In this document: positions 1 to 64,000 of the stretch, piece after piece | Position numbering within the stretch: the first letter of the stretch is position 1 | Layout of the letters: each line of letters starts with the position of its first letter | Origin: a virus | Strand: one strand, 5' to 3' | Virus record (IMG/VR): IMGVR_UViG_3300027631_000014 | Coordinates: 12,809 to 76,808 of that record | DNA: 64,000 nt | Notes under the pieces: model-generated | Database searches by the model: none | Told to the model about the DNA's origin: nothing | The model's input: the letters and a program-made list of their open reading frames with translations, nothing else | Program-made: the position numbers and the translations under genes

Positions 1-2
1 CA

Positions 3-1364
3 ACATCAGTAGCATCTGGGTTAGTTACTTTATCTGGATCGTATGGAGATGTATCAGGTGATTATCTAGCAGGAAATTATTTATATCTAAACGATGCTGA
101 TTATGATGCTGCATATGGTATTAGTAGTTTTGCAATTGACTCTGCAACATTCAATGGAACTGAAACCGAAGTACTTTTAGTAGATGTAAGTGTTGGCACT
201 ACAACAGCAGTAGTAGGAAATCTAAATCTTCTATCAATTAATTGGGCTGGCGATCAAACATATAAAGGCGACTATTCACACGCAGAAGGCGTTAGTACAC
301 GAGCCTTAGGTACTTATTCACACGCTGAAGGTGAAGCGGGACAAACAGTAGGAGGTGGTTCCCATGTTGAAGGTTATAGTACAATAACAATAGGACCATA
401 TTCACACGCAGAAGGAAATGCTACAATAGCGATAGGACTGTATTCTCATGCTGAAGGTTTAAGTACTTTAGCGTCAGGTTCATATTCACACACTGAAGGA
501 AATTCAACTCAAACAATAGGTAACTCTTCACACGCTGAAGGTAGACTAACAACAGCTCTAGGTGAATATTCACACGCTGAAGGAAATGGTTCTCTAGCAA
601 TAGGATCCTATTCTCATGCTGAAGGTAATTCAACTCAAGCAATTGGTGATTTCTCTCATGCAGAAGGAGAAAGTACAATAGCATCAGGATCTTTCCAACA
701 CGTATCAGGCAAATTCAATACTCATGGAGATGACACTTCATTATTCATAATAGGTAATGGAGTAGATGATGCAACTAGATCAGATGTATTTAGAGTATCT
801 GGTTCATCAGTGCAAGTAACTGGTTCATTAATTGTAAATGACGGAACATATGAATCAATTAACACTACTACAAGAGAGTTAGTAGATGATGCTGGTATTA
901 TCGCAGTTAATTGGCAAACTACTATCGCGGGATCTGAAAGAACATTATTTGATGATACAGGCCTAGAGTCGCTAAAATGGAATTCACGTAAACTCTTTGA
1001 TGAGTCTAGCAACTTGTCAATTGACTGGGGTAATGCAGGTTCTGGTGATTCTAGAAATTTAAAAGACTCGGATGGTGTTAGTACAATATTAAATTGGGAT
1101 ACAACCACAGCTGCAGGTGCCTGGTTTTCCGGTTCTTTAATAGGAACGGCATCATATGCTCTAACAGCATCTTTTGCTTTAAATGGTGGTGGCTCTACAG
1201 ATACTGGTTCCTTACTAACAACAGCCTCAATATCATTAAATACAATTACTTTTACAAAAGGAGATGGAAGTACATTCCCAATCACTGTAGACACAGGATC
1301 AGGTGGTGGAGGTGGAGGAAGCAGTGCAACATCAAACTTATTTAATTACTATAACTTTATATAA
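3..1364 (+). CDS. Tail fibre/adhesin-like virion protein with YadA-head-like SHAEG repeats (5' end outside window)
   Basis: Frame 3 is open from the window start into the listed 810..1364 ORF; ten 14-aa repeats (xSH[A/V/T]EG), then IIGNG, and a TGS/TAS-rich C-terminus. Confidence 0.75.
   Translation, partial: TSVASGLVTLSGSYGDVSGDYLAGNYLYLNDADYDAAYGISSFAIDSATFNGTETEVLLVDVSVGTTTAVVGNLNLLSINWAGDQTYKGDYSHAEGVSTRALGTYSHAEGEAGQTVGGGSHVEGYSTITIGPYSHAEGNATIAIGLYSHAEGLSTLASGSYSHTEGNSTQTIGNSSHAEGRLTTALGEYSHAEGNGSLAIGSYSHAEGNSTQAIGDFSHAEGESTIASGSFQHVSGKFNTHGDDTSLFIIGNGVDDATRSDVFRVSGSSVQVTGSLIVNDGTYESINTTTRELVDDAGIIAVNWQTTIAGSERTLFDDTGLESLKWNSRKLFDESSNLSIDWGNAGSGDSRNLKDSDGVSTILNWDTTTAAGAWFSGSLIGTASYALTASFALNGGGSTDTGSLLTTASISLNTITFTKGDGSTFPITVDTGSGGGGGGSSATSNLFNYYNFI
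268..700 (+). repeat. Coding tandem repeat, about 42-bp period (10 x SHAEG)
   Basis: tc(a/t)ca(c/t)gc(t/a)gaagg recurs every 42 bp and translates in frame. Confidence 0.85.
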
Positions 1365-1376
1365 AAACAAAACAAT

Positions 1377-1814
1377 ATGGCAGCAAATACAACACCAATA
1401 TTTACATTAGTAGCTAACAAAGGTATTAATACCGGACTTAGATTAACAACAGCAAACACAACACGTGATTTATCAACCACTACAAATGGTGGTTTACTAT
1501 TTACAGCAGGAGCAAGTGGTAGTAGAGTAGAAGCAATTGATTTTGTACACTCAGCGGCATCACAAACTCAAGCATCTATTGCGTCAGTAGGTAGAGTATT
1601 CTTATGTGATAGTGCAATTGGAGGAAGTCCAAGATTAATAAAAGAAATTGCTTTAACAGCAGTAACTCCATCAGCAATTGCAATAGGAGCAACATTCACA
1701 GTAACATTCACAACACCTTTGTTTTTAGCAACTGGTGAACATTTATGGGCAACAATTAGTGCTACACAAACAACAGGTCAATATGACATTAACTGTTATG
1801 GTGGAGATTATTAA
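1377..1814 (+). CDS. Putative virion/tail-fibre-associated protein
   Basis: 145 aa, Thr/Ala-rich beta-type sequence, MAANTTPIF start, within fibre gene block. Confidence 0.55.
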   Translation: MAANTTPIFTLVANKGINTGLRLTTANTTRDLSTTTNGGLLFTAGASGSRVEAIDFVHSAASQTQASIASVGRVFLCDSAIGGSPRLIKEIALTAVTPSAIAIGATFTVTFTTPLFLATGEHLWATISATQTTGQYDINCYGGDY

Positions 1815-1833
1815 TAAATAAAAAATAAAAATT

Positions 1834-2076
1834 ATGACTTATAAAATTTTAAGTACTCAAGCAAACGAAGAAACAATTACAACAACTGTTGAATATAATT
1901 TTGATGATGTAATGGTAACAGTAGATATTCCACATTTTATGCCTCAAAGTGAAAGTGATATAGAAACAGGAATATTAAATAGAGCTATGAGTGAAAAAAG
2001 AAAACTTGATGCTATCGAATTAAACAAAACAATATTAACAAGTATTATAATTGGAGAAGAAAAACCTATTCAATAG
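1834..2076 (+). CDS. Hypothetical protein (possible fibre assembly chaperone)
   Basis: 80-aa ORF with A-rich start context between fibre genes. Confidence 0.5.
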   Translation: MTYKILSTQANEETITTTVEYNFDDVMVTVDIPHFMPQSESDIETGILNRAMSEKRKLDAIELNKTILTSIIIGEEKPIQ

Positions 2077-2078
2077 TT

Positions 2079-2234
2079 ATGAAACCATTATTTTGTAATA
2101 AATGTCATAAGAGAATTGTTCCACCTAAATTTTTAATGGGGCAAAATATTAATGTACAAAATGCTATGACTTTAAATTGTGGAGATCCAAAATGTACAGG
2201 TCATGTAAAATATTTACCAACTAAAAAAGATTAA
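2079..2234 (+). CDS. Small zinc-ribbon protein (51 aa, not in ORF track)
   Basis: MKPLFCNKCHKR...NCGDPKCTGHVKY: CxxC and CxxxxC; GTTATG start; fills the gap between neighbours. Confidence 0.6.
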   Translation: MKPLFCNKCHKRIVPPKFLMGQNINVQNAMTLNCGDPKCTGHVKYLPTKKD

Positions 2235-2238
2235 GTAA

Positions 2239-5200
2239 ATGGCTATAAGAACTGTATCAAATACTGGAGGTAACTGGAATGCAACCGCTACTTGGGTTGG
2301 TGGAGTAGTTCCTAGTGCTACATTAGATACTGTTGCATTTACAGCAACATCTGGACAATTAACAATCAATGTAGCCTCAACTTGTATAGGTATTAATTTT
2401 ACTAATTATGTTAATACTATAACTTTTACCGCATTACTTACAATTAACGGCCCAGTTAACTTAGGTACAGGTGGATACACACAAGCTGGTGCATCAGGAA
2501 TACAAGCAGGTACAACAGCAACACATACAAGTGGAGGTGTAACTTGGAGTAGACTATGGACTTTTGCTGGAACCTCACAAACACACACATTATCTGGAAC
2601 TTGGACATTCACAGGTACGTTAAATTTTAGTGCTACAACGGCAATGACTTTAACTGGTAGTACAATTAATACAACTAGGTTAACTGTAACAACTACTGCT
2701 ACAACATCTGGAACAACAGCAATTGTGTTTAATGGGACAGGGACTTGGTCACACACCGCTGCTGGTATTATTCAAAACAATATTACAATTAATACCGCTG
2801 GAACATTAACAATAGGTACCAATATTTACTATAATACAGGAACACTTACTTATACGTTAGGAACAGTAAACACAACAACTAATAGTAGTATTTTAAATAT
2901 TTCTGCCTCAACTACATTATCAACAGGAATCATATCTTGGAGTAGTCTTATAGTATCAGCAGCAGCAACCATTACTTTAGGAGCTAACTTAAAAGTATCA
3001 TCTGCTTTTACAATGACCACCGGTGGTTATGCAGTAACTATTACACCTGGAGCATTTGCTGTAAATTTTTCAACTGCAAATGTTACTATTGGTAATACAA
3101 ACTCAGGAGCGACAACTTTTACTTATAACGGTACAATAACTTGTGTTAATTTTACAGTAGTTGCTGGGAATGCAACTAGTGGTACTTTAAATGGTACAAC
3201 ATATAATATCACAGGAAATTTCACAATAAACACATTTGGTACTGGTGGTTCAGTAGCTGGAACATCTACAATAAATCTTACAGGTACAGGTACAGTACAA
3301 CAACTTAACTCGGGAGTATATGCAGTACCAGTAACTAATAATTTTACTATAAACACATCTGGTACTATAACATTTTTATCTGGTACTAGATTTTTTTATC
3401 AAACAGGAATATTCACCTATACTGCAGGTACAGTTATAACAACTAACACTACATTAGGTATATTAGGTTCTTGTACATTAAATACTGATATGGGAGCAAC
3501 ACAAATAAATTGGGTTAATGTTACTTCCTTTGCCACAGCAACTATAACGTTAACTAGCAACCTAAACATAACTAATTTAACAGTTAGTTCAGGCATTCTG
3601 AGTTTTACTTTAGGTGTAAATAATTTGTTAATTTCCGGAAATTTAACTATGAATAGTAATTCTAGTCTTAATACACCACAAAATTTACAAATAGTAAATC
3701 TTACATTAGGAAGTGGAACTGCTACAGGAGCGTTTATGAACGGCCTTTTCACAATATCAGTATCAGGTAATTTAACTCAAAATACTGGTAATCAAGCATG
3801 TGGAGGAACAACAACTATTCAATTAAATGGGACAGGAACTTGGAGTAATGCAAGTACTGGTACTTTAAATAATAATTTAATATTTAATACATCAGGTATT
3901 ATAACTTTAGGCGCAAACATTTACTATATTGCCGGGACACTCACTTACACAGCAGGTACAGTTACAACTACTGGTAATACTCTAAATATAACTGGTGCGG
4001 CAACTTTAAATACAAATGTGTTAAATTGGAATAATATAATTATTAGTGGTGGTTCATCAACAATAACAAGTAACTTAAATATTTTAGGAAATTTAACTAT
4101 ATCAACTACCTCTACAGCAGTTAATGGTTTATTTAACATTAATGTTGGAGGTAATTTAACAATTAATATTTCAATGGGTGGAACAGCAACAATAGTGTTA
4201 AATGGTACAGGGACATGGTCACATGGAGCCGCTTTTTATCTATCAAACCCACTAATATTCAATACAAGTGGTACAATTACAATAAGTGGTACTGTTTATT
4301 TTAGTAGTGTCGGTTCTATAATATACACAGCAGGGACAGTTATATCAAACGGTAGTACCTTACAAACAAACGCAGGAACAATATCCACAGGCACTATGTT
4401 ATGGAATAATATACTATTTGCAACTAATGGTTCTAGTGTAATGTCTATTGGTTCTAATTTATATGTAAATGGTACATTTACAATAGGAGGTAATGGAACA
4501 GTTAGTGGAACATTTAATATCTATTGTAATAACTTTACTATAAATAATAGTACATCAGGAGGATCTGTAGTTGCAGCGACAATGTCTCAAATTGTCTATG
4601 TTTATAATACATTAACATTTGGTTTTTCATCCAGCGGTACAGGTTCAAATGGTGCTACATTTTATGTAAATGGAAATTTAGCATTAGGTAATGGTGGTGC
4701 AAATGGAGGGACATCACAAGTAATAATGACTGGTACTGGAACCGTAAGTGGAACAAATAATTTCGCACATCCATTAACTATTAACTCATCGGGTGTTATA
4801 ACATTTTCTACTACATTTACTATAAGTAGTACCTTTACTTACACTTCAGGTATTGTTAAAGCTAATACAACAACATTAACATGTGCACCAGCTTCTGGAC
4901 AAACACTTATAGGTATGAATAAAATAGCATGGAAAGCTGTAGTTTTAACATCTGGTCAAACATTTACAATGAATGAGTTTTTTAGTGGAAGTCCTAGTGT
5001 AAGAACCAATATTACTCCATCATCAACAACAAACTACATAATCACATTCCAAGACAGATTTGAAAAATTCTCTAAATTTGTAAAAGTAAATAGAGCAACA
5101 ATATCAACACCAGGACAACTAACAGTAACAACGTATAAAGGAAATCAATTAAATAACGTAGGTATAAAGTTTGCTCCTAATAACATAAACAATGGACTAG

Positions 5201-5283
5201 CTAAAAACAACCCTAGTGTTCAACCAACCCCTACATACGGATTACAACCAACTTTTCTAATGGCAGATCCTACTTTAAGTTAA
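2239..5283 (+). CDS. Large Thr/Gly/Asn-rich beta-solenoid fibre/adhesin protein
   Basis: 1014 aa; GGNWNATATWVGGVVP N-terminus; five internal repeats of GTGT...(I/F)N(T/S)xG...Y(T)xGxV; very few charged residues. Confidence 0.7.
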   Translation: MAIRTVSNTGGNWNATATWVGGVVPSATLDTVAFTATSGQLTINVASTCIGINFTNYVNTITFTALLTINGPVNLGTGGYTQAGASGIQAGTTATHTSGGVTWSRLWTFAGTSQTHTLSGTWTFTGTLNFSATTAMTLTGSTINTTRLTVTTTATTSGTTAIVFNGTGTWSHTAAGIIQNNITINTAGTLTIGTNIYYNTGTLTYTLGTVNTTTNSSILNISASTTLSTGIISWSSLIVSAAATITLGANLKVSSAFTMTTGGYAVTITPGAFAVNFSTANVTIGNTNSGATTFTYNGTITCVNFTVVAGNATSGTLNGTTYNITGNFTINTFGTGGSVAGTSTINLTGTGTVQQLNSGVYAVPVTNNFTINTSGTITFLSGTRFFYQTGIFTYTAGTVITTNTTLGILGSCTLNTDMGATQINWVNVTSFATATITLTSNLNITNLTVSSGILSFTLGVNNLLISGNLTMNSNSSLNTPQNLQIVNLTLGSGTATGAFMNGLFTISVSGNLTQNTGNQACGGTTTIQLNGTGTWSNASTGTLNNNLIFNTSGIITLGANIYYIAGTLTYTAGTVTTTGNTLNITGAATLNTNVLNWNNIIISGGSSTITSNLNILGNLTISTTSTAVNGLFNINVGGNLTINISMGGTATIVLNGTGTWSHGAAFYLSNPLIFNTSGTITISGTVYFSSVGSIIYTAGTVISNGSTLQTNAGTISTGTMLWNNILFATNGSSVMSIGSNLYVNGTFTIGGNGTVSGTFNIYCNNFTINNSTSGGSVVAATMSQIVYVYNTLTFGFSSSGTGSNGATFYVNGNLALGNGGANGGTSQVIMTGTGTVSGTNNFAHPLTINSSGVITFSTTFTISSTFTYTSGIVKANTTTLTCAPASGQTLIGMNKIAWKAVVLTSGQTFTMNEFFSGSPSVRTNITPSSTTNYIITFQDRFEKFSKFVKVNRATISTPGQLTVTTYKGNQLNNVGIKFAPNNINNGLAKNNPSVQPTPTYGLQPTFLMADPTLS

Positions 5284-5320
5284 TATTTACTTTTACCATA
5301 TTTATAATAAAATATAAATC

Positions 5321-6457
5321 ATGGCTAACATTCCTATATATCCAGGTAGCTCGTCGTTTTTTCCAGGTAACACACCCTTTGGATTTTACGACAATGACTA
5401 TCAATTCCAAGTTGATGCAGATAAAGTAACTACTTTTTGTGCTCGAAGACTAGGATACCCTATTATGGATGTTGAATTACAAGATTTAAATTTCTACACA
5501 GCATTTGAAGAATCAATTACTATTTATGGAAATGAATTATATGCATTTCAAGTAAGAGATAACTTATTAAATGTAATTGGTGCTCCTACCTCATCAAATA
5601 TGAATCACGCAATCATAACTCCATCAATGGCTGGTGTTATTAGATTATCGCAGCAATATGCCTCAGAAGCAGGAACAGGAGGAAATGTAAATTGGTATAG
5701 TGGTTCAATTGAAATGACTAATTACCAACAAGATTACGATTTAGGAGCTTGGGCAATAGAAAACAACATAACAGGAGGAATAGAAATAAAAAGAATATTC
5801 TGGCAACCAATTCCAGCAGTTAATCAAGTATACAACTTGAATATGTTCTCAGGATTAGGAGGAGTACCTGCAGTTGGAACTTATGGATTGTTTGGATCAA
5901 CCGGATTTTTAATGTATCCAACAAGTTTATTAGTACAAACAACTCAAGCAGTTGAAATGCAAAACCAAATTTCACTACCTGATTTTACATTTGAATTAAT
6001 AAACAACAAACTAAGAATATTTCCTATTCCAACTCAAGATGGAGATAGAATTTGGTTTCAATATCTTAGTATAGAAGAAAGATTAAATAGTGTTATTGGA
6101 AATGCACCTGGAGCAGTAACTAATGCCTCAAATGCTAACTTTACAAATCCAAAATATACACAAATTAATTCAATTGGTAGACAATGGATATTTGAATATA
6201 CATTAGCATTATGTAAAGAAATGTTAGGATATGTTCGTGGAAAATACACTCAAGTACCTATTCCTGGTAAAGAAATTACTTTAAATCAATCAGACTTAAT
6301 TACAGCTGCAACAGCAGAAAAAACATTATTGATTGATAGGTTAAGAGTATATTTTGATGAAACTTCAAATCAAAAATTATTAGAAAGAAAACAAGCAGAA
6401 TCAGTAGCTCGTCAAAGTGAATTAGGACAATCACCAATGACAATTTTTATAGGATAA
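5321..6457 (+). CDS. Neck protein (T4 gp13-like)
   Basis: RRLGYPIMDVEL N-terminal motif, WIFEYTLALCKEMLGYVRGKY..PG..ITLN motif, terminal PMTIFIG; position ahead of tail genes. Confidence 0.8.
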   Translation: MANIPIYPGSSSFFPGNTPFGFYDNDYQFQVDADKVTTFCARRLGYPIMDVELQDLNFYTAFEESITIYGNELYAFQVRDNLLNVIGAPTSSNMNHAIITPSMAGVIRLSQQYASEAGTGGNVNWYSGSIEMTNYQQDYDLGAWAIENNITGGIEIKRIFWQPIPAVNQVYNLNMFSGLGGVPAVGTYGLFGSTGFLMYPTSLLVQTTQAVEMQNQISLPDFTFELINNKLRIFPIPTQDGDRIWFQYLSIEERLNSVIGNAPGAVTNASNANFTNPKYTQINSIGRQWIFEYTLALCKEMLGYVRGKYTQVPIPGKEITLNQSDLITAATAEKTLLIDRLRVYFDETSNQKLLERKQAESVARQSELGQSPMTIFIG

Positions 6458-6458
6458 T

Positions 6459-6971
6459 ATGGCAATTTTTGGATCAAGTAGAGACGCATCATTCCTAAGA
6501 GGAATGAGTAGAGAGGTAATGGGAAACGTTATCTCACAACAATGTGCTTTTTACAAATACAAACTATCAGAAACTGTTATAAACATGTATGGAGAATCTT
6601 CAGGAGGTAAATTTTTTGGAGGTCCTATTTTGTTTAATGCTTTAATAACTATTGGAGATAATGTGAGTCCAACAAGTGAATTAGGTGTAAACTTTGATTG
6701 GCCTATGTCATTTTCATTTTTAAGAGATGATTTAGTAGATGCAAACGTGCATCCTGAAGTAGGAGACGTTATATTATATCAAGAAAGTTATTGGGAAGTA
6801 GATAATACAATTATAGGACAATTCTGGGGAGGTAAAGATCCTGATTATCCAATGGAACCAAATCCATTAAATCCTGGATTAGCAGAGTTTGGATATAATG
6901 TTTCTGTGATATGTGAATGTCATTACGTGCCAGCTGATAGGTTAAATATTATTAGAACAAGATTATTATAA
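6459..6971 (+). CDS. Neck/head-closure protein (gp14-like)
   Basis: NMYGES and PEVGDVILY..YWEV motifs; follows gp13-like gene. Confidence 0.65.
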   Translation: MAIFGSSRDASFLRGMSREVMGNVISQQCAFYKYKLSETVINMYGESSGGKFFGGPILFNALITIGDNVSPTSELGVNFDWPMSFSFLRDDLVDANVHPEVGDVILYQESYWEVDNTIIGQFWGGKDPDYPMEPNPLNPGLAEFGYNVSVICECHYVPADRLNIIRTRLL

Positions 6972-7882
6972 TGGCTAAAAATAGTAGAACACCCATTCCA
7001 AAAACTCAAAGAGAACTTAGTATTGAACAACACACTGCTTATAGTTCTGAGGTAGGAAATCCTAATACGTCAAATGATCTTAATAGAGGAAATCAAATTT
7101 CTTTTAATGGAGATTCTACTAAACCGTTTTCAATAGGAATTCAAGATATTGATGAGGCAGTTTTTTACTATTTTAAAAATGTAATTAAACCATTTGTTTT
7201 ACAAAATGGAGAAAGAATAGAAGTACCTATTATTTATGGTTCACCTGAAAAGTGGGCTTCATTTCAAAAGTCAGGATACTTTAGAGATTCTCAAGGTAGA
7301 ATTATGATGCCAATCATCATGTTCAAAAGAGACAATGTAGAAAAAGTAAGATCAATTGCAAATAAATTAGATGCAAACAATCCACACAACATATCAATAG
7401 TTAAAAAATCATATTCGTCTAAAAATGCATATGACAATTTTAGTGTATTAAATAATGTTAGACCACAAAAAGTAAATTATGCAGTTGTAGTCCCAGATTA
7501 CATTACTGTAACTTATAGTTGTGCTATCAATACTTATTACATGGATCAGCTAAATAAAATCGTTGAAGCAATTGAATACGCTTCAGATTCATATTGGGGT
7601 GATCCAGCACGTTTTCAGTTTAGAGCGATGATTGATTCGTTTGCTATTAAAGCAGAACTTGCAGATAAAGAGGAAAGAACAGTAAGTAGTACTTTTAATA
7701 TTAAAATGAATGGATACATAATCCCAGACGTAATACAAAAAGATATGACTGCATTAAAGAAAATTCCTGATGTAGTTAAAGTAGTAGTAAGTGAGCAAAT
7801 AATGGGAGAAAATGGGGGAGGAAATAACTATACCCCAGTATATAGATCATTTGATGATTCATTTAATAATTCATTTGGATAA
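6971..7882 (+). CDS. Tail terminator/sheath stabiliser (gp15-like)
   Basis: VPIIYGSPEKW, P.Y.TVTY, QLNKIVEAI motifs; synteny. Confidence 0.7.
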   Translation: MAKNSRTPIPKTQRELSIEQHTAYSSEVGNPNTSNDLNRGNQISFNGDSTKPFSIGIQDIDEAVFYYFKNVIKPFVLQNGERIEVPIIYGSPEKWASFQKSGYFRDSQGRIMMPIIMFKRDNVEKVRSIANKLDANNPHNISIVKKSYSSKNAYDNFSVLNNVRPQKVNYAVVVPDYITVTYSCAINTYYMDQLNKIVEAIEYASDSYWGDPARFQFRAMIDSFAIKAELADKEERTVSSTFNIKMNGYIIPDVIQKDMTALKKIPDVVKVVVSEQIMGENGGGNNYTPVYRSFDDSFNNSFG

Positions 7883-7922
7883 CAATATATTTATACTAGA
7901 TAACATACTTATATAATAAAAA

Positions 7923-8846
7923 ATGTCACAACAAACAAAAAATCAACTAACTGTACTTTTAAATACTAATATTACTGATGCTTTAAATAAGCAAAATACC
8001 GCATCAAAAGTAAGACAAGTTATTCAAAGTACTATCGATAGTTTAGGAATACTATCTGGATCAAATTCATTTGTAGGTGATCAAACAATAACTGGATCAT
8101 TAATTGTAAATGGAAATATTATAGAGACACCGTTTTTAAATAATGAGACTAATAATGTTAATTTTATCAGAGCAACTCAAAATATTATCAATCATGGAGA
8201 TTTATTAATACCATTAAATTGTACTTTCATTATAGAAGAAAATGCCCAATATCTTATATTAGGTGAATTAATTAATAATGGAACTGTTATAGTTAGTGGA
8301 AGTTTAATAGCTAACCAAGGAATAACAGGACCAGGTTCGGTAGTAGGTCCTGGAGTTGTTTCAAATAATAACACAATAATAACATTTGATAAAGCAAATC
8401 AAGCTTATGGATTTCCTCAATTAAATAATACAGGATACAGTAATTTAGGATTTAAAAATAATACTGCAAATTTACTTTCAAACTATTCAACAGTAGCAAC
8501 TCGCTTAGATGGTCAACAATCCGTTTATTCAATAGATACAACAGGATGGGATGCTAATACACAATATTTACATTACTACTTACCAGAAGGACAATACGAA
8601 GGACAATCAGTAGAATTAATAGTGACAGGTAATGGGGTTAATTTAGGTATTGGAAACTCAGCCAAAATACAAATATGGATAGATAGTATCCGTAAGCCAG
8701 AATACTATGGACAATTATCAGGAGGACCAGGAGGATGGCAAGCGTTTTCAGATCCTAATGTGCTTGGTAATTGGAGAAAAGATGTTCCAAGAGCAATTTG
8801 GATGAATAATGCATGGACAATTGACAATGACTTTTACTGGGATTAA
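7923..8846 (+). CDS. Putative virion accessory protein
   Basis: SGSNSFVGDQTITGSL fibre-type motif; preceded by ATATTTAT motif. Confidence 0.5.
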   Translation: MSQQTKNQLTVLLNTNITDALNKQNTASKVRQVIQSTIDSLGILSGSNSFVGDQTITGSLIVNGNIIETPFLNNETNNVNFIRATQNIINHGDLLIPLNCTFIIEENAQYLILGELINNGTVIVSGSLIANQGITGPGSVVGPGVVSNNNTIITFDKANQAYGFPQLNNTGYSNLGFKNNTANLLSNYSTVATRLDGQQSVYSIDTTGWDANTQYLHYYLPEGQYEGQSVELIVTGNGVNLGIGNSAKIQIWIDSIRKPEYYGQLSGGPGGWQAFSDPNVLGNWRKDVPRAIWMNNAWTIDNDFYWD

Positions 8847-8895
8847 TTAAAACAAAAATAACTAATATTTATAATAAACAAAAACTAAAAACAAA

Positions 8896-9822
8896 ATGCC
8901 AACTTATATTGAACTTCAACAAAACGGACCGATTCCTACTTCATCACCAGTAGGAACTGTAATTTTATCAGTAAATCAAGGTCAACTTACACTTACAGAT
9001 AATAATGGAATAAATCCATCACAATCATTATATACAACAACTGTAAGAGGACTTTATCCAAGTGCTTCTTTAACAGAGGTGTGGGGTACATATACTGTAA
9101 ATTATATTAAACAAAAAAGTGGTTACCCATCAAATGATGTATTACATGCTGTAGCAATTTGCTCTGATGATGTAGATGCATTTACAGCTACAGGAAATTT
9201 AGGACAATATCCATTATCTATGCAGTCTTTTCTAGGACCATTTATGGCAGGTGGATTAGCAGGATATCCATTTGTAGGATCAGTTGGATTTGGAGCTTAT
9301 GCTTCACATATCACCGATACAGGAACGTTATTTGTATCTTGTACACCACACATAGGAGTTACTTTTACTGGATCTGCAGGATATCAATTCCGTAAAGGTC
9401 AAGCAGCTATATCTACAAACTGTGGAGCAGTTCATGGAGCAGTAGGATTAGTTACAACTGATCCAAATCCACCATCACAATCAAATGCTCCATATGATAA
9501 TGAAAATTATGAATTGTGGAAATTAGCAGATATAATTTATCCATATTCCGCTTCACTTAGTGGTTCAATTAGTGAAAATGTAATGGTGGCTACAGACATA
9601 ATAAGAGAAGCAGGATGGGATTATGTTGTAAACAATTCAAGTTCATTTTTTAGTTCACTTGCAGGTAGAACAATGTATGCAATGAGTGGTATCTTTATTA
9701 ATACAGATTATCAATTTCAAGCATATACTGATGTAACATATTTTGCATCATATAATTCATTAACAGACACTTGGACAGATCTTACACAAGATTATAAAGA
9801 TGGTTTATTTGCTCAAGGATAA
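8896..9822 (+). CDS. LCIB/LCIC-family (theta-class carbonic anhydrase-like) protein with short N-terminal extension
   Basis: ICSDD, GPFMAGGLAGYPFVG, SH, PHIGV, RKGQ...NCGA, GIFINTD match the LCIB family pattern, including the Cys/His/Cys Zn ligands. Confidence 0.8.
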   Translation: MPTYIELQQNGPIPTSSPVGTVILSVNQGQLTLTDNNGINPSQSLYTTTVRGLYPSASLTEVWGTYTVNYIKQKSGYPSNDVLHAVAICSDDVDAFTATGNLGQYPLSMQSFLGPFMAGGLAGYPFVGSVGFGAYASHITDTGTLFVSCTPHIGVTFTGSAGYQFRKGQAAISTNCGAVHGAVGLVTTDPNPPSQSNAPYDNENYELWKLADIIYPYSASLSGSISENVMVATDIIREAGWDYVVNNSSSFFSSLAGRTMYAMSGIFINTDYQFQAYTDVTYFASYNSLTDTWTDLTQDYKDGLFAQG

Positions 9823-9844
9823 TTAAAAAACAAAAATAAAATTT

Positions 9845-10093
9845 ATGACAACAAAAGTTTTGACACAAGAAGAATTACAATTATTAAAATCAATTCAAGA
9901 AAAACGCCTTCAATTAACTGAACAATTTGGTATTATTGAATTAAGATTTCAAGAACTTGAATTACAAAAAGAATTTCTTAAAGAAGAATTAAAAAAGTTA
10001 CGAAAAGAAGAAACTAACATCGGCGAAACTTTACAACAAAAATATGGTGATGGAACAATCAACCTTGAAAAAGGAGAATTTATAGGCGTCTAA
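9845..10093 (+). CDS. Small coiled-coil protein
   Basis: 82 aa, heptad-rich, ends KYGDGTINLEKGEF; directly upstream of sheath. Confidence 0.6.
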   Translation: MTTKVLTQEELQLLKSIQEKRLQLTEQFGIIELRFQELELQKEFLKEELKKLRKEETNIGETLQQKYGDGTINLEKGEFIGV

Positions 10094-10145
10094 TATTTTT
10101 AATGTGTTTTGCTATATTTATAATAAAATTAAATAAACAAACACA

Positions 10146-11876
10146 ATGGCAGAAACTTTAATATCACCCGGCGTCTTAGCAAGAGAGAACGATTCATCTT
10201 TTGTATCTAAAAGACCGGTTACAGTAGGAGCAGCAATTATAGGACCAACAGTAAAAGGCCCAGTAGAAGTTCCAACAGTAGTAACTACGTACAATGAGTA
10301 TGTTAATAAATTTGGTACCACTTTTGTAAGTGGAAGCACAAATGATAGCCAAACATATACATTTCTTACTTCAATTGCTGCATACAATTACTTTATTAAT
10401 GGAGGTCAATCCTTATTAGTGGCAAGAGTAGTATCTGGATCTTATACAGCGGCTACTAGTTCAGCTGCAACAAATTACTTTACTTCATCTTCTTTTACAT
10501 TACAAACGCTTTCTGAAGGTGCTTTAATGAATAGTAGTTGTACCGAAGTTAGTGGTGCATTATTAGCAAGTGGATCTAAAGACAACGTAAGATGGCAAAT
10601 TGTAAATTCAAATACTTCATCAGGAACATTTGATTTATTAATTAGAAGAGGTGATGACAATTTATTACAACCTGTTATTTTAGAAACATGGACTGGATTA
10701 AATTTAGATCCTAATTCAAATAACTACATTTCTCGTGTAATTGGAGATACAGTTGAAAATTATGTAGCAGGAAACAATTATGATATTAATCAAATTGAAT
10801 ATTCTGGTTCATATGCTAATAGATCAAATTATGTAACTGTAAAACAAGTAATTTATACAACTCCAAATTTCTTAGATAATAATGGAGTAGCAAAATCACA
10901 GTTTACAGGTTCTATTCCTACGAATGCAAGTGGTGCTTTTGGTGGTGCAGTTGGTATTATTAAAGGTGGAGCTAATTTTTATGATAAAATTGACGAATCT
11001 ACAAATTCACAAGGATTAGTAGCAGATAATTATGACAACATGATTAATTTGTTAGCTAATACTGATGACTATAAATTTAATGTATTATTAACACCTGGTT
11101 TATATGATCAAGGAAATTTCGCAGGTAAAGTAAGTACTATTATTGCAAATACTCAAAATAGAGGAGACAATATTTATGTATTAGACCCAGTAGGATATAG
11201 TGTTAGTACTATATCAAGTGTAGTATCTGCAGCCGCAACAAGAAATACTTCATATGCAGCAGAATATTGGCCTTGGTGTCAAGTTGTTGAACCTAGTACA
11301 GGTGATAACGTATGGGTTCCAGCTTCAACAGTAATAGCAGGTGTTTACGCTTACAACGATACAGTAGCAGAACCTTGGTTCGCACCAGCAGGTATTAATC
11401 GTGGTGGTTTATCTACAGTGATTAGAGCTAAATTAAAATTATCTCAAACTCAACGTGATACTTTATACACAGGAAAATTAAATCCAATCGCTACATTCCC
11501 TGGAACAGGTGTTGTAGTATATGGTCAGAAAACATTACAAACAGCAGCATCAGCTCTTGATCGTGTAAATGTTAGAAGATTATTAATTGCTTTAAAATCA
11601 TATATTTCTCAAGTAGCAAATAATTTAGTATTTGAACAAAATACAATTGCTACAAGAAATCAATTCTTATCACAAGTGAACCCATATTTAACAAGTGTTC
11701 AACAAAGACAAGGATTATATGCATTTAAAGTAGTAATGGATGATACAAACAATACTCCAGATGTAATTGATCGTAATGAATTAAGAGGTCAAATTTACTT
11801 ACAGCCTACTAAAACAGCTGAATTTATTTACTTAGATTTCAACGTTACACCAACTGGAGCTAGCTTCCCAGCATAA
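10146..11876 (+). CDS. Tail sheath protein (gp18-like)
   Basis: ISPGV..RE.D, PWFAPAGINRG, RVNVRRLL, PTKTAEFI motifs. Confidence 0.95.
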   Translation: MAETLISPGVLARENDSSFVSKRPVTVGAAIIGPTVKGPVEVPTVVTTYNEYVNKFGTTFVSGSTNDSQTYTFLTSIAAYNYFINGGQSLLVARVVSGSYTAATSSAATNYFTSSSFTLQTLSEGALMNSSCTEVSGALLASGSKDNVRWQIVNSNTSSGTFDLLIRRGDDNLLQPVILETWTGLNLDPNSNNYISRVIGDTVENYVAGNNYDINQIEYSGSYANRSNYVTVKQVIYTTPNFLDNNGVAKSQFTGSIPTNASGAFGGAVGIIKGGANFYDKIDESTNSQGLVADNYDNMINLLANTDDYKFNVLLTPGLYDQGNFAGKVSTIIANTQNRGDNIYVLDPVGYSVSTISSVVSAAATRNTSYAAEYWPWCQVVEPSTGDNVWVPASTVIAGVYAYNDTVAEPWFAPAGINRGGLSTVIRAKLKLSQTQRDTLYTGKLNPIATFPGTGVVVYGQKTLQTAASALDRVNVRRLLIALKSYISQVANNLVFEQNTIATRNQFLSQVNPYLTSVQQRQGLYAFKVVMDDTNNTPDVIDRNELRGQIYLQPTKTAEFIYLDFNVTPTGASFPA

Positions 11877-11888
11877 TAAAAAATAAAT

Positions 11889-11919
11889 ATCTTCCCTCTG
11901 AAAAATGAGGGGAGATTTT
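11889..11919 (+). terminator. Probable intrinsic terminator after sheath
   Basis: atcttccctc / gaggggagat stem followed by a short T run. Confidence 0.55.
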
Positions 11920-11959
11920 AAAAACACACATATTTATAATAAAATAAAACAAAAATAAA

Positions 11960-12448
11960 ATGGCAATATTAGACCCAAACGAAATATTTTTCACAGCATT
12001 TGAACCGAAAGTAAAAAATCGATTCATTATGTATGTTGATGGTATTCCTTCATACACAATTAAGAAAATTGGTGCTGTAGGAGTAACAATGGACGAAATT
12101 AAATTAAATCACATTAATGTTTACCGTAAAATTAAAGGTAAAGCACAGTGGGATGATATCGAAATGACTTTATTTGATCCTATCACACCATCAGGTGCTC
12201 AAGCTGTAATGGAATGGGTACGTTTACATCATGAATCAGTTACTGGTCGTGATGGTTACTCAGATTTTTATAAGAAAGATGTAACTATTAACGTATTAGG
12301 CCCTGTAGGTGATATCGTATCAGAATGGATTATTAAAGGTGCGTTTATTAAATCTGCTAAATTTGGTGATTACAGTTGGGATGATGAAAATGCAGCTCAA
12401 GAATTATCAGTAAATTTAGGAATGGATTATTGTATCTTGAATTTCTAA
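11960..12448 (+). CDS. Tail tube protein (gp19-like)
   Basis: FEPK..NRF, W.DIEMTLFDPI, YKKD..INVLGPVGDIVSEW..KGAF; follows sheath. Confidence 0.9.
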   Translation: MAILDPNEIFFTAFEPKVKNRFIMYVDGIPSYTIKKIGAVGVTMDEIKLNHINVYRKIKGKAQWDDIEMTLFDPITPSGAQAVMEWVRLHHESVTGRDGYSDFYKKDVTINVLGPVGDIVSEWIIKGAFIKSAKFGDYSWDDENAAQELSVNLGMDYCILNF

Positions 12449-12471
12449 AATTAATAAAAAACAATTTAAAA

Positions 12472-12504
12472 GAACTCACCTTAAACTTGGTGAGTTCCTT
12501 TTTT
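12472..12504 (+). terminator. Intrinsic terminator after tail tube, overlapping a GG-N19-TATATGTA promoter-like element
   Basis: gaactcacc / ggtgagttc stem followed by cttttttg. Confidence 0.75.
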
Positions 12505-12547
12505 GTTCGTATATGTATATCAAAACAAGTTACATTAAATAAAAGCT

Positions 12548-13267
12548 ATGGAAAAAAACATCCCAACAGAAATTATCGATTTACCTTCAAAAGGCTTATT
12601 GTACTCACCAGAAAATCCATTATCAAGTGGTCAAATTGAAATGTGTTACATGACCGCAAAACATGAAGATATTTTAACTAATCAATCCTATATATCAAAA
12701 GGAACAGTATTAGATAAATTATTACAAGCATTGATAGTATCTAAAATTAATTATAACGATTTAGTTACGGGTGATAAAAATGCTATTATGGTAGCTGCTC
12801 GTATTTTAGGTTATGGTAAAGATTATACATTTAATTATGATGGTAACGAATATACAGTTGACTTAACAACAATTGATAATAAACCATTTGAACATGCTAA
12901 TAAAGGTGTTAATGAATTCAATTATACTTTACCGTCTACTAACACAAACATCACTTATAAAATCTTAACTCATGGAGATGAACAAAAGGTACAAGCCGAA
13001 TTAGACGGCCTTAAAAAAATTAATGCTAATTCGTCTCCAGAACTTTCCACACGTTTAAAATACCTTATTACATCAGTAAATGAAGATCGAGAAACAAAAA
13101 CAATTCGAGAATTCGTTGACAATCATTTGCTAGCTCGAGATTCGAGAGAATTAAGAAAGCACGTTAAAGAAAACCAACCAGATGTTGATTTAACTTTTTT
13201 TCCCACCAGTGATTCAAATAGAGTCGATATACCAGTTGGGATTAAGTTTTTTTGGCCTGACTTCTAG
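12548..13267 (+). CDS. Tail/baseplate-hub assembly chaperone (gp26-like)
   Basis: LPSKG..Y, MTAKHEDIL, RILGYG motifs; ends FFWPDF; lies between tube and tape measure. Confidence 0.75.
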   Translation: MEKNIPTEIIDLPSKGLLYSPENPLSSGQIEMCYMTAKHEDILTNQSYISKGTVLDKLLQALIVSKINYNDLVTGDKNAIMVAARILGYGKDYTFNYDGNEYTVDLTTIDNKPFEHANKGVNEFNYTLPSTNTNITYKILTHGDEQKVQAELDGLKKINANSSPELSTRLKYLITSVNEDRETKTIREFVDNHLLARDSRELRKHVKENQPDVDLTFFPTSDSNRVDIPVGIKFFWPDF

Positions 13268-13568
13268 TACTGCAGCAATCTCTCGCGCTAATTTATTTAC
13301 TCAAATTCATGAAATTTGTTTTCATGGTAAGGGTGGATATGATTGGAATACAATCTATGAAATGCCTCGTTGGCTTCGTTTATTTACTTTTAATAAGATT
13401 AAAGAATTTTATGATAAAGAAAATGAAGCAACAGAAAATGCTTCCTCAAAAGGTGGTGGAAATAAATCTACACTAATAGATCCTTCAGGTAATGTAAATC
13501 GTGAAAATTGGAAAGGTGTACCTCAAAAGGTTACACCTGGAGCAAAATCTAAAACTTCCTACAAATAG
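13247..13568 (+). CDS. Second chaperone segment (gp51-like), probably reached by +1 frameshift
   Basis: LFTQIHEICFHGKGGYDWNTIYEMPRWLR lies upstream of the first in-frame ATG; overlaps the T7 run at the end of the previous gene. Confidence 0.6.
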
Positions 13569-13600
13569 TTAATATTTATAGTAAATAAATACCTTACAGA

Positions 13601-16054
13601 ATGGCTACCCCTCAGGATGAAATAAATGCTTTAAAAGCAAAAATTGAACAACAGCTTAAATCTAATGCACTTTCTGCTCAGCAAGTAGCAAACCAAACAG
13701 CATCATATAATGCTATATCAGGATCAGTTAATGAATTAGAAAGATATAGAACTCTTTTTAAAGATATTAGTGTTATTATTGATGATGTTGCCGATAGTTT
13801 AGATTTTATGACTAAATCATTTATGGCAGATGTAGCTCATTTAACTAAGGGTAAATCTCTTTTAAATGATCATAAATCAGCTATGAGTAAATTAGCTAAT
13901 ATAGCTAAAGAAACATTAGATGTAAGATTAGGAGAACAAGCTATTGATGAAAAGAGATTTAAAAAACTTCAAGAACAAGCTAGAAAACAAATAGATATTT
14001 TAAAATCTGTTAGAGATCAATATATAACAGAAGGAAAAAATACAAGTGAAATACAAGCTCAAATTGATACTACTGAAAATTTATATAAAGGTTTTTCAAA
14101 AGTAGAAGAAATTAATAAAAAACTCAATAAACAATTAGGAGCTGCTCCAAAATTAGTAGCAGGTATAGATAAAGCATTTCAAAAACTGGGCCTCCCAGAT
14201 TTGGGCTTTAGTACAGCTTTAGATGAAACAAAACAATTAGGTCAAGAGGCTGCGGCACAAGGAGATGAGGCTTTTAAGAAATTTTCCCCAATGAAAACCC
14301 TTACCGGAAAAATATGGGATAATTTTAAAGGAATGTTTACTACTGCCAATATTTTACAAGCAAGTATTGGACTTTTTATTGAAGCTCTTATTACTGGAGA
14401 TAAAGCCACTGGTGATTTAGCTAAAACATTTAATATAACATATGATTCTGCGACTAACATAAGAGAAGAACTTATAGAAATAGGCAACATCTCAGGTAAT
14501 GTAGCTTTAAATGCTAGAGCATTACAAGAATCAATGGTTGCTATAGGTGTAGCTTTAGGTTCAAATGCTAAATTAAATAAAGAAGATTTAATAACATTTA
14601 CTGAATTAAGAGAAATGGCCGGGTACACTAATGAAGAATTAGTAGGTATTCAAAAACTAACATTAGCAACCGGAGGTAATTTAAAAGATAATGTAAAACA
14701 GTTTTTAGGAACAGTATCTGCTTTAAATGCTCAAAATAAATTAACTGTAAATGAAAAACAATTATTAAAAGAAGTATCAAACACGTCAGCAGCTATTAAA
14801 TTGTCAGTTGGTGGAACAACTAAAGGCCTAGCAGAAGCGGCATTTCAAGCAAAACAATTTGGTATTAATTTACAACAAGCTGATCAAATAGCTGAAAAAT
14901 TATTAGACTTTGAATCTTCAATTACAAATGAATTATCAGCAGAATTAATTACTGGTAAAAATTTAAATTTAGAAAAAGCAAGATTATTAGCATTAAATAA
15001 TGATATAGCAGGTGCATCTGCAGAAATATTAAAACAAGTAGGAGGTACAGCTGAATTTACTAAAATGAATCGTATTCAACAAGAAGCTTTAGCAAAAGCA
15101 GTTAATATGAGTAGAGAAGATTTAGCAGCTTCATTAGTTGAAAGAGAAGCATTAAGTAAATTAGGAGTAAAAGACGCAGCAGCAGCAAAAGTAAAATTTG
15201 ACTTATTAGTTAAAGAAAAAGGATATGCAGCTGCAGTAGCAGAATTGGGTGATGATCAATATGCTAATCAATTAAAACAACAATCTATTCAAGAAAGATT
15301 TAATCAATCAGTTGAAAAATTAAAAGAAATATTTATTTCAATAGCAGAACCTGTACTTAAAATTGTTTCCCCATTAGTAGATTTAGTAACAAATGTATTA
15401 CCATTAATAAATTTTATTTTAACCCCAGCATTAGCTACTATTACGTATATAGGAGACAGCATTTCAGGATGGCTTACAATGTTTGATGGAGGTTTAAATA
15501 AATTAACTACAATGCAAAAAATTGTAGGATTTATTGGGACTGCTATTATAGCATGGAAAGCAGGAATGGTAGCATATAATGCGTATCAAGCAGTAGCAGC
15601 AGCTTTAACTGCATCTACTGCCGCAGGAGCTATGTCTACAGCTGCTGCTTTAACTTTGGGTTTAGGTTTAGCTACTATAATAGGAGGTATAATTATAGGG
15701 GTAGGAGCTATAAAATCCGCATCCAAAGACGCAGCAAGTGGAGCTGCCCAAGTACGTGATGGTGAAATTAATTCTAATGGAGGATTAGTAGTATCTAAAT
15801 TTGAAAAGGGACAACTACAACCTGTAGCTCAAGGTATTAAAGAAGATAATGTTATATTTACTACAAATAAAGTTAAACAAAATAATTCTACTTCACAAAA
15901 TTCACAACAAGACTTATCTCCACTTTTAGAAGAAATGAGAGCATTACGACAAGAGCAATCTAGATCAAACAGTAAGCCAATAATAGTAGATAGCTACACA
16001 GACAGTACTAAAACTGGAACGGCTACTGCAATGAGAAAAGTAAAAATTCAATAA
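13601..16054 (+). CDS. Tape measure protein
   Basis: 817 aa, helical and Ala/Leu/Gln-rich with hydrophobic C-terminal segments; follows the chaperones. Confidence 0.8.
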   Translation: MATPQDEINALKAKIEQQLKSNALSAQQVANQTASYNAISGSVNELERYRTLFKDISVIIDDVADSLDFMTKSFMADVAHLTKGKSLLNDHKSAMSKLANIAKETLDVRLGEQAIDEKRFKKLQEQARKQIDILKSVRDQYITEGKNTSEIQAQIDTTENLYKGFSKVEEINKKLNKQLGAAPKLVAGIDKAFQKLGLPDLGFSTALDETKQLGQEAAAQGDEAFKKFSPMKTLTGKIWDNFKGMFTTANILQASIGLFIEALITGDKATGDLAKTFNITYDSATNIREELIEIGNISGNVALNARALQESMVAIGVALGSNAKLNKEDLITFTELREMAGYTNEELVGIQKLTLATGGNLKDNVKQFLGTVSALNAQNKLTVNEKQLLKEVSNTSAAIKLSVGGTTKGLAEAAFQAKQFGINLQQADQIAEKLLDFESSITNELSAELITGKNLNLEKARLLALNNDIAGASAEILKQVGGTAEFTKMNRIQQEALAKAVNMSREDLAASLVEREALSKLGVKDAAAAKVKFDLLVKEKGYAAAVAELGDDQYANQLKQQSIQERFNQSVEKLKEIFISIAEPVLKIVSPLVDLVTNVLPLINFILTPALATITYIGDSISGWLTMFDGGLNKLTTMQKIVGFIGTAIIAWKAGMVAYNAYQAVAAALTASTAAGAMSTAAALTLGLGLATIIGGIIIGVGAIKSASKDAASGAAQVRDGEINSNGGLVVSKFEKGQLQPVAQGIKEDNVIFTTNKVKQNNSTSQNSQQDLSPLLEEMRALRQEQSRSNSKPIIVDSYTDSTKTGTATAMRKVKIQ

Positions 16055-16088
16055 TTATAATATTTATAAATAAATAAAAACATAACAC

Positions 16089-16361
16089 ATGGGACTTTTA
16101 GATAAATTAACAACAGCAGGCTCACCATATTCATATGGTAGTGGTACAACTCCAACCGTAAATCCAGGAGCAACACAACAATCAAAACTACATACTGATG
16201 GTAACCAACCAGGATATTCAATTAATGGATCTGGTTTTTCAACAGTAAATGCTGCATTTCAAGCGTATAACGATGGTGTAAACAATATTTTACCTCAACC
16301 GTCACAACTAGACTTAAGTGGAGTTACACCAGTACAATACACCGATAACCTACCAGGGTAA
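16089..16361 (+). CDS. Small virion-associated protein
   Basis: 90 aa, MGLLDKL start, preceded by ATATTTAT motif. Confidence 0.5.
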   Translation: MGLLDKLTTAGSPYSYGSGTTPTVNPGATQQSKLHTDGNQPGYSINGSGFSTVNAAFQAYNDGVNNILPQPSQLDLSGVTPVQYTDNLPG

Positions 16362-18211
16362 TGGCTCTTATAAATCTTCAAACTGATCTTAAATCTCTTA
16401 AGTTTGGTCATGATAGAATTGGTGGGGGTTCTTCAAATCAACCCTACATCACCTCTCCTATCCCTGACAAAATAGGAGAGTATGGCTTTTTAAACACCGA
16501 CTTTATATTAAGGGGTGGAAGTAAAGCTATAACTAACTCTCTTACAGATGTTGCGAGATTAGGAAAGTATTTTACTGATGTAAGAAATCCAAGTGGACTT
16601 TTATTTGTTGCCAAACAAAATTTACTTTCTAGAACAGCAGTTCGTACTCAAGCTAGTGGTAAATTATTAAATGAAGGAGTATATACTCCCTTAAGTACAT
16701 TAATTGAAGCAGGAGGTGTAGCATTTGGTTTACATGTTAACAAGCAAGGTTTAAATCCATTTGGTGGAATTGGAGGAATAAATACATATTCTGATTTAAT
16801 TAATCCTAATTTAGGATTTGTAACTTCTATTAAAAATGTAAATGTAAATAGATTAGTTAGTTTTTATAATTTAAACATAAAACAACTTAATTTAGACCCA
16901 ATTTTATACCAGTATGGTGGTGGACCTGGATCTGTACTTGGAATAGGTAAAACAATTATAAGAAAAGCTACTAATACTAATGAAGGATTACAAATATCCT
17001 TCCCACAGGCCTCAGATAATCAAGTAAAAATATCTAATTCAAAAATAAATTCAAATTTAACTAGACATGTTAGAGTTAGTGAAAAATATGAATTTTATAT
17101 AGATAGTTCATTCGACCCCCTTTTAGATAATGGTTTCTCAGATGATGGTAAATTAATCAGAATATTTGGTCCTTTAGATAATAATCAAACTTTCTCTACT
17201 AACCCAGATTTATTCAAATCAGATGATGTTCTTACTTATAATCAAGAACAATTAGTTAATATCCCTACAGATCCTAATAGTGCAGTAAGTGGAAGTTCAT
17301 TTTATGTAGGTGACGGATCAAAAGGAGCTACAACCACTCCAGGTGACTTTAGAGTTTTATTAAGAAAGAACTTAACTGATAATCAAAAAATTGAACAAAG
17401 AAAAATAGGAAATTTAGTAGAGGCTCCTGATTATACTACTAAAAATATTGAAACAAGAGTAAATTTAGGAGACCCAGGAAATAGAAACGGAAAAAATTTA
17501 ACATCATATACTCTAGGTTCAGCAGGACAAAATGGGGCGGCATCCCCAGACTCATATGATAAAATAACTGTACAACCAATATATTCATCATCCAAACCAG
17601 ATTTTACTGGTAAAGATACAAACGATTTAGTAAAATTTGCAATTACTGTTGTAGATAATGACGATCAATCAAAAAACACCAACATTCATTTTAGAGCATT
17701 TTTGAATACAATATCAGATCAATATTCCGCTGATTGGAATCCAACAAAATATTTAGGAAGAGGTGAAAACTTCTATACTTACGGTGGATTTGACAGAAAA
17801 GTTTCATTATCTTGGACTGTAGCTGCTCAATCCAAAAAAGAACTTATTCCAATGTATAAAAAATTAAATTACTTAGCATCAGTTTGTGCTCCAGATTATA
17901 GTGAACAGGGATATATGAGAGGAAATTTAGTTAAATTAACTATTGGAGGATATTTTTATGAACAGTATGGTATTATAACTGGATTAAGTTATGAAATGAA
18001 TGATGATAGTGCTACTTGGGAAATAGGAATTAATGATAGTTTTGATAACTTTAATAGTGACCCGTCAGTAAAAGAACTACCACATTTAATTAAGGTATCT
18101 TCATTTAACTTTATTCCAATTCATGATTTTGTACCAAGAAAAGTTCGAGCTTTAACAAATACAACTGAAAGATTTATAGCGTTAGAAGCAAATGGACAAA
18201 ATAATTACTAA
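16361..18211 (+). CDS. Baseplate/tail-tube initiator-like protein
   Basis: C-terminal FRAF...D.Y.A.W...YLGRGENFYTY.GF.R tube-fold motif; baseplate position. Confidence 0.6.
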   Translation: MALINLQTDLKSLKFGHDRIGGGSSNQPYITSPIPDKIGEYGFLNTDFILRGGSKAITNSLTDVARLGKYFTDVRNPSGLLFVAKQNLLSRTAVRTQASGKLLNEGVYTPLSTLIEAGGVAFGLHVNKQGLNPFGGIGGINTYSDLINPNLGFVTSIKNVNVNRLVSFYNLNIKQLNLDPILYQYGGGPGSVLGIGKTIIRKATNTNEGLQISFPQASDNQVKISNSKINSNLTRHVRVSEKYEFYIDSSFDPLLDNGFSDDGKLIRIFGPLDNNQTFSTNPDLFKSDDVLTYNQEQLVNIPTDPNSAVSGSSFYVGDGSKGATTTPGDFRVLLRKNLTDNQKIEQRKIGNLVEAPDYTTKNIETRVNLGDPGNRNGKNLTSYTLGSAGQNGAASPDSYDKITVQPIYSSSKPDFTGKDTNDLVKFAITVVDNDDQSKNTNIHFRAFLNTISDQYSADWNPTKYLGRGENFYTYGGFDRKVSLSWTVAAQSKKELIPMYKKLNYLASVCAPDYSEQGYMRGNLVKLTIGGYFYEQYGIITGLSYEMNDDSATWEIGINDSFDNFNSDPSVKELPHLIKVSSFNFIPIHDFVPRKVRALTNTTERFIALEANGQNNY

Positions 18212-18537
18212 TGAACAGATATCAGCCCGTAACAATTATTAAATCGGATAATAAACCGATATATCAAACTACTCGATACCCAGAAGTACCGTTGTCTGAT
18301 GAGGATACTTACGTTTATACGTCGCAAGGAGATAGATTTGATGTATTAGCAAATCAATATTATGGTGATCAATCGTTATGGTGGATTATATCTATTGCTA
18401 ATACAGCTATAGCAGGAACATCTTTGCCATCAGATTTAACTCAAGATTCATTAGTTATACCTGAAGGAATACAAATACGAATACCAGCAAATTATGTTGA
18501 GGTATTAAATAGTTTTAAACAATTAAATAGTTTTTAA
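18211..18537 (+). CDS. LysM-type baseplate wedge protein (gp53-like)
   Basis: GDRFDVLANQYYGDQSLWWII..AN...G.QIRIP. Confidence 0.8.
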   Translation: MNRYQPVTIIKSDNKPIYQTTRYPEVPLSDEDTYVYTSQGDRFDVLANQYYGDQSLWWIISIANTAIAGTSLPSDLTQDSLVIPEGIQIRIPANYVEVLNSFKQLNSF

Positions 18538-18540
18538 AAA

Positions 18541-21500
18541 ATGAATATATTAGGTGAAGGATTCCCAGACGCTATTATAGATCAAGTACACCAACGCCAA
18601 AAAAGATATGGGGCTGGATATACTGGTACTCAAAGATCAGCTGAAGAATTAGTATACTTAAATGCTAATACATCTTGGTGTAAATTAGTATCCTCAGTAG
18701 ACATTGAAGATATAAAAAATATTGTAAATCAATCTTTATCTGGTCTTCCTAATATGGTTGGTAGTAGTTTAGCCGAAAAATTTGTTTTGTTTAATGGAGT
18801 AAATGATGATGGTTCTGGTGATAATCAAAGATCAGGAGTGGCTAGCTCAAATACTATTTTAGGTTACAACAATGCTTATGGTATTGGAGGAAATGATTTT
18901 GGTATTCGTCCTATGATGGGTATCCAATCAGCTAATATCAAACACGAAAACAGAGGTTCAATAAGAAGAGCAACAGTAAAAATAAAAGCATTTAACAAAG
19001 TTCAATTTGATATTATAGATGTTTTATATTTAAGATTAGGATTTAGTATATTATTAGAATGGGGACATTCAATGTATTATGACAATAAAGGTGTATTACA
19101 AACCAATCCACAAAATAGTCTATCATCTGAATTTTTAACAGGGAAAGGACAAGGTATTTTTACCCCAACCCCAGGATCAAATAACCTAAAATCAGGAACA
19201 ACAACATATTTACCTTTAACTTATGAAGATTTTCTTAAAAAAATAGCAAGTCAAAAAATAAAATCTAACGGTAACTATGATGCTATGTTTGCTAAAGTTA
19301 CTAATTACCATTGGTCATTTTTACCTGATGGAAGTTACGATATAACTTTAGATTTAGTTAGTATTGGAGACGTAGTTGAATCTTTTAAAATAAATGCATT
19401 AGTAGATGGTTTAATACTTAATACAACCACTACTGGATTATTAGATCCAAATGCACGTGATGATGAAGTTATAGATTATTATGCTAGTAAAAATAGTATT
19501 GGTACATTTTTCTCTAACACTCTACTTAATGGAACTAGAACACAAATAGGAGGTAATGGTTTATCAATTCCTTCCGCCATAACAATTACATCAAATGAAA
19601 TTAGTACTGGAAAAATAGATGCATTAGTCATAACTTATAATTCATCTATTAATTTTAAATTATATGTAAGACTAGGAACGTTACTTCAATTTTTCCAACA
19701 AAAATTAATGTATCAAATTATAGTTGGTTCTATTTCTTCTCCGATGTTAAAATTTGATTATGATGAACAAAGTAATATAATGTATGTTAATGATATACAA
19801 GTTAGTGTTGACCCAAATGTTTGTGTAATTAATAGAACAATAAATATAAGTGGAACTGATTATTCTTTTGCACCCGATGCTGAACCATTTGAAGGAACAT
19901 TATTAGGTCCAAGTTATGGACAAATAATGAATATATATGTTAATATGAAGTGGATATTACTTAAAATGGATGAATTAAAGGATGCTAGTAGTAATAAAGT
20001 AGTTCTTATTGATTTATTAAATAATATATTATCTGCAATAAATAGCTCATTAGGAGGAGTAAATGCTCTAGAAGCAACTATAGATGACACTACTAATACT
20101 GTTATAATTAGGGATATGAATCCTCTTCCTAATACTAAATCTGTAATTGAGAAATTAAATGGGATAGGAAAATCAATTCCTGACAAATATGCATATTTTG
20201 ATTTATATGGATATAGTAAAGATGAACACCCTGTAAACCCATCAATATATAAAGATCCTACAGATCCTAGAAAAAATTTAGGTCATGCTTCATTTATAAA
20301 AGATTTTAATTTTACAACAGAAATATCTCCTGAATTATCAACTATGTTAACTATAGGTGCAACTGCTAATAGTAAAGTAGTAGGAGAAAATTCAACTGCA
20401 TTTTCAAAATTCAATATTGGTTTAAAAGATAGATTTAAAGAAGAAATAGGATACTTACCTCCATCTATTGGAGGGTTCAACATTGTTACAGCAATAACTT
20501 ATATCGACCCAGCAACTATAGCAAAGTTTAGTGCTGGACAACAACAACAATCTTTAATTGATGATTTAGCATTAAAATATGTTCAAAGTAAAAAAGTATT
20601 TGATGATTATTTAATAAATCTATCTAAGAGAATATATAATGGAGATGCTGAGACTTATAAAGATGCAATGACTAGCTATCTTAATTATTTAAATCAATTA
20701 AAACAAGCTATAGCTGTTAAATTAGCTATTCAACGTAACAAACCATTAAGTAGTATATTACCATCATTTGCACCAGGAACAGGATTCATACCATTTAATA
20801 TGTCTTTAACAATGGATGGATTGTCAGGAATGAAAATATATAGTAAATTTTTTGTCGATACAAGATATTTACCTACTAACTATCCAGACAATGCTGAGTT
20901 TTTAATAAAAAATATTGAACATAAAATAGAAAACAATAAATGGTTTACTACTATAGAATCAATTGTTATATCTAAAGGAGATATAGATCCAAAACAACTT
21001 ACCCAAGTAGTAAATATTGGAGGGTCAGGTGGAGGATCAGGTGGTGGATATGGAAATGGACAAATAACATACCCTTTAACACTTCAATTTACAACCCCAC
21101 CCCCATCAACTTTATTGTTCTCTAAATTTATATTTCCTGTAACAGGAACAATCACTAGTAAGGTTGGAGTAAGAGCTGTTCAAAATGGAGTACCAGGTAG
21201 TGATCAACATAGAGCAATAGATATAGCTGCCCCAAAAGGAACACCAGTATACAGTTCTACAGATGGAGTTGTATCCATAATAGGAGCTGGTGGGTATGGT
21301 CCAAATTGTGTTATTATAGAAATATTCCCACCACACGCTTTACCACCTGTTGCTCAAAAATGGTATATTATTTATGGTCATATGGATACTTCAACAGTAA
21401 CTGTGGGAACTAGAGTAGTGGCAGGTCAACAAATAGGAACAGTAGGAGATAAAGGTAGTCCTGGAGCGGAACATTTACATATCCAGATTAGAAATATTCT

Positions 21501-21594
21501 TAACGGAATGGATTCTACAGGGTTATCAATTGATATCAATCAATTTTTTCCACCAAAAGGAGGAAAAATAACAGCAAAACAACCATTTTTATAA
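18541..21594 (+). CDS. Baseplate hub protein with C-terminal M23 peptidase
   Basis: Hub-like N-terminal region, Gly-rich linker, then M23 motifs HRAID, YGHM, HLH. Confidence 0.8.
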   Translation: MNILGEGFPDAIIDQVHQRQKRYGAGYTGTQRSAEELVYLNANTSWCKLVSSVDIEDIKNIVNQSLSGLPNMVGSSLAEKFVLFNGVNDDGSGDNQRSGVASSNTILGYNNAYGIGGNDFGIRPMMGIQSANIKHENRGSIRRATVKIKAFNKVQFDIIDVLYLRLGFSILLEWGHSMYYDNKGVLQTNPQNSLSSEFLTGKGQGIFTPTPGSNNLKSGTTTYLPLTYEDFLKKIASQKIKSNGNYDAMFAKVTNYHWSFLPDGSYDITLDLVSIGDVVESFKINALVDGLILNTTTTGLLDPNARDDEVIDYYASKNSIGTFFSNTLLNGTRTQIGGNGLSIPSAITITSNEISTGKIDALVITYNSSINFKLYVRLGTLLQFFQQKLMYQIIVGSISSPMLKFDYDEQSNIMYVNDIQVSVDPNVCVINRTINISGTDYSFAPDAEPFEGTLLGPSYGQIMNIYVNMKWILLKMDELKDASSNKVVLIDLLNNILSAINSSLGGVNALEATIDDTTNTVIIRDMNPLPNTKSVIEKLNGIGKSIPDKYAYFDLYGYSKDEHPVNPSIYKDPTDPRKNLGHASFIKDFNFTTEISPELSTMLTIGATANSKVVGENSTAFSKFNIGLKDRFKEEIGYLPPSIGGFNIVTAITYIDPATIAKFSAGQQQQSLIDDLALKYVQSKKVFDDYLINLSKRIYNGDAETYKDAMTSYLNYLNQLKQAIAVKLAIQRNKPLSSILPSFAPGTGFIPFNMSLTMDGLSGMKIYSKFFVDTRYLPTNYPDNAEFLIKNIEHKIENNKWFTTIESIVISKGDIDPKQLTQVVNIGGSGGGSGGGYGNGQITYPLTLQFTTPPPSTLLFSKFIFPVTGTITSKVGVRAVQNGVPGSDQHRAIDIAAPKGTPVYSSTDGVVSIIGAGGYGPNCVIIEIFPPHALPPVAQKWYIIYGHMDTSTVTVGTRVVAGQQIGTVGDKGSPGAEHLHIQIRNILNGMDSTGLSIDINQFFPPKGGKITAKQPFL

Positions 21595-21601
21595 TTAAAT
21601 T

Positions 21602-22204
21602 ATGTATTATCCTTTATCTCAAATAACCCCCAACCTAAACACTAATGGTGGAGAATTTGTTTATGTAAGTACCAAACAAAATTATAGAGGAGATTATTTT
21701 AAAACTTCTAAAGGAGAATACTTTACAGGTAAAACACCTCAAGATGGACCAAATGAATTATTAATATTAGCACCATTAGAAGGAATACAAATTACCTCTC
21801 AAAACGATAATGTTTCTTTTGTTAATATGGATGATTTTGAAGTTAATAATTATGTTATTGTTTCTAAACAATCCACAATAGCACCTTCATCCCCAACCTA
21901 CTCTCCAAATATCCCTACTCAACAAGATTATCAAATAGGAGAATATAGAAGATATTTTTGTAAAAAAACAAACGAACTTATATATTTAGAAATAAATAAA
22001 GATACGTATGATAAATTAGTAGGACAAGATTCTACAATACTATATCAACTATATCAACCATTTAATTTGTCTTGGCAATTAACAGGAGACATAGAGCAAG
22101 TATATAGAATAAATAAAAATATAACTGAATTAGCAATCAAAAATCAAAAACTACTAATGCTTTCAGAATACTTAAAAATGGATTTTACTAAATATTATCA
22201 ATAA
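21602..22204 (+). CDS. Hypothetical baseplate-region protein
   Basis: 200 aa; MYYPLSQI..., PTQQDYQIGEYRRYF; last gene of the structural block. Confidence 0.55.
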   Translation: MYYPLSQITPNLNTNGGEFVYVSTKQNYRGDYFKTSKGEYFTGKTPQDGPNELLILAPLEGIQITSQNDNVSFVNMDDFEVNNYVIVSKQSTIAPSSPTYSPNIPTQQDYQIGEYRRYFCKKTNELIYLEINKDTYDKLVGQDSTILYQLYQPFNLSWQLTGDIEQVYRINKNITELAIKNQKLLMLSEYLKMDFTKYYQ

Positions 22205-22210
22205 AGACAT

Positions 22211-22276
22211 ACGGATTAGGACCGTTATAGCTGCGGCTATGAAAGCACCCGACGACTCGCTATCTAGGGTGCTTTT
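22211..22276 (+). ncRNA. GC-rich three-hairpin structured element (candidate ncRNA plus terminator)
   Basis: acgg/ccgt hairpin; tatagc-TGCG-gctatg hairpin (cUNCGg tetraloop); aaagcaccc/gggtgcttt hairpin followed by T-rich sequence. Confidence 0.5.
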
Positions 22277-22288
22277 ACTTTCCTTAAA

Positions 22289-22320
22289 TTAGGCTACTAA
22301 AAATATATTTAGTATATTTA
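22289..22320 (+). promoter_or_regulatory. Early/middle-type promoter TTAGG-N19-TATATTTA
   Basis: One of ten copies with an identical 19-nt spacer. Confidence 0.75.
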
Positions 22321-22336
22321 ATCAAAAATAAAGGTT

Positions 22337-23626
22337 ATGTTTTATATTGTCGAAACCGACGAACAATTAAATGAATTATTTGACAAAGACTATGATAAAG
22401 TTTTTGTTGAACCTATTTATTATAATGACAACATACATCCATCACTAAATCATATATCTTTACTGTATATAAAGCCATTAAACAACGATAAAGGCTATAT
22501 GGTGTGTATTCATCATACTGAGGCATTAGAGCTGAATAAAACGCCTATAAACCGTTTATTGGCGTCATTTACTGAAGTATATGTACGTGATAGAAAGTCA
22601 TTTATATATCGTTTTCCATTAAAAAATATTATAGATATTTCATTTGGTGCTCCTGAATATGCTGAATTAACAACCCAAACACATGATTTTTTCTATCAAA
22701 AACATGGTGATGTTGAAGATATAAATACCATTATCCCATTGGTTAAACATTATGAAAGGTGTGAATTGGTATTTAATAAGGTAAAAGAGTATTGTGTTAA
22801 ATTTGACAATACAAAGTTTCATAATAAATTAACAAGTGTATTTTTTGCAATTGAAAGAAACGGAATTAAAATAAATAAAGATGTATTTAATGAATTTTTT
22901 AAACCAAACACTGAGTTATACTCTATTCAAGATAGTAAAGTATATACCCAATATAACTTATATACTACAACCGGAAGGCCTTCCAATAGCTTTAACGGCA
23001 TCAATTTTGCAGCATTGAAAAAAGAGGATGGATGTAGAGAAGCATTTATACCAGAAAATGATTGCTTTATTGAAATAGATATAAGTGCTTACCACCCAAC
23101 ATTAGCAGCACATTTAGTAAAATATGATTTTGGAGATGAAACACCATATCAATACTTTGCTAAAGAAGCTGAAATTGAAGTAGATGAAGCAAAAATACTA
23201 ATGTTTAGACAGTTATATGGAGGAATATATAAAGAATATCAACATATAGAATACTTTCAACTAATTCAAAAACATACAGATAAGTTATGGAAGGACTTTA
23301 AAACGAATGGTTTTATCGAATGCCCAATTTCAGGACATAAATTTAAAAACAACATAAAAGATATCAATCCTCAAAAACTATTTAACTATACATTACAAAA
23401 TTTAGAAACATCAACAAATGTACTGATATTGTGGGATATCATGATGTTATTAAAAGGTAAAAAAACAAAAATAGTATTATACATATACGATGCTCTTCTA
23501 TTTGATATAGATAAAGATGAAGAAAAAGAATTAATGAATAAAATATTAAACATATACTATAAATATAATTTACGAGTTACTAGTAAAAAAGGAATAAATT
23601 ATAAAGATATTAAAATTATCAAGTAA
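22337..23626 (+). CDS. Minimal family A DNA polymerase-like protein
   Basis: TTTGRPS, motif A DISAYHP, motif B K..F..LYG, motif C YIYDALLFD; only 429 aa. Confidence 0.8.
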   Translation: MFYIVETDEQLNELFDKDYDKVFVEPIYYNDNIHPSLNHISLLYIKPLNNDKGYMVCIHHTEALELNKTPINRLLASFTEVYVRDRKSFIYRFPLKNIIDISFGAPEYAELTTQTHDFFYQKHGDVEDINTIIPLVKHYERCELVFNKVKEYCVKFDNTKFHNKLTSVFFAIERNGIKINKDVFNEFFKPNTELYSIQDSKVYTQYNLYTTTGRPSNSFNGINFAALKKEDGCREAFIPENDCFIEIDISAYHPTLAAHLVKYDFGDETPYQYFAKEAEIEVDEAKILMFRQLYGGIYKEYQHIEYFQLIQKHTDKLWKDFKTNGFIECPISGHKFKNNIKDINPQKLFNYTLQNLETSTNVLILWDIMMLLKGKKTKIVLYIYDALLFDIDKDEEKELMNKILNIYYKYNLRVTSKKGINYKDIKIIK

Positions 23627-23674
23627 TAAGGTGTCATATTTTTTATTTTATAATATTTATAATAAAATATAGGT

Positions 23675-24442
23675 ATGAAAACATGTATAAAATGTAATAA
23701 AGAATTAGATGAATCTAATTTTTATACAAAAGGTGGAAAAAATAAAGATAAAGGATATCAAAGTAAATGTAAAATTTGTTTTAATAGTAATACAAAAGAA
23801 TATTATACACAAAATAAAATACAATTATCTGAAAAGCAAAAAAACAACTATAATATAGATAAAGAAAAATATTTAAAAAGAATAAAACAATATAGTAAAA
23901 GTGAATTAGGTAAAAAAACAATACAAAAATATTATCAAATCCACAGAACAGAATTAAATAAAAAAGTTAAAAATAATAATAAGAATAGATATAAAACTGA
24001 TTTAGAATATAATAAGTATATTAAAAATAAAGCTAAAGAATGGGAACAAAGCAATAAAATTAAGAAAAATGAAAGACAAAAAAATAGATATAAAACTGAT
24101 ACTATTTTTAGATTAAAATTATTGTTAAGAAACAGATTAAATCAAGCATTATGTGGTAATATGAAATTAACTACTACCCTAAAGCTTTTAGGTTGTACAA
24201 TTGAAGAATTTAAATTATATTTAGAACAACAATTTAAACCTGAAATGACTTGGGAAAATCACGGAGAAATATGGGAAATAGATCATATTAAACCATGCGC
24301 TTCTTTTAACTTAATAGATTCTAAACAACAACAAGAGTGTTTTAACTATAAAAATACTCAACCTCTATTTAAAACAACCGAGATAGCCGTAAGTTTTGGA
24401 TATATTAACGAGATAGGAAATAGAGATAAATCAATAAACTAA
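23675..24442 (+). CDS. HNH homing endonuclease
   Basis: N-terminal CxxC...CxxC, Lys-rich helix, MTWENHG.WEIDHIKPCASF...CFNY.NTQPL. Confidence 0.85.
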   Translation: MKTCIKCNKELDESNFYTKGGKNKDKGYQSKCKICFNSNTKEYYTQNKIQLSEKQKNNYNIDKEKYLKRIKQYSKSELGKKTIQKYYQIHRTELNKKVKNNNKNRYKTDLEYNKYIKNKAKEWEQSNKIKKNERQKNRYKTDTIFRLKLLLRNRLNQALCGNMKLTTTLKLLGCTIEEFKLYLEQQFKPEMTWENHGEIWEIDHIKPCASFNLIDSKQQQECFNYKNTQPLFKTTEIAVSFGYINEIGNRDKSIN

Positions 24443-24448
24443 CTTAAA

Positions 24449-24901
24449 ATGAATTTAAATCTCGTTTCAACAGATGTCTTCAATATGTATGATTATATTA
24501 CTGATGGTGACTTTATGAACAACAGGCTATATGCTACATTTACACAGCATGACTCTTTAGATGAATTAATTTTTAGTTTATCAACTACATATACAATAAT
24601 GTATAAAAAAATGTTTGTGCTTTTTGTTAAGAGTACAAATGAATATGTAGTTACATACAATGTAGAGCAAGGCAACGTCAGTATAATTCCAGCTAATACA
24701 ATATTAGTACATCGTAAAAAAGAATCAAATACTTTATATACAATCAACGCACTTAACGATTTAATTAAGAAATTAAATGGTGGTGTAGTTGATCCATCTT
24801 ATCGAATAGATTGGCAACATTATAAAAATTGTGTTCTTTTAACTCAACAAGGAGAAATCAAACAACTTAATACAAAGATATTTAAAATAGTAGATCTTTA
24901 A
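24449..24901 (+). CDS. Hypothetical replication-module protein
   Basis: NTILVHRKKESNTLYTINALN; between PolA-like/HNH and SSB. Confidence 0.6.
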   Translation: MNLNLVSTDVFNMYDYITDGDFMNNRLYATFTQHDSLDELIFSLSTTYTIMYKKMFVLFVKSTNEYVVTYNVEQGNVSIIPANTILVHRKKESNTLYTINALNDLIKKLNGGVVDPSYRIDWQHYKNCVLLTQQGEIKQLNTKIFKIVDL

Positions 24902-24969
24902 CATATTTATAACATATAACTAGTACAACACTACAAATAAAAAGGCATTCGAGAGCTTTAATAGCTAAA

Positions 24970-25001
24970 TTTGGCCTACGAAAAAACAAGTAGTATATTT
25001 A
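24970..25001 (+). promoter_or_regulatory. Promoter TTTGG-N19-TATATTTA
   Basis: Exact motif and spacing, upstream of SSB. Confidence 0.75.
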
Positions 25002-25029
25002 AATAGTAACCAATAAAATAAAATAGAAG

Positions 25030-25896
25030 ATGGATTTAAAATCAATCAAAAACAAACTGAGTGCCTTACAGACATCCGGGCAGAAAAAAGAAAAAGTAGA
25101 TTATTCAAAATATCTATGGAAACCAAAACAAGAAGGTAAGTATCAAATTAGAATTGTACCATCTAAATTAAACAAAAACAATCCATTTAGGGAGATATTT
25201 GTTCATTATGGTATGACTAAATTCCCAACATACGCCTTAACCAATTGGGGTGAAAAGGATCCAATTGTAGAATTCGTAAAACAATTACGTACAACCAGTG
25301 ATAAAGAAAACTGGAAATTATCTAAAAAATTAGAACCAAAAATGCGTATTTTTGCTCCTGTAATCGTTAGAGGTGAGGAAGACAAAGGTGTTCGTTTATG
25401 GGAATTTGGTAAAGAAATTTACATGCAATTATTAGGTATCGCTGATGATGAAGATTATGGTGACTACACTGATATGAATGAAGGTCGTGATTTTACTGTT
25501 GAAGCAGTAATGGGTGATGTTGGTGGTCGTCAAGGCTTAAAGTCATCAATTCGTATTAAACCAAAAACATCTCCATTAAGTACTAGCAAAAATGATATTG
25601 AGTTATGGTTAGAAGAACAACCAGATATTCTTGAGATTCAAAATACCTACAAGATGACTTTTGATAAAATGAAAGAAATGCTTCAAAACTTTTTAAACCC
25701 AGAAGATGCTTCTGATGAAATAGATGAAGTTGAAGAAGAAACAACTGTTACTGCTGCTGGAGAAGATTTACCGTGGAAAGATGATAAAGAAATTGAAAAA
25801 TCTAAACCAACTAAAAACTATGAGTTAAAAGCACCAGCTGGTAAAGTATCAAAAGCAGACAAATTCGACTCTTTATTTGAAGAAGACGAAGACTAA
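25030..25896 (+). CDS. Single-stranded DNA-binding protein (gp32-like)
   Basis: WKP..G...IRIVP, VRLWEFGK, D..EGRDF, acidic C-terminal tail. Confidence 0.85.
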   Translation: MDLKSIKNKLSALQTSGQKKEKVDYSKYLWKPKQEGKYQIRIVPSKLNKNNPFREIFVHYGMTKFPTYALTNWGEKDPIVEFVKQLRTTSDKENWKLSKKLEPKMRIFAPVIVRGEEDKGVRLWEFGKEIYMQLLGIADDEDYGDYTDMNEGRDFTVEAVMGDVGGRQGLKSSIRIKPKTSPLSTSKNDIELWLEEQPDILEIQNTYKMTFDKMKEMLQNFLNPEDASDEIDEVEEETTVTAAGEDLPWKDDKEIEKSKPTKNYELKAPAGKVSKADKFDSLFEEDED

Positions 25897-25914
25897 AATT
25901 TAAAATAATTTAAA

Positions 25915-27003
25915 ATGGCTAAAACAAACGACAAAGATTCGTTAATGGAAGCAGTCTCTAAAGAACTTAAATCTAAATTTGATTTAAATAAATTTAAAGA
26001 GAAGAAATCATTAGGCGGAAATGTAAAGTTCAAAGATCAAGCATGGATTCCCTTCTCAACAGCAATGCAAGAAGCACTATCTATTCCTGGAATAGCAATG
26101 GGTCATATAAATATAGTACGTGGAGGTAGCAATACTGGAAAAACTACTACATCTATAGAGGCAGCTGTATCAGCACAAAAAATGGGTGTATTGCCTGTTC
26201 TTATTATTACTGAAATGAAACACAGCTGGGAACACTGGCAAAAGATGGGTTTCGAAATGAATGAAATAAAAGACAAAGATGGTGCTGTAATTGATTATGA
26301 TGGATTCTTTATTTATAAAGATAGAGGTAAATTAAATTCAATTGAGGATGTAGCTGATTTTATTATTGACATTTTAGATGAACAAGCAAAAGGGAACTTA
26401 CCATATGACTTATTGTTTTTATGGGACTCAGTAGGATCAATTGCTTGCAGAATGAGTATTGAACAAGGTAAAAACAACCCAATGTGGAATGCAGGAGCAA
26501 TTGCAACTCAATTTGGTAATTTTATCAATCAACGAATCATTTTATCTAGAAAAGAAGAAAGTAAATATACAAATACATTCTTAATCATTAATAAAACCGG
26601 AGTAGCTCCAGCTGAAAATATCTTCTCACAACCGAGAATGACTAATAAAGGTGGAAATACATTCTATTATGATGCTTCATTATGTTTGACTTTTGGTAAT
26701 GTTACTAATAGTGGAACATCAAAGATCAAAGCTCAAAAAGAAGGTAAAGATGTAGAGTTTGCTTTAAGAACAAAAGTAGCATGTGATAAAAATCACGTAA
26801 ACGGAATCACTACTAAAAACACAGTTATCAGTACAGTACATGGTTTCATACCTGACGATCCTAAAGAGATCACTAAATATAAAAAAGAGCATTCACATGA
26901 ATGGGCTGATATATTAGGAGAGGGAAATTACAAAACTGTAGAAGATAATAGTGAGTGGAATGAAAAAGTAGATGTCACGGACATTGTAGAATCTGAAGAC
27001 TAA
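25915..27003 (+). CDS. uvsX: RecA/UvsX-like recombinase
   Basis: Walker A GGSNTGKTT, Walker B FLWDS, KGG..FYY. Confidence 0.85.
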   Translation: MAKTNDKDSLMEAVSKELKSKFDLNKFKEKKSLGGNVKFKDQAWIPFSTAMQEALSIPGIAMGHINIVRGGSNTGKTTTSIEAAVSAQKMGVLPVLIITEMKHSWEHWQKMGFEMNEIKDKDGAVIDYDGFFIYKDRGKLNSIEDVADFIIDILDEQAKGNLPYDLLFLWDSVGSIACRMSIEQGKNNPMWNAGAIATQFGNFINQRIILSRKEESKYTNTFLIINKTGVAPAENIFSQPRMTNKGGNTFYYDASLCLTFGNVTNSGTSKIKAQKEGKDVEFALRTKVACDKNHVNGITTKNTVISTVHGFIPDDPKEITKYKKEHSHEWADILGEGNYKTVEDNSEWNEKVDVTDIVESED

Positions 27004-27007
27004 AATT

Positions 27008-28057
27008 ATGAACAATAAAGATTTACTTAAACTTCTTGATGGAATCAAAGAAGATATAGTACCAATCCCCGAAGAAACTGGAGAAAGAACTCTAATAGTA
27101 GATGGTTTAAATCTATTCTTAAGAAACTTTGCAGTATTAAATTATATAAATGCGGAAGGTACACATATAGGAGGTTTAGGTGGATTTTTACGTTCATTAG
27201 GGTCTTTAGTTAAACAATTAAAACCTACATCAATTTATATTGTATTTGATGGAGTGGGTTCTTCTATAAACAGGAAGAATTTACTCCCTGAATACAAGTC
27301 AGGAAGAAATGTTAATAGAGTTAACAAAACTTCTTTTGATAGTGTTGAAAAAGAAAACGAATCTAAAACAGACCAAATTATACACTTAATTCATTATTTA
27401 CAATGTTTACCAGTTAAAATTTTATCACAAGATGGAGTAGAAGCTGATGATATCATTGCGTTTTTAAGTAAAGAGCTTACTCAAGATAAGAAAAATAAAG
27501 TATATTTAGTATCTGCGGACAACGATTTTCTTCAATTAGTAGATGAAAATATATTAATGTATAGATCTGTAGAAAAAGAATTTGTAACGTCAAAAGATGT
27601 AAAAACAAAGTATGGAGTTCATCCTCACAACTTTCTTATCTATAAAACATTAATGGGAGATAAATCAGACAAAGTAGGTGGTGTTAAAGGATTAGGACCA
27701 AGTAAATTAGGAAAGTATTTCCCAGAAATAATGGGTTCAGAAGAATTAACTATGGACCACATTTATGATATTTGTGCTTTAAAATTTAAAGAACATGTTA
27801 TATACTGTAGAGCATTAGAAGATTTTGACAATTTAAGAAAAGCTTATAAGATTATGAATTTAAGTAATCCTATGTTGGATGAGCAAGAAAAAGAATATAT
27901 ATTTAATCAAATAAAGGAATCCCCATACGAATTAAACATTGAAACGTTTTTAAGATTCTATCATGAAGATGGATTAGGAAATGTTTTGAAAAATGTAGAT
28001 TACTGGATACGAGATAATTGGGCATTAATTGACAAATATAATAAAACAAAAAAATAA
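27008..28057 (+). CDS. 5'-3' exonuclease/flap endonuclease (T4 RNase H-like)
   Basis: IVDGLN, VFDG, YKSGR, EADDII, SADNDFLQL, GDKSD..GVKGLG. Confidence 0.92.
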   Translation: MNNKDLLKLLDGIKEDIVPIPEETGERTLIVDGLNLFLRNFAVLNYINAEGTHIGGLGGFLRSLGSLVKQLKPTSIYIVFDGVGSSINRKNLLPEYKSGRNVNRVNKTSFDSVEKENESKTDQIIHLIHYLQCLPVKILSQDGVEADDIIAFLSKELTQDKKNKVYLVSADNDFLQLVDENILMYRSVEKEFVTSKDVKTKYGVHPHNFLIYKTLMGDKSDKVGGVKGLGPSKLGKYFPEIMGSEELTMDHIYDICALKFKEHVIYCRALEDFDNLRKAYKIMNLSNPMLDEQEKEYIFNQIKESPYELNIETFLRFYHEDGLGNVLKNVDYWIRDNWALIDKYNKTKK

Positions 28058-28060
28058 GTT

Positions 28061-29437
28061 ATGACATTGAACTCTCTAGAGAATTACGGAATTGGATTCC
28101 AAACCAAAGTAATATCAGCTTTATTAACTGATAAACCATTTATACAAAATGTTAATGACATTATAACTGAAGAGTACTTTTCAAATACAGCACACAAATG
28201 GATTATTGATCAAGTAATAAAATACTACACCAAGTACCACACAAATCCAACAATGGATGTTCTTAAGGTAGAAATGAAAAGAGTTGATAATGAAGTATTA
28301 CAACTCTCTATTAAAGAACAACTAAAAGAAGCATATAGATCATCAGATGAATCTGATTTGACGTATGTTAAAGAAGAATTTACAAATTTTTGTAAAAACC
28401 AACAACTAAAAAAAGCGCTTTTAAATTCGGTTGACTTACTTAAAGCAGGTGATTATGACTCCATTAGATCATTAGTTGATAGCGCTTTACGCTCAGGTCA
28501 AGACAAAAATATTGGACATGAATATAACAAAGATGTTGAATCTCGATATATAGAAGATGATAGAAAACCTATCCCAACACCTTGGAACTTATTTAATGAA
28601 TTAATGCAAGGAGGTTTAGGTCAAGGAGATTTTGGATTAATATTTGGTAACCCAGGTGGAGGCAAATCATGGTCATTAATTGCTATGGGGGGATATGCTG
28701 TACAATTAGGTTATAATGTTATTCACTATACATTAGAATTAGGTGAAGGATATATAGGAAAACGATACGATGCGTTTTTCACTGGAATTCCTGTTGATAA
28801 ATTAAAAACTGAAAAATCACGAGTGGAAGAAGTAATTGCTGAATTACCAGGAAACTTAATTGTAAAAGAATTTTATATGGGTAAAGCCACTATTTCTACT
28901 ATAGAATCGCATATTAAAAAATGTATTGACTTAGATTTCAAACCAGATTTAATTATTATTGATTACGTTGACTTACTTTCATCAAAGAAAAAGAATCGTG
29001 AACGTAAAGATGAAATTGATGATATTTATGTAGGCACAAAAGGCCTAGCACGAGAATTAAAATTACCAATTTGGAGCGTATCTCAAGTAAATAGAGCGGG
29101 TGCTAAAGATAATATTATTGAAGGTGATAAAGCCGCAGGATCTTATGATAAGATTATGATTGCAGATATAGCAATATCTTTATCAAGACAAAAGAAAGAT
29201 AAAGTAAGTGGAACAGGTCGTTTCCATATTATGAAAAATAGATATGGGATGGATGGTATGTCATATAATGCAAAAGTAGATACATCAAACGGACATATCG
29301 AAATTTTAAATGAGATGAGTGAAGATGAAGAAGATGCGCAAATGAAATCATCCCCAAAACCAAACAGTATGGGATTAGATAACTTAGATAGAGAATATTT
29401 ACAACAACAATTTTTTAATTTAAACAAAAACAATTAA
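28061..29437 (+). CDS. dnaB: Replicative DNA helicase (DnaB/gp41-like)
   Basis: Walker A GNPGGGKS, IIIDYVD, SQVNR, MKNRYG. Confidence 0.92.
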   Translation: MTLNSLENYGIGFQTKVISALLTDKPFIQNVNDIITEEYFSNTAHKWIIDQVIKYYTKYHTNPTMDVLKVEMKRVDNEVLQLSIKEQLKEAYRSSDESDLTYVKEEFTNFCKNQQLKKALLNSVDLLKAGDYDSIRSLVDSALRSGQDKNIGHEYNKDVESRYIEDDRKPIPTPWNLFNELMQGGLGQGDFGLIFGNPGGGKSWSLIAMGGYAVQLGYNVIHYTLELGEGYIGKRYDAFFTGIPVDKLKTEKSRVEEVIAELPGNLIVKEFYMGKATISTIESHIKKCIDLDFKPDLIIIDYVDLLSSKKKNRERKDEIDDIYVGTKGLARELKLPIWSVSQVNRAGAKDNIIEGDKAAGSYDKIMIADIAISLSRQKKDKVSGTGRFHIMKNRYGMDGMSYNAKVDTSNGHIEILNEMSEDEEDAQMKSSPKPNSMGLDNLDREYLQQQFFNLNKNN

Positions 29438-29441
29438 TAAG

Positions 29442-29473
29442 TTTGGAAATTCAAAAAACCATACTTATATTTA
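29442..29473 (+). promoter_or_regulatory. Promoter TTTGG-N19-TATATTTA
   Basis: Exact motif upstream of nrdB. Confidence 0.75.
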
Positions 29474-29486
29474 TAAAAAAGAATTT

Positions 29487-30440
29487 ATGTCATTAACAGA
29501 ACCTAGGCATTTTTACAAGCCTTTTGAATACCAACAAGCTTTTGATTTTTTTAAAGACCAACATCGCAGTCACTGGCTAGCAGATGAAGTACCATTAGCA
29601 TCCGATTTAAATGATTGGAAACTTAAATTAAACGAATCAGAAAAGAATTTAATAGGTAATATATTAAAGTCATTCGCTCAAACAGAGGTTCATGTAAATG
29701 ATTACTGGTCAACTAAAGTATCACTTTGGTTTCCAAAACCTGAAGTACAAGCAATGGCTCGTGTATTTGCTGATTTTGAAAGTATACATGCTGAAGCATA
29801 TGCTCGTTTAAATGAAGAATTAGGTTTAGATGATTTTCAAGCATTTATGGAAGATGAAACATCAAAAAGCAAAATTGATCGTTTAATTGAAGTACCAGGT
29901 GAAACATTAGAAGAAAAAGCAATTTCATTAGCTATATTCTCAGCATTTACTGAAGGAGTAAATTTATTCTCTTCATTCGCTATATTAATGTCTTTTCAGT
30001 TAAGAAATTTAATGAAAGGAACAGGACAAATTGTAGAATGGAGTGTTAGAGATGAATCGTTACATTCAAAAGCTGGATGTTGGTTGTTTACAACTCTATT
30101 ACAAGAATATCCTGAATTAAATACACCTAAATTAAGAAACCACATTACTGAAGCATGTGACTTGTCAGTTCAGTTAGAATATGACTTTATTGATAAAGCA
30201 TTTGAAATGGGTGACATTGAAGGTCTAAATAAAGATCAATTGAAAGCATTCATTAAAGCAAGAGCAAATGAAAAAATGATTGAATTAGGTTATTCAAATC
30301 TTTATAACGATATTGACCCAAATTTATTAAAACAAATGGAATGGTTTGGTCATTTAACAAGTGGTAAAACACACCAAGATTTCTTTGCAGGTAGAGTTAC
30401 AAATTACGCTAAGTCAGTAGGTGACTGGTCAGATCTATAA
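29487..30440 (+). CDS. nrdB: Ribonucleotide reductase class I beta subunit
   Basis: FAQTE, ESIHAEAY, EGVNLFSSF, RDESLH, DFFAGRVTNY. Confidence 0.95.
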   Translation: MSLTEPRHFYKPFEYQQAFDFFKDQHRSHWLADEVPLASDLNDWKLKLNESEKNLIGNILKSFAQTEVHVNDYWSTKVSLWFPKPEVQAMARVFADFESIHAEAYARLNEELGLDDFQAFMEDETSKSKIDRLIEVPGETLEEKAISLAIFSAFTEGVNLFSSFAILMSFQLRNLMKGTGQIVEWSVRDESLHSKAGCWLFTTLLQEYPELNTPKLRNHITEACDLSVQLEYDFIDKAFEMGDIEGLNKDQLKAFIKARANEKMIELGYSNLYNDIDPNLLKQMEWFGHLTSGKTHQDFFAGRVTNYAKSVGDWSDL

Positions 30441-30450
30441 AAATAAAATT

Positions 30451-30906
30451 ATGATAAAATTAACAAATTTATTAAAGGAAATAATAGATATATATTCTCC
30501 TGAGGAACTAAATTCTAAAGAAATAGAATATGAAATTACTCAAGAGTCTAAAACTCGTTTTTCTGTTAATATAAAATATAAAGATCAATACTATAAGTTA
30601 AAAATACTACCTTTATTTAACCCAAAACGTCCATCTATAAATTTTGGTGATACTGATGAAAATTATGAAAATTTAAATTTAGAACAATTGTTAAATTCTC
30701 CATATTCTTCTAGGATATTAGCAGCTATTTTTGGATTAATTAGATATTGGGTAGATAAATATAATGTTCAAGAATTTGAATATGGTGCTGATGGTAATAC
30801 TCGAACTAAATTATATGATTATTATTTAAAAAAACACTTTCCTGATTTTAAAAACATTCAAGAAAAATATGGTGATACAATTTTACAAACATGGAAGAAA
30901 ATATAA
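30451..30906 (+). CDS. Hypothetical protein with MIKLxxLLKE leader (putative internal head protein)
   Basis: ATG at 30451; similar to 43125..43595 in the leader and the R..LY..(Y/F)..K.FP motif. Confidence 0.55.
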   Translation: MIKLTNLLKEIIDIYSPEELNSKEIEYEITQESKTRFSVNIKYKDQYYKLKILPLFNPKRPSINFGDTDENYENLNLEQLLNSPYSSRILAAIFGLIRYWVDKYNVQEFEYGADGNTRTKLYDYYLKKHFPDFKNIQEKYGDTILQTWKKI

Positions 30907-31028
30907 TATACAAAATTGAAATTCTTCAACTTATTGAATTTAAATACAATATTAAAATAAAAGACGAAGAAGTAGAAAATATAATTACTTTTGAGAACTT
31001 AATTGAATTAATAAAAACAAAAATATGA
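30891..31028 (+). CDS. Truncated acyl-carrier-protein-like ORF (45 aa, not in ORF track)
   Basis: EILQLIEFKYNIKIKDEEVENIITFENLIELI resembles ACP helices II-IV; no DSL serine; ATGA overlap with nrdA. Confidence 0.5.
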   Translation: MEENIIYKIEILQLIEFKYNIKIKDEEVENIITFENLIELIKTKI

Positions 31029-32749
31029 GCATACACGTAGACACAAGTACATGGATTAAAGGAAAAGATTACCCATTATGGTTTGATCAAATTGGAGTAG
31101 ATATGGTATCTAAAGGTTACTTATTACCAGACGAAAATGTATTTGATGCATATAAAAGAATTAGTAAAGCAGCTGCTCGAAGATTAAAACGTAAAGATTT
31201 ACAACCGTTTTTCTATGACGCAATAGTTAAAAATTGGTTATGTCCTGCATCTCCTGTTCTATCAAACATGGGAACAGAAAGAGGAATGCCTATTTCATGT
31301 TTTGGAATTGATGTAGGTGATTCAATTGAAGGAATTGCTGATGCAAACTCTGAATTAATGAGATTATCGTCTCAAGGTGGTGGAGTAGGAATTGGTTTAT
31401 CAAGAATCAGAGGAAGAGGAAAAAACATTAAAGATAATGGCGTATCAGAAGGCGTAGTGCCTTGGGCCAAAATTTATGATTCAACTATCTTAGCTACTAA
31501 TCAAGGTTCAGTACGTAGAGGAGCAGCATCAGTAAATTTAGATATTAATCACCCAGATATTGAAGAATTTTTAATGATTCGTCGTCCTAAAGGAGATGTT
31601 AATCGTCAATGTTTAAATTTAAATCAATGTGTTGTTATTGATGATGAATGGATGAATAAATTAGAGAATAAAGATCCTAAAGCACAAAAGTTATGGGGTG
31701 AAATTCTAAAAACACGTTTAGAAACAGGTCAACCATACATTATGTTTAAAGACAATATTAACAATGCTAACCCTGAAGCGTATAAGAAAAATAATTTGCA
31801 AGTTACAATGACTAACATTTGTACTGAGATTGCTTTATACACAGACGAATTACATTCATTTATTTGTTGTTTATCTTCATTGAATTTAGCTAGATGGGAT
31901 GAATGGAAAGATTACAAATTCGAAAATGGAATGACTTTACCTGAACTATCAACTTGGTTTTTAGAAGGTGTATTACAAGAATTTATTGACAGAGCTAAAA
32001 ATATTAAGTTTTTCGAAAATACAGTTCGTTCAGCTACTAAAGGTAGAGCAATTGGATTAGGTGTTTTAGGATGGCATACGTTTTTACAAGCAAAAGGTAT
32101 TCCATTTGTAGGTATTCAAGCAAATGCTCATACAAGAATGATCTTTGATTTTATGGAACAAGAAACAAAGAAAGCATCTAGAGACCAAGCCGAATTATAT
32201 GGTGAACCAGAATGGTGTAAGGGTACAGGATTAAGACACACACATCATTTAGCACCTGCTCCAACAGTATCAAATGCTCATATTTCAGGAGGTGTTTCTC
32301 CATCAATTGAACCTATTCCAGCTAATGTTTATAACTTAAAAACAGCAAAAGGTGTTTTTATTAAACGAAACAAAATATTAGAAGAATTATTAAAAAGCAA
32401 AGGATACAATATTGATAGTATTTGGGATCAAATTTTAAAAGATCAAGGATCAATTTTAGGTTTACCTGACTATGTTTTAACTGATGAAGAAAAAGAAACA
32501 TTCTTAACATTTAAAGAAATTAATCAATTAGAAATCGTTCGTCAAAATGCTATTCGTCAAAAATATGTTGATCAAGCAATATCATTAAATTTATGTTTCT
32601 CGCCTGATGATTCTCCAAAATGGATATCTCAAGTACATAAAGAAGCTCATAAATTAGGTATTAAAACATTATATTACTTAAGAACAGAAAGTGTATTAAG
32701 AGGAGACAATTTACAAAGATTATCAGAATGTGTTTCATGTGAAGCATAA
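31025..32749 (+). CDS. nrdA: Ribonucleotide reductase class I alpha subunit (compact, no ATP cone)
   Basis: PISCF, GGGVG, TNICTEI, APTVS, KTLYY, C-terminal CVSCEA. Confidence 0.95.
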   Translation: MSIHVDTSTWIKGKDYPLWFDQIGVDMVSKGYLLPDENVFDAYKRISKAAARRLKRKDLQPFFYDAIVKNWLCPASPVLSNMGTERGMPISCFGIDVGDSIEGIADANSELMRLSSQGGGVGIGLSRIRGRGKNIKDNGVSEGVVPWAKIYDSTILATNQGSVRRGAASVNLDINHPDIEEFLMIRRPKGDVNRQCLNLNQCVVIDDEWMNKLENKDPKAQKLWGEILKTRLETGQPYIMFKDNINNANPEAYKKNNLQVTMTNICTEIALYTDELHSFICCLSSLNLARWDEWKDYKFENGMTLPELSTWFLEGVLQEFIDRAKNIKFFENTVRSATKGRAIGLGVLGWHTFLQAKGIPFVGIQANAHTRMIFDFMEQETKKASRDQAELYGEPEWCKGTGLRHTHHLAPAPTVSNAHISGGVSPSIEPIPANVYNLKTAKGVFIKRNKILEELLKSKGYNIDSIWDQILKDQGSILGLPDYVLTDEEKETFLTFKEINQLEIVRQNAIRQKYVDQAISLNLCFSPDDSPKWISQVHKEAHKLGIKTLYYLRTESVLRGDNLQRLSECVSCEA

Positions 32750-32761
32750 TAAAATAAAAAT

Positions 32762-33025
32762 ATGGCATTAAAACCTCAATCGATCAGAAAAGGAACAACT
32801 ATTTCACTAAACGGAAAAGTAGTAGAAAAACCAGAAATTATAGAGTTAAGTACTCAATGGAGTGAAGCTCAAATTAATTTCTTTAAAAAAATGCTCCAAC
32901 AAGGAGGTGAATTAAGGATTAATGGTATGTTTATAAAAATAGTTACACAAGACAAAGTAGTAAATTCAGCAGGAGACAAAGATTCAGGAGTCATAGTAGT
33001 ACCAGGACTAGATCAAAGATTTTAA
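32762..33025 (+). CDS. Hypothetical protein
   Basis: 87-aa ORF in operon. Confidence 0.55.
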   Translation: MALKPQSIRKGTTISLNGKVVEKPEIIELSTQWSEAQINFFKKMLQQGGELRINGMFIKIVTQDKVVNSAGDKDSGVIVVPGLDQRF

Positions 33026-33028
33026 ATT

Positions 33029-33997
33029 ATGAAAAAATATTTTTTACCAATACTAATAGCACTATCTGCACTATCAATTAGTGCAGCAGCTGCTTATTAC
33101 AGCGTTACAGGTTTAGCAAAATTATTTGCTGGAGTAGAAACAGCAGTTATATGGATGGCTTCATCTCTTGAAGTAGCAAAATTAGTAGTAGCATCTTTAC
33201 TTTATCAATATTGGAAAGAACTAAACAAAGCATTAAGAGTATATCTTATAATTGCTTTAATTACATTAATGATTATTACATCAGCAGGTATTTATGGATA
33301 CTTAAGTAGTGGGTATCAAGACACAGCTAATAAAACAGGTGTTGTAGATAAGGAAATTGCTTTAGTTGACAACAGAATTAAAACACAAGAATTAAGTAAA
33401 GAATTTACGTTACAACAACTAAAAAATACTCAACAAAGTATTGCTCAATTAAGAGGAGCATTAGGTAACAACACTCAAACCCATAAAGACAAACAAGGGA
33501 ATATCTTAACTACTTCATCATCAGCAAATAGAAAATCATATGAAAAACAACTTGAATTTGCTTTAGGTGAAGAAAAAACTTTAACTAATAAAGTAAATAT
33601 TTTAGATTCTACATTACTAGTACTTTCAGAAGAAAAATTGGCTAAAGAATCAAATGCTGAGTTAGCAGGTGAGTTAGGTCCATTAAAGTATATAGCTAAA
33701 TTAACTGGAACAGCGATGGATAAAATTATCAATTGGTTTTTAATGATCATTATATTTGTATTTGATCCGTTGGCTATAAGTTTAGTAATCGCTGCTAACT
33801 TTGCTTTTAATCAAATAAAAAATCCTAATAAATTAGCTATATATAATGAGAAACCAGTTGAAGTAAAACCAATTGTAACACAACATAAAGTTGACGATAC
33901 AATTGTTCCAACACCTCCTATCGAATCGTGGTATAGGTATATTCCTCCTGTTTTTAGAAAAAAGAAAAAAGATGACGATGAAATAATCACTTACTAG
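33029..33997 (+). CDS. Membrane protein with central coiled coil
   Basis: Three N-terminal TM helices (SAGIYGYLS), coiled coil, C-terminal TM (IIFVFDPLAI). Confidence 0.7.
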   Translation: MKKYFLPILIALSALSISAAAAYYSVTGLAKLFAGVETAVIWMASSLEVAKLVVASLLYQYWKELNKALRVYLIIALITLMIITSAGIYGYLSSGYQDTANKTGVVDKEIALVDNRIKTQELSKEFTLQQLKNTQQSIAQLRGALGNNTQTHKDKQGNILTTSSSANRKSYEKQLEFALGEEKTLTNKVNILDSTLLVLSEEKLAKESNAELAGELGPLKYIAKLTGTAMDKIINWFLMIIIFVFDPLAISLVIAANFAFNQIKNPNKLAIYNEKPVEVKPIVTQHKVDDTIVPTPPIESWYRYIPPVFRKKKKDDDEIITY

Positions 33998-34025
33998 GAT
34001 TACTAAGTCTTAAAACGTATATTTA
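33994..34025 (+). promoter_or_regulatory. Promoter CTAGG-N19-TATATTTA
   Basis: Exact motif upstream of the DpdA-like gene. Confidence 0.7.
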
Positions 34026-34037
34026 AATAAAAAAGTT

Positions 34038-34829
34038 ATGATTAAAGTATCACATGAAGTACCTCTATGTTTGTTAGAGGAAAGTTTAAAATTTAACAAT
34101 TACGATTATTGCTTACCCCATTTAATGGACGAAAATGAAGAATATAAACAATTCTTTATTAGATCAAAAGCAAAAGGCCGTCATATAATGATGGACAACA
34201 GTTTACATGAATTAGGAGTTCCATACTCTGAAGATAGATTGTTTTACTGGTTAGATTGGTTAAAACCACAAGAATTCTTTGTAGCAGATTATTGGGAAGA
34301 CAAAACTCAATCAATTGTATCAGCTAAAAAATGGATTAATTGGCAGAAAAACTATCCTAAAGTAACATTTATAGCAGTAGTACAAGGAAAATCGTATGCT
34401 GAAGTATTGGAATGTTATCAAACATATAAAGATTTAGGATATAAGAAAATAGCATTTAGTTATGGGGCGTCTTACTATAACGATATTTGTCCTCACCCAA
34501 ACAAAAATCTAGGAAAAGCATTAGGACGAATTCAAGTAATATCTCAATTATTTAAAGATAAAATAATAAGTAAATCAGATTCAATTCATTTATTAGGATG
34601 CTCAGTACCTCAAGAATTTGGGTGGTATAATGATATGCCTTTTATCAAATCAATAGATACATCAAATCCAGTTATGGCTGCTTTAGATTATGCATGCTAC
34701 TCAGCTCATGGTTTGTATTTTAAACCTAAAGCAAATATGAATGATTTCTTCAATATTGATAAAAGTAAAATAAATGAAGGATATCTAATGAACAACATTT
34801 CTGATTTTAGAAAAATAAACAATTTATAA
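34038..34829 (+). CDS. dpdA: tRNA-guanine-transglycosylase-fold protein (DpdA-like, 7-deazaguanine insertion)
   Basis: TGT-barrel motifs MMDNS, AVVQG, IHLLG, SIDTSNP; adjacent to queC/D/E and folE. Confidence 0.7.
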   Translation: MIKVSHEVPLCLLEESLKFNNYDYCLPHLMDENEEYKQFFIRSKAKGRHIMMDNSLHELGVPYSEDRLFYWLDWLKPQEFFVADYWEDKTQSIVSAKKWINWQKNYPKVTFIAVVQGKSYAEVLECYQTYKDLGYKKIAFSYGASYYNDICPHPNKNLGKALGRIQVISQLFKDKIISKSDSIHLLGCSVPQEFGWYNDMPFIKSIDTSNPVMAALDYACYSAHGLYFKPKANMNDFFNIDKSKINEGYLMNNISDFRKINNL

Positions 34830-34861
34830 TTTGGAATACATAAAAACAATTAATATATTTA
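34830..34861 (+). promoter_or_regulatory. Promoter TTTGG-N19-TATATTTA
   Basis: Exact motif. Confidence 0.75.
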
Positions 34862-34882
34862 ATAAAAACAAAAAACAAAGTT

Positions 34883-35125
34883 ATGAAAAAAGAAACAAAA
34901 TTTTTATCATTGTATGACTATTTAGGTCATGCCGCTGGAAGTAAACTAGGAGCTGAAGTAGCAACAGCCGCCAAAACAACACTTCAACCGATTCAAACAA
35001 GAGATGTAGAGAATCCCAAATTCAAAGGAAAAGTATTACTTTATACTCTTGAATTTTTAGATGGATATTTTAACAAATCTGCAACTTATAGTAGTACTTC
35101 ACAAGACGACGAATTACCATTTTAA
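34883..35125 (+). CDS. Hypothetical protein
   Basis: 80 aa, SLYDYLGHAAG, ends DDELPF; own promoter. Confidence 0.6.
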   Translation: MKKETKFLSLYDYLGHAAGSKLGAEVATAAKTTLQPIQTRDVENPKFKGKVLLYTLEFLDGYFNKSATYSSTSQDDELPF

Positions 35126-35135
35126 TAAATAAAAT

Positions 35136-36002
35136 ATGAAAAAATACGCAGTATTAAGCCTCTCAGGAGGAATGGATAGCAGCACTTTACTACTCCATTT
35201 ACTATCAAATGGTTATGAAGTAACAGCTTTATCATTTGATTATGGACAAAAACATAAAGTAGAGCTTGAATGTGCTTCTGATTTAGTAGATTATGTAAAT
35301 GGAGCCTCACAAAAATATATTGATGGAGATAATGGAGAAGGAGTATATCATAACTTCTTCCCAGTTACCCATCAAATTATTAAATTAGATGGTTTAGCTC
35401 AATTACTAAATTCTACATTAGTAGAAGGAGGAGCAGAAGTACCTGAAGGGCATTACGCTCAAGAGAATATGAAGGATACAGTAGTACCTAATCGTAATAA
35501 AATATTTAGTTCTATTATTCAAGCAGTTGCTTTATCAATTGCTGATAAAAATGAAGCTAATTGTGTTATGGCTTTAGGAATCCACTCAGGTGATCACTCA
35601 ATCTATCCTGACTGTACAGAAAACTTTAGACAAGCAGATTTAAATGCTTTTAAAGTAGGAAATTGGAACTCAGAAAGAGTAGATTTCTATGCTCCGTATA
35701 TGGAAACAGATAAAGCAGGTATTTTGAAAGATGGAGAAACATGTTGTGAAACATTAGGACTAGATTTTAATGAAGTATATAAACGTACTAATACATCTTA
35801 CAAACCACTTACAATTAAAGATAAATGGTATAGTGACTACAAATCAGCAAGTTCAGTAGAACGTATAGAAGCATTTTTAAATGTAGGTCGTAAAGATCCT
35901 GTTGACTATGCTGAAGTGATTCCAAACGGAGAAATTATCCCACGCACTTGGGAGGAAGTATTAGTGCATGTAAAACCAATATTAACAAACCATAAAAAAT
36001 AA
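35136..36002 (+). CDS. queC: 7-cyano-7-deazaguanine synthase
   Basis: SGGMDS PP-loop, FDYGQKH, TVVPNRN, YPDC. Confidence 0.92.
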   Translation: MKKYAVLSLSGGMDSSTLLLHLLSNGYEVTALSFDYGQKHKVELECASDLVDYVNGASQKYIDGDNGEGVYHNFFPVTHQIIKLDGLAQLLNSTLVEGGAEVPEGHYAQENMKDTVVPNRNKIFSSIIQAVALSIADKNEANCVMALGIHSGDHSIYPDCTENFRQADLNAFKVGNWNSERVDFYAPYMETDKAGILKDGETCCETLGLDFNEVYKRTNTSYKPLTIKDKWYSDYKSASSVERIEAFLNVGRKDPVDYAEVIPNGEIIPRTWEEVLVHVKPILTNHKK

Positions 36003-36003
36003 A

Positions 36004-36255
36004 ATGAAACAATTAATTTTTTTCTCGGCTCAATGGTGTGCAGCTTGCCAAACAATGAAGCCAACAGTAGAACAAGTAAGTAAACAAACCGGAGTATCAG
36101 TTAATAAAATAGATACTGACTATGATGTATCCTATACTTCTGAATATAATGTAAAAAGTGTTCCTACTTTAATATTATTAGAAAATGGAAAAGAAACAAA
36201 GCGCATTGTAGGTACCCAATCAGAAAGCAAAATTAGAGAACTTATAAACGGATAA
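36004..36255 (+). CDS. trxA: Thioredoxin
   Basis: WCAAC active site and cis-Pro SVPT. Confidence 0.88.
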   Translation: MKQLIFFSAQWCAACQTMKPTVEQVSKQTGVSVNKIDTDYDVSYTSEYNVKSVPTLILLENGKETKRIVGTQSESKIRELING

Positions 36256-36258
36256 AAC

Positions 36259-36741
36259 ATGAGATATATTTCAACTAAATTATTTGACAATTACTCAGTA
36301 GCAATTAGACAGTGGAAAGCTCAACACTCCCACTGTCAATTGTTACATGGATATGCTTTAAAATTTAAAGTATGGTTTGCATCTAACGAACCAGATGTAG
36401 ATAAACAACTTGATGATATGAATTGGATTGTTGATTACGGTGGATTTAAAGATGCTCCTAAAGGTAATGGTTTAAAATCATGGATGGACCATATGTGGGA
36501 CCACACATTACTAATTCAAAAAGACGATCCGTTTGTAGATGTTTTTGAACAAATGGGACAAATGGGCTTAGCTAAAGTACATTTACTAGATAAAATGGGA
36601 GCCGAAAGTAATGCTAAATTAGTTTACGACCATTTTAATTCAGTATTAGCAAAAACAGATGCTGGTAGATGTAAAGTGATTAAAGTAGAGTGTTTTGAAA
36701 ACGATAAAAATTCATCAATTTATGAAGAACATGGACTATAA
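36259..36741 (+). CDS. queD: 6-carboxy-5,6,7,8-tetrahydropterin synthase
   Basis: HCQLLHGY, DYG, WDH, GAE, E..KN motifs. Confidence 0.9.
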   Translation: MRYISTKLFDNYSVAIRQWKAQHSHCQLLHGYALKFKVWFASNEPDVDKQLDDMNWIVDYGGFKDAPKGNGLKSWMDHMWDHTLLIQKDDPFVDVFEQMGQMGLAKVHLLDKMGAESNAKLVYDHFNSVLAKTDAGRCKVIKVECFENDKNSSIYEEHGL

Positions 36742-37495
36742 TAAAGTACAACCAATAATTGAAGCATATGTTTGCGTTCAAACAGAAGGATCAAGAGCAG
36801 GACGTCCTCATTTCTTAGTAAGAACAACAGGATGTACTCATAGATGTTATTTTGGTGAAGGCGGTTGGTGCGACAGCTGGTATACTTCAATTCACCCTGA
36901 AAAAGGTACTTGGACATTAAATGCTATTAAAGAACTATTTGAAGCCAATCCTCAAATTAATCATTTAATGATATCAGGTGGTTCTCCTACAATGCATCCT
37001 GAGTTAGTTGATGAATTAATCAATATAGCTAAGAATATGAGAGGAATGTATGTTACAATAGAGACTGAAGGTTCTCATTTTATTGAAACTAACTACAAAA
37101 TAGATTTAGTATCTTTATCTCCTAAATTTTTAAATTCACAACCTAAACTAGGAACTAAAACACCAGCAGGTAAAGATGTAGATCAGAAAATGATTGATCA
37201 ACATGAAAAATTTAGAAATAAATATGATGTTATTAAGAAAATGCTTGACTATCATTTAGACTATCACTTTAAACCAGTTGTAGACAGAAACGAACCATTT
37301 ATTTGGGAACAAATAGAAGCATTTATTAATTTACATAACATTCCAAATGACAAAGTTTGGGTTATGCCAGCAGGAGATACGTTTAATAAGTTACAACCAA
37401 ATTATGCTTATGTAATGGAGGAATGTATTAAACGAGGATATAATTTTACAGGTAGAGCTCATATTGTAGCTTATAACGATTTAAGAGGAGTATAA
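36731..37495 (+). CDS. queE: 7-carboxy-7-deazaguanine synthase (radical SAM)
   Basis: VQTEG, RTTGC, CX3CX7C, SGGSP, IETEG, LSPK; ATG at 36731 overlaps the queD end. Confidence 0.9.
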   Translation: MDYNKVQPIIEAYVCVQTEGSRAGRPHFLVRTTGCTHRCYFGEGGWCDSWYTSIHPEKGTWTLNAIKELFEANPQINHLMISGGSPTMHPELVDELINIAKNMRGMYVTIETEGSHFIETNYKIDLVSLSPKFLNSQPKLGTKTPAGKDVDQKMIDQHEKFRNKYDVIKKMLDYHLDYHFKPVVDRNEPFIWEQIEAFINLHNIPNDKVWVMPAGDTFNKLQPNYAYVMEECIKRGYNFTGRAHIVAYNDLRGV

Positions 37496-37496
37496 T

Positions 37497-37637
37497 ATGC
37501 ATGAACTATTACACATAATAGGACTTTGCCCAGATAGTTGGGCTTCCCCAAATCTTATTAATATATTTATCTCAAATTATCAAAGTATAATAAATTTAAT
37601 AAATAAAGGTTATGAAACAATTAAAAACATTCTTTAA
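37497..37637 (+). CDS. Small hypothetical protein (46 aa)
   Basis: MHELLHIIGLCPDS...; contains an internal promoter motif at 37538-37569. Confidence 0.35.
   Translation: MHELLHIIGLCPDSWASPNLINIFISNYQSIINLINKGYETIKNIL
37538..37569 (+). promoter_or_regulatory. Promoter TTGGG-N19-TATATTTA
   Basis: Exact spacing. Confidence 0.65.
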
Positions 37638-38016
37638 GTACAAATACTTAAGACGCAAAATACGTTTAAAAAAGTATCTTGATCCACGTGGTTTAGATGC
37701 CAATGAAAAATTAATTAAAAGCGTACTAATAAAAGTAGTATCTAATCAAGAAAACAATGTACTAAATAATTTAGATGCAGTTTATATTCAAACTAAAAAC
37801 AAAGAATATACTATTGTATTATCCAAAAATAGTATTAAAATATCTAACCATCAACTATTTATTGAATCTAAAATTGATGAATATTTTAGAATGGAATTAA
37901 TGGATGTAGTATATTACTACTTAGATAAATTTAAAACAAAAATGGATAGAGAAATATTTCATAACGAAGCAGAAGGACTAAATTTTATGTTAAATCAATT
38001 AAATCAAATAAATTAA
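37612..38016 (+). CDS. Hypothetical protein
   Basis: 134 aa, AGGTTATG start. Confidence 0.55.
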   Translation: MKQLKTFFKYKYLRRKIRLKKYLDPRGLDANEKLIKSVLIKVVSNQENNVLNNLDAVYIQTKNKEYTIVLSKNSIKISNHQLFIESKIDEYFRMELMDVVYYYLDKFKTKMDREIFHNEAEGLNFMLNQLNQIN

Positions 38017-38018
38017 AA

Positions 38019-38651
38019 ATGGAATTACTAAAAAAATCAAATGGGAACATTTCCCGCACCCCAGAACAAATAGAACAAATGATTGATGAAGCATCTATTC
38101 ATTATGGTAATTTTTTAAAAGCAGTAGGTTTTGACTTCACAGCAGATAAACAAACAGAAAACACACCTCGTCGAGTAGCTAAAGCATGGTTAAAAGATTT
38201 AATCATAGGATCAGTATCAAATGAACCAAATATTACTACATTTCCTAACGACGAAAATTATACAGGTTTAGTAATTCAAAGTGGTATTCCTATCACTAGT
38301 ATGTGTGCCCACCACAATTTAGCATTTACAGGATTTGCTACAGTAGCTTATATACCTGGAGAAAAAGTAATAGGATTAAGTAAATTAAATCGTATTGTAG
38401 AATGGTTCTCAAGACGTCCTCAAATGCAAGAATCACTTACTCAACAAGTACATGACTATATTTCAGACAAAATGGAATGTGAATCAGTAGCTGTAAGTGT
38501 AGCTTGTAAACATACATGTTGTTCACATAGAGGTATTAAACATCCATCTACAATGACTACAAATAAATTTAGTGGTGTATTTATGGAACCAAGTAATATG
38601 ATTAGAGATGAATTTTTACATGCAATATCTACCAATGGAGCAAAATTCTAA
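38019..38651 (+). CDS. folE: GTP cyclohydrolase I
   Basis: TPRRVAK, SMCAHH, GLSKLNR, RRPQMQE, HTC...RG. Confidence 0.95.
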   Translation: MELLKKSNGNISRTPEQIEQMIDEASIHYGNFLKAVGFDFTADKQTENTPRRVAKAWLKDLIIGSVSNEPNITTFPNDENYTGLVIQSGIPITSMCAHHNLAFTGFATVAYIPGEKVIGLSKLNRIVEWFSRRPQMQESLTQQVHDYISDKMECESVAVSVACKHTCCSHRGIKHPSTMTTNKFSGVFMEPSNMIRDEFLHAISTNGAKF

Positions 38652-38802
38652 ACACCCCGACCCTAAACTACATAAACAAATTAGTTTTCTTAAATCCGGA
38701 ATTCGAATAGCAGGATATTTTATCTTGCCGTTCAATTTAGGAATAGGAGCAGCAGTATTAGTACTATCAGAAGTAATAGGAATAATTGAAGAAATGGTAT
38801 AA
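38635..38802 (+). CDS. Small membrane protein
   Basis: HKQISFLKSGIRIAG...EVIGIIEEMV, hydrophobic. Confidence 0.55.
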   Translation: MEQNSKHPDPKLHKQISFLKSGIRIAGYFILPFNLGIGAAVLVLSEVIGIIEEMV

Positions 38803-39068
38803 TGAAAGAAAAAATAAAAGAAGCATTAACACTAGGCGTAATACAAATTATTTTATATTCAATTTTATGTATAAATTTTAGAGCAGTAGCTCAAGCACAT
38901 TATCATGAAGCTGCATTAACTGATTTTTTAGTTGCCTCAATGAATTTTTTTGTAATTAGAAAAATAGCTCAATCTACAGATACTTTACATCAGTGGATTG
39001 GTTATGTAACTGGATCAGTGATAGGATCATATGTAGGAATTTTTTTGTCAGTATTATTAAATAGTTAG
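38802..39068 (+). CDS. Small membrane protein
   Basis: Three hydrophobic segments, GSVIGSYVG. Confidence 0.6.
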   Translation: MKEKIKEALTLGVIQIILYSILCINFRAVAQAHYHEAALTDFLVASMNFFVIRKIAQSTDTLHQWIGYVTGSVIGSYVGIFLSVLLNS

Positions 39069-39096
39069 GATTACAAGATTTTTAAACGTATATTTA
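39065..39096 (+). promoter_or_regulatory. Promoter TTAGG-N19-TATATTTA
   Basis: Exact motif. Confidence 0.75.
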
Positions 39097-39108
39097 ATTA
39101 AAAGAAAA

Positions 39109-39420
39109 ATGAAAAAACTACTAATACTTAGTTCAGCACTACTAATAGGTTGTGCGACTATTAAGAAAATAGACACTACAGGATTTCGTTCTGAACAAAA
39201 TACTATTTTTTATGAACAAGATACAGTTGCAACTTTAAGTGCAATTGAATATTCCATAGACAATGGTAAGTACGTCAAAGAAATGACTTTTAAATTGTTG
39301 AATATGAAACATGCAGATAAAGTTCAAAATCTACTTTATTTTATTCACAAAAGACATAAAGACTGGGAAATTGAACTTGACTATCCTATCACTAACTTTA
39401 AAATAAACAAAGGTGAATAA
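39109..39420 (+). CDS. Putative lipoprotein
   Basis: MKKLLILSSALLIG-C signal peptide with lipobox. Confidence 0.65.
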   Translation: MKKLLILSSALLIGCATIKKIDTTGFRSEQNTIFYEQDTVATLSAIEYSIDNGKYVKEMTFKLLNMKHADKVQNLLYFIHKRHKDWEIELDYPITNFKINKGE

Positions 39421-39754
39421 ATTATTTGCTGGTATTGTGTTTGGAATTATAGCACAAATTATAGTTTTCTTTCAACTACAAGGTCAATTAAAATATGATT
39501 GGTTTAAGAATAACTATTGGTTAGTTGTCTTAATGGGTATACCCTCTTCTATGTTTTTTATGTATTCTGTGAAGAATTTAGTATTGGCATACAACGGAGA
39601 AATGTGGCCTTCAAGACTAATTGGATTTTCATTAGGTGCGATTGTGTTTACTTATTTTAGTTGGTCTTTATTTGGAGAGCCATTTACCACTAAAACTATC
39701 ATATGTTTAGTATTAGCTCTCTCTATATTAATGGTTCAATTGTTTATGAAATGA
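39413..39754 (+). CDS. Small 4-TM membrane protein (DMT/SMR-like)
   Basis: Four hydrophobic helices, LFGEP..KT..C..L. Confidence 0.6.
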   Translation: MNKLFAGIVFGIIAQIIVFFQLQGQLKYDWFKNNYWLVVLMGIPSSMFFMYSVKNLVLAYNGEMWPSRLIGFSLGAIVFTYFSWSLFGEPFTTKTIICLVLALSILMVQLFMK

Positions 39755-40272
39755 TGAAAGAAGACGAAGATAATTTATGGTGTAACTACAGTGGAATGCC
39801 ATCACCTATGTCATATATGAGGTGTGATAAATGTGATGAAGTTACATACGAATGTAAATGTAAAGAAAAAACAAATATGAATAAAGAACAACAAGAGCTA
39901 TTGGATGAGGCTTATAAGAATTATAAAAGAATCACGCATGAAACTAATGAAAAGAATCATTATGGTGAGTATTCCAAATGGGGTGATAACCCACTAATCT
40001 CAGGGGTTCAGCATTTAACAAAAGATTCATTTATTCAAATGATAAAAATTAATTCTGAGTTCTCTGAAAAGTGGGGATTGAAAATTGATGAACGAGAGTT
40101 GAGTTTGGAAGAGAGAATGGACTTAATCGATAAAATGCACCTTCGTTCCTATTCTGGTTGGCAAAATTGGAGTGTCGAAGAAATGGAGGATCGAATGAAT
40201 AACGATTGGAATATCCCAACCCGACTAATTACAGTAACATATAATAATAAAACAATAGAAAGCTATGAGTAA
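39751..40272 (+). CDS. Stand-alone ThyA-insertion-like protein (likely start 39877) with in-frame Cys-rich upstream peptide
   Basis: AYKNY, FIQMIKINSEFSEKWG, RELSLEER and NIPTRLI match segments of the ThyA insertions. Confidence 0.65.
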   Translation: MMKEDEDNLWCNYSGMPSPMSYMRCDKCDEVTYECKCKEKTNMNKEQQELLDEAYKNYKRITHETNEKNHYGEYSKWGDNPLISGVQHLTKDSFIQMIKINSEFSEKWGLKIDERELSLEERMDLIDKMHLRSYSGWQNWSVEEMEDRMNNDWNIPTRLITVTYNNKTIESYE

Positions 40273-40666
40273 AACAATACCTGTAAAATACAATGACGAA
40301 ATTGTTGGATATACAACAGACGAAGGAAAGACAATTCAATTTAATGATAGCGATGCATCAAAAAGGGTGAACGAAATGCTTAGTCAAAAACAAACGGTAT
40401 GGGTTTCATCAAGAGCGATTGGTGAAATTAAAAGTGACAACACGGTTGAAGAAAAAGAAAAGATATCATACGATATATCACACTTTGAAAACACAACGAT
40501 AAAACAATTGAAAGTTATGAATAAAGAACAAGCAAAAGACGCACTAATTGAAGTGCTAATGAATCAAGTAATGGACTTATCAATGATGTCTAAAATTGAA
40601 TTAGGTGATGATGTAATCGCTGAAATTAAACGACTAAAAGAAATTATTAATGATCAGACTCATTAA
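40265..40666 (+). CDS. Hypothetical protein (apparent fusion of two cassettes; internal start 40517)
   Basis: Internal AAGTTATGAATAAAGAACAA repeats the start of the 39877 protein. Confidence 0.55.
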   Translation: MSKTIPVKYNDEIVGYTTDEGKTIQFNDSDASKRVNEMLSQKQTVWVSSRAIGEIKSDNTVEEKEKISYDISHFENTTIKQLKVMNKEQAKDALIEVLMNQVMDLSMMSKIELGDDVIAEIKRLKEIINDQTH

Positions 40667-40850
40667 AACACAAGAAGAACTTGAAGCATATCAAAAAGAG
40701 GTTCGTAACAGACAGTACGAAACAAATCCTGTGACAGCTGAGTTTGGTGATGGATTTGATAATCTAGAACCTTACAATTTTGATATTGAATACATAAAAA
40801 TAACAAGAGTTGATAATCACGAAATTATAGAACGAGTAAAATATGAATAA
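40650..40850 (+). CDS. Hypothetical protein
   Basis: 66 aa; ends YE* overlapping the next ATG. Confidence 0.5.
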   Translation: MIRLIKTQEELEAYQKEVRNRQYETNPVTAEFGDGFDNLEPYNFDIEYIKITRVDNHEIIERVKYE

Positions 40851-40998
40851 CCTAGATAAACTGACAGTAGATAAAGTGGATAAATTTCTTAAAGAATTGT
40901 CTGAGGCGAATGTCGGTATAAGAAGAAAGTTATTAGCCATGAAAAAATTTTTAGAGAAAGAAACTATATTATTAAATAACAATGAACAAACTAAATAA
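40843..40998 (+). CDS. Hypothetical protein (51 aa, MNNLDK start; not in ORF track)
   Basis: Open frame overlapping both neighbours; thyA-like 5' end. Confidence 0.5.
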   Translation: MNNLDKLTVDKVDKFLKELSEANVGIRRKLLAMKKFLEKETILLNNNEQTK

Positions 40999-41236
40999 AA
41001 CATACACAGACCCATTTCTAGGAGAAATAGAACTTTTAAAAGTTGGTGAAACATCTATGAACCTTATGGGTGAATCGGTAGTTCATACAATATACACAGA
41101 CAAATTTAATGGACATTACTATATTGATACTTGGACTACAACAGGGGGTGACCCAATTCCAATGAAGATAATACCTAAACGAGTAATAGATAAAATAATT
41201 CAAATAGAAAACGAAAAATTACCAAATGGAAAATAA
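40982..41236 (+). CDS. Hypothetical protein (MNKLNKTYTD start)
   Basis: First 31 nt are 27/31 identical to the thyA 5' end. Confidence 0.55.
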   Translation: MNKLNKTYTDPFLGEIELLKVGETSMNLMGESVVHTIYTDKFNGHYYIDTWTTTGGDPIPMKIIPKRVIDKIIQIENEKLPNGK

Positions 41237-41669
41237 ACTAGATAAAGAACTAATAACACTAACAAAAAGTGATGTAATGTTTCTTATAGCAAGTGCTATG
41301 GGTTATGGATGGAATGAAGCATCTTCACATAGAAGTATTGAAGAATGTAATAAACGAAAAGAATTAGAACAAGAAAGATTACTTGAATGGACTATACATT
41401 TATCTAATGGATTTCTTAAAGAACATACTCATCACAACCCATATGAAATGTATGATGTGAGTAAGGTTGAAAAATTAAAAGAAAAGTATAACTTTGAATT
41501 GATTGATGATGTAACTCATAGGATTAATGATAAACCTTATTTTGTAGAAAGTTACAATTCTGGTTTAATGCAATTTTTAGAGTCGTACAAAGATAAAAAA
41601 ATGTACATTTATAGTAAATCATTACCACTCAAGCCTTGGGCCACCACTATTAGAGCAATTGTAATTTAA
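41226..41669 (+). CDS. Hypothetical protein (MENKLDK start)
   Basis: 147 aa; shares aataaactagataaa with the thyA 5' end. Confidence 0.55.
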   Translation: MENKLDKELITLTKSDVMFLIASAMGYGWNEASSHRSIEECNKRKELEQERLLEWTIHLSNGFLKEHTHHNPYEMYDVSKVEKLKEKYNFELIDDVTHRINDKPYFVESYNSGLMQFLESYKDKKMYIYSKSLPLKPWATTIRAIVI

Positions 41670-41670
41670 A

Positions 41671-43110
41671 ATGAATAAACTAGATAAACAATACACAGAC
41701 CTACTCCAAGACATCTTAGATAATGGAGTAACAAAAAGTGACCGTACAGGCACAGGAACGCTATCAGTATTCGGAAGACAGATTCGTCATAAAATGAGTG
41801 ATGGGTTTCCTTTACTCACAACTAAAAAGATGGCTTGGAAATCAGTGGTAACTGAATTGTTATGGTTTTTAAGAGGAGATACCAACATCAAATACCTTGT
41901 AGATAATGGTTGTCATATTTGGGACGGTGATGTGTATAAGAATTACAGAAGTAAAGCCTCTATGAGTAACGATAAAGATTGTTTAGTTAGACAAGAAGAA
42001 GGTTCGTTGCTTAAAGAAATGAGACTTTTTACACAAGAAGAATTCATCAACAAAATAAAAACAGATGATGAGTTTGCTAATAAGTGGGGTGATTTAGGTC
42101 CCGTGTATGGGAAGCAATGGAGGAGTTGGGGTGAAAGATATTCATCTTGGGAAAAATTTGAAGGTGGGATTGTTCCTGATGGTGTAGAAATAAAAAGTTT
42201 TGTACACAAAGGATTAATGACAAGAAAAAAAATAAAAGGTATAGACCAAATCGCAAACCTTATCAACGACCTTAAAACAAACCCAGACTCAAGACGATTA
42301 ATGGTTTCAGCTTGGAATGTTGGAGAATTGGATTCAATGGTTCTTCCACCATGTCATTATGGATTTCAAGTTTATACAAGAGAGTTGAGTTATGAAGAAA
42401 GATGTGATGTGTTTCAATTTACTACTGATTTCAACAAGGAAACCAGAGAACACCTTAAAGAATTCAATAATGATATTATGAATGACTATAACACCCCAAC
42501 ACGAGCAATCTCTCTAATGTGGAATCAACGTTCAGTAGATACATTCTTAGGTTTACCATTCAATATAGCATCTTATGGTTTACTATTAGAAATCATCGCT
42601 AAAGCAGTTAATATGGTTCCTGATGAGCTAATTGGAAATTTAGGTGATGTACACCTTTACAGTAACCATGTTGAACAAGCAAAGGAACAGATTGGTAGAG
42701 AGCTGAGTTTAGAAGAAGTTAAAAAAATCTATATTGATTGGAGCTTGTTAAAAAGTTCTGGAGGTTATGCTGGTGATATTAAAGCAGATATTTGTGAATT
42801 CACTAATCAGATATTTATTGATGGGTGGAAAAATAATAAAGACCCTTTCACAGGTAAACCTTTAATTGAACTTGAATGTTTTTTATTAAACTCCATTCAC
42901 ACAAGGCAACCATTCCCATTACCAACATTAAACATCAATGCAGAGTTCTGGCCAACAGAAAATGGTTCATGTGGAGAAGGACCATTAGATGCTATAGCAA
43001 TATTTAACGGATTTAAAGATGATAATTTTTGTAAATGTTTATTAGAGGAAGATATACAATTAAGTAATTATGTATCTCATCCAAGCATTAAAGCACCTTT
43101 ATCAAATTAG
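41671..43110 (+). CDS. thyA: Thymidylate synthase with several large insertions
   Basis: DRTGTG, PLLTTK, ELLWF, GPVYGKQWR, LPPCH, QRSVD..LGLPFN, HLYSNH; 479 aa. Confidence 0.95.
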   Translation: MNKLDKQYTDLLQDILDNGVTKSDRTGTGTLSVFGRQIRHKMSDGFPLLTTKKMAWKSVVTELLWFLRGDTNIKYLVDNGCHIWDGDVYKNYRSKASMSNDKDCLVRQEEGSLLKEMRLFTQEEFINKIKTDDEFANKWGDLGPVYGKQWRSWGERYSSWEKFEGGIVPDGVEIKSFVHKGLMTRKKIKGIDQIANLINDLKTNPDSRRLMVSAWNVGELDSMVLPPCHYGFQVYTRELSYEERCDVFQFTTDFNKETREHLKEFNNDIMNDYNTPTRAISLMWNQRSVDTFLGLPFNIASYGLLLEIIAKAVNMVPDELIGNLGDVHLYSNHVEQAKEQIGRELSLEEVKKIYIDWSLLKSSGGYAGDIKADICEFTNQIFIDGWKNNKDPFTGKPLIELECFLLNSIHTRQPFPLPTLNINAEFWPTENGSCGEGPLDAIAIFNGFKDDNFCKCLLEEDIQLSNYVSHPSIKAPLSN

Positions 43111-43616
43111 CGATATTTATTAGTATGATACGATTAATTGATTTATTAAGAGAAGTCGGTGAAGGAACATCCCAAACGTATAAGTGGGAAGAGTTATCAT
43201 CTGATAGATGGTTTACAATTGTCAGTTTTACAACTGATTCTGAAACTGAGTATCAAGTTGAGCTAGAGTATTTTAAGAGTAGTTTCCCATTTGCAACTGG
43301 GTTACCTGGAATTGCACTAGAATTTGTAGCTAAACTTAAAGGAGAGGATGAGTTTTCAAACACTGTCGTAACAAATAAAGGAGAGGTGTATAAGGTAATG
43401 GCTACTATAGTTAATATAGTTCAGCAATACTTAAAAGACAATAAGATTATTACATATACACCAGAGAAGAAGGCGGGAGAAGAGTTTGGTAAGAAGAGAG
43501 ATAGTTTGTATAAAGCATTTATTACTAAAAAGTTTCCTAATGTGGAGTTTAAACAAGTGGGAGAGGTGATAATAGCAATCTTACCCAATCATTAATAAAG
43601 CACCTTTATCGAATTA
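43089..43616 (+). mobile_element. Gene cassette flanked by a 21-bp direct repeat of the thyA 3' end
   Basis: taaagcacctttatc(a/g)aatta at 43089-43109 and 43596-43616, each followed within a few bases by ATATTTATTA. Confidence 0.6.
43125..43595 (+). CDS. Hypothetical protein with MIRLxxLLRE leader (putative internal head protein)
   Basis: Similar to 30451..30906; preceded by ATATTTAT motif. Confidence 0.6.
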   Translation: MIRLIDLLREVGEGTSQTYKWEELSSDRWFTIVSFTTDSETEYQVELEYFKSSFPFATGLPGIALEFVAKLKGEDEFSNTVVTNKGEVYKVMATIVNIVQQYLKDNKIITYTPEKKAGEEFGKKRDSLYKAFITKKFPNVEFKQVGEVIIAILPNH

Positions 43617-43642
43617 AGTTATATTTATTATAAAACATAACC

Positions 43643-44302
43643 ATGAAACTAACACAAACATCATTCCCAGCAACACAGTATTTTACTGAGGAACACCCAA
43701 AAACACAAATATATTTACATCACACCGCTGGAAACCCAGATCCATTTGGAACATTTGGTTGGTGGACAAACAATCCTGAAAGAGTTGCAACATGCGTAAG
43801 TGTTGGAGGAAAGCCAAAAGTAAACTCTAAATGGGAAGATGGCGAAATAGTACAAGGATTCTCAAGTAAACAATGGGCTTACCATTTAGGACTAAAGCAA
43901 GACGTATTCAGCTACAATGGAGTACCTTACAAGTCACTAGACAAAATATCAATTGGTATTGAAATATGTAATTGGGGTCAACTATCTTACACAAATGGTA
44001 AATACTATAATTACGTTGGAGGTGTTGTTAAAGCTGATGAAGTATGTGAACTTGAAACTCCATTTAAAAAATATAAATTCTTTCATAACTACACAGATGC
44101 TCAAATTGAGGCAGTTAGAGAGTTGTTAGTGTTATGGAATTTAAAATACAACATTCCTTTAAAATACAATGAAGATGTTTGGGATATAAGTAAACGTGCT
44201 TTAAAAGGCGAACCGGGTGTTTACACCCACAACAGTGTTCGTAAAGACAAAGTAGATATCTATCCTCATCCTAAAATGATTGCAATGTGGAAATCTTTAT
44301 AG
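43643..44302 (+). CDS. N-acetylmuramoyl-L-alanine amidase (endolysin candidate)
   Basis: IYLHHTAG, AYHLG, SIGIEIC, YTDAQI, THNSVRKDKVD. Confidence 0.88.
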   Translation: MKLTQTSFPATQYFTEEHPKTQIYLHHTAGNPDPFGTFGWWTNNPERVATCVSVGGKPKVNSKWEDGEIVQGFSSKQWAYHLGLKQDVFSYNGVPYKSLDKISIGIEICNWGQLSYTNGKYYNYVGGVVKADEVCELETPFKKYKFFHNYTDAQIEAVRELLVLWNLKYNIPLKYNEDVWDISKRALKGEPGVYTHNSVRKDKVDIYPHPKMIAMWKSL

Positions 44303-44329
44303 TAAATTAAATTAACAAATATTTTAAAG

Positions 44330-44354
44330 AGGCTTGGTTTACCAAGCCTTTTTT
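44330..44354 (+). terminator. Intrinsic terminator overlapping the next promoter (CTTGG-N19-TATATTTA, 44333-44364)
   Basis: aggcttgg / ccaagcct stem followed by a T run. Confidence 0.8.
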
Positions 44355-44380
44355 CTTATATTTAAATAAAAAATAAAGTT

Positions 44381-44857
44381 ATGGAAAAAAAACAAATACC
44401 ATTTATCTCCGAAGTAGAGACATTTAATGAAGTAATGGGTAAAGGTTGGCAGAACAGAACTACTCCAACTATTGATCCTAAAGATGCACAATTTGTAATT
44501 GACTTCATAACTGAAGAACTTGATGAATTAAAGCAAGCAGTAGAAGAAAACGACATAGTAGGAGTATTAGATGCTATATTAGATATTACTTATGTAGGAT
44601 TAGGAAATGGTGCTTTGGTGTTTGGTTTAAAAGATAAAATCGAACCAGGTTATGCTGAAGTACAAGCATCTAATTTATCTAAGGTTTGTAAAACAGAAGA
44701 AGAAGCAAATCAAACAGTTATTAAACGTTCTAAAGAACAAGATGAACCATGTCACTTTGAAAAAATAGGAGACTATTGGATTGTGTATAGAACTAGGGAT
44801 ATGAAGGTAATGAAATCAATAAATTATTTTAAACCAGATTTAAAGAAATTCTTTTAA
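44381..44857 (+). CDS. MazG-like/all-alpha NTP pyrophosphohydrolase
   Basis: EELDEL, DAILDITYV, EVQASNLSK, KVMKS..YFKPDL. Confidence 0.85.
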   Translation: MEKKQIPFISEVETFNEVMGKGWQNRTTPTIDPKDAQFVIDFITEELDELKQAVEENDIVGVLDAILDITYVGLGNGALVFGLKDKIEPGYAEVQASNLSKVCKTEEEANQTVIKRSKEQDEPCHFEKIGDYWIVYRTRDMKVMKSINYFKPDLKKFF

Positions 44858-44860
44858 TAA

Positions 44861-47449
44861 ATGTATCAATCAATTTACTACGATTTTAGTACTTATACTT
44901 ATCACTTAAGAGATGATAAATTAGGATGGTCTGAATTTCAGTACCAACCTACTTATTGGAGACGAGTTGATGAATGGCAAGAAAATGCTCAACCTGTATT
45001 AACAGGAGGATGGGCTGTTCCTACTAAAAAATATAGTAAAGAAGATACTAACTTGTTAGAAAAAGATATTAGTAAAGAGTTACTTGTATTGAGGGAACTA
45101 TATTACAAACTTGATGATGTAGTACCTTCATTCCATAACATTGTCCATTTAGATATTGAGATTGAAATGGGAGGAGCATTAACACCAGAATATGTTAAAG
45201 CTGCTCCTATGCCCATTACTTCTATTGCTTTAATAGATATGACTACAAAAACAAAAATATGTTTTATTGTAGACAAAAGCAAAGAAATAGAAGAATATAA
45301 TCAAGAAGGTAAACATATCATTCCTTGCCATTCAGAAAAAGAACTAATTAAAAAATTCTTAGATAAATGGGAAGAACTAGATCCAACTATTGTAATAGGA
45401 TGGAATAGTGCTTACTTTGATATACCTTATGTTTACCATAGGTTTAAACAAGTAGTAGGTGGAGAACAAGTATTACGTTTATCTCCAATTAAGAAAATCA
45501 ATGTAAGAGATTTTGCTGGTGAAACACAAATCACTATAGGAGGAATCAATCACTTAGATTACATGTTACTTCATAAAAAGTATATTATGAAGGAAGAGCC
45601 ATCATATAAATTAAATGATATTGGTTTAAAATATGTTAAATTAGGTAAAATTGAATATGAAGGTAACTTAAATACGTTGTTTAAAAACGATTTAAATGCG
45701 TTTATAGAATATAATTTACGTGACGTAGAAATTATAGAGAAATTAGAGGAAAAGCTTAAATTTATTGAATTAACGATAATGATTTCCCACATCTGTAATA
45801 TACCTTATGAAAGTATTTACTACAACACTGTAATGAATGAGGGTGCTATTTTAAAGCATCTTAAACGTGAAGGTATTGTTTCACCAAATAAACCAACTAC
45901 TCACAATCCGATGCTAAAATCGAATACTGAGTCTTATGCTGGTGGGTATTTACTTGAACCCATACCCGGTTTGTATTTTGATGTTATTGATTTGGACTTT
46001 ACCTCACTATATCCTTCCATTATTAAGTCACTTAATTTAGGTATTGAAACATTAGTAGGTCGAATTAGAGTAGAAGACAATCCAACTTATGAACAAAACC
46101 ACTCATTAGAAAAACTTAAATTAAGAGATCCTGATGAGAAAATTGTTGTTGAAAGATTAAATAAAGAAACCTACACTCTTAAATCAGCACAAATCAAAAT
46201 AGGAGACTTAATTAAATTAATTGAAAAAAATGATTACACAATAGCAGCATCAGGTGCTATGTTTAGGACTGATGAAAAAAGTGTTGTATCAACTATTTTA
46301 GCAGGTTGGTTTGATAAACGAGAGCATTATAGAGGTTTAAAGAAAAAAGCAGGTGGAGAAGAGGATTGGGCAAATTATAAATTATATGACTTGTTCCAAC
46401 ACGCCTTTAAAATCTTACAAAATGCAATGTATGGTACATTTGCTATTCACGGATGGAGATATACTGATGGTCAATTAATTTGTAGTGCTGCTATTACTAA
46501 TTCAGGACAAAGACTAACTTGTGAATCAATTGACTTTGTTAACAATAAAATAAACACTGAATTAAAAGCAGAAAAACAACATATTTGCATTTCAGATACA
46601 GATTCACTTTATATAGTATTAGGTGACTTACTTAAACATAGATACCCAAATTTCAAACCTGAAGAGAAAAACGATAAAATATTATTACTAGCCCAGGAAA
46701 TTCAAAACGAAGCAAATGCTGACTTAAATCGTATTTGTAAAAGTTTATTTAACATTGAACCAAACACCCACTACTTTCAATTAAAACAAGAGGTAATATG
46801 TGCTGGAGTATTAACTACAGGTAAACGAAGATATGCAATGTATGTTACTAATAAAGAAGGTGTTGCAGTAGAAGAACTAGACATGAAAGGACTTGAATTA
46901 ATGAAGTCTAATATGAATAAATTATTTAAAAAATTTGGAGAGGATTTTATTAAGAATATATTGTTTGGTAAACCTAAACCTGAAATAGATAATGATATAA
47001 TTACATTTTATAAAACATTAAAAACACTAGATCCTAGATCATTAGGTAAACCTACAGGGGTAAAACAAATTCATAACTACCATATACCTGCTAGATCAGG
47101 AGATATGTTTAGTTCATTTAGATTAAAAGCACCTGCAAATACAAAAGCAGCAGTACGTTACAATGACTTACTTAGATTTAAAAAACTAGATAAAAAGTAT
47201 GAATCAATTATAGAGGGTGATAAATTGTTTATTATTAACTTAAAGAAAAATCCTTACAACTTAGAAACAATTGGTTTACCAAACGCCCAAGTACCTCCTG
47301 TAATAGAAGAATTTGTTAAAACATATATTGATGTTGAGGAAATATTTGACTCGTTGTTAGCAAATAAGTTAAAGTCACTTTATGGAGATTTAAAATGGGA
47401 TTTTCCAGCACTTAACCCAAATGTTAAAAAATTCTTTGCTTTCAACTAA
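44861..47449 (+). CDS. Family B DNA polymerase
   Basis: Exo LDIE, GWN...FDIPY, YNLRD; Pol DFTSLYPS, KILQNAMYG, DTDS, KRRY. Confidence 0.95.
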   Translation: MYQSIYYDFSTYTYHLRDDKLGWSEFQYQPTYWRRVDEWQENAQPVLTGGWAVPTKKYSKEDTNLLEKDISKELLVLRELYYKLDDVVPSFHNIVHLDIEIEMGGALTPEYVKAAPMPITSIALIDMTTKTKICFIVDKSKEIEEYNQEGKHIIPCHSEKELIKKFLDKWEELDPTIVIGWNSAYFDIPYVYHRFKQVVGGEQVLRLSPIKKINVRDFAGETQITIGGINHLDYMLLHKKYIMKEEPSYKLNDIGLKYVKLGKIEYEGNLNTLFKNDLNAFIEYNLRDVEIIEKLEEKLKFIELTIMISHICNIPYESIYYNTVMNEGAILKHLKREGIVSPNKPTTHNPMLKSNTESYAGGYLLEPIPGLYFDVIDLDFTSLYPSIIKSLNLGIETLVGRIRVEDNPTYEQNHSLEKLKLRDPDEKIVVERLNKETYTLKSAQIKIGDLIKLIEKNDYTIAASGAMFRTDEKSVVSTILAGWFDKREHYRGLKKKAGGEEDWANYKLYDLFQHAFKILQNAMYGTFAIHGWRYTDGQLICSAAITNSGQRLTCESIDFVNNKINTELKAEKQHICISDTDSLYIVLGDLLKHRYPNFKPEEKNDKILLLAQEIQNEANADLNRICKSLFNIEPNTHYFQLKQEVICAGVLTTGKRRYAMYVTNKEGVAVEELDMKGLELMKSNMNKLFKKFGEDFIKNILFGKPKPEIDNDIITFYKTLKTLDPRSLGKPTGVKQIHNYHIPARSGDMFSSFRLKAPANTKAAVRYNDLLRFKKLDKKYESIIEGDKLFIINLKKNPYNLETIGLPNAQVPPVIEEFVKTYIDVEEIFDSLLANKLKSLYGDLKWDFPALNPNVKKFFAFN

Positions 47450-47469
47450 AAATTACTTATATTTAAATT

Positions 47470-48210
47470 ATGATATCAAAAATAGAATTACAAAATACAA
47501 TTAGTAAATACTACCTAAACGGATTAGTAGAAGCAGTTAAATGGGAAATTAAAGATAAAAAACTAAGTGTAAAGTATACTTCACCAACCAAAGAAATGAT
47601 TGGTGAAGTTACTCACACTAACTTTACTTTAGAAAACTCAACCATAGGTATTTCAAATACATCCCAACTACTAAAACTAATAGGAATTACAGGAGGAGAT
47701 GTAATGTTAAATTACATTAAAAACAATAAAGTATTTACCAAACTAATCATTTCAGACAATCAATTTACAGCTAACTATACATTAGCAGATATATTAACTA
47801 TCCCTAAAACAGGTGACTATGCTGGACCAGATGTTTACAACTTAGAAACATCACTTGATAAAGAGATGATATTGGCTTTAATTAAAGCAAAATCTGCTTT
47901 AGATGATAGTAAAACAGTAATGTTAAAACCTACCACTGACATGGAAGGTGAGTTTTTATTAGAGTTAATATTTGGTGGTGATATAGAATATTCAAATAAA
48001 GTATCTTATTACTTACCTAACTTTGTTAAAAACAATGTACCGTATGACTTTACATTAGGGTTTAGTTCTGACTTACTTAAAGAAATATTAGTAGCAAATA
48101 AAGATGCTGAAAAAGCTAAAATGTCAATTAATTTAGAAGGTTTAATGAAATTGGAATTTGAAACAACAAACGTTAAATCAGTGTATTACATAGTCCAAAA
48201 AGAAATATAA
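47470..48210 (+). CDS. Sliding clamp (gp45-like)
   Basis: 246 aa with alternating beta/alpha pattern; directly after PolB; ends GLMKLEF...YY. Confidence 0.7.
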   Translation: MISKIELQNTISKYYLNGLVEAVKWEIKDKKLSVKYTSPTKEMIGEVTHTNFTLENSTIGISNTSQLLKLIGITGGDVMLNYIKNNKVFTKLIISDNQFTANYTLADILTIPKTGDYAGPDVYNLETSLDKEMILALIKAKSALDDSKTVMLKPTTDMEGEFLLELIFGGDIEYSNKVSYYLPNFVKNNVPYDFTLGFSSDLLKEILVANKDAEKAKMSINLEGLMKLEFETTNVKSVYYIVQKEI

Positions 48211-48440
48211 TGTTCACAATATCAAAACAAATAGTAGACTGGAATGGAGATCTATATTCAGTTAAAAGAGTCCTTAAAGAAACATCTATTAAGGAAGAAT
48301 TCACACAAGAATACAAAGAATATTTAGGTGCTGATGTAGTTCTAAAGAAAAACGGAATGTATTACTTTGTTGAAAAAATTGACGAAGCTCAAATAGTTGA
48401 GGAAGAAAAACTAGAGCTTGATGAAACAACTGAAGTTTAA
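48210..48440 (+). CDS. Hypothetical protein
   Basis: 76 aa with acidic tail. Confidence 0.55.
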   Translation: MFTISKQIVDWNGDLYSVKRVLKETSIKEEFTQEYKEYLGADVVLKKNGMYYFVEKIDEAQIVEEEKLELDETTEV

Positions 48441-48482
48441 TATATTTATACCAGTAAAACAAGTTATAAAAAAATAAAATCT

Positions 48483-48776
48483 ATGTCAAAATTACAAGCT
48501 GTATTCAACAGCATTATCGTTAGACCTCAAGAAGAGGAAGAAACAACTTATGGTTCAATCGTTGTTCCAGATTTAGGAAAAGAAAAAGGATTACGTGGTA
48601 CTATTGTATCTGTAGGACCTGGTTACTATTGTGCAACAGGAGAATTTGTACCTACAACTCTTAAAGAAGGACAGCAAGTCATTTTACCAGCAGTAGGTCC
48701 ATCAAAAGTAGAACTAGATGGTCAAGAATATTGGTCATGTGGTGAAAATGTAGTATTAGCAATTATTAACGATTAA
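48483..48776 (+). CDS. groES: Co-chaperonin GroES
   Basis: TTYGSIVVPD mobile loop, GTIVSVGPG, LKEGQQV, VLAII. Confidence 0.9.
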   Translation: MSKLQAVFNSIIVRPQEEEETTYGSIVVPDLGKEKGLRGTIVSVGPGYYCATGEFVPTTLKEGQQVILPAVGPSKVELDGQEYWSCGENVVLAIIND

Positions 48777-48785
48777 AATCAAGTT

Positions 48786-50411
48786 ATGAATAAAAAAGTA
48801 GAATTCGGGCCTGACGCTCGTAAAAGAATTGTAAACGGTATTAATAAAGTAGCAGATGCAGTGACATCCACTTTAGGACCTAATGGTAGAAACGTTATAT
48901 ACACTGAATTTGGCGAAGTAAGGTCAACAAAAGATGGTGTTACTGTCGCAAAACAGATTTCAAATCTAGAAGATCCATTAGAAGAATTAGGTGTACAGAT
49001 GATTAAACAAGCATCTATCAAAACAGCAAACAATGCAGGTGATGGTACAACTACATCTACTTTACTTGCTCAATCTATTATTAATGAGGGTTTATCTTAT
49101 TTAGATAAAGGAGCAAATGCAGTAGAAATTAAACGTGGTATTGATCAAGCAGTAAAAGAAGTAGTAAATTGTATTCGTAAAGAGATATCACAAGATATTA
49201 ACCACGAATCTCAATTAGAACAAGTAGCTACAATTTCAGCAAACAACGACCCAGAAATTGGAAAGTTAATTGCAGCAGCGATGGATAAAGTAGGTCGTGA
49301 AGGAGTAGTTCATATTGAAGAATCTAAAACAGGAGAAACATATCTTGAAACAGTAGAAGGTATGCAATTTGATAGAGGATATAAGTCACATTACTTTGTT
49401 ACAAACAATGCTGATATGACTTGTACTTTAGAAGAACCATTCATTTTAATTGCAGACAAGAAATTTAATCAAGTAAAAGATTTATTACCAATTTTAGAAG
49501 GCGTTTCAGGAACAGGAAAATCGTTATTGATTATTGCTGAAGATATTGACGGAGAAGCTTTATCGACTTTAATTGTAAATAAAATGAGAGGAACATTAAA
49601 AGTAGCAGCTGTAAAAGCTCCTGACTTTGGTGATCGTAGAAAATTATTACTAGAGGATATGGCTACTATGACTGGTGGTCAGGTATTTAGTTCAGATAAA
49701 GGAATGAAGTTAGATAAATTTTCTTGGGATTGGTTTGGTAAAGCTCGTTTAGTTACTATTTCTAAAGACCAAACAACTATTGTTGATGGCAAAGGAGAAA
49801 CAGAAAAAATCGAAGCACGAATTGAAGAACTTCAACAGCAAATTGACAAATCAATTGTACCATTCGAAAAAGAAAAGTTACAAGAACGCTTAGCAAAATT
49901 TATTGGTGGTGTAGCTATTATTCACGTAGGTGGAAATAGTGAACTAGAAATGAAAGAAACTAAAGATCGTGTTGACGATGCTTTACATGCTACAAAAGCA
50001 GCAATTGAAGAAGGTATTGTACCAGGTGGTGGATCTGTTTTATTATATGCTCGTGAAGCAATTATTAAAACAAGAACTGAACTAGATTCAGACATCTACA
50101 TTGGTAAACAAATAGTTTATAAAGCATGTGCTGCTCCATTTATGAAGATTTTAACAAATGCAGGTTACTCAGAAGGTGAATGTTATGGTTTAATCAATCA
50201 AATGGGAGATAACAACTGGAAAGGATACAATTTAAAATCTGAAACATTCGTAGATATGAAAGAGGCGGGCATCATCGACCCAGCTAAAGTAACTAGAAAT
50301 GCTATTGAAAATGCAGCATCAATTGCTGGTACAGTATTGTTAACTGAAGCAGCAATTATTGAAGTAAATAACGATAAAAAAGAAGAAGGTGGAATGCCTG
50401 GAATGTACTAA
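48786..50411 (+). CDS. groEL: Chaperonin GroEL
   Basis: TLGPNGRNV, AGDGTTT, GMQFDRGY, KAPDFGDRRK, GIIDPAKV, GGMPGM tail. Confidence 0.97.
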   Translation: MNKKVEFGPDARKRIVNGINKVADAVTSTLGPNGRNVIYTEFGEVRSTKDGVTVAKQISNLEDPLEELGVQMIKQASIKTANNAGDGTTTSTLLAQSIINEGLSYLDKGANAVEIKRGIDQAVKEVVNCIRKEISQDINHESQLEQVATISANNDPEIGKLIAAAMDKVGREGVVHIEESKTGETYLETVEGMQFDRGYKSHYFVTNNADMTCTLEEPFILIADKKFNQVKDLLPILEGVSGTGKSLLIIAEDIDGEALSTLIVNKMRGTLKVAAVKAPDFGDRRKLLLEDMATMTGGQVFSSDKGMKLDKFSWDWFGKARLVTISKDQTTIVDGKGETEKIEARIEELQQQIDKSIVPFEKEKLQERLAKFIGGVAIIHVGGNSELEMKETKDRVDDALHATKAAIEEGIVPGGGSVLLYAREAIIKTRTELDSDIYIGKQIVYKACAAPFMKILTNAGYSEGECYGLINQMGDNNWKGYNLKSETFVDMKEAGIIDPAKVTRNAIENAASIAGTVLLTEAAIIEVNNDKKEEGGMPGMY

Positions 50412-50668
50412 TGGAACAAGTAGAAAAAAATATATTAATAGCAAAGCGTGTCCCTCCTGGGGACCGTTTTGTGTTAATAGATGATAAAACAAATACAGTT
50501 CATTCATCATTAACTGAAACACTAGAAGCATATTTTCAACAAACACAAACTAAATGTGAATTTAGATTAGCACCTTTGAAAGGAGAAATATACATGATTA
50601 CTACTGAAGAAGTAGCACCCGCACCTCCACCTCCAGTAAAAAAATTCAATATATATGGAGATTATTAA
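50411..50668 (+). CDS. Hypothetical protein
   Basis: 85 aa, RVPPGDR, Pro-rich tail. Confidence 0.55.
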   Translation: MEQVEKNILIAKRVPPGDRFVLIDDKTNTVHSSLTETLEAYFQQTQTKCEFRLAPLKGEIYMITTEEVAPAPPPPVKKFNIYGDY

Positions 50669-50685
50669 TATTTATAATAAAAACC

Positions 50686-50850
50686 ATGAAAAAATCACAA
50701 TTACGTCAAATTATTAAGGAAGAGATATCTAAAGTATTAAGTGAAATAACATATATTGGATCTGATGGAGAACTAAAAGGAGATTTTACTTTAAATCAAC
50801 TCCAATTAACTCCAGAAGTAAAAAATTATATAGAGTCTAAAATAAAATAA
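50686..50850 (+). CDS. Short ORF with MKKSQLRQIIKEEI leader (54 aa, not in ORF track)
   Basis: Preceded by ATATTTATAATAAAA; leader resembles those of 30451 and 43125. Confidence 0.5.
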   Translation: MKKSQLRQIIKEEISKVLSEITYIGSDGELKGDFTLNQLQLTPEVKNYIESKIK

Positions 50851-50857
50851 ATAAGTT

Positions 50858-51208
50858 ATGAAACTAGAATTAGAAAAAATTTATAAAGAATATTGTGAGG
50901 GTGATGTAGAAAGAGAAGAAGATAAATTTATAAATATGATGAAAACATTTATAGAATTTAGACTAGAAGTAAGTGGAGGAAATAAATGTGGTTGTATGGT
51001 AAGTATGACAACTGTAACTAATTTTTTGAATGAAATATTTTTATTTGATAATATGATGGATGATTGGGGGGGATGTTATAGAGGAGATTTTTGTTGGGAA
51101 AAATTTGAATGTTTAGAAAAACTAGTGAATAAAAGTGATTTAGAAAAAGAAATCAAAAATAAAATACTAGAAGGTTATAGGAAAGAATATGGAATGGACA
51201 AAGAATAG
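50858..51208 (+). CDS. Hypothetical protein
   Basis: 116 aa, AAGTTATG start, purine-rich. Confidence 0.5.
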   Translation: MKLELEKIYKEYCEGDVEREEDKFINMMKTFIEFRLEVSGGNKCGCMVSMTTVTNFLNEIFLFDNMMDDWGGCYRGDFCWEKFECLEKLVNKSDLEKEIKNKILEGYRKEYGMDKE

Positions 51209-51211
51209 AAA

Positions 51212-51243
51212 TTTGGCTTCCTAAATTAGGAATTATATATTTA
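51212..51243 (+). promoter_or_regulatory. Promoter TTTGG-N19-TATATTTA
   Basis: Exact motif. Confidence 0.75.
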
Positions 51244-51258
51244 ATAAAAATAAAAGTT

Positions 51259-52179
51259 ATGGCAAAAAGGTTACACACAATACTAAACGAAAAATATCGT
51301 CCTGACACTCTAGAAGGATACATTTGTAAAGATGAATATAAATCTAAGTTTGAAGAATTCATCAAACAACAAGATATCCCACACCTAGGATTCTTTGGAA
51401 AACCGGGTGCAGGTAAAACAACAATTGCTAAAATATTAGTTAAAAATATCGATTGTGATTATTTATATGTAAATGCTGCTGACGAAAGAGGTATAGATGT
51501 TATACGAGAAAAAATAGGAGCATTTGCTGCTGCTGGCTCATTTAAACCACTTAAAATAGTGATATTAGATGAATCAACTCATATACTTCAAGCATCACAA
51601 GTTGTTTTATTAAATATGATTGAAACGTATAGTTTAACTACTCGTTTTATATTAACAGGTAACTACCCAGAACGCTTAGTAGAACCACTTAGAAGTAGAT
51701 TACAGGAATTTGATTTACAACCCCCTACTAAAAAAGTAGTAGCACAGCATATCTCCGTTATTTTAGATAAAGAAGAAATCGAATATGAAATTCAAGATCT
51801 AGTTAGTGTTGTAAATAAATTTTACCCTGACTTTAGAAAAATCATTAATAACTGTCAAAAGTATACTGTAGATGGCGCTTTAAGATTAGATACAATGTCT
51901 AATTCAACTGACGAATATAAAGGTGCTTTATTGGCTGAATTAAAGAAACCATCAAGTAAATCGTTTAATAACATTAGACAAATTATTGCAAATACTGATT
52001 TAGAGGATTTTGAGGATGTATATAAATTTTTATACGAGAAATTAAATGAGTATTCTAATGGAAATGAAGGTATAGTTATTTGTTACTTAGAAGAGTACAT
52101 GTATCATGCTACGTTCAGATTAGATAAAGAAATAAATATAATGGCTTGTATAGCCAAAATCTTAGAAACAATAAAATAA
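51259..52179 (+). CDS. Clamp loader large subunit (gp44/RFC-like AAA+)
   Basis: EKYRP, GKPGAGKTT, ILDE, LRSR, YPDFRK. Confidence 0.92.
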   Translation: MAKRLHTILNEKYRPDTLEGYICKDEYKSKFEEFIKQQDIPHLGFFGKPGAGKTTIAKILVKNIDCDYLYVNAADERGIDVIREKIGAFAAAGSFKPLKIVILDESTHILQASQVVLLNMIETYSLTTRFILTGNYPERLVEPLRSRLQEFDLQPPTKKVVAQHISVILDKEEIEYEIQDLVSVVNKFYPDFRKIINNCQKYTVDGALRLDTMSNSTDEYKGALLAELKKPSSKSFNNIRQIIANTDLEDFEDVYKFLYEKLNEYSNGNEGIVICYLEEYMYHATFRLDKEINIMACIAKILETIK

Positions 52180-52184
52180 AATAT

Positions 52185-52433
52185 ATGAGCCAAGAACAAT
52201 TAAAAATGAATGTGGATATCAAACAATCCACTCCAATCAAATCTGAAGACGGAAACCAAGTATTCCAAGAAGCAGTAGTATTAAGAAAAATCAGTAAATT
52301 CTTAGCTGGAACAAGCGAAGATGCTGTAGTGCCAATCCCAGTATTTATTGATACAAAAACAGGGAAAATCCTAATCGATATGTTACCAAAAGAATTAAAA
52401 GCAGAGTATGAAGAGTACAATAAAACAGTCTAA
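52185..52433 (+). CDS. Hypothetical protein
   Basis: ATG at 52185; between the clamp loader subunits. Confidence 0.55.
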   Translation: MSQEQLKMNVDIKQSTPIKSEDGNQVFQEAVVLRKISKFLAGTSEDAVVPIPVFIDTKTGKILIDMLPKELKAEYEEYNKTV

Positions 52434-52866
52434 ACCAAAACAATTTAGTATCTTTGATTTCGTAAAAGCGATCATTGATACTAAACCGTCTTGGGATATA
52501 TTTACTCCTGAACAACAAAAGATGTTTAGTGGATACATGATTAATAAATTTTTAAGCATGAATTCTAAATACATTGACATTATAAATTATGTTCAAGGAC
52601 TAAATGTTAAAGAAAATAGAAAATTGTACGAAATATATTGTTGGATGATTCCACAATCAAAAAACACTTACTCTCCATTCATCAAATCAAATACTAAAAG
52701 TTTAGTTCTACCTGAACTAACAAAGTATATTTCTGAGCATTTTGAATGTTCAACATCAGAAGCAGAAGAATATATTATGATAACAGGTAAGGATTTTGTA
52801 GAGGATATTTTAGTTAAACAAGGCATTGACGAAAAAGAAATTAAAAAACTATTAAAAAATGGCTAA
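52408..52866 (+). CDS. Clamp loader small subunit (gp62-like)
   Basis: IFDFVKAI..., YMINKFLSM, EAEEY; synteny with the gp44-like gene. Confidence 0.7.
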   Translation: MKSTIKQSKPKQFSIFDFVKAIIDTKPSWDIFTPEQQKMFSGYMINKFLSMNSKYIDIINYVQGLNVKENRKLYEIYCWMIPQSKNTYSPFIKSNTKSLVLPELTKYISEHFECSTSEAEEYIMITGKDFVEDILVKQGIDEKEIKKLLKNG

Positions 52867-53206
52867 AGAAGAAATGTCTGTTACTGAACAGCTAGAAAAA
52901 GAATATCCTACAATCGCTCAAGGATATAAACAAATAATCAAAGAGCAATATGCTTTATTTGCACGTAAGCACATAGACTATGGAATGTCAAATATTGCAG
53001 CTGGTACTCAATTATCAAACGATGAGGAAAAAGACTTTGCATTAACTGGACTTTGGTATCGCTTATCAGATAAAGTAAATAGATGGAAAAATCTTATCAT
53101 TACTAAACAAACAGGTAAAAACGAACCATTAGTTGACACTTACCAAGACATTACTAACTATGGTATTATTGCTCAGTTAGTAGAGAGAGGATTATGGAAA
53201 AAGTAA
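52859..53206 (+). CDS. DUF1599/Nmad1-type nucleotide-modification-associated protein
   Basis: KHIDYG..NI, RLSDKVNR..NL, E...DTYQDITNYGII. Confidence 0.7.
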   Translation: MAKEEMSVTEQLEKEYPTIAQGYKQIIKEQYALFARKHIDYGMSNIAAGTQLSNDEEKDFALTGLWYRLSDKVNRWKNLIITKQTGKNEPLVDTYQDITNYGIIAQLVERGLWKK

Positions 53207-53207
53207 A

Positions 53208-54161
53208 ATGGCTAAAGACAAAACACCATCAATAGTAAAACAAATTAGGAATTTTAAACCGCAGGAAATAAACTACGCGTTTCATAAAACAATTTCCTAT
53301 TCTCAATTATCAATGTATTTGCAATGTCCTAAAAAATGGGCGTTGCAATACAGAGATGGACATAAGGTGCCTAGTTTTTCTATTAATATGACTTTTGGAA
53401 CTGCAGTTCATGAAACACTACAAAACTACTTATCTGTAATGTATAATGAAAGTGGAGTAAAAGCAGATGAAATAAACATAGAAGAATATTTCGAAGATAG
53501 ATTTAGAGAAAACTATGCTAAAGGTTATAAAGACAACAAAAACACTCACTTCAGCAATCCTGAAGAAATGAGAGAATTTTATGATGATGGTTTAGCTATT
53601 TTAGATTTCATTAAGAAAAAACGAGGAGAATATTTTAGTAAAACAGGATGGCATTTAGTAGGTATTGAGATACCTATCGTAATTTCGCCCGATAAACGGT
53701 ATAACAACGTTTTATTCAACGGATTTATTGACTTAGTCTTGTACCACGAACCAACTGAACAATTCGTTATATACGATATAAAAACAAGTGGACGTGGTTG
53801 GGGGGATAAAGAAAAGAAAGACGAAGTTAAACAATTTCAAATTCTACTATACAAAGCATACTTTAGTGAAATATTTGGAGTACCTGAAGACCACATAGAT
53901 GTTGAATTTTTTATTGTAAAACGTAAAATATGGGAAGCAAGTGAATTTCCTCAAAAACGTGTACAGCAATTTACACCTGCAAACGGTAAAACAAAAGTTA
54001 AAAAAGCAAAAACAGCACTAGATTCGTTTATAGAAAGCGTGTTTAGTTTAGATGGCTCGTACAAACCCACAGACCATCAAGCACAACCAAGTAAATCAAA
54101 TTGTATGTACTGTCAATTTAAAACAAAGAAAGATTTGTGTGAATTAGCGATTCTTAAGTAA
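53208..54161 (+). CDS. PD-(D/E)xK exonuclease (Cas4/RecB-like)
   Basis: SYSQ...CP, FGTAVHE, GFID, DIKTS, Q...Y, C.YC.F....C. Confidence 0.88.
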   Translation: MAKDKTPSIVKQIRNFKPQEINYAFHKTISYSQLSMYLQCPKKWALQYRDGHKVPSFSINMTFGTAVHETLQNYLSVMYNESGVKADEINIEEYFEDRFRENYAKGYKDNKNTHFSNPEEMREFYDDGLAILDFIKKKRGEYFSKTGWHLVGIEIPIVISPDKRYNNVLFNGFIDLVLYHEPTEQFVIYDIKTSGRGWGDKEKKDEVKQFQILLYKAYFSEIFGVPEDHIDVEFFIVKRKIWEASEFPQKRVQQFTPANGKTKVKKAKTALDSFIESVFSLDGSYKPTDHQAQPSKSNCMYCQFKTKKDLCELAILK

Positions 54162-54191
54162 TTGTATATATTTATATAAAAATATAACGTT

Positions 54192-54374
54192 ATGGAAAAT
54201 AAAGAAATACTGACATCAGTAAAAGTAGAAAAAGATCTATTTGAAACCTTCAAAATAGAATGTGTAAAAAGAAAATTCTCATTAAATAAGCTTGTAAATC
54301 GAACAATGGATTTGTATCTTAACGATGAAAATTTTAGAAAACAACTTACCAATTACAATAACCCAAAAAACTAA
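54192..54374 (+). CDS. Ribbon-helix-helix-like small DNA-binding protein
   Basis: LTSVKV strand followed by two helices; 60 aa. Confidence 0.55.
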   Translation: MENKEILTSVKVEKDLFETFKIECVKRKFSLNKLVNRTMDLYLNDENFRKQLTNYNNPKN

Positions 54375-54390
54375 AAACAAAAACAAAGTT

Positions 54391-55842
54391 ATGAATTCAA
54401 GTTTTGCTTATCTTCCTCAAAATGAGAGGAAGAAAATTTTACTTATATGTGACGACATTAGAGCACATTCCGGAGTAGCTACAGTAGCTAAAGAAATTGT
54501 ACTTCACACCGCCCAACATTTCAATTGGATAAATATAGCAGGTGCAGTTCAACATCCTGATAAAGGGAAAAAATTCGATATTTCATCTGATATAAACAAT
54601 TTAGCTCAATTAACAGATGCTAACGTTTTTATTTATCCAACAGATGGATATGGAGATTCAAGTCTTATTAGAACATTAATTAATATAGAAAAGCCAGATG
54701 CTTTGTTTATAATCACTGACCCAAGATATTTTACTTGGTTGTTTGGAATTGAAAACGAAATTAGAAAGAAAGTTCCTATCATTTATTTAAATATTTGGGA
54801 CAGTCCATTCCCTTATCCATTGTGGAATAAAGAATTTTATGAGTCATGTGATGCGTTACTGGCTATCTCTAAACAAACTAAAAATATTAATGAAGTAGTT
54901 TTAGGAGATAAAGCAAAAAACAAAGTACTAGCTTATGTTCCTCATGGTTTAAATACAGATGTATTTTTCCCTATAGATAAAGAGTATAGTAAATATAAAG
55001 AATTTAGTGAATTTAAAAAGTCATTGTTTAATGGAAAAGAGTATGACTTTACTTTGTTCTTTAATTCAAGAAACATTAGACGTAAACAAATTCCAGATAC
55101 ATTATTAGCATTTAGAATGTTTTTAGACACTCTAGATAAAGAAAAAGCAAAAAAATGTACTATGGTTTTACATACTGAAATCGTTAGTGAACATGGAACA
55201 GATTTACAAGCAGTAAAAGAATATTTGTTTGCTGACTTCCCAGACCAAGTAATATTTCACCAACAAAATTTACCATCAGAACAAATGAATTGGTTGTATA
55301 ACTGTACTGACACTCAAATTTTATTAACTGATAATGAAGGGTGGGGTTTAAGTTTAACTGAAGCAATGTTAGTTGGAAATCCAATTATAGCTAATTGTCA
55401 AGGTGGAATGCAAGATCAAATGCGTTTTGAAGACGAAAATGGAAAATGGATTGACTTTAGTTTAGATTTTCCTTCAAACCATAGAGGTACTTATAGAATT
55501 CATGGTGAATGGGCTTTACCTGTTTACTCAACTAATATATCAATTCAAGGATCTCCTCAAACACCATACATCAGTTCAGATAGAGTTAGACCAGAAGATG
55601 CTGCTGAGAGAATTTTTGAAGTGTATAGTTTTGGAAAAGAAGAAAGAAAACGTAAAGGTAAATTAGGTAGAGAATGGGCATTAAGTGATGAAGCTGGATT
55701 TACAAGCAAACATCAAGCTAAAAGAGTTATCGAAACATTAGATGGATTGTTTTCAACTTGGAAACCAAGAGAAAAATATGAACTTATTAATGCTACAGAA
55801 TATCAACCCGATGTAACTCGTAAACATAAATTAACTTACTAA
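54391..55842 (+). CDS. Glycosyltransferase (GT-B, GT4-like)
   Basis: SGVA, VPHG, RNIRRKQ, EGWGLSLTEAM..G.PII...GG. Confidence 0.88.
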   Translation: MNSSFAYLPQNERKKILLICDDIRAHSGVATVAKEIVLHTAQHFNWINIAGAVQHPDKGKKFDISSDINNLAQLTDANVFIYPTDGYGDSSLIRTLINIEKPDALFIITDPRYFTWLFGIENEIRKKVPIIYLNIWDSPFPYPLWNKEFYESCDALLAISKQTKNINEVVLGDKAKNKVLAYVPHGLNTDVFFPIDKEYSKYKEFSEFKKSLFNGKEYDFTLFFNSRNIRRKQIPDTLLAFRMFLDTLDKEKAKKCTMVLHTEIVSEHGTDLQAVKEYLFADFPDQVIFHQQNLPSEQMNWLYNCTDTQILLTDNEGWGLSLTEAMLVGNPIIANCQGGMQDQMRFEDENGKWIDFSLDFPSNHRGTYRIHGEWALPVYSTNISIQGSPQTPYISSDRVRPEDAAERIFEVYSFGKEERKRKGKLGREWALSDEAGFTSKHQAKRVIETLDGLFSTWKPREKYELINATEYQPDVTRKHKLTY

Positions 55843-55853
55843 AAAATAAAAAT

Positions 55854-57158
55854 ATGAATAAACCGTTATGTGTAATTAGTTGTCCAATAGATACCTACAG
55901 TGGGTATGGCGCTCGTTCTAGAGATTTAGTTAAAGGAATTATCGAATTGAAAAAAGATGATTGGAATATAAAAGTAATGCCCCAACGTTGGGGTGATTGT
56001 AGTTGGGGTTTTATTAAAGAAAATGCTGGATGGGAATTTCTAGAACAGTATCTTTTACCAACACCACAATTGACTCAACAGCCCGACATTTGGGCTCAAA
56101 TTACAGTACCCAATGAATTTCAACCAGTAGGAAAATACAATATTGGTATTACTGCAGGTATTGAAACAACTATATGTCCGCCTGAATGGATTGAGGGAGT
56201 AAATAGAATGAATACTACTTGGGTATCATCAAAACATTCTAAAAAAGTATTTGAAGATTCTAAATTTGAAAAAAAGGATCAACAAGGAAGAACAGTAGAA
56301 TTGATTCAAATGAACAAACCAATGGAGGTAGTGTTTGAAGGTGCTGATTTAGATTTATATAAAATACTTGACCCTAAAGAAATTACTAATATAGATTTAA
56401 GTCCTATAAAAGAATCGTTTTGCTACTTGTTTTTAGGACATTGGATAAATGTAAACGCACCAATATGTGAAGATAGAAAAAATGTAGGTTTATTAATTAA
56501 AGCATTCTTTGAAACGTTTAAAAACAAACAAAACAAACCAGCCTTAATTCTAAAAACATCAGCTGCAGTTTCATCTTATATGGATAGAGAATCTATTCTA
56601 AAGAAAATAAACGCAATTAAGAAAACAGTAAACAGCGATAACTTACCTAATATCTACTTATTACATGGTGACTTTACAGATTCAGAAGTAAATGAATTAT
56701 ATAATCACTCAAAAGTAAAAGCAATGGTATCGTTAACTAAAGGTGAAGGTTTTGGTCGTCCATTACTTGAATTCAGTTTAACTAAAAAACCAATCATCAC
56801 TACAAATTGGAGTGGACATATAGATTTCTTAAATGCTAGTAACTCAGTTTTATTAGGAGGTGAATTGAAACCAGTACATCCAGCTGTAGCAAACCAGTTT
56901 TTATTAAAAGAAAGCAGTTGGTTTAATGTTAATGGACCTGAAGTAGGAGAAGCATTGATTGATGTAAACAAAAACTACGACAAATATTTACCTGGTGCTC
57001 GTAAACAAGCAGAATCAAATAAAGAAAAATTTAGTTTTGATGCTATGAAAAATTGTATAGGAGAGCAATTAAATAAAGTACCTGAGTTTCCTAAACAAGT
57101 AGCTTTACAACTACCTCAACTTAAAAAAATCGAATTACCAAAATTAACTAAAATATAA
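55854..57158 (+). CDS. Glycosyltransferase (GT-B, GT4-like)
   Basis: SGYG..SRD, RKNV, KGEGFGRPLLE, WSGHIDF. Confidence 0.85.
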   Translation: MNKPLCVISCPIDTYSGYGARSRDLVKGIIELKKDDWNIKVMPQRWGDCSWGFIKENAGWEFLEQYLLPTPQLTQQPDIWAQITVPNEFQPVGKYNIGITAGIETTICPPEWIEGVNRMNTTWVSSKHSKKVFEDSKFEKKDQQGRTVELIQMNKPMEVVFEGADLDLYKILDPKEITNIDLSPIKESFCYLFLGHWINVNAPICEDRKNVGLLIKAFFETFKNKQNKPALILKTSAAVSSYMDRESILKKINAIKKTVNSDNLPNIYLLHGDFTDSEVNELYNHSKVKAMVSLTKGEGFGRPLLEFSLTKKPIITTNWSGHIDFLNASNSVLLGGELKPVHPAVANQFLLKESSWFNVNGPEVGEALIDVNKNYDKYLPGARKQAESNKEKFSFDAMKNCIGEQLNKVPEFPKQVALQLPQLKKIELPKLTKI

Positions 57159-57159
57159 A

Positions 57160-57618
57160 ATGAACGATAACTTAATAGTATGCAAGCACTGTAGATCAGA
57201 TGCTTGCTATGTAACCGAAAACTCAGACATCATCAAAACTTATAGCTGCTTCGGATGTGGTTATACAACTAACTCACTAATGAAAGAAGGTGAAGAATTC
57301 TATGCTCAACAACTAGAAGTCCTACCTGAAATTTACAAAGACGTAATGTTTAAAGACGAGGATGGTTTAATGTGGATGCCTACTACAATCAATTTACCTC
57401 AACAAGGTATGGTATTTTACAATGGTACAACTAAAGAAAATGCTAAATGGGCAGCTGTGAAAGCAGCAAAAGTTGAAGAAGCAGAAAAAGAAAAATATCC
57501 AATCAAAAACAAACCAGGAGAATTTTATGAATGGAGGATGGATATGACTACTATGAAAGCATTTGAGCAAAAAGAATTTATAGAAGCTTTATCTTTTGTA
57601 GGAATTTTGCCAGAATAA
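57160..57618 (+). CDS. Zinc-finger hypothetical protein
   Basis: CKHC...CY...CFGCGY. Confidence 0.6.
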   Translation: MNDNLIVCKHCRSDACYVTENSDIIKTYSCFGCGYTTNSLMKEGEEFYAQQLEVLPEIYKDVMFKDEDGLMWMPTTINLPQQGMVFYNGTTKENAKWAAVKAAKVEEAEKEKYPIKNKPGEFYEWRMDMTTMKAFEQKEFIEALSFVGILPE

Positions 57619-57650
57619 TTTGGATTACAAAAATTAATTTTTTATATTTA
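57619..57650 (+). promoter_or_regulatory. Promoter TTTGG-N19-TATATTTA (near-leaderless)
   Basis: Exact motif ending 4 nt before ATG 57655. Confidence 0.7.
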
Positions 57651-57654
57651 CAGT

Positions 57655-58290
57655 ATGAAAATAAGTTACGGTTTAACAGTTTGTAATGAACATGAAGAAA
57701 TAAACAATCTAATAGTATATCTTCTAGAACGAATAGATAAAGAAGATGAAATTGTAGTTGTTTATGATCAAAATAGAGTTACAAATGAAGTATTAAATGT
57801 ATTAGATCAATATAAAGAAAATATATTTTCCTACCCATTCAACTTTCAACAGAACTTCTTAGAAAACAAGAACTTCATGAATAACAAATGTACAGGAGAA
57901 TATATTTTTCAAATTGATGCTGACGAAATACCTGAAGATTTTTTAGTACGAAATTTAAAAACAGTACTAGAATCTAATTCAGTAGATTTACTAATCACGC
58001 CTCGTAAAAATTTGGTCCCTGGTTTAACTCAAGAACATATCCAGAGATGGGGATGGAGAGTTACAGAACAAGGGTGGGTAAATTGGCCTGATGCTCAAAA
58101 ACGTATTTACAAAAATACTCCAGACATAAAATGGAGTGGACATCAAATTCATGGAATGGTGGAAGGTTTTAAAACCTTTGCTACTTTACCATTTGAAGAG
58201 GAATGGAGTATCATTCACAATAAAACACTTGAAAGACAAGAACAACAAAACAATAGGTACAATCAAATAGAAACAGGAAAATTAAAATGA
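57655..58290 (+). CDS. Glycosyltransferase family 2
   Basis: TVCNE, IDADE (DxD), WPD.Q.RI, H.K. Confidence 0.88.
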   Translation: MKISYGLTVCNEHEEINNLIVYLLERIDKEDEIVVVYDQNRVTNEVLNVLDQYKENIFSYPFNFQQNFLENKNFMNNKCTGEYIFQIDADEIPEDFLVRNLKTVLESNSVDLLITPRKNLVPGLTQEHIQRWGWRVTEQGWVNWPDAQKRIYKNTPDIKWSGHQIHGMVEGFKTFATLPFEEEWSIIHNKTLERQEQQNNRYNQIETGKLK

Positions 58291-59471
58291 AAAAAGATAT
58301 CCCTTTATTTAAAGTATTCATGTCTCCTACAGCAGGAGAAGAAGTTACTAAAGTACTCAACAGTGGTTATATAGGTCAAGGAGAAAAAGTAGATAAATTC
58401 GAAAAACAATTAACTTCCTATTTTAACAATGATTATATAGTAACTCTTAACTCAGCTACTTCAGCAGAACATTTAGCTTTCCATATGTTAAAAACACCTT
58501 CTACTAATTTAGTTCAATTTGATGGAGTAGGAAATGTAAATTCACACTGGCCTGGATTAGAAGAAGGAGATGAAGTATTAACAACACCTCTTACATGTAC
58601 TGCTACTAACTTTCCTATTTTAGCTAATGGATTAAAAATAAAATGGGTAGATGTAGATCCAGAAACATTAAACATGGATTTAGATGATTTATCAAGAAAA
58701 ATTACTGCTAAAACTAAAGTAATTATGGTGGTACATTGGGGAGGATATCCAATAGATTTAGACAAATTAAAATTAATCCAAAAGAAAGCCTATAAAATGT
58801 TTGGTTTTAGACCTGCTATTATTGAAGATTGTGCTCACGCATTTGGAAGTAAATATAAAGGTAAATTAATAGGAAATCACGGAAACATAAATACATTTAG
58901 TTTACAAGCTATTAAACATATAACATCAGTTGATGGTGGTTTATTATTTTTACCTCATGAAAATTTATATAAAAGAGGTAAATTGTTAAGATGGTATGGA
59001 ATTGATAGAGAATCTAACAGAAAAGATTTTAGATGTGAAGCAAATATTGAAGAATGGGGATTTAAATTTCATATGAATGATGTTAATGCAACTATAGGAA
59101 TGGAAAATTTCAAACATGTTAAAGAAATTACTTCTAAACATAAAGAAAATGCTGCTTACTATGATGAAGCTCTTAAAAACACCCCAGGTATCATATTGTT
59201 AAAACGCCATTCAGATAGAGAATCTTCATTTTGGATTTATTCAATTTTAGTAGATAGAAAAGAAGATTTTTACAGGTACATGAAAGAATGTGGAATATCA
59301 ACTTCTCAAGTACATGAAAGAAATGATATTCACTCATGCATGTCAGAATCTAAAGCTATATTACCTAATTTAGATAAAATTACTCCAAAATTATCTTCAC
59401 TACCTGTTGGATGGTGGGTAACTAAAGAAGATAGAGAATATATTGTTGAATGCATTAAAAAAGGTTGGTAA
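58287..59471 (+). CDS. DegT/DnrJ/EryC1/StrS PLP-dependent sugar aminotransferase
   Basis: NSATSA, GDEV, VHWGG, IEDCAHA, SLQAIKHITSVDGG. Confidence 0.92.
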   Translation: MKKDIPLFKVFMSPTAGEEVTKVLNSGYIGQGEKVDKFEKQLTSYFNNDYIVTLNSATSAEHLAFHMLKTPSTNLVQFDGVGNVNSHWPGLEEGDEVLTTPLTCTATNFPILANGLKIKWVDVDPETLNMDLDDLSRKITAKTKVIMVVHWGGYPIDLDKLKLIQKKAYKMFGFRPAIIEDCAHAFGSKYKGKLIGNHGNINTFSLQAIKHITSVDGGLLFLPHENLYKRGKLLRWYGIDRESNRKDFRCEANIEEWGFKFHMNDVNATIGMENFKHVKEITSKHKENAAYYDEALKNTPGIILLKRHSDRESSFWIYSILVDRKEDFYRYMKECGISTSQVHERNDIHSCMSESKAILPNLDKITPKLSSLPVGWWVTKEDREYIVECIKKGW

Positions 59472-59489
59472 TAATAAAAAAATAAAATT

Positions 59490-60050
59490 ATGAAATATAT
59501 TAATCCAAACATTGAAAGTTCATATAAAGAAAATAATTTAGGTAAAGTATTATATGATTATGTTATTCAAACTCAACCTAAAATAATAATTGAATTTGGA
59601 ACTCTTTATGGATATTCTGCAACATGTATGGCTATGGCTTTAGATGAGTTAAATAATGGAGGAAAAATTATATGTTATGATTTATGGGAAAAATATCCTT
59701 ATAAACATTCTGTTATAGAAAAAACAAAACAAAATCTAAAAAAATATAACATATCTCAATATGTAGAATTCAAAGAATTAGATTTTAAAGAATGGATACC
59801 TGAGGATTTTGATTTACTTCATGTAGATATTTCAAATGATGGAAATACTTTAATTGAACTAAATTTAAAATGTCTTAATCAATTAAAACAAGATAAACAT
59901 ATCCTATTTGAAGGTGGAAGTATAGAACGTGATAATGTTGAGTGGATGAAAAAATATAATAAACAACCCATTAACTCAATAAAATCACTTATTAACTACA
60001 ATATACTCTCAGAAAAATTTCCATCAATCTCTAAATTAGAATTCAAATGA
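59490..60050 (+). CDS. Class I SAM-dependent methyltransferase
   Basis: IIEFGTLYGYS, FDLLHVD. Confidence 0.75.
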   Translation: MKYINPNIESSYKENNLGKVLYDYVIQTQPKIIIEFGTLYGYSATCMAMALDELNNGGKIICYDLWEKYPYKHSVIEKTKQNLKKYNISQYVEFKELDFKEWIPEDFDLLHVDISNDGNTLIELNLKCLNQLKQDKHILFEGGSIERDNVEWMKKYNKQPINSIKSLINYNILSEKFPSISKLEFK

Positions 60051-60814
60051 AAAAATTAGCAGTAGTAGCCTCAGGATGGCATTTTCCATATAGCTTTTAT
60101 GAAGCTATAAAAAATCAAGACTTACCAGAAAATTGGGAAGTAGATATGTTTTGTATTTCTCACCGTGATCCTTCTTTCTCAGCTGAGGAAAAATCAAATA
60201 TGATTTTAGAAGGAAAAAGAGCTTATTTAGATTTAAAATTATATAATAAAATTGCATATGTAGAAGATATTAAAAATTTAGAATGGGATTATAAAAAATA
60301 TCCTAATACTATAGGAGATTGGGGATGTTCAAATCAATGGCTAGATGATAATAATTATAAAGATTATGATCTGATATTGTTTACTCATGATGATAATTTA
60401 ATATTATCTGAGAATTGGTTCTCAGATATCATATATAATGATGAATTCAATGACTGGGAAATTCTCTCAAATAGTTGTGGTGCACCTGCTGGTTGGTTAA
60501 GAGGATCTTGTGAATTTTTTAAACCAAGTCTTTTAGATAAGATAGGAGGAAAATTTGATTTATCATTAGTTAATTTAAACAGAACAAATAAATTCTATGG
60601 TTCACAAGATATAGCAGAACTCTCAGATTGGAATAATACAGTAATACCTTTAATGAATTTTATTAGACAAAATAATATTAAAGTAAAATACACATCTGAT
60701 TTTTATAGAATGTCAAAATATTGTTTAGAAGGAGAAAGAGGATTTATATCAAATACTGTGTCTACTAACATATCTAGTGAAGATCAAGGATTAAAACTAT
60801 TAAATTTAATATAA
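60047..60814 (+). CDS. Putative glycosyltransferase (GT-A)
   Basis: ILFTHDD DxD-like motif; cluster context. Confidence 0.55.
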   Translation: MKKLAVVASGWHFPYSFYEAIKNQDLPENWEVDMFCISHRDPSFSAEEKSNMILEGKRAYLDLKLYNKIAYVEDIKNLEWDYKKYPNTIGDWGCSNQWLDDNNYKDYDLILFTHDDNLILSENWFSDIIYNDEFNDWEILSNSCGAPAGWLRGSCEFFKPSLLDKIGGKFDLSLVNLNRTNKFYGSQDIAELSDWNNTVIPLMNFIRQNNIKVKYTSDFYRMSKYCLEGERGFISNTVSTNISSEDQGLKLLNLI

Positions 60815-60816
60815 AA

Positions 60817-61749
60817 ATGAATATTTTAGTAACAGGAGGAGCAGGTTTTATTGGCTCACATATAGTAGATTTTTTATTATTTAAAAATTATAATGTCACT
60901 GTTATAGATAATCTAGTGACAGGTAAAATAGAAAATATTTCCCATAATTTAAATAATCCTAATTTCACTTTTATTGAAAAAGATATATTTGACTTAGAAG
61001 ATATTTTACCTCACTTTAAAAATATAAATGTGATATGTCATCAAGCAGCTTGGGGTTCAGTTCCTAAATCAATAAAGCAACCTCTTGACTATAATAGAAA
61101 TAATATAACAGGATTTGTAAATATATTAGAATGCGCTCGAATTAATAATATTAAAAGAGTAATATATGCTAGTTCATCTTCAGTGTATGGAGATAACAAG
61201 GATTCAATTAAAAAAGAACAAAATGTAGGAACAATATTATCACCATATGCTTTAACAAAACATATTGATGAATTATTTGCAAATTTATACTTTAGATTAT
61301 ATAATGTAGAGACAATAGGACTAAGATACTTTAATATATTTGGAAACAGACAAAATCCAGAAGGAGATTATGCCGCAGTAATACCTAAATTTATTAAGAT
61401 TATTTCTAACAATCAATCTCCAATTATAAATGGAGATGGAACTATATCAAGAGATTTTACATATGTGTCTAATGCAGTTCAAGCAAATTATTTAGCTATA
61501 ATGACTAAAAATAAAAAAGCGTTTGGTAGAGCATTTAATGTAGGATGTGGAGATAGTATTACTATAAATGAATTAGCGGAAAATGTGAATACGTTATTAA
61601 ACAAAAACATTTCTCCAACATATGGTCCTTCTAGACAAGGAGACATTTTATATTCTAAAGCAGACATATGTGAAATTCAAAATATTTTAGAATATTCTCC
61701 TTTAATTAATTTTAAAGAAGGATTAAATAAACTGATAAATAATGGATAA
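60817..61749 (+). CDS. NAD-dependent nucleotide-sugar epimerase (WbpP/TviC-like)
   Basis: TGGAGFIGS, HQAA.GSVP, ASSSSVYG, YALTK, LRYFNIFG. Confidence 0.92.
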   Translation: MNILVTGGAGFIGSHIVDFLLFKNYNVTVIDNLVTGKIENISHNLNNPNFTFIEKDIFDLEDILPHFKNINVICHQAAWGSVPKSIKQPLDYNRNNITGFVNILECARINNIKRVIYASSSSVYGDNKDSIKKEQNVGTILSPYALTKHIDELFANLYFRLYNVETIGLRYFNIFGNRQNPEGDYAAVIPKFIKIISNNQSPIINGDGTISRDFTYVSNAVQANYLAIMTKNKKAFGRAFNVGCGDSITINELAENVNTLLNKNISPTYGPSRQGDILYSKADICEIQNILEYSPLINFKEGLNKLINNG

Positions 61750-62422
61750 AAAATTCTTAATATTAACATCTACATTAGGAGACAAAGATAAACTATCAGA
61801 TCCACCTAATATATATCCAAATTGTGATTACATAGCTATTGTTGATAAAGAACATGATGTTAAAGTATGGCAACAATATGGTCATTATAATTTTTCTTCA
61901 ATAGATCAATATACTCACAGAAGAAATGCTAAACTTTACAAAGTTCTTTCAACTATATTATTTCCTAACTATGAGTACATTATATGGCATGATGCTAATC
62001 ATCAATTAATGACTAATCCATCTGACATTATTGATGAGTATGGAAATTTTGACATATGTTTAATAAATCATCCTTTAAGAGATTGTGCATATGAAGAAAT
62101 AGAAGTGGTAGCAGCATGTAACTTAGATGATTTACATAATTTATATTCTCAAAAAATATATTATGAGTCAAAAGGTTTTCCAAAACATAATGGACTATAT
62201 GCTATGGGATGTCATATTAAGAAAAATACTCCAAAAATGACTACTTTTGAATTAAAATGGTGGGAACATATATGTAAATTTAGCTCAAGAGATCAATGTA
62301 GTTTTTCATACTGTTTATGGGAAATGGATAGTATATTAGATGTGAAAACTTTTGATTGTCCTAAAGAAAACACAATGAAATTAAATAAATATTTTAATGA
62401 TATAAACACTAGATTAAAATGA
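61742..62422 (+). CDS. DUF616/TOD1-MUCI70-like glycosyltransferase
   Basis: YIIWHDAN, HPLRDCAYEE, RDQCSF. Confidence 0.75.
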   Translation: MDKKFLILTSTLGDKDKLSDPPNIYPNCDYIAIVDKEHDVKVWQQYGHYNFSSIDQYTHRRNAKLYKVLSTILFPNYEYIIWHDANHQLMTNPSDIIDEYGNFDICLINHPLRDCAYEEIEVVAACNLDDLHNLYSQKIYYESKGFPKHNGLYAMGCHIKKNTPKMTTFELKWWEHICKFSSRDQCSFSYCLWEMDSILDVKTFDCPKENTMKLNKYFNDINTRLK

Positions 62423-63069
62423 AAGTAAACAGATTAATAATTGATTCAAGTGAATCAAAAACTGACTTATGTGAATTAGGAATTAAATATCCCACAGATA
62501 AATCACCATATGTTATACATGATGGTCATAGACATCCATACACTCCAATATATGATATGTTATTCGCATCTCTTCGGTATAAACCTTTAAGATTTGCAGA
62601 GGGAGGCATAGCAGAAAATATGTCAATGAAATGTTGGAGAGATTACTTTCCTTATGCTAAGTTATATGGATTTGAATATCTTCAAAATTATATTGATAAA
62701 GCTATAAATGATAATTTATATAATACAACCTACTGTTTTATGGATGTTTCTAATCCAAAATCTATCAAAGAATGTTTTGATTCTACAGGGGGAAGATTTG
62801 ATATTATTATAGATGATATGATTCATGATATAACACATAATACAATATTTGCAAAAACAGCATATAAATATTTAAATCCAGGTGGATATCTTATAATAGA
62901 AGATGTTTTTAGAAATAAAGATGAAAATAAATATTTAGATACTTTTAAAGATCTGATTCCATATTTCTCATCTATGACATTTATTGTAACAGAGCATGAT
63001 AATAGACACTCACCTGGATGGGATAATGATCAACTATTAGTATTACATAGAAACGAAAAATTATGTTAA
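62419..63069 (+). CDS. Class I SAM-dependent methyltransferase
   Basis: TDK, H.Y...Y, FDIIIDD..H, LNPGGYLIIED. Confidence 0.78.
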   Translation: MKVNRLIIDSSESKTDLCELGIKYPTDKSPYVIHDGHRHPYTPIYDMLFASLRYKPLRFAEGGIAENMSMKCWRDYFPYAKLYGFEYLQNYIDKAINDNLYNTTYCFMDVSNPKSIKECFDSTGGRFDIIIDDMIHDITHNTIFAKTAYKYLNPGGYLIIEDVFRNKDENKYLDTFKDLIPYFSSMTFIVTEHDNRHSPGWDNDQLLVLHRNEKLC

Positions 63070-63680
63070 CAGTATTATATACATATTTTGGGCAAAAAGA
63101 GAGAATTCCCCAAATAATAGAGCAAGGAATAAAAACAATGATAGTTGATGATTGTTCTAATGAACCTTTAAATTACATTGAAGGGATAGATGTGTTAAGA
63201 ATAACAGATGATATAAAATGGAATCAACCTGGTGCTAGAAATTTAGGATTTCAAGAATTAAAGAGTTGGATTATATGTGCAGATATAGATCATTTAGTTA
63301 CAAAAGAGATGTATGATTTTTTAGATAAAATGGATAAATTAAAAGGTACAATTTATTTTTTAAAACGAGACTTAAAACATGGTGATTCGTGTAATTTATA
63401 CTTAATACATAAAGATGATTTTGAGAGAATAGGAGGGTATGATGAAGATTTTAGTGGGAATTATGGATATGATGATTTATATTTTGAATATAAGTGTAAG
63501 ATGTTATTAAAAATTAAAAAATTACACAATCCACTCGCTGAAGTATATGCGGAAGAGAGTTCAAGTGAAGGTATTAGAGATACTAGAATTAATGAAAATC
63601 TTATAAATACAAAAATTACAAATAACCAATTAATACCAACAAAGAGAGTAAGATTTAATTGGAAAAAAGTAACAATATGA
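63063..63680 (+). CDS. Glycosyltransferase (GT2/GT7-like)
   Basis: IVDDCS, ARNLG, DID, GGYDEDF.G.YGYDD. Confidence 0.82.
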   Translation: MLTVLYTYFGQKERIPQIIEQGIKTMIVDDCSNEPLNYIEGIDVLRITDDIKWNQPGARNLGFQELKSWIICADIDHLVTKEMYDFLDKMDKLKGTIYFLKRDLKHGDSCNLYLIHKDDFERIGGYDEDFSGNYGYDDLYFEYKCKMLLKIKKLHNPLAEVYAEESSSEGIRDTRINENLINTKITNNQLIPTKRVRFNWKKVTI

Positions 63681-64000
63681 AAATCATCTATAGAATCTCA
63701 GACACCGGCTATAACAAAGTAAAGCCAGACTACATAACAAACGAAAATTGTTTAAAAAACTTTTGTAATGTATTTTTTGAAAATATTTGGGATATCCATA
63801 TTATAGCAGACAACATCTCTCAACAAACAAGAGATATGATTTGTAAGTATATAGATAAATCTCAAATCACTTATGCGTCAATAGGTCACGGAGCAGGAAC
63901 ATTCAATCTAGCCTTAGATATGGCTTTAAAAGGAAAAGATGATGAAATAGTTTACTTTGTAGAAAACGACTATATCCACTTACCTAACTCAGCTCAAATA
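63677..64000 (+). CDS. Putative glycosyltransferase (3' end outside window)
   Basis: MKIIYRISD...IVYFVENDYIH; frame open to the window end. Confidence 0.6.
   Translation, partial: MKIIYRISDTGYNKVKPDYITNENCLKNFCNVFFENIWDIHIIADNISQQTRDMICKYIDKSQITYASIGHGAGTFNLALDMALKGKDDEIVYFVENDYIHLPNSAQI

Follow-up and report, generated by a model that had tools for sequence, protein, structure and literature searches.

An LCIB/theta-type carbonic anhydrase homologue in the neck-tail gene block of an uncultured phage and its possible display on the particle

Described relatives and comparable systems

LCIB proteins are parts of algal CO2-concentrating mechanisms, and scattered homologues occur in bacteria. 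Here we describe a 308-aa homologue (P0001) encoded in the neck-tail gene block of an uncultured phage, within a 64-kb stretch of DNA (the window) that belongs to a 76.8-kb IMG/VR virus record. Its closest solved relatives are the diatom proteins PtLCIB3 and PtLCIB4, both reported to be constitutively active (PMC9614477). With these proteins and the structures 5b5y, 6kfs and 9vzj it has in common the Pfam family, the fold, the Cys-His-Cys ligands, the Asp, the Arg, the equivalent of His88 and the Ser that follows the Cys, whereas identity between the phage protein and PtLCIB4, PtLCIB3 and the other solved LCIB_C_CA proteins is only ~23-27%. The phage branch further differs from the solved LCIB_C_CA proteins in a 7-aa insertion, in a 40-aa extension or other handles, and in carrying far fewer charges. 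Unlike the genes of PtLCIB4 and PtLCIB3, the phage gene lies in an apparent viral late-gene context and not in a CO2-concentrating mechanism. LCIB and LCIC of Chlamydomonas belong to the same family, but reach only 12-14% identity to the phage protein in structural alignment; they form a chloroplast complex, keep the same residues and are reported to show no carbonic anhydrase (CA) activity in vitro (PMC5876011). The canonical beta-CAs (PF00484; e.g. E. coli Can and H. influenzae HICA) are of the same fold class and use the same Cys/His/Cys zinc chemistry, whereas the phage protein has no PF00484 match and lacks the CxDxR/HxxC spacing.

Two other kinds of viral protein invite comparison. D8 of vaccinia virus, an animal virus, is an alpha-CA-like virion attachment protein that has lost its zinc ligands. 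The likeness consists in a CA-type fold displayed on a virus particle, which for the phage LCIB protein is a proposal; the alpha-CA fold is, however, unrelated, and the phage protein keeps the full site that D8 has lost. Tailspike depolymerases and fibre-borne esterases resemble some of the phage LCIB proteins in combining a conserved N-terminal module with a variable C-terminal domain, in sharing that module with neighbouring proteins and in being encoded in late structural regions. In contrast to a CA, which has no obvious substrate in the envelope, they cut host polysaccharide or cell wall, and for the phage LCIB proteins attachment to the particle is a proposal. Full-text literature searches found no paper on LCIB-type phage proteins or on a CA as a component of the phage particle, and thus agree with a first-pass annotation of the window, which knew of no description of such a virion component. 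A preprint (10.64898/2026.01.21.700432) considers virome CAs of the alpha, beta and gamma classes as viral metabolic genes.

The LCIB domain and its predicted active site

The source record has a CheckV completeness of 47% and a GC content of 30%. The gene under study is an open reading frame whose extent from start to stop was confirmed by translation (Table 1). In the Pfam search, the sole match of its product was PF18599 (LCIB_C_CA), with an E-value of 7.6e-29 and 101 bits against a curated cut-off of 25; the match spans residues 68-284 and profile positions 11-220 of 223, and the canonical beta-CA family PF00484 was not found. Searching PDB sequences with phmmer retrieved 6kfs (2.5e-16) and PtLCIB4 5b5y (1.5e-14), along with the PtLCIB4 mutants S47R and H88A and 9vzj. 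PHROGs contains no family for this protein.

An AF2 model built from 32 homologues (pLDDT 71, pTM 0.73) led to the same family. Foldseek matched it to PtLCIB4 (5b5y_A; E = 1.4e-12, TM 0.78 on the target's length), to 6kfs (E = 7e-12) and to Chlamydomonas LCIB and LCIC (5k5w and 5b5x; E = 3.5e-06 and 4.9e-06), and only weakly to canonical beta-CAs (E = 0.02-0.2). Residues 1-38, 90-104 and 114-140 have pLDDT below 50, the latter two stretches being the active-site loops, which are thus the poorly modelled part of the domain. A sequence match to a tail protein (PDB 9c2d_S; E = 0.019 over residues 145-189) is missing from the fold matches and was set aside as a chance match. The first-pass annotation had assigned the gene to the LCIB/theta-CA group from the motifs ICSDD, GGLAGYPFVG, SH, PHIG, RKGQ, NCGA and GIFINTD; all of them are present in the translation, and the assignment is borne out by both profile and fold comparison.

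Table 1. Features of the neck-tail block and of the LCIB gene (positions in the window)
Feature	Position	Strand	Basis or remark
1014-aa fibre-like protein	2239-5283		
Left boundary of the variable slot (378/170/303-aa triad)	5321-7882	+	
378-aa neck adaptor	5321-6457	+	PHROG 211, head-tail adaptor Ad2, 2e-10
170-aa protein	6459-6971	+	conserved neck-type triad
303-aa protein (p303, putative tail terminator)	6971-7882	+	conserved neck-type triad
p307	7923-8846	+	first ~60 aa: module that is joined to the LCIB core of sister phages
Promoter-like motif ATATTTATAATAAA	8865-8878	+	18 nt before the start codon of LCIB
LCIB/theta-type carbonic anhydrase gene, 308 aa	8896-9822	+	PF18599, PDB sequence matches, Foldseek
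N-terminal extension preceding the LCIB core, aa 1-42	8896-9021	+	AF2 pLDDT, alignment
Predicted LCIB catalytic core, aa 43-306	9022-9813	+	Zn ligands, D91, H138, R166, 7-aa insertion
Codon of ligand C89 (tgc)	9160-9162		
Codon of ligand H152 (cac)	9349-9351		
Codon of ligand C176 (tgt)	9421-9423		
Right boundary of the variable slot (82-aa gene and sheath)	9845-11876	+	
82-aa coiled-coil-like protein	9845-10093	+	homologues directly upstream of sheath elsewhere
Tail sheath	10146-11876	+	PHROG 23 at 1.7e-74; Pfam Phage_sheath_1, 1C
Tube	11960-12448		
239-aa hub/chaperone-like protein	12548-13267		
Tape-measure protein	13601-16054		

In the alignment to PtLCIB4, C89, H152 and C176 of the phage protein fall on its Cys/His/Cys. 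We take the zinc ligands of PtLCIB4 to be Cys46, His102 and Cys126, a numbering consistent with the chain alignment; the roles of the catalytic Asp, of the family-invariant Arg and of the His probed by the H88A mutant are likewise presumed, from reviews and PDB entry titles. S90 aligns with the residue altered in S47R, a Ser in wild-type PtLCIB4, and H138 with the residue altered in H88A. Conservation was assessed over 101 family representatives of at most 50% mutual identity. C89, D91, F116, G119, G120, G123, P125, H138, H152, R166, C176 and N269 mark near-invariant columns, all 12 of which are occupied accordingly in the phage protein. C89, D91, H138, H152, R166 and C176 are kept in 98-101 of the 101 representatives (the three ligands in 98-100), and the same six residues are invariant across 161 distinct phage homologues with core identities of 35-96% to the query; a few rows with gaps and a single C176Y sequence are the exceptions. 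At position 90 the phage homologues have Ser or Ala, and never Arg. In PtLCIB4 an Arg lies four residues past the Asp; the family does not conserve it, and the phage protein has Ala there. The hallmark motifs of canonical beta-CAs, CxDxR and HxxC, are missing: the phage protein reads CSDDV, and 24 residues separate His152 from Cys176. Directly after the Cys-x-Asp motif lies the 7-aa insertion (aa 99-105), which is present in about 22 of the 101 representatives and marks the phage clade. Taken together, the protein is a true member of the LCIB/theta-CA family with a complete predicted active site, and the three ligands that had been called intact at first reading align with those of PtLCIB4 and are invariant in the phage clade.

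Relatives were numerous in environmental sequences. A large protein collection yielded 238 homologues at E <= 0.001, and the best 120 of them are 200-402 aa long and 45-96% identical to the query. A HMMER search of 1.8 billion representatives returned 661 family members, 22 of them at E < 1e-30, and at least 65 viral contigs of IMG/VR carry a relative of the gene. By contrast, tblastn against 50,697 GenBank phage records found no LCIB homologue and hence none in a cultured phage, and in a peptide-pattern scan that took one genome from each of 185,579 prokaryote species the matches, mostly in Bacteroidota, were 25-38% identical and no higher. Among cultured phages, the source virus is closest to Flavobacterium phage immuto, with 54% identity in the sheath, and to Microcystis phage Mel-JY01, with 48% in the sheath and 34% in PolB. 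Judging by the sheath identity to immuto, the likeliest guess for a host is a Flavobacterium-like bacterium of fresh or Baltic water. Metagenomes containing the LCIB-bearing stretch are labelled marine or, in many cases, lake or freshwater.

A maximum-likelihood tree has a long branch (length 0.84, SH-aLRT 99) that separates the 16 viral sequences, without exception, and 19 unlabelled representatives from proteins of Bacteroidota, Chloroflexota and Spirochaetota. Phage LCIB proteins, as judged from this tree, form one deep, old, phage-only branch of the family, and the pattern fits a single old acquisition that would have been followed by spread among phages. What is new here is that this deep phage-only branch, found in lake and in brackish or marine water on dozens of large genomes of uncultured phages, has kept the whole predicted active site.

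Gene context, promoter-like motif and composition

The LCIB gene had been described as lying between the tail terminator and the sheath. Its placement in the neck-tail block stands, and direct adjacency to either gene does not: the order is p303, p307, LCIB, the 82-aa gene and sheath. The upstream triad is collinear with that of Mel-JY01 at 43%, 29% and 26% identity, and Mel-JY01 has the cassette-free order adaptor-174-333-104-sheath, with no extra gene. In immuto and Mel-JY01, the gene next to the sheath on its upstream side encodes a homologue of the 82-aa protein (40% and 30%, respectively). In immuto, lysozyme and hypothetical genes precede this homologue. Since the gene orders of Mel-JY01 and immuto differ before the 82-aa gene, the site just upstream of it is a variable slot, and the lysozyme of immuto indicates that this slot is not reserved for structural genes.

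The content of the slot varies among the closest relatives as well. L001-L003 carry p307, LCIB and a 91-aa ORF; L004 has, besides p307 and LCIB, a YadA-head protein of 432 aa whose PHROG matches to tail fibres are weak; and a single 374-aa LCIB gene occupies the slot in L005 and L006. Lake contigs of at least 85% likeness to the window join position 7605 to 10034 and 7798 to 9835, i.e. they lack the cassette, and the p307/LCIB cassette is therefore accessory and dispensable. p307 has no Pfam, PHROG or GenBank-phage (tblastn) match, and in the Atlas it matches only unnamed viral clusters. Joints that appeared to go back, such as 11876 to 8865, were considered as rearrangements and are explained by the repeated promoter motif.

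This motif, ATATTTATAATAAA, was pointed out in the first-pass annotation as a late-type signal ahead of the LCIB gene. It is present there and over-represented in the window: when up to one mismatch is allowed, 9 sites are present where 1.15 would be expected, every one of them on the + strand, and none of the shuffles gave as many. Exact copies precede the neck adaptor (5298), LCIB (8865), sheath (10114) and tube (11930) genes, 20-30 nt before the gene starts, and a copy with one mismatch precedes the tape-measure gene (13572). The four further sites (23653, 29467, 43621 and 50668) precede other genes. Replication genes have a related but distinct, TATATTTAAATAAAA-like motif. With a copy of its own, the LCIB gene thus bears the same signal as the main tail genes, from which we infer that it is probably transcribed late. 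A scan for sigma-70 promoters and terminators gave nothing above chance near the gene. One RNA run (X24) covers parts of the sheath gene (11012-11758) and a short stretch of the tube gene and is uninformative on LCIB.

The composition of the LCIB protein also sets it apart from enzymes encoded nearby. Charged residues make up 10.4% of it and Lys plus Glu 3.6%, and S/T/N/G/A/Q account for 48.7%. The corresponding charged and Lys plus Glu fractions are 14.1% and 5.7% in the sheath, 12.1% and 5.5% in p307, and 2.3% and 1.2% in the fibre. Overall, charged residues amount to 2-16% in the sheath, p307, the product of ORF 3-1364, the neck adaptor and the fibre, and to 25-28% in the replication and sugar enzymes of the window, with an epimerase at 18%; among 31 proteins compared, LCIB has the second-lowest charged fraction. 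The tendency extends to the whole branch: the median is 13.7% for LCIB proteins of the phage clade versus 20.7% for other LCIB representatives. In the distant loci, the median for LCIB is 13.2%; handle-bearing partner proteins fall at 7-12%, and the glycosyltransferases, PolB, carbamoyltransferases and pirin encoded alongside at 22-29%. In line with the initial remark that the protein contains SxS motifs like those of virion proteins, [ST][GAS]S tripeptides occur 6 times against 1.8 expected from composition; they are also enriched in the sheath and p307 and missing from nearly all enzymes. Such a surface-protein-like composition argues, indirectly, that the LCIB protein works outside the cytoplasm.

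N-terminal handles, distant lineages and possible roles

The alignment to PDB sequences begins at residue 40, and within the extension that precedes it, AF2 predicts a beta-hairpin at residues 22-35. An N-terminal extension of ~45 aa had been likened to virion-attachment segments. Its existence is confirmed at ~40-45 aa; residues 1-45 were found on no non-LCIB protein and only on LCIB proteins of the same sub-clade. Some LCIB proteins of the phage clade have almost no N-terminal extension.

In related phages, however, the LCIB core sits on other N-terminal modules that do occur on neighbouring proteins. The 374-aa LCIB protein of L005 and L006 begins with the first ~60 aa of p307 in place of the 1-42 segment (BLASTP of p307 against the 374-aa-type protein P0032: identity at 61 of 76 positions, with hardly a difference in the first 60). 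In both loci the p307 gene itself is missing and LCIB bears its N-terminus; p307-type proteins and 374-aa LCIB proteins were the only ones found to carry this module. The LCIB proteins of 355-363 aa, which form the largest clade, begin with a 65-aa, six-stranded, Ig-like beta-sandwich (AF2 pLDDT 87). The same handle heads large adhesin-like proteins of 496-1040 aa, several with DUF285 repeats; neighbouring proteins that carry it measure 127, 496, 787 and 910 aa. A 272-kb, 91%-complete genome has it at the head of six ORFs, three of which encode large, low-charge proteins, lie consecutively just after the large terminase gene and include two with DUF285 repeats. The genome that encodes the 308-aa LCIB protein has no such handle. 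The handle has no significant PDB or BFVD match, so that its fold is no proof of a virion role. Finally, in L066, where the LCIB gene lies directly upstream of the neck triad, residues 1-89 of LCIB match an adjacent small ORF at 56% identity. By analogy, this handling of LCIB as a module resembles the way phages treat distal domains of particle-bound proteins: LCIB appears to be used like a fibre tip, swapped between N-terminal handles and built of surface-type residues.

Distant lineages place the gene elsewhere. In most phage lineages it lies beside glycosyltransferase genes and PolB, outside the neck-tail block, and in the large clade it belongs to a variable island flanked by an HtrL_YibB-type glycosyltransferase and by PolB, with pirin and large proteins as neighbours (in L024, a 1339-aa YadA-head protein). 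Large neighbours of 700-1200 aa in the distant loci mostly have no Pfam or PHROG match. A neck-tail location is seen in the gene's own clade and in L066. Within 10 kb of the LCIB gene, an HtrL_YibB-type glycosyltransferase occurs in 33 of the 65 loci and a GlcNAc transferase in 32. L009, at 62% identity, has the LCIB gene after two carbamoyltransferase genes and before PolB, which raised the idea of a link to carbamoyl-phosphate supply. We retained it only as part of the metabolic reading below, as a carbamoyltransferase was found near LCIB in this one of the 65 loci and nowhere in the 76.8-kb record. The LCIB-bearing stretch also has a sugar-modification cluster at 54-64 kb. As regards the features expected of an auxiliary metabolic gene, the window shows a neck-tail location and a surface-like composition instead, whereas in the distant lineages the gene context is partly of the expected kind and the composition is still surface-like.

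On balance, we lean towards the view that the LCIB gene encodes an accessory protein that is made late, is exposed on the particle surface and has a working CA domain. That it is attached to the particle, is catalytically active and benefits the phage we infer from the genes. In such a scheme, an LCIB-type zinc enzyme would be made as an accessory late gene product; a short N-terminal segment would anchor it to the particle, with the neck or collar as the probable site; the C-terminal ~265 aa, the predicted intact catalytic domain, would interconvert CO2 and bicarbonate outside the cell; and the benefit might lie in altering pH or inorganic carbon locally at the surface of the host while the phage adsorbs. 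Display on the virion, as proposed in the first-pass annotation, is indirectly supported by the motif shared with tail genes, by module exchange in three lineages and by the surface-like composition; the absence of residues 1-45 from any other protein, the dispensability of the cassette and the glycosyltransferase/PolB context of most lineages count against it. Beta-CAs are dimers, which fits awkwardly with trimeric fibres. A fuller version, according to which tailed phages of low-GC aquatic bacteria would carry an active LCIB-type CA on the outside of their virions, mounted on exchangeable fibre-tip-like handles and shifting CO2, bicarbonate and pH in the boundary layer of the host for adsorption or genome delivery, is tentative and in our opinion falls well short of an even chance. 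If the protein is indeed virion-borne and active, it would be the first virion enzyme acting on inorganic carbon and not on host polymers, and would represent a new functional class of virion-associated enzyme, raising the question of a role of pH and CO2 in phage adsorption in natural waters.

The gene could instead specify a soluble intracellular CA, an auxiliary metabolic enzyme that speeds CO2/bicarbonate equilibration in the infected cell for the benefit of carbamoyl-phosphate, purine or fatty-acid synthesis or of the phage's own sugar-modifying or carbamoylating enzymes. Strict conservation of the catalytic residues and a dispensable cassette would suit such an enzyme, as would the glycosyltransferases within 10 kb (33 and 32 loci for the two types), the large sugar cluster of the window and the two carbamoyltransferase genes ahead of LCIB in L009; moreover, viral alpha, beta and gamma CAs are already treated as metabolic genes (10.64898/2026.01.21.700432). 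We nevertheless regard this reading as rather unlikely, because the composition is unlike that of intracellular enzymes (25-28% charged residues in the window, one at 18%, and 22-29% in related loci), the N-terminal modules are common to large, low-charge, adhesin- or fibre-like proteins, and carbamoyltransferases are as rare as noted above. The neck-tail location in the gene's own clade and L066 and the tail-gene motif at LCIB speak against it too. If the role is intracellular, the set of viral metabolic genes with a bearing on carbon cycling would gain a theta-class member.

Irrespective of where the protein resides, its fold could also serve without catalysis, the zinc site stabilising a module for binding, sensing or spacing on the particle. 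A precedent would be Chlamydomonas LCIB and LCIC, proposed to function with no measurable CA activity; they keep the site and lacked activity in vitro (PMC5876011). The clade's own 7-aa insertion right after Cys-x-Asp, the poorly modelled active-site loops and the handling of the domain like a variable distal domain of fibre-type proteins are in keeping with it. Such use is decidedly unlikely given that D91, H138 and R166 are invariant besides the three ligands, that position 90 is never the Arg of PtLCIB4 S47R, and that the closest solved relatives, PtLCIB3 and PtLCIB4, are reported to be constitutively active (PMC9614477). A different small substrate is a further reading, to which the clade-specific insertion close to the active site and the long stem of the phage branch might point. 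Some enzymes of the beta-CA fold hydrolyse carbonyl sulfide or carbon disulfide. We consider such an activity very improbable, as no change at a conserved site separates the phage clade from active LCIB proteins. The display of an LCIB-type CA on the particle is thus the reading we prefer.

The LCIB domain is also found in other arrangements. L009-type proteins have a C-terminal extension of ~100 aa, L010 and L011 encode 776-aa proteins with the LCIB domain in the middle, and the longer family members retrieved with HMMER include multi-domain proteins with two or three LCIB domains.

Modular variants of LCIB and handle-bearing proteins

The product of the gene directly upstream of the gene for the LCIB/theta-type carbonic anhydrase family protein (LCIB), p307, has no match in Pfam, PHROG or GenBank phages. 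Its first 60 residues constitute a portable module, which is joined to the LCIB core in the sister phages (relatives with 374-aa LCIB proteins). The LCIB protein of locus L009 (399 aa) is 62% identical to that of the window and has a C-terminal extension of ~100 residues; the gene order at this locus (L009:4969-11131) is carbamoyltransferase, a 1090-aa carbamoyltransferase-HtrL_YibB fusion, LCIB and PolB. At two further loci (L010:9647-11977 and L011), the LCIB domain occupies residues 149-364 of a 776-aa protein, flanked by a 115-aa N-terminal part and a C-terminal part of ~390 residues. The homologue P0047 (322 aa, on a 2.7-kb contig) resembles the sub-clade of the window in its N-terminal half and the distant 358-aa clade in its C-terminal half. 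Either the LCIB gene has recombined internally, or the mosaic is an artefact of chimeric assembly.

The Ig-like handle, an N-terminal beta-sandwich domain known from LCIB proteins of the 355-363-aa clade, was also found at locus L127. Immediately after the large terminase gene, this locus (L127:7830-19007) encodes four proteins in succession (744-1062 aa, ~8% charged residues). DUF285 (BspA-like) repeats make up three of the four, and the handle is present on three of the four.

Fibre-like, hydrolase-like and other genes of the window

The 1014-aa protein encoded at 2239-5283, for which no family match was found, contains T/G/N-rich repetitive segments; charged residues account for 2.3% of its sequence and S/T/N/G/A/Q for 64%. 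It is presumably a fibre. A 1017-aa protein (18541-21594), encoded downstream of the tape-measure gene, has an M23 peptidase domain at its C-terminus and is probably a tail-associated cell-wall hydrolase.

The thymidylate synthase of the phage is 479 aa long and contains inserts. The sugar-modification cluster includes three glycosyltransferases (two GT1, one GT2), a TOD1/MUCI70-like transferase and an aminotransferase of the DegT type; methyltransferases are also encoded there, as is an NDP-sugar epimerase/dehydratase. Virion proteins, DNA or the host envelope are candidate targets.

Promoter-like motifs and a terminator-like site

Two related classes of promoter-like motif, ATATTTATAATAAA and a TATATTTAAATAAAA-like variant, are present in the window; they may constitute a simple late/middle switch in this AT-rich phage. 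Within the neck-tail block, a single hairpin is convincing as a terminator-like site.

Coordinates of genes, motifs and the hairpin in the window
Feature	Position	Description
p307 gene	7923-8846	60-aa N-terminal module and C-terminal 245 aa
Four ORFs	22337-23626, 41671-43110, 44861-47449, 48786-50411	together: family-B DNA polymerase, short family-A-like polymerase, thymidylate synthase, GroEL-type chaperonin
Large sugar-modification cluster	54325-63069	
ATATTTATAATAAA motif	5298, 8865, 10114, 11930, 13572	precedes genes of neck and tail, plus a few others
TATATTTAAATAAAA-like variant	34015-34035, 44355-44378, 47455-47468, 51230-51255	precedes replication genes
Terminator-like hairpin	12472-12497	strong, 9 pairs, then T run; directly after tube gene

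Follow-up and report, generated by a model that had tools for sequence, protein, structure and literature searches.

A small gene encoding 131 amino acids, located 1.4 kb upstream of the thymidylate synthase gene (thyA) in a 64,000-nucleotide stretch of viral DNA (the window), is probably (about 0.6) an expressed member of an undescribed, phage-restricted family of ThyA paralogues without the catalytic core, in which conserved anchors guide the exchange of variable cassettes. This mini gene and its surroundings comprise the following parts:

39751..39876, plus strand: Cys-rich leader (CxxC...CxC), optional and N-terminal, in frame with the mini ORF (direct sequence reading)
39877..40272, plus strand: mini ORF, 131 aa, core-less non-catalytic ThyA paralogue (alignment, family profile, AF2 model)
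39877..39924, plus strand: N-anchor, aa 1-16, with AYKNY at its end (family consensus; matches ThyA DVYKNY)
39925..40017, plus strand: VR1, class-1 cassette, aa 17-47 (cassette clustering)
40018..40116, plus strand: mid-anchor, aa 48-80, with the final two helices of the small domain, the first beta-strand and RELSLEER
40094-40105, plus strand: DNA motif GAGAGTTGAGTT, within the mid-anchor
40117..40212, plus strand: VR2, class-2 cassette, aa 81-112 (cassette clustering)
40213..40272, plus strand: C-anchor (NIPTR...TIESYE) and stop (family consensus)
40499..40528, plus strand: relic of a second mini-gene 3' end and junction, inside the next ORF

The start codon is ambiguous in the window, being either 39751 or 39877, and no RNA run contained this stretch. 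The ATG of the leader overlaps the stop of an upstream membrane-protein ORF (ATGA), and the mini stop overlaps the start of the next ORF, a conserved ESYE-stop/ATG junction that is also present in the relative L014. The relic encodes ...DKTIESYE-stop out of frame, followed by ATGAATAAAGAACAA, and gives a weak match, with stops, to the family profile. In relatives the leader is fused to mini homologues (P0004, P0005) and also to other, unrelated cassette genes (P0157, P0203, P0237). The AF2 model of the mini-protein has a pLDDT of 84 and a pTM of 0.72, with all anchors above 90. Searches of Pfam and PHROGs gave no family match for the protein, and its fold had no match in the PDB.

The thyA gene downstream contains these features:

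41671..43110, plus strand: thyA, 479 aa, intact long-form thymidylate synthase (TS) with extra inserts (Pfam PF00303, E 2.4e-90)
41947..42027, plus strand: VR1, aa 93-119, within the small domain
42028-42090, plus strand: helix EEFINKIKTDDEFANKWG, one flank of VR1 (the other being DVYKNY)
42091..42357, plus strand: aa 141-229, catalytic stretch (GPVYG...PPCH) missing from the mini
42139-42237, plus strand: third variable insert, aa 157-189, inside the catalytic stretch
42380-42391, plus strand: left anchor of VR2, RELS, with GAGAGTTGAGTT
42403..42486, plus strand: VR2, aa 245-272, insert specific to the phage, in the beta-hairpin that follows the catalytic Cys
from 42487, plus strand: right anchor of VR2, NTPTR
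42697..42900, plus strand: VR4, aa 343-410, C-terminal class-2 cassette, beginning RELSLEE
42698-42709, plus strand: GAGAGCTGAGTT, at the start of VR4

The 479-aa protein is a ThyA both by its PF00303 match and by its conserved catalytic residues; Cys228, His229, Arg25, Arg208/209, Arg287, Ser288, Asp290, Asn298, His328 and Tyr330, which include the catalytic Cys and the nucleotide-binding residues, are invariant in 121 relatives. The stretch from its IWD motif to GPVYG aligns contiguously with the small domain of long-form TS, which is longer by about 50 residues. Its structure model is poor (pLDDT 60).

The original prediction held that the mini-protein matches two separate regions of ThyA colinearly and leaves out the catalytic core between them. 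Both points were confirmed. BLASTP aligned mini 66-130 with ThyA 230-292 (E 6e-8) and mini 11-67 with ThyA 87-140 (E 5e-6), and a profile of 129 family members matched the window's ThyA at the same two places (E 6.4e-13 and 3.1e-9), so that pairwise and profile alignments are both significant. The skipped part, ThyA 141-229, is 89 aa long and includes GPVYG...PPCH, and the second aligned segment also takes in a core beta-strand on either side of the hairpin insert. PF00303 gave no match at E<=1 to the 173-aa form of the mini, the similarity to ThyA being local and limited to two segments. Catalytic residues are absent from the mini, where the PPCH-bearing stretch is missing and the retained strand reads NNKTIE, versus NQRSVD in ThyA. 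An assignment of the mini as a thymidylate synthase was therefore rejected on both the profile match and the catalytic/dUMP-binding residue set.

The two matching regions had been described as insertion loops. This holds for the second, which is phage-specific. Judged from its alignment, the first is the ordinary small domain of long-form TS and not a phage-specific insertion, because ThyA 6-156 aligns unbroken to residues 3-155 of the Enterococcus faecalis enzyme (PDB 3uwl). The true extra segments of ThyA relative to solved TS structures are 157-189, 240-280 and 346-459. The first half of the mini family profile had a single sequence match in the PDB, a weak one (E 1) to residues 78-139 of E. 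faecalis TS.

The mini is a free, sequence-variant copy of the variable segments of ThyA, and a survey of metagenomes placed it in a real and large family of 1,110 proteins (95-303 aa, E<=0.01). Clustering at 50% identity gave 393 representatives (E<=1e-3), and the best 150 of the 393 are all short. No member was found in 185,579 prokaryote species genomes, and we found no published description of a core-less ThyA paralogue family. The stand-alone relatives are often arranged in tandem close to thyA, and 53 IMG/VR loci carry up to eight such copies; one contig has a mini 37 kb away from thyA, and on another, of 217 kb, three minis but no ThyA could be detected. Phage immuto, a cultured relative, has a variable ThyA and lacks a mini gene, indicating that the minis are dispensable for the enzyme. 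Resemblance to a thyA with internal deletions, and the degenerate second 3' end just downstream, could be taken to mean that the mini is a one-off decaying deletion derivative. This reading is refuted by the survey and has next to no probability, given more than 1,100 stand-alone relatives in these 393 clusters, their conserved length and anchors, and pN/pS below 1.

Cassettes are shared between the minis and ThyA in a position-specific manner. Pairs scoring at least 40 bits numbered 69 between ThyA VR1 and mini VR1 and 86 between ThyA VR2 and mini VR2, with none in either cross-position control. Both ThyA and mini members were found in 31 of 145 VR1 clusters and 24 of 162 VR2 clusters. VR4 shares its pool with VR2 of both ThyA and mini, and has no overlap with VR1; the VR4 cassette of the window occupies the VR2 position of another ThyA (P0397), whose own VR4 site is empty. 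Over 54 aa that include the anchors, the VR1 region of the window's ThyA shares 65% identity with that of minis from other phages (L044, L032). The window's mini carries a VR1 from a 15-member cluster and a VR2 from the largest VR2 cluster (36 distinct cassettes), both mini-only in the sample; the former type is paired with 25 VR2 types and the latter with 30 VR1 types. VR1 and VR2 types recombine almost freely, and no same-type pairs were seen among paralogues of one contig (0/33 for VR1, 0/39 for VR2), which is close to random expectation. The two loops had been proposed to fold into one discontinuous domain on the ThyA surface, which was not supported here. The near-random pairing, together with class-2 cassettes at VR4 as a third ThyA site, speaks for variable parts that behave as autonomous modules.

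It had also been proposed that variable loops are exchanged with thyA through recombination. In the window itself the mini and ThyA carry different cassettes, are unrelated in sequence between the anchors, and give no sign of recent exchange. The anchor motif GAGAGTTGAGTT is correctly placed at 40094 and 42380, but as the longest word common to the two genes this 12-mer is by itself within chance (12 or more in 36 of 300 codon shuffles of thyA). Exchange is therefore deduced from relatives, where it was demonstrated. A third copy of GAGAGTTGAGTT, with one mismatch, precedes the C-terminal insert of ThyA at 42698, and the three sites in the window compare with 0.21 expected (0/100 shuffles). 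The motif recurs in 34 loci, three of which are copies of the window itself, and within the 64 kb this left-end motif is confined to the mini and thyA. Furthermore, the family anchors favour rare codons: GAG in 41/46 (background 0.22), TTG in 41/46 (0.19), AGT in 46/46 (0.28) and ACC in 39/44 (0.15).

The clearest case of exchange is locus L011, where a stretch of 117 nt, from GAGAGTTGAGTT to AATATCCCAACCA, is 100% identical in the mini and the thyA of the same contig, and the other segment that they share is only 69% identical. An identical tract bounded exactly by anchors indicates recent gene conversion, the direction of which may have been from thyA to the mini. L011 and L042 have different VR1 cassettes but share 99.8% identity in all that follows, starting at the mid-anchor. 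Chimeras are also found: P0283 and P0281 join a mini N-part to a ThyA C-half exactly at VR2, and in P0284 a mini N-terminus precedes a ThyA sequence that starts at VR1. Coverage by metagenome contigs is 10-30 times deeper over the anchors than over the VRs, and many contigs lead from one anchor to the next through a different sequence. The intervals skipped in this way are 39896-40056 and 40112-40213 in the mini and 41930-42034 in ThyA. The ThyA VR2 interval is replaced in several contigs, and one close relative has an empty VR2 site of 27 nt encoding the canonical hairpin turn.

Taken together, these observations make it probable that the mini derives from a long-form phage thymidylate synthase and has lost all catalytic residues. 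It has kept the outer helices of the small domain as class-1 site, and the beta-hairpin behind the catalytic Cys, with its helical insert, as class-2 site. Well over a hundred discrete peptide cassettes are available to each site, which takes up one of them. The anchors, conserved in DNA and protein, probably serve as homology arms at which recombination or gene conversion moves cassettes between minis, between minis and thyA and, for class 2, also between two thyA sites. If the mini-protein is translated, as we infer, it would present the autonomous modules of ThyA without the enzyme, so that a phage could hold several cassette variants at once in an expressed archive.

Selection data are in line with such a role. 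As simple uncorrected proportions over non-independent pairs, pN/pS was 0.45 for the N-anchor, 0.36 for the mid-anchor and 0.46 for the C-anchor, 0.13-0.29 within cassette types, and 0.14-0.29 in mini-mini comparisons of cassettes. For one VR1 cassette of 61 aa, the copies in a mini and in a ThyA share 90% identity (pS 0.55, pN 0.04). Purifying selection on cassettes and anchors suggests that the mini-proteins are probably made and useful. Selection in thyA could keep intact those cassettes that pass through thyA.

An alternative, which we consider doubtful, is that the system is a selfish or neutral by-product, the cassettes being in-frame, non-autonomous mobile segments that permissive surface sites can accommodate, and the minis thyA debris from fragmentation and duplication driven by homing endonucleases, which persists owing to its place in a recombination-prone array and not to any function of the protein. 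In support of this, thyA is split exactly at VR1 by a 335-aa DUF7487/HNH-like ORF in five relatives (L014, L015, L054, L055, L057). In L009 a GIY-YIG-like ORF splits it near residue 220, and the C-fragment begins with a copy of the small-domain helix and so has a mini-like architecture. VR2 presence/absence polymorphism among close relatives, one cassette at different sites, chimeras and truncations at anchors, the conserved stop/start junctions with a relic junction in the array, and phage immuto without minis point the same way. Against it, more than 1,000 mini variants have intact ORFs although their cassettes range from 20 to 60 aa in length. Purifying selection also acts on mini-mini cassettes and on a mini-specific scaffold whose strand consensus (LKIEERE and KLITITY) is consistently unlike, and more polar than, that of ThyA (GFQVYTRE and RAISLMW). 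Expansion to eight copies per locus and minis away from or without thyA are likewise unexpected for debris. The window's 76.8-kb contig (47% complete) gave no match to DUF7487, GIY-YIG or HNH_3, and no family of homing endonucleases was detected there; no endonuclease ORF lies in or beside its mini or thyA, and a homing-endonuclease-split gene was rejected as an explanation here.

It is also conceivable, but decidedly unlikely, that the cassettes are a counter-defence or host-interaction repertoire that binds or decoys variable host or competitor proteins, such as a sensor or inhibitor recognising ThyA. In that case the minis would act as free decoys or as additional scaffolds for display, their diversity kept by frequency-dependent selection. 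The very many discrete, old cassette types, each under purifying selection and recombining freely, fit this picture, as do several different types per genome (though close to random expectation) and modules placed both on an enzyme that is early and probably abundant and on a minimal, non-catalytic scaffold. However, no partner, defence system or host correlation was identified, and Pfam, PHROGs and PADLOC-type knowledge give no link between ThyA inserts and defence. Diversity alone does not prove an arms race, and nothing here separates the repertoire from the plainer archive. With considerable reserve, one may speculate that Immutovirus-like flavobacterial phages have an antigenic-variation-like system on ThyA. 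Its modules at three permissive sites and expressed core-less arrays would form a combinatorial binding or decoy repertoire against variable factors of hosts or rival phages, renewed by anchor-guided gene conversion that is possibly triggered by homing-endonuclease breaks during co-infection.

The TS hairpin corresponding to the two strands retained in the mini lies in the dimer-interface sheet. This, and the location of the gene upstream of thyA, would suit a regulator of dTMP synthesis that uses the hairpin strands to dock on the dNTP-synthesis complex or on a monomer of ThyA. Such a role is very improbable, as the mini strands differ from those of ThyA and are more polar, minis occur on contigs without detected ThyA, and paralogue number and cassette diversity are left unexplained.

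Housekeeping enzymes are normally among the least variable viral proteins, whereas this thymidylate synthase has swappable in-frame modules at three sites and shares them with more than 1,000 stripped-down paralogues, a family unnamed in Pfam or PHROGs. If the cassettes are binding modules, phages would have a new route to diversify an interaction surface, beside diversity-generating retroelements and tail-fibre shuffling. If selfish, they would clearly exemplify mobile segments that are non-autonomous, in frame and restricted to a single gene family. Under either reading, the anchors are a naturally validated, ready-made scaffold for peptide display on ThyA. The family would also be a natural experiment on which thymidylate synthase sites tolerate insertion or splitting.

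The small domain of the window's ThyA is like that of long-form TS of the L. casei/E. faecalis type (PDB 3uwl, 1lca), a domain that is highly variable among organisms and flexible (PMC6479881). The mini differs from these enzymes in having no large domain, catalytic Cys or substrate-binding residues, and the phage ThyA adds hairpin and C-terminal inserts to the solved structures. Furthermore, variation here consists of discrete cassettes swapped among paralogues, not slow divergence between species.

Free-standing homing endonucleases of T4-type phages produce "genes in pieces" and co-conversion of flanking markers (PMC2988022, PMC2790892). The thyA gene is a classic target of mobile endonucleases, is split in the relatives, and double-strand-break repair would yield localised conversion as seen; however, none of the cassettes codes for an endonuclease, and loci that lack one also show cassette exchange. 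In T4-type phages, PeSLs mediate modular shuffling within hyperplastic regions (Arbiol et al. 2010, PMC2839356); they are promoter/terminator cassettes located between genes, and the units moved are whole genes. Short conserved recombination joints at gene boundaries, by which small accessory genes are shuffled, are a shared feature, the mini array junction being ESYE-stop/ATG-AAT-AAA, whereas the joints here are coding, with overlapping stop/start codons, and further joints are found within the reading frames as a second level.

Rickettsia palindromic elements, which are in-frame MITEs, are short insertions at surface positions in enzyme genes (PMC10969869). They share with the cassettes in-frame surface segments, presence/absence polymorphism and conserved ends, but the cassette interiors are hugely diverse instead of repeating a consensus, and the insertions are confined to thyA and its derivatives. 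An element of this kind was rejected, the conserved ends GAGAGTTGAGTT and AATATCCCAACC not being reverse complements. Inteins were also rejected: the cassettes, which start after RELSxEER and end at NIPT(R/K), are 20-60 aa, whereas an intein has a splicing domain of ~130 aa or more, with Cys/Ser at its N-terminus and His-Asn at its C-terminus followed by Cys/Ser/Thr.

In Neisseria pilE/pilS and Borrelia vlsE/vls, gene conversion from silent partial cassettes varies surface proteins. Like these systems, the phages have a complete gene with nearby arrays of partial copies without essential parts, many combinations, and conserved flanks around variable segments that are common to the complete gene and the partial copies. 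Segmental conversion tracts are bounded by conserved blocks, and a tract within one genome is seen in L011 and not in the window. No dedicated recombination signal or enzyme for cassette exchange was identified. Unlike silent donors, which lack start and promoter and transfer one-way into the expression site, the minis have full ORFs with their own starts, the conserved ATG overlapping the upstream stop as a signal of coupled translation, and their own selected scaffold, and are probably expressed. Moreover, the recipient is here a cytoplasmic housekeeping enzyme of a virus.

We conclude with confidence that the ORF studied here encodes a core-less ThyA paralogue, one member of a phage family that is large and undescribed. 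We are equally confident that this protein shares swappable, position-specific cassettes with ThyA via recombination at conserved anchors. The two genes compared are:

39877-40272, + strand: ORF of the 131-aa protein, hereafter mini
41671-43110, + strand: thyA, encoding the 479-aa ThyA

As the original prediction had it, mini aligns colinearly with two separate segments of ThyA, mini 11-67 with ThyA 87-140 (E 5e-6) and mini 66-130 with ThyA 230-292 (E 6e-8). A profile from 129 family members matches both segments (E 6.4e-13 and 3.1e-9). The predicted omission of the catalytic core was likewise seen: ThyA 141-229 (GPVYG...PPCH and the catalytic cysteine) is missing from mini, and every catalytic residue is gone. 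The first segment had been taken for a ThyA insertion. It is instead the ordinary small domain of a long-form thymidylate synthase (TS), since E. faecalis TS 3-155 aligns unbroken with ThyA 6-156. The small domain of long-form thymidylate synthase is the enzyme's variable, flexible part (PMC6479881). Genuine extras of ThyA are residues 157-189, 240-280 (a hairpin behind the catalytic Cys) and 346-459, and the alignment of mini 66-130 also takes in both core strands bordering the hairpin insert. Because the small domain is ordinary and these core strands are retained, mini is, judged from the alignments, a core-excised ThyA and not a fusion of two foreign loops.

The ThyA extra at aa 157-189 (window 42139-42237) is a variable insert after a WRxW motif, found clade-wide and without a counterpart in minis. 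The C-terminal extension of the ThyA clade carries nearly invariant cysteines, CGEGP ... FCKC (aa 434-456, window 42970-43040), which have no equivalent in solved thymidylate synthases; this motif may be a metal site.

An AlphaFold2 model of mini, made with the family alignment, is compact and confident (pLDDT 84, pTM 0.72, all anchors >90), and its helices and strands correspond one-to-one with the matching ThyA elements. The model of ThyA was poor (pLDDT 60). Neither Foldseek (no PDB match at E<=0.001) nor an exhaustive structural search of the PDB with VIA-align (none at Z>=5, best Z 3.9) identified a counterpart of mini; on this basis its fold can be called neither new nor known. Nothing usable came from the ESM Atlas. 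A predicted mini homodimer scored 0.10 (mark 0.42) and counts neither way.

Rather than a one-off derivative absent from other genomes, a survey of relatives for copy number revealed a large family. A total of 1,110 proteins (95-303 aa, most 110-135 aa) match mini at E<=0.01, none with a Pfam domain or name, and an exhaustive HMMER search at E<=1e-3 gave 393 cluster representatives (clustered at 50% identity), the best 150 all being short. Searches with mini against Pfam and PHROGs returned nothing usable, Pfam giving it no family; tblastn against 50,697 phage records found no match at E<=0.01, and a pattern scan of 185,579 prokaryote species, one genome each, found no relatives. No published description of the variable ThyA cassettes or the mini family was found in a literature search. 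The source contig is a 76.8 kb IMG/VR virus (completeness about 47%), and the cultured phages closest to it are the vB_FspM_immuto phages of Flavobacterium (Immutovirus, 160 kb), with thyA DNA ~73% identical.

Relatives occur in 53 IMG/VR loci, often in tandem (up to eight matching ORFs, in locus L005) and usually directly upstream of thyA. The cultured immuto phage has a variable ThyA and no mini, one 217-kb contig carries three minis without detectable ThyA, and in a further contig mini and thyA are 37 kb apart. The occurrence of minis where no ThyA was detected counts against one of the main rival explanations, that mini is a ThyA-binding regulator.

The family consensus consists of three constant anchors, with two consensus-less variable regions, VR1 and VR2, between them:

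Anchor 1 (N): MNKEQQELLDEAYxNY
Anchor 2 (mid): EEFINKCKTDxEFSEKWGLKIEERELSLEER
Anchor 3 (C): NIPTKLITITYNNKTIESYE

Variable regions come as discrete types, 145 VR1 and 162 VR2 clusters in this sample. Their pairing within minis is almost random (180 combinations among 211, against 190.5 +/- 3 expected at random); in the window's mini, the VR2 type is one that occurs alongside 30 different VR1 types, and the VR1 type one that occurs alongside 25 different VR2 types. The clade's ThyAs share the anchors of minis, have variable regions of that kind too, and draw on common cassette pools. We found 69 ThyA-VR1/mini-VR1 and 86 ThyA-VR2/mini-VR2 pairs at 40 bits or more, and 0 in both cross-position controls. 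Many ThyA/mini cassette pairs are 80-100% identical across the entire cassette, and over 54 residues, anchors counted, the VR1 region of the window's ThyA matches that of other phages' minis at 65% identity. VR4, the C-terminal insert of ThyA, opens with RELSxEE and shares a pool with ThyA VR2 and mini VR2, not VR1; a different ThyA, its own VR4 site empty, carries the window's VR4 cassette in the hairpin. From the position-specific pools and the sharing between VR4 and VR2 it follows that there are two cassette classes, each set by its anchors, class 2 being movable between sites. Since VR1 and VR2 assort freely and class-2 cassettes are portable, independent modules on a shared constant frame are favoured over the earlier idea that the two loops form one discontinuous domain. 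Paralogues on the same contig never had a common cassette type (0/33 for VR1, 0/39 for VR2); these values are near random expectation with >140 types and were not used as a sign of a non-redundant repertoire.

Selection was estimated as pN/pS from simple, uncorrected Nei-Gojobori proportions over non-independent pairs. The values were 0.36-0.46 across the three anchors and 0.13-0.29 inside cassette types, mini-mini and mini-ThyA alike. A 61-residue VR1 cassette retains 90% protein identity between mini and ThyA despite a pS of 0.55. This identity and the low pN/pS within types indicate that the cassettes are old, constrained protein modules rather than slack loops. The mini scaffold is also constrained, with a strand consensus of its own, unlike that of ThyA. 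As the pairs are non-independent and the values uncorrected, the low pN/pS is support for, not proof of, mini expression. No RNA run was among the sequencing runs listed for the stretch, which has no bearing on expression. Our inference is that the mini protein is produced and displays autonomous modules free of the enzyme, which would let a phage keep several variants. Another main rival explanation is that mini serves as a counter-defence or host-interaction repertoire.

The anchors had been described as conserved even in DNA. The 12-mer common to mini and thyA in the window is not significant alone (codon shuffle). With one mismatch allowed, it is present at each of the three left borders of class 2 (3 sites, 0.21 expected, 0/100 shuffles). 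Rare codons recur in the anchors across loci, namely GAG 41/46 (background 0.22), TTG 41/46 (0.19), AGT 46/46 (0.28) and ACC 39/44 (0.15), and most of the constant mini positions show strong codon conservation. Such a pattern fits recombination that has repeatedly homogenised the anchors, or selection for their DNA to serve as homology arms.

Loop exchange by recombination, which had been proposed, is evident in relatives. In locus L011, a 117-nt tract running from GAGAGTTGAGTT (RELS) to AATATCCCAACCA (NIPT) is 100% identical between the mini and thyA of one contig, the sole other similar segment being 69% identical. Loci L011 and L042 are 99.8% identical from the mini mid-anchor through thyA and differ in their VR1 cassettes, and L041 has the same thyA with a different mini VR2. 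The databases also hold chimeras with joints precisely at anchors:

Mini N-part with ThyA C-half, joint at VR2
Mini N-terminus with ThyA from VR1 on
P0280, a metagenome protein: mini ending directly after RELSLEER, with a Fringe-like glycosyltransferase domain

The last fusion shows that the class-2 left anchor is also usable as a joint to unrelated genes. Contigs from four metagenomes (>=90% identity) heap on the anchors and are 10-30 fold thinner over the variable regions, and many run from anchor to anchor with different sequence in between. In one close relative the hairpin site is empty and shows a canonical turn. Cassette exchange is thus recent and ongoing. A diversity-generating retroelement was rejected, the variable regions differing wholesale in sequence and length and not at adenine positions, as was an intein, whose size and end residues do not fit.

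In five relatives (L014 at 6675-8814, L015, L054, L055 and L057) thyA is split precisely at VR1 by a 335-aa ORF with DUF7487, a treble-clef zinc ribbon and an HNH-like C-terminal motif, and the C-fragment has a mini-like MNKE start. In L009 (1997-4248) a 299-aa GIY-YIG-like ORF splits thyA near residue 220, and at the start of the C-fragment the small-domain helix recurs in diverged form (EEFxxKxKTDxEF) directly ahead of PPCH, an arrangement much like that of the minis. When the split loci were searched with Rfam, neither a group I nor a group II intron turned up (E<=0.01), and the interruptions thus resemble free-standing ORFs rather than introns. The L014-type gene looks like a "genes in pieces" thymidylate synthase. 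The split genes link the locus to break-induced recombination and suggest a route by which core-less copies could arise. In anchor-guided break repair, stimulated by an endonuclease, conversion tracts would end at GAGAGTTGAGTT and AATATCCCAACC. A further main rival explanation, that mini is a by-product, selfish or neutral, of recombination driven by endonucleases, draws on these same splits and must also accommodate the constraint on cassettes; none of these homing endonuclease families was found in the window's contig.

The mini region is an AT-rich block of small early-type genes flanked by the GTP cyclohydrolase I gene and thyA. Its further features are:

38019-38651: GTP cyclohydrolase I gene, adjoining the array
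39751-39876: Cys-rich leader (CxxC...CxC), heading the array and running stop-free into the first cassette gene
40499-40528: relic mini-gene 3' end and stop/start junction, inside ORF 40265-40666

QueD, QueE and DpdA are encoded close by in immuto (locus L001, 8666-12983); with the GTP cyclohydrolase I gene beside the array, this makes it probable that these phages put 7-deazaguanine into their DNA. Four successive ORFs including thyA (starts 40843, 40982, 41226 and 41671) have near-identical N-termini, MN(N/K)L(D/N)K..., which may reflect gene-start duplication or the presence of recombination joints upstream of thyA.

The mini frame is open from 39703, with candidate starts at 39751 and 39877. 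The ATG at 39751 overlaps the stop of an upstream membrane-protein ORF (ATGA), and a start there adds the 42-residue leader, the CKC of which resembles the ThyA C-terminal cysteine motif. Relatives have the leader joined to the first cassette gene of the array, whatever that gene is, including unrelated small genes (P0157, P0203 and P0237). Neighbouring small genes there finish in ...ESYE and the next gene opens at an overlapping ATG AAT AAA; in the window such a junction follows mini, the relic of a second lying 250 nt downstream. In relatives the downstream half of ORF 40265-40666 (MNKEQAKD...) stands alone as a cassette gene (P0203). These junctions resemble the boundary-sequence shuffling of T4-type hyperplastic regions (PMC2839356), with a second level of joints within reading frames.
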